29,356 nucleotides of DNA, from the NCBI GenBank assembly GCA_964549075.1, contig CAZJUB010000031.1, positions 1 to 29,356 on the forward strand, in the 5' to 3' direction. Under the pieces are notes generated by a model. The model was not told the DNA's origin and ran no database searches. It saw nothing but the letters and a program-made list of their open reading frames with translations. Position numbers and translations under genes: made by a program. Positions 1-29,356 of the stretch are shown in pieces. Numbering within the stretch: position 1 is the stretch's first letter; every line of letters begins with the position of its first letter. Source of the stretch: an uncultured archaeon (GTDB taxonomy: Archaea; Asgardarchaeota; Heimdallarchaeia; Heimdallarchaeales; Heimdallarchaeaceae).

Positions 1-31
1 AAAATAACAAACACCATAACAAAAAAATTAA

Positions 32-2740
32 CTTACAATCAATTTAGATTATTTAATAGAATTCGGGAATTATTATGGGATTGAAGAAGATCCTGTTGAT
101 CCTAATGTTACTAATTACGCTTTAGCTGAGATACTATATACTATAAATACGAGAACATACGTTCTTCGTAATATAATTAGTGAATACTATCTCTCTATCT
201 CAACACAACTTATGTCTCGAAATTTTAGCTCTAGAGGTGATCCTCTTGAAACCCAATATTTTGCAATTCAACAAAATTATTCTGATTTTATGGGAGAACT
301 AATAATAGATGGAAGATTACCCGAACAAAAAAATGAAGTTGTAATATCTTCATCATTCCAAAATGATAGAAACATTCAACTTGATAGTATTCTCAGTTTT
401 AATGTTAGTTCTTATCTTGGGGGGGATGCAATCGGAATACAGAATGTAAACTTTACTGTTGTTGGTGTGTATCAAGATCCTTCTAATAATTTATTAGTAA
501 GTCTAGGAAAAAAATACAATGTTCCTTCAGATCCTTTAAATATATTAAAGGAATCTATCTATGCTTTACCTGCAATTTTAACCTTCGAGAATTATTATTA
601 TACTAATTTCGAAAATGTGACAATTTATCATTTAATTGTTGATTATAATGTTCAATTTGTCTATGATTTTACTTCTATTAATATTGACAGACTTTCTACA
701 CTACTTGATGAAGTAAATGAATTGGTAGTTGAAAGTCCGCATTATTTTAACTTTGCACCTAGTAATTACTGGATGATGGTTAATGAAATAGGATGGGCTT
801 TCAGCGGTTTAAGTGGTCAAATTCAAATGACACAATTTATAGTTGTCTTTCTCTCGATCCCAATTCTATATTTAGCATTATTCCTTACTTTCGAAGTTAA
901 TGAGCTTTTCAGCAGTAGCTTTGAGCAAGAGATACGAATAATGAGCTCAAAAGGGGTGTCAACTGGAATGATTGCTTTTCTTTACTCAACTATGAAATTT
1001 TTCGAAGCCTTTTTAGCTGTTTTTCTTGGATTAGGAGTGAATCTAATCCTTCTTCCTCCGCTCCTAAAACTAAACAAATTCATAACATTTGAATCAGTTC
1101 TTACAAGTATCAAATTAGGTACAGCACCAACTTCGATGACTATTACGCTTCTCATTTTAATCATAATTTCTTTACCTCGGATAGTCAAGTTATCAACAAC
1201 AAAGAAGGAAGTTGAGAAACCACCAAGAAAATTCATCCAATTGATGAAAAACATTCGATTACCTTATTTTCTTTTAATTGTTTTTGGAGCAGGTCTCATA
1301 GCTTTGGGATATTGGCTGTTAGTATCAAGTTCAGTTGTTGTAATAATGGATCCTAGTTCAGCTTTATTAACAGTATACATCTATATTATTGGAATGGGAG
1401 TAATGGTGAGTTTACTCGGTATAGGGCTTCTTATAAGGGAATTACATAAAATTTTAATGATAGTTATAAGTAAGATATCTTGGCTAATCAACAAAAATCA
1501 ATTTACTTTTTCATTAGTTCAGGTACGTTCAGATATTAAACTCTTTAATAACACATTTCTTACTTATGTTATTCTAATAGGATTATTAATTCCTTTTACC
1601 ATGACTCCATTATTGATTCAGGATAAAGTAAAAACCCAGACCTACTTTTATGGTGGAAGTGATTTAATAGTAAACAATTGGCAATTTTATAACGATTCAA
1701 TATTAGCAGATTTAGGAGAATATGATGAAGTAATAAGTTTTACAAACATAACCCACTTAGAAGCTTCATATAGAGAATATGAAATTGAGTTTCTAATACT
1801 AAATGATACCGATGATTTTTTAGAAACAGCTTTCAAACTTCCAGATTATATGTTCTCAAATTGGAATGAAGCTATAAATAACCTTGATAAAAATACAAGT
1901 CTTTTAGCTTCTAATACATTTTCTGAATTTGTAGCAGGAGGAGAGGAAATATTCAATTTCGTAAATGATTCCTTACCAGAACCTGAGTATATTCAATTCT
2001 CGATAGAAGCAAGTTTCGATTATTTTCCTATATTCTATGATTATGGACCAAGAGGAGGTTATTCACCTTATGATTACTATTATCCTGAACCTAATCCATA
2101 TGCAACATTCGGAATTGTGATGTCACAGAGTAATTTTGATTATATTTCCTCACTAATATCGATTGATAGAATAGTTTTACAAAGATTATTGATTAATATT
2201 AAAGATTATGCAAATCAAGAAAAAGTAGCTGATAAGCTAAGTCAAGATCTTGGTTTGGAAATTAAGACTATGGACAGTGCTAGGGATACATTGTTGTTCA
2301 CACTATTTCCGTTCTACTCGTTACTTGTTGCAGAATTTGTATTTGGGATACTGATTTGTTTTGCAGCAGTAGCTTTTACAAGTCTCAGTAATCCACTAAA
2401 GATTTTACAGAAAAGACTAGTAAAACATGATGTTCTCAAAAAAATAGGAATACCAACTAATAGGATTATTTCCCTCTCTGCTCTTGAATTATTCATATCT
2501 TGTATCATACCTGGATTAATACTTGGTGGCGCTGCAGGCTATGGATTACTCAAATTATTCAATTGGCTGTTTATAGATTCAATGAGTACATATGAAGGAG
2601 GAGGTTTACCTTTCAAAATATACTTCCCATATCAAGTTATTCTGATAGTCTTTGTAGCGATTCCTGTGGTATTCTATACAATATTCTTTGTAGCAATGAA
2701 ATATAATTTTGCAAAATATATGCCTAAAAATTTGGAGTGA
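32..2740 (+). CDS. MacB/FtsX-type (type VII) ABC transporter permease with two FtsX repeats; 5' part incomplete or disrupted at the window edge
   Basis: MacB periplasmic-core motifs (GRLPEQKNEVVIS, FTVVGVY), two clusters of TM helices, and FtsX signatures (QEIRIMSSKGVS, LKKIGIP). The frame is open from 32, upstream of the ATG at 212, and that stretch (LTINLDY...YALAEILY...VLRNIISEY) aligns by eye with the paralog at 19181-23560 (MTMSLNY...IAIGEVL...VLASIISDF). Confidence 0.85.
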   Translation, partial: LTINLDYLIEFGNYYGIEEDPVDPNVTNYALAEILYTINTRTYVLRNIISEYYLSISTQLMSRNFSSRGDPLETQYFAIQQNYSDFMGELIIDGRLPEQKNEVVISSSFQNDRNIQLDSILSFNVSSYLGGDAIGIQNVNFTVVGVYQDPSNNLLVSLGKKYNVPSDPLNILKESIYALPAILTFENYYYTNFENVTIYHLIVDYNVQFVYDFTSINIDRLSTLLDEVNELVVESPHYFNFAPSNYWMMVNEIGWAFSGLSGQIQMTQFIVVFLSIPILYLALFLTFEVNELFSSSFEQEIRIMSSKGVSTGMIAFLYSTMKFFEAFLAVFLGLGVNLILLPPLLKLNKFITFESVLTSIKLGTAPTSMTITLLILIIISLPRIVKLSTTKKEVEKPPRKFIQLMKNIRLPYFLLIVFGAGLIALGYWLLVSSSVVVIMDPSSALLTVYIYIIGMGVMVSLLGIGLLIRELHKILMIVISKISWLINKNQFTFSLVQVRSDIKLFNNTFLTYVILIGLLIPFTMTPLLIQDKVKTQTYFYGGSDLIVNNWQFYNDSILADLGEYDEVISFTNITHLEASYREYEIEFLILNDTDDFLETAFKLPDYMFSNWNEAINNLDKNTSLLASNTFSEFVAGGEEIFNFVNDSLPEPEYIQFSIEASFDYFPIFYDYGPRGGYSPYDYYYPEPNPYATFGIVMSQSNFDYISSLISIDRIVLQRLLINIKDYANQEKVADKLSQDLGLEIKTMDSARDTLLFTLFPFYSLLVAEFVFGILICFAAVAFTSLSNPLKILQKRLVKHDVLKKIGIPTNRIISLSALELFISCIIPGLILGGAAGYGLLKLFNWLFIDSMSTYEGGGLPFKIYFPYQVILIVFVAIPVVFYTIFFVAMKYNFAKYMPKNLE

Positions 2741-2745
2741 TAAAG

Positions 2746-4503
2746 ATGATAATTACATGTAACGATTTAATAAAGGTCTACCACGATGAGACCACTGATT
2801 ATAAAGTAGCAGCTCTCAGAGGATTAGATCTCAAAGTAAAGGAAGGAGAGTTAGTCTCGATTATCGGTCCTTCGGGAGCTGGAAAAACTACTTTAGTGAA
2901 AATTCTCTCTGGAATTGAGCTTCCAACTAGTGGAAAAGTTATTATCAATAGTAATGATTTTGCAGTATTGGATGAATTTGAAAGAAGAGAATATCGATTT
3001 TATCATATTGGTCTTATAAATCAATTTACAACTCAGAATCTTTTTACTCATTTAACTGTAAAACAGAACTTGATGGTACCAAAGAAACTCTTCTTTCTTC
3101 CCAAAGAAGAATCTGTTAACGATGTGAATGAACTTCTAAGAGTTTTGAATTTAAGACATGTTGAAAACAACAGAGTAGAGAAACTTTCAGGTGGGGAAGC
3201 TATGAGACTTTCTATGGGAGTAGCCTTAGCTAAAAAACCAGATTTACTCTTGTTGGATGAACCTACCGGGCAACTAGATTCCAAGAATACACAAGACTTG
3301 ATTGAAACTATTAAACAAGTCAATCTAGCTATGGGAAAAACAATCTTAGTTGTGACTCATGACATCAGATACAGAAATGTGTTCGAGAAAAGTTTCGTTA
3401 TAAGGGATGGCAGACTTGTTGGAATTGGTAAAGATATTGGCAAAGATGAATTAGAATTTTTAATGCAGTCTTCTGATATTAACAGGTCTTATATGGATGC
3501 TTCTAATTTTGTGAGAATACCTGATGAAATAAAAGCAATTACAGCTTTGGGGGAAATCGTAGAATTTGACCTTCATCCTTCTAAAAAACTAGGTATTTTC
3601 TGGAATCCTGATGCAATCAATAGAGATAAAATTCTTGATATAATCTCTAATCCAATTGAGAAGTCAGAGACTGAAGTAGAACAAGTTTCTATGGAGGAAG
3701 TAGAAAAACTTCTAAGTAGAGAATTCATTTTTCCAGAAAAATCAAAACCAGTCATAAAAATCAAGGATTTGACTAAAGGTTATCATTCTAGAGCTGGATA
3801 TCATGAAGTTATCTCCAAACTCAACATTGATTTTCATAAAGGAGATTTTGTTTTCATTTCTGGTCCTTCAGGGGTTGGAAAAACTACTTTACTCAATCTT
3901 ATAGCTGGTTTAATCAAACCAGAAAAAGGACAAATAAATATGGATGGATTTTCAATTAATGATTCGTCAGAAAAAGAAACTTCATTATTTCGATTGAATA
4001 ACATTGCTTATATTACCCAACACAACAACTTGTTTACTCCTTTACAAATCAAAGATAATTTTACAATACCCTATTTATTCTCTAAAAAGAAGTTTGATAA
4101 AGAATATGGATTTTCAGTCGCTAAAGAATGTTTTATTGATCATAAGTTAGATGCTTATCCTAGTGAATTATCTGAAGGAGAGAAACAACGTGCAGCTTTA
4201 GCTTCTGCACTAAATAGAAGAACAAGTTTAATACTTGCTGATGAGCCAACAGCTAATCTCGATACTGAATTAGCTAGAAGCATTATGGATTTATTGATGG
4301 ATACAGTTAGAATTAATAATGCAACGATTATAACCTGTTCTCACGATTTAACTTTGCTCCGTCCAGGTTTTAGACACATTAGATTATTAGATGGTCAGGT
4401 ATTAGAAGATAAAAGAGTCACTAAGAAAGACTTGAAGAAAATTGTCGTAGAATATTTACAAATTGAAGAAAATCAAAAGAAGATAAAAAGGAAAACGAAA
4501 TAA
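2746..4503 (+). CDS. ABC ATP-binding protein, LolD/MacB family, with two fused NBDs and an AbrB-like insert
   Basis: Two Walker A motifs (GPSGAGKTT, GPSGVGKTT), two signatures (LSGGE, LSEGE), two Walker B/D-loops (LLLDEPTGQLD, ILADEPTANLD) and two H-switches (THD, SHD). ATG 2746 follows GGAGTGAT; GTG 2737, overlapping the permease stop, is an alternative start. Confidence 0.93.
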   Translation: MIITCNDLIKVYHDETTDYKVAALRGLDLKVKEGELVSIIGPSGAGKTTLVKILSGIELPTSGKVIINSNDFAVLDEFERREYRFYHIGLINQFTTQNLFTHLTVKQNLMVPKKLFFLPKEESVNDVNELLRVLNLRHVENNRVEKLSGGEAMRLSMGVALAKKPDLLLLDEPTGQLDSKNTQDLIETIKQVNLAMGKTILVVTHDIRYRNVFEKSFVIRDGRLVGIGKDIGKDELEFLMQSSDINRSYMDASNFVRIPDEIKAITALGEIVEFDLHPSKKLGIFWNPDAINRDKILDIISNPIEKSETEVEQVSMEEVEKLLSREFIFPEKSKPVIKIKDLTKGYHSRAGYHEVISKLNIDFHKGDFVFISGPSGVGKTTLLNLIAGLIKPEKGQINMDGFSINDSSEKETSLFRLNNIAYITQHNNLFTPLQIKDNFTIPYLFSKKKFDKEYGFSVAKECFIDHKLDAYPSELSEGEKQRAALASALNRRTSLILADEPTANLDTELARSIMDLLMDTVRINNATIITCSHDLTLLRPGFRHIRLLDGQVLEDKRVTKKDLKKIVVEYLQIEENQKKIKRKTK

Positions 4504-4557
4504 TAATTTTCCCACTAAAAGCCTATCTGGGCCTTTCTAATGAGGTTCTATAACCAT

Positions 4558-4582
4558 AGCCTTTAGCGAAGGTTTTTTGTAG
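4558..4582 (+). promoter_or_regulatory. Possible BRE/TATA-like promoter for the 4604 gene, or weak hairpin plus T-tract terminator of ABC operon 1
   Basis: CCTT-TAGCG-AAGG followed by T6, lying about 25-45 nt upstream of ATG 4604. The two interpretations cannot be separated from sequence alone. Confidence 0.3.
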
Positions 4583-4603
4583 ATATTTCACATTTTTAAA
4601 ATC

Positions 4604-7312
4604 ATGAATTCTAAGAAGAAGATTATATTTTTCAGTTTTATTATCTCTCTTCTATTATTGCCATTAGTGTCTTACAGAAATGTAGGAGCTAATTATATAA
4701 TCAGAAATAAGGATATTATTTTACCAGATAATGAAATAAGTTTTTCACCGCCAAAATTCCTACCACCACCTCCATCAAACGGAAGCTATACGGCAGATTA
4801 TTTTGATGGTAGAGGAATAGAATCTGCAAATTTTATATTTAGTGATTTAAGTAACATATTTCCATTAGCTGAAATTCCTTCAAGTAGAATTTGGGATCTT
4901 GTAACTGTTCAATATGCGTTAACTTGCGTAGATATGTTTTTTGTCAACAGAGATCCAAATTACCTAAATAGTGGTAGAGATGCGGTTCAAACTCTCCATC
5001 TTGATATAAATGGTACTTTTATTTTAGGAGAAGATGATGGAGCTTTTTATCACCTTAATGCAGATGAAAATTTATTGTTAGTAATCATGTATAATAGATT
5101 AGCACAAGGTTTTCTCGCAGATGGAGATGCTTTTACAGCTGAATCATTAAGAAATCAAGCTAATTTACTGTTTGCTGATCTTACAAGCTTGTTCTATAGT
5201 ACAACTACAAATACAATTAATTCCACTCTCTTTTTGAGTAAATCTACTTTTGATGTTGTAGGAGTATCTCAAGGAAGCTCAGCTAAAGCAACAGGATTAT
5301 ATTTTATGGCTAATTTCATGAGCAATCAGACATCAACATATTATCCAGAGGCAAAGTTAGCTGTAGACAACTATCGAACAATAGCAAATGCAACTGTCAA
5401 CCTTCCTTCAGGAGATTTAGGATTCCTTTATAGATCTTCAGATGAAATTACTTCTGTTGAATATAATGAAGTAGCTTTACAAGGAAATATCTACCTAAAT
5501 ACAGCACTTATGCAGATAAGTAAATTTGAAGAAATAAATGGTGATTTAGGAGCTAGTGATAATTATTACAATTGGACAAATATGGGAGAAGTAACATTAA
5601 AAGAGTATTTAAAAAGTCCAACTACTAATTTGCTACATACTAAATACAACTTGGTTACTACCATTCTTGAAGATGCAGCTTTAACTTATGAAAATTGTCT
5701 CTATCTCTCTCATGCAATTGAATTCAAAAGATTTAAACTTGAACATACAGGAATAGCACCTTCATTTATTGAAGTTAGTAATCTATTTGAAGCTCTTTAT
5801 ACAAGTGTATTCAATGACCCAGACTACTTTCTTGCAGGTTTGACAAAATCTGGTACTCAACTTGATTTAGTTCCTGATATACCTCATAGTAATCCGCATA
5901 TTGTAAATTATCAAGCTATTACAATGCTGCTCAAACTCTATCCAATGAAATCGATGTTGGTTAGACCTACAGATTTGATTCCAAGTTTACCAATGATTTG
6001 TGATTGGTTCATAGATATCCCAGAAACAAGTTCTATTTTCAAGGCAAGTAACAAAACATTTTCCTTTTATTATGTATTTGATATTTCTTCTAATACTATA
6101 GATAGTATTACATTTCCCGAGAAAAAGAGATTAAACACTACTTCTCTTGACGGGGTGATACTTCAAGGTAGTCAAAAAGTAACACTAAACATTACTTCCT
6201 CTGAAGGTGGAGATCATTTTCTAATATTAAAAGTGAATTTTTCTAATTTCAACATCTTTGATTTTGATTTATTTCTTACTTTCAAAAAACTATTCCGAAT
6301 TTCGACTGAACCTACAAATCCAGAAATGACACAACTTTTAGACAAAGAATTAGTGCTTTCAGTATTCTGTGAAGATGAAATTTCTAGTTCTGTTGCTGAT
6401 GCACAAGTGACTATTTTTGTTGATATATATGAATTTACGGAAATTACAGATAATGGTGGATATGCAACCTTTTTCATTCCAATTGAGACTTTTAATTTTG
6501 CTAAACCTCCCCCAGATTTTGGTGATTACTCAAGTTATAATGCTTCGATTCATATCTCTGTTAACAAACCTGGATTTCTCAGGAAGGATATTGATAGAAA
6601 AGTCATAATTAGATTAAATGAGCTTGTTCTAGATATTAGTCCCGCTCCTGAAGGTAAAGAAGGAAGTGATTTAACTCTATACTTAGACGTGGAAACTAGG
6701 ATAGAAGCTCCTTTATTTAATATAGAAGCTACTATCAGAATAGATGGAATAGATTTCACAGATACAAGTGGATATTCAACCTTTCAATTGCCTTCAACAA
6801 TTATCATAGGAAAGGAATACTTGAAACCTAATGATTGGATTCGAGTAGATGTAACAATGGACATTCCTGGTATGTCTGTCCATACACTCAGTTTTGAAGT
6901 ATTCACTGTTCCATTGCAAACACTTGAACGTATTTACTATTGGCTTGAAATTGCATTTTCCTCCAATGTAGTCAGAGTCTTATGTTCTCTTGGTATTGTT
7001 TGGGCATTATTGTGGAGGCAATTCTCTCTTAAAATACTAAAACGACTTAGACGTTGTCCTTATTGTGGAGATATAACAAAGACAAAGTATCCTTACTGTA
7101 AGAATTGTGGTCTGAAAGATATGACTAAGAAATATAAGAAAGCAGTTCATGATAGTAAAAAGGAACCAAGGATTTTAACTAACGAACGTATGCTTTTTAG
7201 AAGAAAAGATGATAAAGAATCTAATATAAAACAAGACAATTCTAGTTTTGAAGATAATCAAAATAGTTCAAGTCTTGAATCAGATTCCTCCAAAGATGAT
7301 TATCAATTCTAG
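4604..7312 (+). CDS. Large secreted single-pass membrane protein: helical N-terminal domain, Ig-like beta domains, TM helix, cytoplasmic zinc ribbon
   Basis: Signal peptide (MNSKKKIIFFSFIISLLLLP). A helical region about aa 90-450 is followed by a beta-rich region, then a hydrophobic segment (VVRVLCSLGIVWALLW), CPYC-x10-CKNC and a charged/Ser-rich tail. Confidence 0.75.
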   Translation: MNSKKKIIFFSFIISLLLLPLVSYRNVGANYIIRNKDIILPDNEISFSPPKFLPPPPSNGSYTADYFDGRGIESANFIFSDLSNIFPLAEIPSSRIWDLVTVQYALTCVDMFFVNRDPNYLNSGRDAVQTLHLDINGTFILGEDDGAFYHLNADENLLLVIMYNRLAQGFLADGDAFTAESLRNQANLLFADLTSLFYSTTTNTINSTLFLSKSTFDVVGVSQGSSAKATGLYFMANFMSNQTSTYYPEAKLAVDNYRTIANATVNLPSGDLGFLYRSSDEITSVEYNEVALQGNIYLNTALMQISKFEEINGDLGASDNYYNWTNMGEVTLKEYLKSPTTNLLHTKYNLVTTILEDAALTYENCLYLSHAIEFKRFKLEHTGIAPSFIEVSNLFEALYTSVFNDPDYFLAGLTKSGTQLDLVPDIPHSNPHIVNYQAITMLLKLYPMKSMLVRPTDLIPSLPMICDWFIDIPETSSIFKASNKTFSFYYVFDISSNTIDSITFPEKKRLNTTSLDGVILQGSQKVTLNITSSEGGDHFLILKVNFSNFNIFDFDLFLTFKKLFRISTEPTNPEMTQLLDKELVLSVFCEDEISSSVADAQVTIFVDIYEFTEITDNGGYATFFIPIETFNFAKPPPDFGDYSSYNASIHISVNKPGFLRKDIDRKVIIRLNELVLDISPAPEGKEGSDLTLYLDVETRIEAPLFNIEATIRIDGIDFTDTSGYSTFQLPSTIIIGKEYLKPNDWIRVDVTMDIPGMSVHTLSFEVFTVPLQTLERIYYWLEIAFSSNVVRVLCSLGIVWALLWRQFSLKILKRLRRCPYCGDITKTKYPYCKNCGLKDMTKKYKKAVHDSKKEPRILTNERMLFRRKDDKESNIKQDNSSFEDNQNSSSLESDSSKDDYQF

Positions 7313-7332
7313 CTTTTCTTCTTTTTTTATTT

Positions 7333-8643
7333 TTATATTTCTTTAACTAATTTTACAATTTCTTCTCTACATGGAGCTGGAAATATAAGGAGATTGTTGT
7401 ACTTTGGTTTTGTTAAACTAGCGATTACATCTGAGACTTCTGAAAGTTGTTTCAACGAGCCATCTTTCATCTTGATCATGATAGCATTTCGATTTGATTC
7501 ATCATAGTGAGTGTAATAACGACTACTGAATTGATCGATATCCCAACTAACTTTCGGATAATCGTGTTTTCCAACAATAAAATTAATTTTGTCTTGATTT
7601 TCCATTACTCTTTCTGCCATCTCTTCGGTTAAAGGAATACTTTTGTATAAATTACGTTTTAAAATTTCGTTAGCTAATTTTTTAATGAAGAGATTATTTT
7701 CTTCTTTTTGAGCAGAATAATGTAATTGGGTATAAATGATATCATCAGTTAAAGGCATGAGAGTTTTCCAATAAGGATTATTGGCAAAGTCTTGAATAAA
7801 AGGTAAAACTTCCATTTGTTTACCTTCTTCTAGTTGCTGCAGAACCTGAGAAATAAACAGTTTCAACATATACTCATAACATCTAACTGTTTTGTGGAAA
7901 TAAACTCGAGAAAATTGCATGTATAAGGCAATGACAACTTGTTCTACAGATTGTATCCCTTTTTCTTTTATAACAATAGTTCCATCTTCTGTTAAATCCA
8001 TCATATCGAACAATCTCTCAAGATTATACATTCCAAAAGAAACTCCAGTAGCAACAGAATCTCTCATAAGATAATCCAAAGAATCAGCATCGAGCTGTGA
8101 ATTAATGATTTGATTATTGAAAGATTTATCTTCAACACTTAATCCTTTGATCATTCTCCCTATCTGTTTCCTATTATAATTTCCTTTTTCTAGGATCTGA
8201 GCAATTTCAGATTCATAATCCATTACTATTTGCTCAGAAATATTCTCATGATGAATGAATAATCCAAATTTTTCTTTACAAGATTCATCGTTAGAGTTTC
8301 TACATAGTAATCGTATAGTATCTTCAAACATGTGACTAAATGGCCCATGTCCGGTGTCGTGTATTAAAGCTGTTAAACTTACTTTTCTAATATCATCACT
8401 AGTGAGAATTTCTGGATGTTTTTTATTCAGAGCTATTCCTATTCTGTTCGCTACATGATGAGCACCTAAGCTGTGCATAAATCTACTGTGAGTAGCAGAA
8501 GGATATGATATGGATACTCCTCCTAATTGAATAATTCTTCTTAAACGTTGGAAAATTGAGGTATCGATAATATCTATAATGTTTTTCTCGTAAATATCTA
8601 TATATTTGTGTACTTGATCTGCAATCGACTTATAAACTGACAT
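7333..8643 (-). CDS. HD-superfamily phosphohydrolase, SAMHD1/YdhJ-like dNTP triphosphohydrolase
   Basis: FQRLRRIIQLG, HSRFMHSLGAHH, ALIHDTGHGPFSH, LDADSLDYLMRDS and VYFHKTVR motifs. Confidence 0.9.
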   Translation of the reverse strand: MSVYKSIADQVHKYIDIYEKNIIDIIDTSIFQRLRRIIQLGGVSISYPSATHSRFMHSLGAHHVANRIGIALNKKHPEILTSDDIRKVSLTALIHDTGHGPFSHMFEDTIRLLCRNSNDESCKEKFGLFIHHENISEQIVMDYESEIAQILEKGNYNRKQIGRMIKGLSVEDKSFNNQIINSQLDADSLDYLMRDSVATGVSFGMYNLERLFDMMDLTEDGTIVIKEKGIQSVEQVVIALYMQFSRVYFHKTVRCYEYMLKLFISQVLQQLEEGKQMEVLPFIQDFANNPYWKTLMPLTDDIIYTQLHYSAQKEENNLFIKKLANEILKRNLYKSIPLTEEMAERVMENQDKINFIVGKHDYPKVSWDIDQFSSRYYTHYDESNRNAIMIKMKDGSLKQLSEVSDVIASLTKPKYNNLLIFPAPCREEIVKLVKEI

Positions 8644-8752
8644 TATAGTTACTCCTTTTTTTCTTCTTCATAACTTTTTGGATGAACTAGCACTTGGACA
8701 GTTTCTGGACAAATGTTATTATAAGAAGAAATTCAACCTTTTTCTGAAGAAA

Positions 8753-10078
8753 ATGAAAATAGCTATTATTGGAACGGGATATGTAGGATTAGTTACAGGG
8801 GCTTGTTTTGCAAGTAAAGGGCATGAAGTAATTTGTGTAGATGTTATCGAAGATAAAATCAAAAAAATAAATCGAGGTCAAAGCCCTATTTTCGAAGAAG
8901 GCTTAGATGATATGCTTAGCGATCTCGTTTCTCGAAATAAACTCTACGCTACTTTGAACTTAGAACATGCAATTTTAAAATCAGATTTAGTCTTCATTTG
9001 TGTAGGAACACCTTCAAAAGAAGAAGCGAAATATGATTATACTTACCTTGAGCAAGCGACAAAGGATGTTGGTTTAGTTCTCAAAGATTCTGATAAATAT
9101 AAGGTTGTAGTAATCAAGAGTACTTGCACTCCAGGAACAACTAATGATCATTTAAAACCTATACTCGAACAAACAAGTGGAAGGAAATGTGGAAAGGATT
9201 TTGGATTAGGTTTTAATCCTGAATTCCTAAGAGAAGGTGTAGCTGTCTACGATTTCTTGAATCCTGACAGAATTGTAATAGGAGGGATAGATAAGAAATC
9301 TATTTCTATGATTGAAGCAGTTTTTACAGATTTTAATGCACCAATTTTGAAAGTTGACCCAACAACTGCTGAGATGATTAAGATTGCTTCAAATTCGTTT
9401 CTAGCTATGAAGATATCATTCATCAATGAGATGGCTAATATAGCTGAAAAAATAGATTGTGACATAAAAGATGTAGCAAAAGGCATAGGAATGGATAGCC
9501 GTATATCTCCTAAATTCTTAGGTGCAGGACTTGGTTGGGGTGGAAGTTGTTTCCTAAAAGATATTAGCGCACTTTATCAACTGTCGAAAGAAATAAGTGT
9601 TCCCTCAAAGTTGCTTGAATCAACGATTCAGGTTAACAAACTTCAACCTTTGCGCTCAATAGAGCTACTTGAACGAGCACTATCTGATCATTCAGTTAAA
9701 GGAAAGAAAATTGCAATTCTTGGTTTAGCTTTTAAGCCTAATACTGATGATATGAGAGAAGCAGTTTCTATACCAATAATTCATGAATTATTACATAAAG
9801 GAGCGGAAGTCCATGCACATGATCCTGTTGCAATTGAAAATGCCAAGCTAATATTCGATTCTTCTAATTTTTATCTACATGAAGGTCCGGAACAAACCTT
9901 ATCTGGAGCTCATGGTTGCATAATTGTGACAGAATGGAGGATTTACTCAAAATTGTCCCCTAGAGACTTTATCAATAAGATGAAAACACCTATAGTGATT
10001 GATGGTAGAAGAATGTTTAATCCTAAAAAAATGAGAAGTAAAGGTATAAATTATTATGGAATTGGCTTGGGAAAATAA
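8753..10078 (+). CDS. ugd: UDP-glucose/GDP-mannose dehydrogenase family protein (UDP-glucose 6-dehydrogenase)
   Basis: MKIAIIGTGYVG Rossmann motif, CVGTP, KST, FNPEFLREG, GGSCF with the catalytic Cys, GLAFKPNTDDMRE and DGR. The start is placed at ATG 8753 rather than TTG 8678 because the family begins at MKIAI. Confidence 0.95.
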   Translation: MKIAIIGTGYVGLVTGACFASKGHEVICVDVIEDKIKKINRGQSPIFEEGLDDMLSDLVSRNKLYATLNLEHAILKSDLVFICVGTPSKEEAKYDYTYLEQATKDVGLVLKDSDKYKVVVIKSTCTPGTTNDHLKPILEQTSGRKCGKDFGLGFNPEFLREGVAVYDFLNPDRIVIGGIDKKSISMIEAVFTDFNAPILKVDPTTAEMIKIASNSFLAMKISFINEMANIAEKIDCDIKDVAKGIGMDSRISPKFLGAGLGWGGSCFLKDISALYQLSKEISVPSKLLESTIQVNKLQPLRSIELLERALSDHSVKGKKIAILGLAFKPNTDDMREAVSIPIIHELLHKGAEVHAHDPVAIENAKLIFDSSNFYLHEGPEQTLSGAHGCIIVTEWRIYSKLSPRDFINKMKTPIVIDGRRMFNPKKMRSKGINYYGIGLGK

Positions 10079-10095
10079 TACTTCCCACTGTTCAA

Positions 10096-12195
10096 TTATA
10101 TCTTATTTCTCAACACTATCTCTCTATTATAATCTGGGATCAAAATCTCCTTATGTTCTTTTCTTAACACAGTGTTATTAGGTGTATGTACCATTATTTT
10201 TTTACCTTCTATTTGGGAAATAAATCCATTTAATGAATCTGAATTTGTATGCCCACTTATCGGTGCAGAAAAGATTTTTTGGTGGTAGCGGTTTTTAGCT
10301 ACTGGTAAAGAATTTTGTAATGCAAATCCTAAAGTATCTGGAGCTTGATATCCACATAATAAAACTCCAGTATTTTCATCGTCTTTTGTATCATCAAGTA
10401 AATTCCTTACTGTTCCACCCTGAAGCATACCATGACCTGATACAACTATGTCACCTTCTTTGAAATTGTCAATAGATACATCTTTAACAATATCATATTT
10501 GCCTTTAATTCCCATAACCTTGGAGACTTCAGCAGCTAGACCTGTTGTTTTGATATTTTTGTTCTTTGAAATTCTCAACCTTTCTAAACGTTTAATCATC
10601 TCTTGTGTTCTACCTACTGAAAAAGCTGGTATAATTAATCTACTAGAAGTTTCTGCAGCTTGAAGAATAACAGTGTTTGGATCAGTTTTCGGGGTAGGTC
10701 TATTATAATAGGTTCCATCAAAGATTGTAACGTCACTATCAGTTGGAAAATTAGCTCCTTCAAATAATTCACTGGAATCTAAAGAGAAATCTCCAGTGAA
10801 GAAAATACTCTTACCAAAAACATCGATTTTATATCCGCAACTCCCAAAGACATGAGACGCATGATATGGTGATACTTCAAAACCTGGGCTCACTTCAAAA
10901 GTTTCATTAGGTGTAAGAGTATTATGAACATTAAAAAGATTGATTAAATGAGATTTTTTGAGATAAGTAGATTGCAGCGGAGAAGCCTTTTTCTTTGTGA
11001 TTCCATTCATTTTTATTATCGAACTAGTTGATTGTAATAGTTTCTCAGTCAAAATTTTTGTTGATTGAGTTGAATACCATTGTTTTCCATTTTCAGGAGT
11101 AATCAAATAAGGTAATCCTCCTGTATGATCAAGATGTGCATGAGTAACTAGGATGGCTTTAACATACTTCAGAGAAGGATGCCACCTTGGAATAGAGTTA
11201 TTTGATACACTCATCCCATAATCAATTAAAATCGCATTGTTATCATGTTGAATCAGAATACCCATATTACCAATATTTCCGCCACCGAGGAAAGTAATAC
11301 GTATTTTTTGTGCAACTGATGGACTGGAATAAGCTTGAATTGAAGCATATTCTTTGATAAGATCTTTAGGGAATTGAGCTAACTTTTCCATTGAAGCAGC
11401 TTTCGCATTAATATTGGAAAGATGACTCTGTAAAATTGGATCTACTACAGTAGGAACTACTGGAAATTTGTTCTCTTTATATTTGTTTTCTATCTTTTTT
11501 TGAAATTCTGCCATAGAAATTTTCTTTTTTAATTTAATTTCATTACTGAGATGTTTAGAATAATAATATGCTAAATCGTTTAATAGTCTCTGGTCAACAT
11601 GAAAATCAAGATATTTCAGAAGTTTAGGAGAAATTGAACTTGCTATCTCTTCTAAATATTGGGATCTATTCTTAAGATTTGATAAAATCCTATCTACTTC
11701 TCTTCCTATTTCTTTATCTTCATCTTTCAAGATTTCTTTCGATATGTTTTTTTGAGTTATTTTGGAAAAAGTAGAAAATTTTTGTGGTTTAACTCCTAGT
11801 TTTCTTATGTATTCTAAAAACGCATAATAATTGTATTTAATTTTCTTTTTGTTTGTATAAAGCCAAAAACTGTATACTAATATTTCTTCATCTAAAATAA
11901 GATTTGTTTCAAGTTCTTGGATAACTGCTCTATAGATTTCAAAGTTTATTGCATTGAGCCAATATAGAGTGAATAAGTAATATTCTGATACAGCTGAGAA
12001 ATTTTCTGTTAATCCTACCCATGCAATATCAAAAATGTTCATAATGTTAGAATTTTGACAAATGAAATAAGGATCCTTACTAATCTTTAGATATTCTTTA
12101 CAATCTTGGTAAATTTCATGATAAGTCTTCTTAAGTTTTAAGTCTGGTTTTAGTTTCATAAGAAATTCTAAGTAATTTGTCATATCGTTTGTCAT
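10096..12195 (-). CDS. MBL-fold beta-CASP ribonuclease (CPSF73/aCPSF-related) with a roughly 290-aa unassigned N-terminal extension
   Basis: ITFLGGGNIG, LIDYG, THAHLDH, SHVFGS, FTGDF, PAFSVGRTQE, GMLQGG, GYQAPDTLG, SGH and VH motifs all lie in the C-terminal 400 aa. Confidence 0.88.
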   Translation of the reverse strand: MTNDMTNYLEFLMKLKPDLKLKKTYHEIYQDCKEYLKISKDPYFICQNSNIMNIFDIAWVGLTENFSAVSEYYLFTLYWLNAINFEIYRAVIQELETNLILDEEILVYSFWLYTNKKKIKYNYYAFLEYIRKLGVKPQKFSTFSKITQKNISKEILKDEDKEIGREVDRILSNLKNRSQYLEEIASSISPKLLKYLDFHVDQRLLNDLAYYYSKHLSNEIKLKKKISMAEFQKKIENKYKENKFPVVPTVVDPILQSHLSNINAKAASMEKLAQFPKDLIKEYASIQAYSSPSVAQKIRITFLGGGNIGNMGILIQHDNNAILIDYGMSVSNNSIPRWHPSLKYVKAILVTHAHLDHTGGLPYLITPENGKQWYSTQSTKILTEKLLQSTSSIIKMNGITKKKASPLQSTYLKKSHLINLFNVHNTLTPNETFEVSPGFEVSPYHASHVFGSCGYKIDVFGKSIFFTGDFSLDSSELFEGANFPTDSDVTIFDGTYYNRPTPKTDPNTVILQAAETSSRLIIPAFSVGRTQEMIKRLERLRISKNKNIKTTGLAAEVSKVMGIKGKYDIVKDVSIDNFKEGDIVVSGHGMLQGGTVRNLLDDTKDDENTGVLLCGYQAPDTLGFALQNSLPVAKNRYHQKIFSAPISGHTNSDSLNGFISQIEGKKIMVHTPNNTVLRKEHKEILIPDYNREIVLRNKI

Positions 12196-12279
12196 AATTT
12201 ATGTCCTTCTAAATAATAAATAATAAAATATAATTATAGTTTTAATTTTAATTTAATAAATCAAAGAAGAAAGAGTTTT

Positions 12280-13173
12280 CTAATCTTCCTTAGTATCACT
12301 CTCAAGTAAGCTACTAAAAGCATCTCTTAGTTCATCTTGTAATGCTTCTTTCATCACTTTAGTTGATTTAGCTGGTACTGCTGGTGCAGACGATGGAGTG
12401 AAATCTTTTTCTTCTTCTTCGTCTTCTGTGAGTCTAGAAGCTCTTTTAGCTAAAGCATCTTTTACTTCCATATTGAGTGCCATAGATGCAGGCATAGAGC
12501 CTCCTCCTCCTACTGCAGCTTGCCTTTCTTGTCTGTGCTTCTCTGGATCGACTTTTGTAAGTCCTGCTCGAATATCTTGGATATCATCAGCACTTACACC
12601 AAATGGACTGAAAGAAGCTGGTGCTGGACCTCCTGCTGGGTCTCCTAATCCATCCGGTCCTGAAGTTGGTTCTGGTGCTTTCTGTAAATTTGCTGCAGCT
12701 TTTAACAAATCAGCACTACTGATACCAGCACCAGTTGCTCCTTGTGCTCCAGAAGGAGCTGGCATTGCACTCAAATCTGGCGCACCTGAATTTGCACTCA
12801 CTGCAGCAGTAAGATTTGGTGCGCTAGGTGCAACTGATAAGTTCGGTGCACCGATAGGTCCTGAATTTGTTAAATTAGGCGCTGCTGCTGAAACTGTTGT
12901 AGGCGCTGCTGCAGGAGTTGCTGCAGGAGCTGCTGAACGAACAGATAAAGTTGGTGCTACACTTGGTGAAGCTGCTACTCCTAATGCTCTTTCCACAGCG
13001 CTTATCCTCATATCTAAAGTATTAATATAATCCTCCATCCTCTCTGTTGATTTAACCATTATCGCTCCGAAATTTTCAATCAATCTAGTAAGCTTCATTA
13101 TGGCTTTCTTAGAGGGTTCCGAACTACCTGATAAGAGGCCATCTAGATAATCATCAATTGACACATGTATCAT
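12280..13173 (-). CDS. Pro/Ala-rich protein with N-terminal coiled coil, two WH2-like repeats and a VCA-like C-terminus (candidate actin regulator)
   Basis: Long ORF with GGAG 5 nt upstream of ATG 13173 and a TTTTATA box further upstream. Repeats GISSADLLKAAANLQKA and GVSADDIQDIRAGLTKV are followed by ALNMEVKDALAKRASRL-TEDEEEE. The CDS is secure; the function is inferred. Confidence 0.6.
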   Translation of the reverse strand: MIHVSIDDYLDGLLSGSSEPSKKAIMKLTRLIENFGAIMVKSTERMEDYINTLDMRISAVERALGVAASPSVAPTLSVRSAAPAATPAAAPTTVSAAAPNLTNSGPIGAPNLSVAPSAPNLTAAVSANSGAPDLSAMPAPSGAQGATGAGISSADLLKAAANLQKAPEPTSGPDGLGDPAGGPAPASFSPFGVSADDIQDIRAGLTKVDPEKHRQERQAAVGGGGSMPASMALNMEVKDALAKRASRLTEDEEEEKDFTPSSAPAVPAKSTKVMKEALQDELRDAFSSLLESDTKED

Positions 13174-13175
13174 GT

Positions 13176-13202
13176 AAACTCCAAAAATGTGATATAAAAA
13201 CT
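13176..13202 (-). promoter_or_regulatory. Putative TATA box and Shine-Dalgarno-like motif upstream of the WH2-like gene
   Basis: The minus strand reads AGTTTTTATATCACATTTTTGGAGTTTACATG: TTTATA about 20-26 nt and GGAG 5 nt before the ATG. Confidence 0.4.
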
Positions 13203-13248
13203 CTATGTTATTCCTCAAAACAAAGGCTAATGCGTAATTCTTGAATTC

Positions 13249-14271
13249 CTATTTTTCTAACTCAGAAATGGCTTCTAGCACAGTTTCAATGTGCTCAGTT
13301 GTTATTCCATAGTAAGTAACCATTCTAAAAAGTTGTTCTCCCATATTTGTAACAAGAACACCTTTATTCTTCAATCTATCATCTACATCAGCAGCTGAAA
13401 GATTACTCTTTGAAGTATCAATAATCACTATATTTGTATCGACAGGTTTGACAATAAAATCTTCAACTTCATTTAATCTCTTCCCAAGTAACTGAGCATG
13501 TTTATGATCTTCTGCTAATCGGTCTATCATGTTATTAAGAGCATAAATTCCTGGAGCAGCAATGATACCTGCTTGACGCATACCTCCTCCAACAACTTTA
13601 CGATTTCTTCTAGCTCTATGAATGAATTCTTCAGTACCTACTATGAGAGAACCTATAGGGCAACCTAAACCTTTACTCAGACAGATTTGGACACTATCAA
13701 CGTTTTCAGCAAATTTAGACGCTTTCATACTTGATGCTACTGTTGCATTAAATAGTCTAGCTCCATCAAGATGAACTGCACCACCATTATCATGAGCTAT
13801 TTTAGATAAGGAGTCAATATTGTCCTTTGGAATGATTTTACCTCCTCCTCTGTTATGGGTGTTTTCTAGACAAAGTAATTTTGGTGTCACTTTATGGATA
13901 TTATATGAAGCAGTGAAAATAGTATCAACATCCTTAGGATTCATTTGACCATTATCTCCTTCAACTAACAGAGGAAAACTACCACTAATTTGAGATATTC
14001 CTCCAACTTCATACATATTAATGTGACTCTCTTTTTCTAAAACTACTCCATCTCCTCGGTTTAAATGCGTCATATGTGAAACTAAATTTCCTTGAGTACC
14101 ACTTGTAACAAGTAATCCCGCTTCCTTTCCTAGCATTTTTGCAATTAACGCTTCGAGCTCAATTACTGTTGGGTCTTCCCCCCAAACATCATCTCCTAGT
14201 TTAGCTTGCATTATTGTTTCCATCATTTCTTTGGAAGGTAATGTGAAGGTATCTGAACGTAAGTCAATCAT
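13249..14271 (-). CDS. ltaE: Low-specificity L-threonine aldolase (PLP-dependent)
   Basis: MIDLRSDT, GDDVWGEDPT, SGTQGN, LENTHNRGGG, HLDGARLFNA, CLSKGLG (PLP lysine) and GGGMRQAG. Confidence 0.95.
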   Translation of the reverse strand: MIDLRSDTFTLPSKEMMETIMQAKLGDDVWGEDPTVIELEALIAKMLGKEAGLLVTSGTQGNLVSHMTHLNRGDGVVLEKESHINMYEVGGISQISGSFPLLVEGDNGQMNPKDVDTIFTASYNIHKVTPKLLCLENTHNRGGGKIIPKDNIDSLSKIAHDNGGAVHLDGARLFNATVASSMKASKFAENVDSVQICLSKGLGCPIGSLIVGTEEFIHRARRNRKVVGGGMRQAGIIAAPGIYALNNMIDRLAEDHKHAQLLGKRLNEVEDFIVKPVDTNIVIIDTSKSNLSAADVDDRLKNKGVLVTNMGEQLFRMVTYYGITTEHIETVLEAISELEK

Positions 14272-14295
14272 CACTTGGTGAAAGAAATGCAGATT

Positions 14296-14864
14296 TTAAA
14301 ACTTTACTCTTTTTGGCTTGGTAAATATTACAATCAAAAATATGTAAATTATTATTGGAACTACCATTTGTTTTAAGGTACTAGTGTTATCATTTTCTTT
14401 GATTTGAATTTGTAAAACAGTTGATGTATCTTGAATATTTCCTGCAGAAAAAGTAAAAGTCACTGTCGCATTACCTGTTTCCAAGAAAGTTAGATTAAAA
14501 CTTATTATTTGAATCTCCCCAGGTGCAAGATCACTAATTGAACCTTCTAAATATATTTCTCCACTACTAACATTAACGTTGGCTTCTACTTTTACATCTT
14601 TTATTTCCACCATAGTAAATTGACCCTTGTTTTTAACTGTAATGTTAACAGAAACTGGCTGATTTACAATAGCATTGTGGGATAAGTTTCGATTTGTAAA
14701 ATCTCAAGAATTGTTTCATTTACAATATTCTCTTCTTTTATGAGGAATCCAATTGAACAATCTGATGAAAATTTGTCAGAATCTGTATAAGAAGAAGGTA
14801 GAGATAATAAAATCAATAAAAAGATTGATGAAAGTATTATTGATATGTTTAGTAGCTTTTTCAA
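14296..14864 (-). pseudogene. Frameshifted gene for a small membrane-anchored CARDB/Ig-like protein (about 189 aa if repaired)
   Basis: The 66-aa ORF (TTG start after GAGGT, signal peptide) and the 105-aa ORF (C-terminal TM plus KPKRVK) join through a one-base shift near 14676-14682. The second frame reads NAIVNQPVSVNITVKNKGQFT-MVEIK upstream of its ATG, and later has ISDLAPGE; both are typical CARDB strands. Confidence 0.75.
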
Positions 14865-15023
14865 ATTAAAACCTCTAAATTTTCATTTAGTAGTTGATAC
14901 ATATCAATTGATTGGATAAAGCAAGCATATCCTAAGTATTTTTAATTTTTTACGTCTTAGCTTATTGATTTTTGTGAGACTGTTGGATAATATTATATAC
15001 TTGAAATTCATGCCTTATTCTGT

Positions 15024-15806
15024 ATGAAGATTTTCAAAATCTATTCTGAATATGCTAGAGCTTATCATGAGATGTACCAATCAATTTTTGATTATGAAGA
15101 GGAATTTAAAATCTATGATAAATATCTTTCAAAGATTAAAGCAAAGAAAGTTTTAGAACTCGGTTGTGGTAGTGGGAATTTAGCTAAATATTTTATTAAC
15201 AATAGCTACGAATATACAGGTTTAGATAGTTCTAAAGAAATGATCGCTCTAGCTAGGGAGTTTGTTTCAAATGGTAATTTTCTTCTTGGAGACATGCGTA
15301 ATATGGACCTACAAGAAACTTTTGATGCTGTTTTGGTTACAGGTAGAACCTTCACTCATATGACTACAAATCATGATGTAATGTTTGCACTTAATTCAAT
15401 TCATGAAGTACTCAATCATGAAGGTTGGTTAATTTTTGACAATTTTGATGCATCAGTAATTTTCACTGATTTTAGAGAAACTTCACAACATAAAGCAAGT
15501 TATGAAAATAGAAAATATCTAAGAACAAGTGAAACATCTTTTAATTTGGAACATGGCTGGACTTGGAATTGGAAATCTCATTATGAAATCTATGAAAACG
15601 AGAAAATAGATGAATTTGATGATGAAATAACTCTGAGAGCTTTTACAGAAGATGAACTTCGTTTGTTTCTTAGAATCAATGGATTCAAAGTCTGTAATAT
15701 GGAGAAATCTGCAAACGCAATACTTACCGTAGCTCAAAAAATAAATGAAAAGAAAACTAATGCTCAAAATATTTATTTCAAGCAGAAGTTAAATAATATT
15801 GATTAA
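15024..15806 (+). CDS. Class I SAM-dependent methyltransferase
   Basis: VLELGCGSG motif I, GLDSSKEMI, GDMRNM, FDAV and LNHEGWLIFD. Confidence 0.92.
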   Translation: MKIFKIYSEYARAYHEMYQSIFDYEEEFKIYDKYLSKIKAKKVLELGCGSGNLAKYFINNSYEYTGLDSSKEMIALAREFVSNGNFLLGDMRNMDLQETFDAVLVTGRTFTHMTTNHDVMFALNSIHEVLNHEGWLIFDNFDASVIFTDFRETSQHKASYENRKYLRTSETSFNLEHGWTWNWKSHYEIYENEKIDEFDDEITLRAFTEDELRLFLRINGFKVCNMEKSANAILTVAQKINEKKTNAQNIYFKQKLNNID

Positions 15807-17344
15807 TGGAATTTAACTGGTTCCGGGAGCTTATCTATATACTTTAGAAATGGTTCTGGCCAATTCTTCTGATCTAAACCTTTTTGTGAAATGAAAGCTG
15901 TTAGGAATCTTTCAAACGATCCACCACCGCATCCTGACCATAATTCAATATTTCCCTCAGCTTTAACAGAGAATCCTTTTGGATATTTGGTCCCAATGAT
16001 AGATATATTCTGAATTTCTAACCATTCACTTTCTTCCCTAGAGCCACGGTAAGGCATGTAAGCTTCAAAATCTATTGTTCCAACCAAATCAGTCTCGCGA
16101 TCCATTTTCTCTTCAGTTGCTGACTGTTGTAACCACCATGGCATAACTTGAGCCTCTCTAACTTCTAAATCTAAAACTTCATTGAAAATTATCCTGAGCT
16201 TATCTCTAACTTCTGTGCCTATTTTTTTAGCTTGTTTTGGTGAGCCAATAAAGAGGGTTTCAATACGATGAAGCTCGTCCACTCTTTCGAAACCATATGC
16301 AGAACCTGCTTCGTATCGATAAGTAGGTCCCGACCAGTCATAAATTTTAATAGGAAGGCTTTTCTTAGCTAATGTTCTACCTTGTAACCATGCCCAAAAT
16401 GGAGGACATTGTGCATAAGAGAGACCACCAATTGGAGCAGTGACTTTTTCGCCTATTTTTTCATAAGGGATAGTTTTGGTAATTGTGATATAATCAGCAA
16501 TTTCTTCAAAATATTCTGGAGTGGGTTCTTTTGGTTGAACAACAAAGTAAGGTTCAAAACCTCCTTGATACATTCCTTCAGCATGTTCAGATCGTAACCA
16601 AATTGACCAATCTACTAATTTTGGAATCATCATCTGATAGAATTCTAAAGGCTTGTAAACATAATCTACCATTATTTGTTTCATCGCTTCAGCTAGAGTT
16701 GTTAATGTTGGTGAGAGAATCCATTGGTTACGATAATTTGTTCTTTGTATCCAATTCGCTTCTTGCATCATAGTTGTAGGATTTTCGTCTGTAAAGAGCT
16801 TTTTTTCTCCACTGGTCCAAACTATTTCATGATGTTCTTTCTTCGCTCCATAGTGCTGTTTTACTGCTTTATCGTTAACTCTACGCATAATTCTTTCTAT
16901 AGTGCCTTTTTCGACAAAATCTTCAGAAATGTCAGGATCAATTTCTACTTTAGCAAAGTTTTTGTTATCCTTCTTACTGAATTCGATTTTTTTAGTTAAA
17001 GGAAGTGTAAATTCTTCTAGAGGTTCTACTTCAATCTCTGTCTCAATGGTATATTTATTAAATTTGAAACCTCGCAATCCAACACGATACTTTCGTCCTA
17101 TAATGTCTGCTAGTTGTTTTCGGATTCTAAGAATAGCAACATGAGGAGGAAGAGAGTTTACAGAAGCTATTACAAAACTAAGTTGATCATCTGATGTGTT
17201 GATATTTGTAATTGCAAATTCTCCGTCTTTACGGTTTTCTAAAGTTTTTTCTACGAATTGGTTGAAGAATTCTTTTAAATCTTCGGAGCTCTCAGCTGGG
17301 AGTGGATTACTCAAAGTGAAAGCAGCAGCTAAGTAGTGTTTCAT
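15803..17344 (-). CDS. serS: Serine--tRNA ligase, methanogen-type (type 2, zinc-dependent)
   Basis: YAQCPPFW, motif 2 YRYEAGSAYGFERVDELHRIE, WLEIQNISIIGTKYPKGF and motif 3 LWSGCGGGSFER. The N-terminal domain is mixed alpha/beta (RKYRVGLRG) rather than the bacterial-type coiled coil. Confidence 0.92.
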   Translation of the reverse strand: MKHYLAAAFTLSNPLPAESSEDLKEFFNQFVEKTLENRKDGEFAITNINTSDDQLSFVIASVNSLPPHVAILRIRKQLADIIGRKYRVGLRGFKFNKYTIETEIEVEPLEEFTLPLTKKIEFSKKDNKNFAKVEIDPDISEDFVEKGTIERIMRRVNDKAVKQHYGAKKEHHEIVWTSGEKKLFTDENPTTMMQEANWIQRTNYRNQWILSPTLTTLAEAMKQIMVDYVYKPLEFYQMMIPKLVDWSIWLRSEHAEGMYQGGFEPYFVVQPKEPTPEYFEEIADYITITKTIPYEKIGEKVTAPIGGLSYAQCPPFWAWLQGRTLAKKSLPIKIYDWSGPTYRYEAGSAYGFERVDELHRIETLFIGSPKQAKKIGTEVRDKLRIIFNEVLDLEVREAQVMPWWLQQSATEEKMDRETDLVGTIDFEAYMPYRGSREESEWLEIQNISIIGTKYPKGFSVKAEGNIELWSGCGGGSFERFLTAFISQKGLDQKNWPEPFLKYIDKLPEPVKFH

Positions 17345-17392
17345 TTTCTATTCAACAAGAGCAAATTAGTTATTAAATTTAACTTTTCCTAA

Positions 17393-17435
17393 GAATGATA
17401 AGAAAAAAGGAATGATAGAAGAAAAAAGAATGATA
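17393..17435 (-). repeat. Three copies of GAATGATA at 17-18 nt period separated by A-tracts (oligo-T tracts on the minus strand; probable terminator region of ABC operon 2)
   Basis: GAATGATA at 17393-17400, 17410-17417 and 17428-17435, directly after the stop codon of the minus-strand ATPase gene. Confidence 0.6.
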
Positions 17436-19175
17436 TTAGTTGTTATTATTTTCTTCGATCTGAAGATATTCTTTCAAAATCATTCTCAACGATTGCATGG
17501 TTACTCTTGAATCTTCTACGATTTTTCCATCTGATATTCTGATATGCCTAAAACCAGGTCTAAGTAAAGAAAGATCATGTGAGCACATGATGAAGGTTGC
17601 ATGATATTCTTCTACTGCATCAATTAAAACATCCATCAAAGCTCGAGCTAAATCTGAATCCATATTTGCTGTAGGTTCATCAGCTAGCAAAATTTGAGTC
17701 TTTCTACTAAGAGCTAAAGCTAAAGTTGCTCGTTGTTTCTCTCCTGCACTTAATTCGTCAGGATATGAATCCAGTTTGTGCACAATATGACATTCTTTTG
17801 CTACAGCTTCTCCCATTTTAGGATCATATTTCTTACCCAAGAAAAGGTAAGGAATTAACAAGTTATCTCTTAACTCAATTGGTTCAAATAAACTGTGATA
17901 TTGAGTAATATAAGCTGTATTTGCTAATCTAAAATCAGATCTAGCTGTATCATCAGCATTGCTTATTTTAAATCCGTCTACGGTGATCTCTCCTTCATCA
18001 GGAGTAAGTAATCCAGCAATAAGATTCAACAGAGTGGTTTTTCCCACACCTGAAGGTCCAGAAATAAAAATAAAATCACCTTTCTTGATATTCAAATCTA
18101 CACCTTTAATCACTGGATAATTCTTTCCAAAGATTCTATAACCTCTATGAACACCTTTTATTTTTACAATTGTTTTTGCTTTTTCACTGTGTTTGAATTC
18201 TCGTTCAAATAGATAATTAAGGTCTTCAAAAGATAATTCATCTACTTTATCAGAATACTCTCCAGGAGGTTGTTTCAGAATATTGTAAACCTCCTCTTTT
18301 GTAACTAAATCTGGATTCCACATCATAGCAAGCTTCTTGGAAGGATGAACATCAAATTCTGCTACATCTCTGATTGCAGCTGATGATTTGATTTTATCAG
18401 GTATCTGGATAAAATTGGAAGGATCTATATAAACAGTGTTCAGAACTGAAGCATCTTTTAAGAAATCTAATTGAGATTTATCAGCTTCATGTCCAACTCC
18501 TACTAGTCTACCATCTCTGATAAGGAAACTTTTCTTGAAAGCATTACGATATCGTACATCATGGGTTACTATCACCATGGTAGTTCCTAATTCTTCATTT
18601 ACTTCTTTCAGGTTTTCAATAATTTCGAAAGTGTTGGTACTATCAAGTTGTCCTGTAGGTTCATCAGCCAGAATAAATTGAGGTTGTCGTGCAAGTGCAA
18701 CTGCAACAGATAGTCTCATAGATTCACCACCACTGAGCTTCGCTGCTTTATTATTTTTAACGTGTTGAAGGTTAAATAGTGTCAGAAGCTCTTCCATTTC
18801 TTTTCTAGAAATTTCTCTTGGAGTGTGCTTCATCTTCATTGGCATAAGTAGATTATCTCTAGCAGTTAGGTTAGAAAAAAGGTTTTTACTAGTAAATTGG
18901 TTAACAAGCCCTATGTGGTCATATCTAAACTTTCTTCTTTCTTTTTCATTTAATCTATCTAGTTGTACACCACCAATAAGAATCAATCCACCTGTGGGAA
19001 CATCTGTTCCAGAAAGTAGGTTGATTAAAGTGGTTTTTCCTGCTCCTGAAGGACCGATGATGGAGACTAACTCTCCGTCAGCTACATCCAAATCAAGTCC
19101 TCTGAGGGCTGAAACCTTATAATCAGTAGTTTTGTCATGATAAATCTTTATTAAGTCTAAGCATCTTATTCCCAT
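17436..19175 (-). CDS. ABC ATP-binding protein, LolD/MacB family, with two fused NBDs and an AbrB-like insert (paralog of 2746-4503)
   Basis: NBD1 has GPSGAGKTT, LSGGE, ILADEPTGQLD and THD; NBD2 has GPSGVGKTT, LSAGE, LLADEPTANMD and SHD. It is colinear with the 588-aa protein over its full length. ATG 19175 follows GGAGTGAT; GTG 19184 is an alternative start. Confidence 0.93.
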   Translation of the reverse strand: MGIRCLDLIKIYHDKTTDYKVSALRGLDLDVADGELVSIIGPSGAGKTTLINLLSGTDVPTGGLILIGGVQLDRLNEKERRKFRYDHIGLVNQFTSKNLFSNLTARDNLLMPMKMKHTPREISRKEMEELLTLFNLQHVKNNKAAKLSGGESMRLSVAVALARQPQFILADEPTGQLDSTNTFEIIENLKEVNEELGTTMVIVTHDVRYRNAFKKSFLIRDGRLVGVGHEADKSQLDFLKDASVLNTVYIDPSNFIQIPDKIKSSAAIRDVAEFDVHPSKKLAMMWNPDLVTKEEVYNILKQPPGEYSDKVDELSFEDLNYLFEREFKHSEKAKTIVKIKGVHRGYRIFGKNYPVIKGVDLNIKKGDFIFISGPSGVGKTTLLNLIAGLLTPDEGEITVDGFKISNADDTARSDFRLANTAYITQYHSLFEPIELRDNLLIPYLFLGKKYDPKMGEAVAKECHIVHKLDSYPDELSAGEKQRATLALALSRKTQILLADEPTANMDSDLARALMDVLIDAVEEYHATFIMCSHDLSLLRPGFRHIRISDGKIVEDSRVTMQSLRMILKEYLQIEENNNN

Positions 19176-19180
19176 TTTTA

Positions 19181-22100
19181 TCACTCCAGGTTCCTTGGTA
19201 GATATTTCGCATAATTCGCTTTCATAGAGAAGTAGAATATGGTCATAAATAATAGTGGCGCTATAATATACGCAATTATTAGTGCAGCGATATTAAAATC
19301 TATCAAGTAATGAATACCTGCATAGAAGTAATTCTTAACTACTACATTAAACAGAACAATCAGACCAAAAGCTGCCCCGGTGCCTATTACAGCTCCTGGA
19401 ACCACTCCTGCAAAGAATGTCTCTAGCATCGTTAATTTGATTATCCGTTTAGTAGATATTCCCATTTTCTTCAATCTGTCATTCTTATTTGTTCTCTGTT
19501 GTAAGATTTTCAAAGGATTGCTGATGCTTATGTATACAATTGCGATCAGACAGATTAATATTGAAAGAACAAATTCTGCTGCTATAATATTAAAGAATGG
19601 GAAGTTTTCAAATTTTATCTGTTCTATCTCTTCAGCTGAACTTTTTACTGTCAATCCAAGTGCATCTTGTATCTGCTCCTTGACTTGAGCGTCATCATAT
19701 CCTTCACTCACTTTAATTAAAATTCTATCATTAACATTTTCTCCTGAAGGACCGGGATGAATTATTGGCTTGATTATTGCATAATTGCTTTCTGTCATTA
19801 ACATAGCTGCAATTCTGGGGGTTTTTCCTGCAACATACTCTCCAACAGTGTAGAATACGGGTAAATATTCAAATTCTCCTTTAATAGTGTAAGTTGCAGA
19901 TAATTGAGGAGCTACTTGTGTAAAAGTAAATGTACTTGCAAAATCTGCAAAATCTTTATCAAAGACATAAGTGACCATCATAGTACTATTTCCTTCTAAT
20001 TGTGAGATACTATTGTCCCAATTTTTGAACATCCTACTAGGTGGTTTATATGACGTAGCCAAGTATTCCGTTATATTCTCAATAAGATAAACTTGAACAA
20101 CATCATAATTTACCATTGCTCCTTCAATTTCTCTCACAAGTGCTGTACTTTCTACACCAGTTACATTCCTTAGTATAGGAAGCACTTCAGAGACATTCAA
20201 ATTCAGCCAATTATTGATGTATAAATCAGCTCCATTGTAGAAATAAGTATCTTTATCAAAATTCAACTGCATAGAAGTTGGACTTATTATAGAGGGTAGC
20301 GTTATTCCTATAATGAGTAGAAATGCTAAATAGATATTTTTGAATAATTTAATGTCTGATCTTATTTCAATTAAACTAAATGTACTTAATGATTTTCTAA
20401 TCCTCCAAGATATCTTACTTATCGCTATCATCAGTATAGAGAATAAGTCTTTAAGTAATAGTCCTAATCCTAAGAAGACTAGTAAAACTCCTAGACCTGC
20501 TAAATAGATGAAAATCATAAGTATAGATATACTAGAAGAATCTCCTATGTTTGCGTACAATAATTGGTACAATGCTAGAGATCCCCATGCAATTCCTCCT
20601 CCTGCTACAATAAAGATAATTGGAGGTAATCGTATCTGTTTGAATAAAGTAGCAATTCTTTGGGGAGTTTTCTGGAAACCTATTCTTTTTGTCTTAGACA
20701 TTTTCCAAATTTTTGGTAGTGCTATAAAAATTAATCCAAGCAAAGTCACAGCAATTGCGACACCCACACCAGAAAATTTGAGAGCTGTTCGAGGTCCATT
20801 GAAGGTAATGAAAGAATCAACTCTTAGAAGAGCAGGAGATAAAGCTAAAGAGATTCCGAATCCTATACCGACAGCAAAGATGGATTCTATAAACTTAAGT
20901 CCGATGTAATTTGAAGCAATCCTCGTTGATTTTACACCTTTAGATTGGAAAATTTCAATCTCTTGCTCTAAACTTTGTGTATAAAGTTCGTTTGTCTCCG
21001 CAATCAGAAACATTGCAATGTAAATAATTGGCATGGCTAAAGTGAAAAACAAGAAAATTGAAGAATTGAGTCTAGGTTCAAGGATATCCAACATTGCTGA
21101 TAACTCTCCTGAATAATCCCACTTTGAATTACGGTAAATAGGTTCAAAACTAAAATCTGTATCTTGCCTTCTTTTAAGATCAGCATTTTCTTGACTTAGC
21201 TGAGCAAGCTGATTTGGAGACATCTTACTGAAATCATATTTAAATTGAACACTTGTTTCAACAAACATATAGTACGGGTATAGCCCGTCAAGATTATCCC
21301 AAGCTAAATCTCCAAAAGCTACTATAGCTCCAAACCAACCTTGTAAAGAATCGACTAAATCCAAAGGTAAGTCATAATTTTCCCAGAAGTTTGTATAGTT
21401 GGATCCAGTTGGAAGATCATAAGCTCCAACGATTTTTAAAGTTACATTAGTGTCTCCAGGATTAGTATTATAAGAATTAATTTGTGATCCCCATAAGGTG
21501 AAACTATCATTCACATCCAAATCTAGTAGGCCATCTGTTTCAAGAAGCTCATTACTGACTATGACTTCTCCTTTAGCTTCTGGCATCCTTCCTGCTACAA
21601 GAAGCTCACTGATAGGAGCTGAGTAATTGTTTGATATACTGATGTAATTTTCGTTAAAATAATGGGTTCCATTTATGTTAGGATTATCAATAGTAACATA
21701 AAATGCTGACATATATTCAAAGTCGGAAATAATACTAGCTAAAACAGGATAATTCATATAAAATTCTGTCAAAACCTCTCCAATAGCTATTTTCTCAAAA
21801 TTCTTTAATAAAGGATTTCTTGAACCAAAACTGGATGTATCATAATTTAATGACATGGTCATACTTGGTGTTCCATTATCTTGTAAATCTATTCTAGCTG
21901 AATACTCATTAAGTAAAACACCTTGTTTTGAACTATAAACTGTTGTACTTGTAATAACAATAACTGCAAATATAGTCATACCAATAAGATTCATCAAATG
22001 TCTCTTCTTATTAGTTTTAAAAAGCGTGAAAACAGCGGATGTAGAGTTAGATATCCAATACCATAAATTCGTAAATAAAAGAAATAATTTTGATTGATTT

Positions 22101-23560
22101 CCATTAAAGGAACGTTGAAAGAATTTTTTCAAATTGATATAACTGACTTTTACTCGTTTACGGAATATAACTAAAGTTATGCCTACAACAGCTAATATAG
22201 CTACTATGTAAACGCCAGCTGAAAGCCAGAAAATATATAGAGCGCTGTAAATATAGATCTGTGATACGTGTAAATCGAAGAATGATCCTAAATTGACAGC
22301 AGTTGAAACATAATAACCTATCAGATTATTTTTATTAAGTTTTACACCTTGAATCTCATCGTTTTCTACAGCTGTTGAGTGTACATAGATACGCTCACCT
22401 GTTAAGGTTTCTTGTAAACTGAACGAATGCAATTTGGTGTTTTTAGGAACGTTATAGATGTCAAATTTCTCTACTTCATATATTCCTGTGTAATTGTCTC
22501 TAATTATGGAAATTGTTGATTTCAATTTGTCTCCTTTGAAAAATTCATCATATTCTAAATATGGTACAGAACTAAAGATGTATTCCGTATAACCGTCTTT
22601 TTCTTGAATAGTAAAGCTATCATAATCAAAAATTCCAAAATTAACTGATGTAAAGTTATCGAAAGTTGTTGTCTCATATTCAGTGTATCTTAAGGTGTAT
22701 AGGATTGAATTTCTTGCTAATGCAAGATTGAATACACCATCTTCAGTAACAAAGAAACGGGGATCAAATCCTCCTTCGTGTAAAACCATAGTATTAGTTA
22801 TGTTAGATACTCCTGTAGTAGCATTAGCAGCTGTAGTGATGTAAAAATGGTCAGATACATATTGGTAAATGTATTGATAACCTGTATAGACCATACCATT
22901 TTGATAATACATTTCCAGCATATAGTCAAACTCCTCATCTGCAACCCAAGTTGTTCTAACTTCTTCTGTATACCATAGATTTGTTTCATTGTCTCTATAG
23001 ATTTTATAGAACTGGTATGCTGTATCTGCGTTTTCTGAAGTCGGAGGGAAATTTTCTATAAATGTTAAGAACATATCAAAATGTGTGGGACCATCTTGAA
23101 AGACTCTAATATGCGGGTAATTAGCTCTAGAGTTATATTCATAAAACTCAAAATCAGTTCCTCCATCTTCAGGTGTCCAAGTATACATACGGAAGAAAGT
23201 TATATCATAGAAAGCATGATAAGCGTAGAGTAGAGCAATACCACCTTCTACTTCATAAACTTCAAAAAAGTCTAGAGGATATCTTTCTACTATAACTAAA
23301 TCAGACTCGTCATTAACTACATGAATTATTTTAAACGTATCATTGTCATATGTTATCTTAGCGAAAAAATGAAAATTATCAAATTCGTCAAATATCATCC
23401 TAGTTTCTATATTTTCTTCCTCCCCAGTTCTTTCTGTAAGTAGAAATAGTTTTTCACTTGAATCACTAGTTGCAGCTCTAGTATTTTTTACAAGAAAAAT
23501 CGAACTAGTAATAAATAACATGATGATTGTAACTACTGTAATTTTCTTTTTTATGTTCAT
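19181..23560 (-). CDS. Giant MacB/FtsX-type ABC permease with an additional N-terminal extracellular beta-rich domain
   Basis: Signal peptide, about 410 aa of aromatic/beta-rich sequence, a TM helix, then a MacB-like core (GRMPEAKGEVIVS, LKIVGAY, QEIEIFQSKGV, GADLYI, LKKMGIS). It ends YAKYLPRNLE, like its paralog (FAKYMPKNLE). Confidence 0.88.
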   Translation of the reverse strand: MNIKKKITVVTIIMLFITSSIFLVKNTRAATSDSSEKLFLLTERTGEEENIETRMIFDEFDNFHFFAKITYDNDTFKIIHVVNDESDLVIVERYPLDFFEVYEVEGGIALLYAYHAFYDITFFRMYTWTPEDGGTDFEFYEYNSRANYPHIRVFQDGPTHFDMFLTFIENFPPTSENADTAYQFYKIYRDNETNLWYTEEVRTTWVADEEFDYMLEMYYQNGMVYTGYQYIYQYVSDHFYITTAANATTGVSNITNTMVLHEGGFDPRFFVTEDGVFNLALARNSILYTLRYTEYETTTFDNFTSVNFGIFDYDSFTIQEKDGYTEYIFSSVPYLEYDEFFKGDKLKSTISIIRDNYTGIYEVEKFDIYNVPKNTKLHSFSLQETLTGERIYVHSTAVENDEIQGVKLNKNNLIGYYVSTAVNLGSFFDLHVSQIYIYSALYIFWLSAGVYIVAILAVVGITLVIFRKRVKVSYINLKKFFQRSFNGNQSKLFLLFTNLWYWISNSTSAVFTLFKTNKKRHLMNLIGMTIFAVIVITSTTVYSSKQGVLLNEYSARIDLQDNGTPSMTMSLNYDTSSFGSRNPLLKNFEKIAIGEVLTEFYMNYPVLASIISDFEYMSAFYVTIDNPNINGTHYFNENYISISNNYSAPISELLVAGRMPEAKGEVIVSNELLETDGLLDLDVNDSFTLWGSQINSYNTNPGDTNVTLKIVGAYDLPTGSNYTNFWENYDLPLDLVDSLQGWFGAIVAFGDLAWDNLDGLYPYYMFVETSVQFKYDFSKMSPNQLAQLSQENADLKRRQDTDFSFEPIYRNSKWDYSGELSAMLDILEPRLNSSIFLFFTLAMPIIYIAMFLIAETNELYTQSLEQEIEIFQSKGVKSTRIASNYIGLKFIESIFAVGIGFGISLALSPALLRVDSFITFNGPRTALKFSGVGVAIAVTLLGLIFIALPKIWKMSKTKRIGFQKTPQRIATLFKQIRLPPIIFIVAGGGIAWGSLALYQLLYANIGDSSSISILMIFIYLAGLGVLLVFLGLGLLLKDLFSILMIAISKISWRIRKSLSTFSLIEIRSDIKLFKNIYLAFLLIIGITLPSIISPTSMQLNFDKDTYFYNGADLYINNWLNLNVSEVLPILRNVTGVESTALVREIEGAMVNYDVVQVYLIENITEYLATSYKPPSRMFKNWDNSISQLEGNSTMMVTYVFDKDFADFASTFTFTQVAPQLSATYTIKGEFEYLPVFYTVGEYVAGKTPRIAAMLMTESNYAIIKPIIHPGPSGENVNDRILIKVSEGYDDAQVKEQIQDALGLTVKSSAEEIEQIKFENFPFFNIIAAEFVLSILICLIAIVYISISNPLKILQQRTNKNDRLKKMGISTKRIIKLTMLETFFAGVVPGAVIGTGAAFGLIVLFNVVVKNYFYAGIHYLIDFNIAALIIAYIIAPLLFMTIFYFSMKANYAKYLPRNLE

Positions 23561-23574
23561 TAGACTTCCCAGCT

Positions 23575-23603
23575 TATCAGCATTTATATCTTTATTGCTG
23601 ATA
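23575..23603 (-). promoter_or_regulatory. Putative promoter/operator of ABC operon 2: perfect 8-bp inverted repeat flanking a TATA-like box
   Basis: TATCAGCA (23575-23582), 13 nt, TGCTGATA (23596-23603). The spacer reads ATAAAGATATAAA on the minus strand, 23-35 nt upstream of ATG 23560. Confidence 0.55.
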
Positions 23604-23871
23604 CTTTTGTTTAGATTTTTAACTAAAATACTTTAAAAGTTTACTCTGAGAATGTATTCTGATGTTTTTCTTCTAGTTTCAGCCTTCCTAATAAACAAAT
23701 GACCATTTTGTAATTTGAGCTCTTGTAACGTTTTATAATAATATTGAGAATAGAATTCTCAGATTAGGGAAAATGCTTTCTTATCGTAAAGCTTGGTTTT
23801 GAAAAGTTTAAATAGGATTTAACGAGCAAGTAAGGTAGTTAGAACAAATTCCTTTATAAGAGGTTTATTTC

Positions 23872-24774
23872 TTGCAACAAACAGATGAAAAACTTGAGCT
23901 TACTGAAACAGGAAGAAAAAGAGTAGTGTGGACTAAAAAGCGTATTTTTATGGTAACTCTTTTTACTCTTTTAGTACTCATCTCTATTGCAATTCTAGTT
24001 GTTTCTATTGTGAAGAAAACCTTCCTATTTGAATTGGTCAGAGATTACTTCCTTTTACCACTTGAAAAGATAGGTTATTGGTCAATTTTGCTTTTCTTAG
24101 TTCTCATGGTAATTCAAAGTCTTATAGTACCTATCCCCTCTGAGCTAGTTCTTCTCTCTGGAGGAATGTTATATGGCTCATGGTTAGGAACATGGGGAGT
24201 AGTGTTAGGAGTAGCTTTGGGAGTTGTAGGTTCTGTATTAAGTGGTGCAGTTACCTATTACATTGCGAACAAAGGAGGAAGACCAATTCTTGAAGTAACT
24301 GGAGAACATATGAAGCTTGCAGATAAATTTGTGTTTGCTATGGATTTGTGGATCGAAAAATGGGGAATCTGGGCTATAATAGTAGGAAGAGCTGTTCCTG
24401 TTGTGATGTTTGATCCTATTTCATATGCTGCTGGAATATCTAATGTCAAGTGGAAAATGTATAATATAGCTACAGCAATCGGTTCCATACCTAGATCAAT
24501 CTTTTATGCTGTTATTGGCTATCAAATGGTAACTGGTCCGGGAGGAATAGATATACATAATCTTACTCCTGAACAATTAGATGCAGCAGCAGGACAATTC
24601 AATCTTATATTCTATATCATTTTTGGTGTTTTAATTATAATGTTTATTGGGGCTACATTGATTGCCAACAGAATACAAAGGAAAAGAGAAACTGAAAAAA
24701 TAACTCCACCTCATAAGAACGAAACTGAAGCTGAAGAAATATCAGAGGAAATCATAGAAAATGATATTTCTTAA
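23872..24774 (+). CDS. DedA/VTT superfamily (TVP38/TMEM64-like) membrane protein
   Basis: IQSLIVPIPSELVLLSGGMLYG, YYIANKGGR and GRAVPVVMFDPISYAAG; multiple TM segments; TTG start preceded by GAGGT. Confidence 0.9.
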   Translation: MQQTDEKLELTETGRKRVVWTKKRIFMVTLFTLLVLISIAILVVSIVKKTFLFELVRDYFLLPLEKIGYWSILLFLVLMVIQSLIVPIPSELVLLSGGMLYGSWLGTWGVVLGVALGVVGSVLSGAVTYYIANKGGRPILEVTGEHMKLADKFVFAMDLWIEKWGIWAIIVGRAVPVVMFDPISYAAGISNVKWKMYNIATAIGSIPRSIFYAVIGYQMVTGPGGIDIHNLTPEQLDAAAGQFNLIFYIIFGVLIIMFIGATLIANRIQRKRETEKITPPHKNETEAEEISEEIIENDIS

Positions 24775-25766
24775 TATTCTTCATCTAAGTTGACAATATT
24801 TTGAACTGATTCTCCTCTAATAAACCTATTAACATTATTGTATAATTCTTTTCTAAAATCACTAAATGAGATGTCCGAAACCCAAGCTCTGTGAGCACTC
24901 ATGATAATGTTATCTAATTCTTGAAATGGGTAATCTGAAGGATAACAAGGGATTGGGTCTTGTTTTTGTTCTCCTCCTCCTCTATTTATGGGATAATTGT
25001 ACCACACATCAATTGCTGCTCGTTTTATTTTATTTTCTTTCAAAGCTTCATAGAGTGCTTTATCATTGATCGTTCCACCTCTACCAACATTTATGATAAT
25101 GATGTTAGTTTTCATAACCTCAAATTCTTCTTTATCTAGAAAATTTGTTGTTTTTGAAGTAAGTGGTAGACTATTGAAAATAAAATCAGCTTGTTTTAAA
25201 GCTTCTTCTTTATTCTCTGGAAGAAAAACTTTTACTTCGGGATCATCACATTGTTCTGTTCTTTTTATTGCTAGGTATTTCATATCAAAAGGTTTACAGA
25301 ACTTTTTGAAATATTTAGCAATATTACCAAATCCAAGAAATAGAACTGTCTTGTTTAATAAAGATACAGAAGTACCTACCTGAGGATCCCAAATACCTTT
25401 TCGTAATAACCTATCGCTTGTATGCAAATTTTTAGAAGCTGAATGAAGCATTGAAAAACCGTGTTCAGCAATTATGAATGCATGAGCATGAGAATTACAG
25501 AAAAGAACTCCGTTTTCTTTGAAAAACTGAAGATTATGCCTATTTACTCCTGTTCCAAAAATCTGTTGCATTTTTAGGTGTTTTGTTTTATTTAGTTGCT
25601 CATCAGTTAGTCTCCCGCCGATGACAATTTCTGTTTTCTCGAGTGCAATATCTTTCGCATCACCGTTTAAATCATGAAAGAATGAGATCTTTGATGATCT
25701 ATCCAAAATCCTTTTAGCATCTTCTTTCTCTTCTTCTGAAAGATTTCCAAGAATTAATATGTTCAT
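24771..25766 (-). CDS. D-isomer-specific 2-hydroxyacid dehydrogenase
   Basis: GTGVN, IAEH, LGFGNIA nucleotide-binding loop, LPLT, INVGRG, AAIDVW and SAH (catalytic His). ATG 25766 (MNILILG) is preferred over TTG 25811. Confidence 0.92.
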   Translation of the reverse strand: MNILILGNLSEEEKEDAKRILDRSSKISFFHDLNGDAKDIALEKTEIVIGGRLTDEQLNKTKHLKMQQIFGTGVNRHNLQFFKENGVLFCNSHAHAFIIAEHGFSMLHSASKNLHTSDRLLRKGIWDPQVGTSVSLLNKTVLFLGFGNIAKYFKKFCKPFDMKYLAIKRTEQCDDPEVKVFLPENKEEALKQADFIFNSLPLTSKTTNFLDKEEFEVMKTNIIIINVGRGGTINDKALYEALKENKIKRAAIDVWYNYPINRGGGEQKQDPIPCYPSDYPFQELDNIIMSAHRAWVSDISFSDFRKELYNNVNRFIRGESVQNIVNLDEEY

Positions 25767-25868
25767 AATGATGAAATTCAAAGGAATCTTAAAGATTTTT
25801 TGTTCAATCAAAATTCTCGAATAACAAAATAAAATTCAAATAGTACAAGTACTAAAACTAATTATACT

Positions 25869-27503
25869 ATGAGCGAGAATACTGATACCTCTGATATGCA
25901 TGCTTTGATAAAGCAGCTAAAATATAGCTCTATTCCTCTACAGAGAGAAAGAGCTGCATATATTCTCGCTAATTTCCGCCATTCTAAAGCTTTAGAAGCT
26001 TTATTGAATGCTCAACTTCAAGATCCTAATCCAAAAGTTAGAGACGCAGCATCACAAGCTTTAGCTTCTCTTATAACTTCAGATGATTTTGATGAAGGGA
26101 TTGTGGAAGAACTTAAAGATGAAAATGGGCATATTAATCCCAGTTTAGGAAGCGATTTGTTTAATCTTTCTAAAGAATTCGAAATAATTAGAAAAGGAAT
26201 GAAAAAGGTCAAATTCAATCTAAACGATTCCATTGAGTTAAGACAATTATTCAACGCTGTTGAGAAAGATAGACATCTCAAAAAACAACCAACTGCAAAA
26301 AGCTTGATTAATTCCATTCTTCTTCTTCCTATAGATAATCCAGATATGGGGAGAGATGTAGCTATAGCTTTAGGTGAAATATTACGAGTAAGTTCTGAAG
26401 AGTCTGAACGACTTACAGCAATTGGTTGTCTGAATAACATTATTACTAATATTGACAAATATACACCATACTTTGGAATAGCAGAAGCTTATATCATGAT
26501 TTTCAAAGCTTCTGACGATCCAGAAATGAGAATTACAGCTTTCAAATGCTTAGAAGAATTAATTGTCAAGAAAAAATCCTTAGCAAAACTCAATCAATAC
26601 ACTATCGATATAGTTAAGCTCCTTAAATTCTCATATGACCAAAAAATACGAGAGATTGCTCTTTTTGCATATCCTGATTTGGTTCTTTCAAAGGAAGAAA
26701 AAATCCCCTATCTCATCGATTTAATTGTGGGAGTAGTCAGAGCAACATATGAAGATAGACTCAGAGAAATGGGTTTGAAAGCTCTAGAAGCGATTATAAT
26801 CCGTGATTACTTATCTGATCTAAACGTCCAAAGAATAATTAAGATACTCAAATCTCATCATTCAAAAAATGTTAGAATCAGAGCAATTGAACTTTTTACA
26901 CAGATAATCTACCAATCAATACCAGATATTGCTGAAACCTCTGTTGTTACTCTAATGCAAATTGTACTCAATACGAAAGAAGAAAATATCTGTTATACTG
27001 CTCTTCAAAATGTTGAAAAATATACTTTCATGTCACTTGAAACTGATCTTGTTGTAAGAATTTTAAGAACAGTTGGTGAGATTACCGTTAAATCTTATCA
27101 TCCTTTCCTAGCTTTTCGAGCTTACAATATATTGGAAAGTATAATTCTCAATAGCCCGAATAAGTTATCTGAAGATTTTGCTGAGACATTTATTGATTGT
27201 TTAAAATTACACAAAGATATAGGAGTAATTGAACAAATTCTTCTAACTTACACAGCTTTAATTACCCATCGTAATCTCATTCCAAAAGATGTTAAACAAT
27301 ATATTAAAACAATACTTTATGTTACAACTGATCCAGAAATATTAGAAGGATTAGTAAATATTTTTAAAGAATTAATGATATCAGACGAAAGAGTCATTCC
27401 TGAAAAAGTAGTTAACAAACTTATGGAAATAGTTAGTAAAACTGTTGTAAAAGAAGATATATTCTTACTTCTAACCCAGTTGGTAGTTGAAGAGTTCTTC
27501 TAA
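25869..27503 (+). CDS. HEAT-repeat alpha-solenoid protein
   Basis: N-terminal PBS-lyase-type HEAT pair (RERAAYILA...DPNPKVRDAASQAL), then about nine helix-hairpin repeats of about 40 aa (e.g. IFKASDDPEMRITAFKCLEELI, ILKSHHSKNVRIRAIELFTQII). Confidence 0.8.
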   Translation: MSENTDTSDMHALIKQLKYSSIPLQRERAAYILANFRHSKALEALLNAQLQDPNPKVRDAASQALASLITSDDFDEGIVEELKDENGHINPSLGSDLFNLSKEFEIIRKGMKKVKFNLNDSIELRQLFNAVEKDRHLKKQPTAKSLINSILLLPIDNPDMGRDVAIALGEILRVSSEESERLTAIGCLNNIITNIDKYTPYFGIAEAYIMIFKASDDPEMRITAFKCLEELIVKKKSLAKLNQYTIDIVKLLKFSYDQKIREIALFAYPDLVLSKEEKIPYLIDLIVGVVRATYEDRLREMGLKALEAIIIRDYLSDLNVQRIIKILKSHHSKNVRIRAIELFTQIIYQSIPDIAETSVVTLMQIVLNTKEENICYTALQNVEKYTFMSLETDLVVRILRTVGEITVKSYHPFLAFRAYNILESIILNSPNKLSEDFAETFIDCLKLHKDIGVIEQILLTYTALITHRNLIPKDVKQYIKTILYVTTDPEILEGLVNIFKELMISDERVIPEKVVNKLMEIVSKTVVKEDIFLLLTQLVVEEFF

Positions 27504-27506
27504 ATT

Positions 27507-28328
27507 TCAGACATAGAACAAGATCTGAGAAAAACAGATTAAAGCAGTAACTAATATAATTTCCCACCAATCAAATTTGAATTGTCTGATAACATCTCTG
27601 AATAGGAATGGAGAGATAACAGAAATAAGTAGAAAGAACGTTCCAGGGAAGTAAAGATAAACGACATGGTTTCTATAGGATATGGAGTAGTTGAACATCA
27701 GACCAAAGAATACAGAGATAGTGATAAAATCAATAATTGTATAAATCAGAAAGGGCAATCTGATCTTTTTATGAACATCCATTTTATAAGCTAAAAATAT
27801 CATGGGTATATAGAAGAAAAAGATATCAGTATAGAAATCAGTAGTTTGAAGCATCTTAAGCTTGAACATATCTTGAAATGCGAATTCATCAAAACTTTCG
27901 AATGGAACTATTGGAAATCCAACTGCTATCCTACTTGGCCATAGGAAGTAAACTGTATCGATGTAAAGCATATCTAGAAAGATGTGCATAGCAATACCAA
28001 CAAATAAACCAAGAGCAAAACCAGTAGAATCATAATTGTATTTCTCTTTAATCCGAGGTATTAAACCTACAAAAAAGATGAGGAGAGGAATAGCAATGAC
28101 AAAGATTAAACTATGAGTAAAAGATCTGTGAATTGCTTCAACTGCTGCTTCAGCTTTTGTAACAGCTTCAGCGGTACCACTGCTACGAATAATTAAGTAG
28201 GCTACAGCTGCTACTACAATATCGATGTCAGGTAAAATTGCACCTAAAACTGCAGCTAATTTGAACTCTTTTCTTTTAGATAAACTTGCAATTAAGAGTC
28301 CAGAAAGAAGATGAATACCGCCTTGCAC
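27507..28328 (-). CDS. Membrane-bound metal-dependent hydrolase (YdjM-like)
   Basis: N-terminal H, GAILPDID, HRSFTHSL, HIFLD and FLWP motifs; multiple TM helices; GTG start. Confidence 0.88.
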   Translation of the reverse strand: MQGGIHLLSGLLIASLSKRKEFKLAAVLGAILPDIDIVVAAVAYLIIRSSGTAEAVTKAEAAVEAIHRSFTHSLIFVIAIPLLIFFVGLIPRIKEKYNYDSTGFALGLFVGIAMHIFLDMLYIDTVYFLWPSRIAVGFPIVPFESFDEFAFQDMFKLKMLQTTDFYTDIFFFYIPMIFLAYKMDVHKKIRLPFLIYTIIDFITISVFFGLMFNYSISYRNHVVYLYFPGTFFLLISVISPFLFRDVIRQFKFDWWEIILVTALICFSQILFYV

Positions 28329-28378
28329 GTCACTTTAATAGTTGATTTGAGTATATAATGTTTCTGCATGTTATATAC

Positions 28379-28675
28379 CTAATAAGCAGTAATTCTCTCA
28401 ATAGATTTGCTAATTTGATTAATGATAGTTTTTGCATCATCTTCTTGTATATCGCCATGTACAAAAACACGGCATGAAGGAAAAATGGAGATTTTATGAC
28501 CTGTCTCATCATCTTGCAAGACCAGCATGACTCTGGTTTCGCGTAGAAGCTTGTAAGACTTTAGATTTTCAAGAAGTTCGCTCTTTAAATCTTTTAGAGA
28601 AATGTTGTGAAATTCTTCAGGAATTCCTTCGAATCCTTTCTTTTTCTTACAAGGTTCAATGGTATCGTAAATCAT
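28379..28675 (-). CDS. Small hypothetical protein (possible TBP-like/helix-grip alpha-beta domain)
   Basis: 98-aa ORF with ATG start filling the gap between two genes. It has EPC near the N-terminus and a KISIFPSCRVFVHG-x-EDDAK strand-strand-helix pattern. Confidence 0.65.
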   Translation of the reverse strand: MIYDTIEPCKKKKGFEGIPEEFHNISLKDLKSELLENLKSYKLLRETRVMLVLQDDETGHKISIFPSCRVFVHGDIQEDDAKTIINQISKSIERITAY

Positions 28676-28794
28676 CTAGTTGAAAGAACTATTCTACCTA
28701 TTTTTAATTTTCGAATTAATACAGAAAAGAAGAATCAATGAATAGAAGCTTTCTTCTGAATAATACTTAAAAATGTTTAAAAAATTGATTTTCT

Positions 28795-29356
28795 ATGAAT
28801 GGAACACTTCTTAGAATCAATCTTTCAACCGGAAAAATCTCTAAAGAGGAAATTCCGGAAGAAGTTCACAACAAGTATATAGGCGGAACAGGATATATAG
28901 CCTACTATCTCTATAAAGAACTAGATCCTAAAACTGGACCTCTTTCACCAAATAATAAAATTATTCTCGCGACTGGGCCAGCACAAGGCACAAAAATTCC
29001 TATTACAGGAAGATATGTCGTAGGAGCACTTAGCCCTCTAACTAATCATTTTATCGACAGTCATGTAGGAGGATTTTTAGGACCTGAGTTACGCTTTGCA
29101 GGATATGATTTAATTATTATTGAAGGGAAAGCAAGAAATCCTGTTTATGTGTCTATCAAGGATGATCAAGTGAAAATTAAAGATGCGAGTCATCTCTGGG
29201 GCAATACCTCTTATAACGTTGAAATAAAAATCAGAGAAGATGAAAAAGAACCAAAGATGAGAGTTATATGTATAGGTCCTGCTGGGGAAAATCTTGTTGC
29301 TATTTCTTGTCCCACCTCTGATGGTCATCTTAAACCTGGTAGAGGAGGATTGGTAG
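28795..29356 (+). CDS. aor: Aldehyde:ferredoxin oxidoreductase family (tungstopterin) protein, N-terminal part, running off the window
   Basis: Manual translation from ATG 28795 gives MNGTLLRINLSTGKI...YIGGTG...PLSPNNKIILATGP...SPLT...DSHVGG...LRFAGYDLIIIEGKA...DASHLWG...IGPAGENLV...GRGGL with no stop before the window end. It is absent from the ORF track. Confidence 0.95.
   Translation, partial: MNGTLLRINLSTGKISKEEIPEEVHNKYIGGTGYIAYYLYKELDPKTGPLSPNNKIILATGPAQGTKIPITGRYVVGALSPLTNHFIDSHVGGFLGPELRFAGYDLIIIEGKARNPVYVSIKDDQVKIKDASHLWGNTSYNVEIKIREDEKEPKMRVICIGPAGENLVAISCPTSDGHLKPGRGGLV

Follow-up and report, generated by a model that had tools for sequence, protein, structure and literature searches.

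The window (the whole stretch of 29,356 nucleotides that was analysed) comes from an Asgard genome of the Heimdall group, 89.7% complete, and the gene considered here lies within an ORF extending over 12280-13218(-). This one ORF contains both of the peptides singled out in the initial annotation, and it encodes them where they had been placed: minus-strand translation gives GISSADLLKAAANLQKA at 12726-12676 and GVSADDIQDIRAGLTKV at 12600-12550, separated by the 25-residue Pro/Gly-rich spacer PEPTSGPDGLGDPAGGPAPASFSPF. The ATG at 13173 is the most probable true start, because a GGAG lies upstream of it and the orthologues begin there; the predicted product then has 297 amino acids. No source provides a name for the protein, and an NCBIfam scan returned nothing exceeding noise. 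(A technical note: an ORF of 210 aa on the opposite strand, 12398-13030(+), is taken to be an effect of GC-rich Ala/Pro codons and is rejected because it is the minus-strand frame that is conserved, with in-frame length changes.) A threonine aldolase-type lyase is encoded upstream and a β-CASP nuclease downstream, an arrangement that is kept as far as Heimdallarchaeum. Two 151-base contigs of one metatranscriptome run are identical to 12467-12617 and 12744-12894, and no contig of the same run covers the flanks of the gene; this is a weak hint of transcription, since DNA carry-over could also account for it.

Table 1. Features of the gene and its predicted product, in positions of the window
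Feature	Positions	Strand	Residues and sequence	Remarks
Whole gene	12283-13173	(-)	297 aa	Stop codon 12280-12282; putative Heimdall-group-specific, largely disordered scaffold protein
N-terminal helical region	12976-13173	(-)	1-66	AlphaFold2 helices 6-14 and 22-63
Ala/Pro/Ser-rich disordered region	12733-12975	(-)	67-147	pLDDT <50 (AlphaFold2)
Four [AG]P[ND]L[ST] copies	12868-12879, 12835-12846, 12808-12819, 12769-12780	(-)	in 67-147	
WH2-like module 1	12670-12726	(-)	150-168: GISSADLLKAAANLQKAPE	Includes the first annotated peptide, 12676-12726
Variable Pro/Gly spacer	12613-12669	(-)	169-187	Column identity 0.48; pLDDT <50
WH2-like module 2 and conserved tail	12523-12612	(-)	188-217: FSPFGVSADDIQDIRAGLTKVDPEKHRQER	Includes the second annotated peptide, 12550-12600
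Basic amphipathic helix	12433-12498	(-)	226-247: SMPASMALNMEVKDALAKRASR	Predicted helix 229-249 (AlphaFold2)
Acidic run ending in Phe	12397-12432	(-)	248-259: LTEDEEEEKDFT	
C-terminal helix with acidic end	12292-12366	(-)	270-294: STKVMKEALQDELRDAFSSLLESDT	Predicted helix 270-294 (AlphaFold2)

The layout of the family is fixed. A coiled-coil helix at the N-terminus is followed by PNL/Pro-rich repeats and then by the WH2-like modules, after which come a basic amphipathic helix, an acidic run and a terminal helix; the order of these elements, from the coiled coil through the PNL/Pro repeats and one to three modules to the basic-ended helix and the acidic run, is kept across three families. The N-terminal helical region (column identity 0.85; pLDDT about 78-89 for residues 21-60 in the AlphaFold2 model) draws weak coiled-coil-type matches only in Pfam, CCDC53 among them in two relatives, and its long helix (22-63) is probably a coiled-coil or oligomerisation element, to judge by the model. 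The Pro/Ala region that follows is less constrained (column identity 0.55), with P110, N111, L112 and S113 invariant across the genus; PNL-type repeats occur in every relative read, for example as PPNL in family f4 and as GPNLGG in G026. (A reading of the PNLS/PNLT sequons as N-glycosylation sites was set aside; the N-terminus, by reading, has neither a signal peptide nor a membrane segment.) Downstream of the modules, the basic amphipathic helix (column identity 0.90) persists in distant relatives as AVLSELSQVLQRRRQR and ALLSEVKAAQQRRSQR, and all 12 sequences of alignment A5 contain an acidic run; the Phe after it is kept in genera g1, g10 and g12 and absent from genus g13 and family f4. The C-terminal helix is the best conserved part of the protein (column identity 0.98) and is still recognisable in families f3 and f4.

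The two modules stand out from the sequence between them: their column identities are 0.86 (module 1) and 0.88 (module 2), compared with 0.48 for the spacer, whose length also varies among orthologues. Invariant within the genus are G150, A160, L163, K165 and P167 of module 1 and S189, P190, G192, S194, G204, L205, K207, V208, H213, R214, E216 and R217 of module 2. Free variation of the hydrophobic and LxKV positions in homologues, which had been named in advance as one outcome that would speak against the proposal, is not what the alignments contain: A160, L163, K165, G204, L205, K207 and V208 are invariant in 20 same-genus orthologues, L156 and I198 are retained in at least 90%, and the spacer is free to vary. 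AlphaFold2 places a helix at 153-164 in module 1 and helices at 195-205 and 210-222 in module 2, between flanks of pLDDT <50; the conserved hydrophobic positions are L156, A159, A160 and L163 in the first and I198, I201 and L205 in the second. The copies in the window protein read LQKA (module 1) and LTKV (module 2), with one basic residue each; for module 2 the reading is LKKV in Heimdallarchaeum and in some of the orthologues, and across orthologues and relatives LKKV, LKKI, LKKA and LTKI are found at this position.

Are the two peptides copies of one thing? Their gapless, in-register likeness, the starting point of the initial annotation, is at the level of chance when the window protein is taken alone: the ungapped 17-mer match has 6 identities and a BLOSUM62 score of 27, which 273 of 1000 shuffles of residues 140-297 attain, and a motif-1 HMM gives motif 2 no score. 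The likeness finds its support in homologue profiles instead: hhalign, comparing 11 motif-1 with 11 motif-2 instances, aligns columns 1-23 to columns 1-23 with a probability of 87% and P 3.9e-6. Relatives also blend the two forms. The third copy in Heimdallarchaeum has its head as in motif 2 and its tail as in motif 1, and in one genus motif 1 ends in LQKVDPEQLKKE. The core [IL]-x2-[AVI]-x3-L-x-K-[VAI] is kept in five genera and two further families, often with an exact LKKV, and in an alignment of 33 module instances the L is invariant and the K at least 90% conserved. Copy number among relatives ranges from 1 to 3 (three in Heimdallarchaeum; three in the G026 homologue, two of them SLKKV; one in family f4, SLKKA), and in one distant homologue (P0012) module 2 is replaced by a motif that lacks LxK. 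The two peptides are thus copies of one conserved module, an amphipathic helix of 10-12 residues running into L-x-K-[V/A].

The genome encodes a second protein with the module (G000:C15:25993-28713), in which it forms 8-9 tandem repeats of 28 aa, one of them reading EIKDVKAGLKKV; the motif-2 HMM matches this protein with an E of 1.5e-4 in a set of 4819 ORFs. A structural repeat could also account for the strict 28-aa period of the array; the AlphaFold2 model of the array has separate helices and no compact fold (pTM 0.20). The pattern originally drawn from the two peptides occurs twice in the ORF of the window and nowhere else among 3493 ORFs of at least 100 aa in the genome.

Orthologues are present in 20 of the 24 other genomes of the genus and in 26 of the 30 genomes of the GTDB family; matches at E<=1e-3 number only 13 among 1.84 billion representative proteins, and the family was not found in the Lokiarchaeon group. 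As far as sequence comparison can tell, the gene family is limited to one archaeal order, that of the Heimdall group. Whole-protein comparison in the ESM Atlas returns unnamed archaeal clusters only as nearest neighbours (0.84, a score of low recognition value).

How well does the module answer to the name WH2? On these sequence searches, formal membership fails. The Pfam WH2 model (PF02205), which has only 28 positions and a curated cut-off of 23.1 bits, and for which the HMMER filters drop most matches above E ~0.1, finds nothing at E<=10 in the window protein, 11 homologues and 5 repeat arrays, nothing at E<=1 in the whole G000:C15 repeat protein, and nothing at this gene in a six-frame search of the genome. 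(The sole PF02205 match in the genome, 13.2 bits at G000:C11:26142-26216, was judged a chance match; it falls in an unrelated long helical protein, in a frame of 1262 aa.) Profile searches against all PDB chains brought up no WH2, thymosin or WASP-family chain: alignment A3 gave 0 matches, A5 gave 2 unrelated ones, and phmmer with a homologue gave 16, likewise unrelated. Foldseek, run with the monomer model against the PDB, found no related fold; its 3 matches, all at E>5, are meaningless because the pLDDT of the model is 56.9.

The hallmark of a WH2 motif, as described in the available text of PMC7407642, is a segment of 9-10 residues that turns helical on actin and is followed by LKK(T/V) "with some variations", of which the LRST of the second WH2 of WIP is an instance; in WIP the hydrophobic L36, L37 and I40 precede L46KKT. 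The helical part of this description has its match in the predicted helices of both modules, which lie within a disordered region. The spacing is atypical: I201 to L205 is 4 residues, compared with 6 in WIP (7 when I198 is taken as the counterpart), and L205 stays inside the helix in the AlphaFold2 model; the departure from WIP arises because the Leu directly follows the helix. The fit to the WH2 pattern that had been proposed was one "with a short linker"; in these modules the Leu adjoins the helix without the usual linker.

The module shares with the WH2 and β-thymosin motifs (WIP, WASP, thymosin-β4) a short amphipathic helix in disorder that leads into a stretch resembling the Leu-basic-basic-Val/Thr type, single or tandem, downstream of Pro-rich sequence, and relatives read exact LKKV; it differs from them in being invisible to the Pfam model and the PDB profiles, in the single basic residue of the copies in the window protein, and in the tail of module 2, DP[DE]xH[KR]KER, for which we know of no counterpart. 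For residues 145-297, the closest cluster with a name in the ESM Atlas consists of WHAMM fragments, of which 81% carry Pfam WH2; among the 10 best named matches, 7 belong to that family or clan; the score (0.75) is weak, so the look-up is only a lead. The WH2 interpretation thus comes through in part: conservation, LKKV in relatives, the predicted helices and the actin of the genome speak for it, and Pfam, the PDB profiles, the LQKA/LTKV readings and the spacing speak against it.

That actin (G000:C18, 378 aa) is eukaryote-like, with a Pfam Actin score of 448 bits and an identity of about 60% to actins of eukaryotes. The segments that make up the barbed-end cleft are conserved in it; compared with a eukaryotic actin chain, SLYASGRTTG, WIGGSILSSL.TF and FAGEDQPR are kept. 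The genome also encodes a second actin-fold protein (191 bits) and gelsolins of the 2DGel type with FLKHF in the linker. Asgard gelsolins are active on rabbit actin and have been shown to use the barbed-end cleft of actin together with an LKKT-like stretch (PMC9433394), and this WH2-like stretch of the 2DGel proteins lies on actin in crystal structures (PMC9433394; 10.1101/2025.11.30.690169). The 2DGel interdomain stretch is the only WH2-like element known to have been described so far in Asgard archaea; there it extends a folded gelsolin domain, whereas the modules of the window protein are free in disorder, without a gelsolin domain, have an amphipathic helix of their own and are repeated. 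The literature searched yielded no stand-alone WH2 protein of archaea.

Two conserved short helices resemble the WH2 motif of eukaryotes, and on that ground the protein is put forward as a candidate archaeal actin regulator. By analogy, the most likely function of the module is that of the WH2/β-thymosin motifs, and it is a possible, tentatively preferred reading that the modules bind actin monomers on a multivalent scaffold. The modules, set in the disordered middle of this order-specific protein, would contact monomers; the N-terminal coiled coil would join several chains; and the protein, holding several monomers close, might deliver monomers, sequester them or nucleate filaments.

The modules might instead be short linear motifs recognised by something other than actin, their likeness to WH2 being convergent or superficial; we consider this somewhat unlikely. 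The partner might be a different machine specific to Asgard archaea, a receptor of the TPR or another helical-repeat type, or the terminal helices of the protein itself. A partner of this sort would agree with the failure to detect a WH2 model or a solved WH2 chain, with the TPR-like region, a peptide-binding fold, in which the G000:C15 module-array protein ends, and with the neighbouring genes, which give no functional hint and have no link to actin. The N- and C-terminal helices (0.85 and 0.98), moreover, are conserved as well as or better than the modules, and the protein's main business may therefore lie elsewhere. Yet no search points to any alternative partner, the organism has a matching actin, and the combination of disorder, upstream Pro-rich repeats, 1-3 tandem copies, LKKV, and a downstream basic helix with an acidic run has the look of an actin-monomer binder.

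It is unlikely that the segments have no specific ligand at all, that is, that they form helical stretches in a structural or spacer protein of low complexity and coiled-coil type, with conservation serving solubility or self-association and the WH2 pattern due to chance. Position-specific invariance beside free spacers, extending over several families in which copy number changes, is unexpected for such a protein, even though the in-register match is at chance within the window protein (the 273 in 1000 shuffles cited above), the ORFs of the genome contain LKK[VT] by itself 59 times, the best match that the Pfam WH2 model makes in the genome is clearly due to chance and lies inside a long helical protein, and Foldseek finds no related fold.

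A more ambitious proposal starts from the whole layout. Spire, Cobl, VopL/VopF, N-WASP and WHAMM are tandem-WH2 nucleators or W-C-A proteins, and the W-C-A module has an amphipathic helix with basic residues at its centre and, after it, an acidic stretch with a conserved Trp. The window protein and its relatives resemble these proteins in having 2-3 motifs in a row, short spacers and a putative oligomerising element, and resemble W-C-A proteins in the basic helix and acidic tail downstream; they differ in the lack of sequence-detectable homology and of a Trp in the acidic part, and the setting differs from that of W-C-A proteins in that the genome (89.7% complete) did not yield a full Arp2/3 complex. 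An archaeal counterpart, ancestral or convergent, of the WASP/WAVE/WASH-type nucleation-promoting factors, driving filament nucleation in the Heimdall group, is conceivable but rather improbable. Its parts would be an oligomerising coiled coil, PNL repeats and 1-3 WH2 modules, with a basic "C" helix leading to an acidic tail; it might nucleate filaments unaided, by binding monomers in tandem, or in concert with the ARPC4-like and ARP-like proteins that these genomes encode.

Very improbable, in our estimate, is the specific version in which the protein is a WASP-family-like nucleation-promoting factor whose modules, basic helix and acidic run form a W-C-A unit working on an Arp2/3-like assembly. 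The order of elements kept in three families, with a helix that ends basic (KRKSR, QRRRQR), then the acidic run and in three genera a Phe, would suit it, as would an ARPC4-like ORF (30.8 bits against a cut-off of 22.2), the second actin-fold protein at 191 bits, and WHAMM W-C-A fragments as the nearest named ESM cluster. Against it, helix and acidic run are present and the Trp is absent, with even the Phe missing in g13 and f4; the PDB profile search gives no WASP-family chain; and models for ARPC2, ARPC3 and ARPC5 have no match in this genome, which is 89.7% complete, although two of the three also go without a match in control genomes.

A link to the WASH complex through its subunit CCDC53 (WASHC3, PF10152), which would add to the W-C-A reading because the N-terminal helix of one relative passes the Pfam model (the Heimdallarchaeum endolithica homologue, 25.5 bits against a cut-off of 24.6; H. 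aukensis reaches 20.9), is judged coiled-coil noise, because the window protein and 9 other relatives scanned have no PF10152 match and a six-frame search passes the cut-off in 0 of 47 genomes and matches in 5 of 14 unrelated control genomes; the helix with this signal also matches viral fusion-protein coiled coils.

What would follow if the preferred reading is right, and the modules do bind actin monomers? The actin regulators of Asgard archaea described in the available text of PMC12050087 and 10.1101/2025.11.30.690169 are profilins and gelsolins only, and that text does not take up the nucleation of their filaments. A free-standing, repeated WH2-like module that binds actin would constitute a third class, carried on a scaffold that is laid out like a eukaryotic nucleation factor. 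The archaeal class to which this protein belongs is the one placed closest to eukaryotes, and the origin of WH2-based actin assembly would become testable with a few peptides and one protein of 297 aa. If the modules turn out to bind something else, the family would still be a hub of at least four different short motifs, conserved and specific to its order.

The initial annotation had proposed two WH2-like repeats, taken as actin-monomer binding sites, on the minus strand, and translation finds both of these peptides there, in a single ORF and separated, as claimed, by 25 Pro/Gly-rich residues. The likely start codon is the ATG at 13173, giving a 297-aa product; GGAG lies 7 bases upstream, and all full-length orthologues share the N-terminus MI[HQ]VSIDDYLD, with ATG, GTG or TTG as start codons. 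A 210-aa ORF on the opposite strand is a by-product of GC-rich Ala/Pro codons. Two 151-base contigs of one metatranscriptome run, identical to window 12467-12617 (spanning module 2) and 12744-12894, provide only a weak hint of expression; the same run has no contigs over the flanks at 11800-12466 or 12895-13700.

Orthologues are present in 20 of the 24 other genomes of the genus (62-78% identity), and the conservation counts refer to an alignment of 20 such sequences. In module 1 (residues 150-168), G150, A160, L163, K165 and P167 are invariant; in module 2 (residues 188-217), S189, P190, G192, S194, G204, L205, K207, V208, H213, R214, E216 and R217 are; at L156 and I198 conservation reaches at least 90%. 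Free variation at the hydrophobic and LxKV positions, the pattern that the initial annotation had named as contrary to its reading, is therefore not seen. For the strongly conserved terminal and N-terminal helices there is no detectable relative beyond the family. AlphaFold2 (mean pLDDT 56.9) predicts helices at residues 6-14, 22-63, 153-164 (module 1), 195-205 (module 2), 210-222, 229-249 and 270-294, with pLDDT below 50 almost throughout 68-151, 165-189 and 252-267; a Foldseek search with this model returned nothing.

Features of the gene, of the rest of the window, and of loci elsewhere in the same genome (window coordinates unless a contig, C, or excised locus, L, is named)
Feature	Position	Strand	Mean column identity	Remark
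ORF with both peptides	12280-13218	-
N-terminal helix	12976-13173	-	0.85	close behind terminal helix
Pro/Ala region			0.55
Four [AG]P[ND]L[ST] copies	12769-12879	-		disordered region
Module 1			0.86
Peptide GISSADLLKAAANLQKA	12726-12676	-
Spacer			0.48
Module 2			0.88
Peptide GVSADDIQDIRAGLTKV	12600-12550	-
Basic helix			0.90
Acidic run			0.55
Terminal helix STKQMKEALQxELRDAFSSLLESD	12292-12366	-	0.98	highest in protein
Opposite-strand ORF	12398-13030	+		rejected
Gene set	212-7312	+		duplicated-ABC ATPase
Gene set	17436-23560	-		duplicated-ABC ATPase
Class-II aminoacyl-tRNA synthetase	15803-17344	-		tRNA_bind_4 N-domain
VTT-domain membrane protein	23872-24774	+
Actin	L002:1495-2628	-		outside window
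Repeat protein, 907 aa	C15:25993-28713; L083:1994-4714	-		outside window
ARPC4-like ORF, 163 aa	C1:28299-28610; L023:1480-1971	-
Pfam WH2 match	C11:26142-26216; L052	-		ALLEAITTGNSAVNSDLGNLKKT

Elsewhere in the window, the ATPases of the two similar gene sets (588 and 582 aa) adjoin very large proteins, of 842 and 902 aa without family and of 1459 aa with a weak FtsX-like end; the synthetase is presumably the methanogen-type seryl-tRNA synthetase.

How widely is this protein distributed? A profile of the 20 orthologues retrieves only 13 proteins at E<=1e-3 from 1.84 billion representatives. Across 400 Asgard genomes it matches 26 of the 30 genomes of one GTDB family, in all five genera, and only six weaker matches lie beyond. 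All 23 public contigs on which a relative of the gene occurs come from Asgard MAGs (20 Candidatus Heimdallarchaeota archaeon, one Promethearchaeati archaeon and two complete Candidatus Heimdallarchaeum genomes), and no source searched has a name for the family. Reading the weaker matches together with motif-level profile matches adds two further families of the order with the same architecture: a coiled-coil-type N-helix, [AGP]PNL repeats, one to three modules, a basic amphipathic helix, an acidic run and a terminal helix with an acidic end. In a 5'-truncated homologue from another genome of the order (G026), the repeat GPNLGGAPSG occurs three times and the modules, also three in number, are DDLQAALSSLKKV, EDAIKGALSSLKKV and EGVIKSALSSLKSV; in one genus (g4) the motif profile matches 3/3 genomes, and the two homologues read each carry a single module (SAIAEALSSLKKAP), along with PPNL repeats, an acidic run, the terminal helix and the helix AVLSELSQVLQRRRQR. 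In each of the relatives read, PNL-type repeats (APNLS, PPNL, GPNLGG) stand upstream of the modules, so that they appear to be another short motif, distinct from the modules. One PNLS of the window protein is invariant across the genus; its four copies double as N-x-S/T sequons, and a signal peptide is not evident.

That the two peptides are repeats in register, as first proposed, does not follow from the window protein by itself: their ungapped 17-mer match (6 identities, BLOSUM62 score 27) is at chance, being equalled in 273/1000 shuffles of residues 140-297, and a motif-1 HMM gives no score on motif 2. The proposal holds once relatives are included, since profiles of 11 instances each align columns 1-23 to 1-23 (probability 87%, P 3.9e-6). 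Heimdallarchaeum proteins have three copies, the middle one combining the last copy's head with the first copy's LQKAPVQQ tail, and one genus has LQKVDPEQLKKE at the end of its first copy, resembling the tail of module 2; these are intermediates between the motifs. The two peptides are copies of one conserved, reusable module.

A second carrier, the 907-aa protein on contig C15, emerged when the genome's ORFs were scanned by regex and contains IKDVKAGLKKV; the motif-2 HMM detects it at E 1.5e-4 and nothing else among 4819 ORFs. Its N-terminal 300 residues form 8-9 strict 28-aa repeats (DL-x3-I-x-D-[AV]-x3-L-x2-[VIL]), several with GLKKV, GLKKL or NLKKV; beyond them lie a middle part without known family and a TPR-like end at weak scores. 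Orthologues occur in 11 of the 24 other genomes of the genus. AlphaFold2 renders the array as separate helices (pLDDT 65.8, pTM 0.20), so no compact fold is predicted.

In the accessible part of PMC7407642, the hallmark of WH2 is given as LKK(T/V) "with some variations" (LRST in WIP's second WH2), preceded by a segment of 9-10 residues that adopts helical form in the barbed-end cleft; the WIP helix exposes L36, L37 and I40 ahead of LKKT at 46-49, and the lysines lie opposite actin D24/D25, E99/E100 and E334. The WH2 likeness of the initial annotation is borne out in part: the modules show a tendency to form helices within disordered sequence, have a hydrophobic face with L-x-K-[VA] (exact LKKV in many relatives), and stand in tandem downstream of Pro-rich repeats. 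It falters on spacing against WIP as given in that part of the source (I201 to L205 is 4 residues versus 6, or 7 versus 6 with I198 as the equivalent) and on the searches. The window protein, 11 homologues and five repeat arrays give no Pfam WH2 match at E<=10, nor does a six-frame search at the window gene; the complete C15 protein gives none at E<=1. PDB searches (one homologue, 33 module instances, the C-terminal half of 12 homologues) gave no actin-binding chain. The one positive outside signal, a weak one, comes from the ESM Atlas: for residues 145-297 the nearest named cluster (score 0.75, weak) consists of WHAMM fragments, 81% with Pfam WH2, and its family or clan is common to 7 of the 10 best named matches. 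The genome's only Pfam WH2 match (13.2 bits), in a mostly helical and low-complexity 1262-aa open frame on contig C11, is probably chance.

Alongside these mixed results stands the rather doubtful reading that the modules are a motif for a partner other than actin; that they have no specific ligand function, with the positions conserved as they are, is improbable. Least credible is a full nucleation-promoting factor of W-C-A type. In W-C-A modules the C and A elements are a basic helix and then an acidic stretch, a succession that the basic helix and acidic run here resemble, and the N-helix of one Heimdallarchaeum homologue reaches 25.5 bits (cut-off 24.6) on Pfam CCDC53, a WASH-complex subunit; against this, the acidic part has no Trp, and further searches did not bear out the CCDC53 signal (no match on the window protein and nine other relatives; 0/47 genomes above cut-off in a six-frame search that gives matches in 5/14 control genomes). 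Nor are the Arp2/3 subunits ARPC2, ARPC3 and ARPC5 found by Pfam models in this genome, but the ARPC2 and ARPC5 searches do not show absence because the control genomes gave no match either.

Candidate WH2-like modules would have an actin to bind. The genome (3.2 Mb, 217 contigs, about 32% G+C, estimated 89.7% complete) encodes one that scores 448 bits on Pfam Actin and shares about 60% identity with actins of animals and plants; aligned to a eukaryotic actin chain, it conserves the stretches that form the cleft and the acidic patch. It is 97-100% identical across the genus, with a second copy at 82-85% in about half of the genomes, and among solved structures chain 9wc4_A, "HC1 actin", is closest to it (654 bits). 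There are also a second actin-fold protein (191 bits), two two-domain gelsolins with one further match under the Pfam cut-off, and the ARPC4-like ORF (30.8 bits, cut-off 22.2); the Pfam profilin model has no match in the genome. In open full-text literature, the accessible parts of the sources place archaeal WH2-like elements only inside gelsolins (PMC9433394, 10.1101/2025.11.30.690169), and, for Asgard archaea, the accessible part of a 2024 review (PMC12050087) mentions no actin regulators other than profilins and gelsolins. Drawing on architecture and context rather than on sequence models, we tentatively regard candidate WH2-like, actin-binding modules as the most coherent explanation of the family's repeated peptides.
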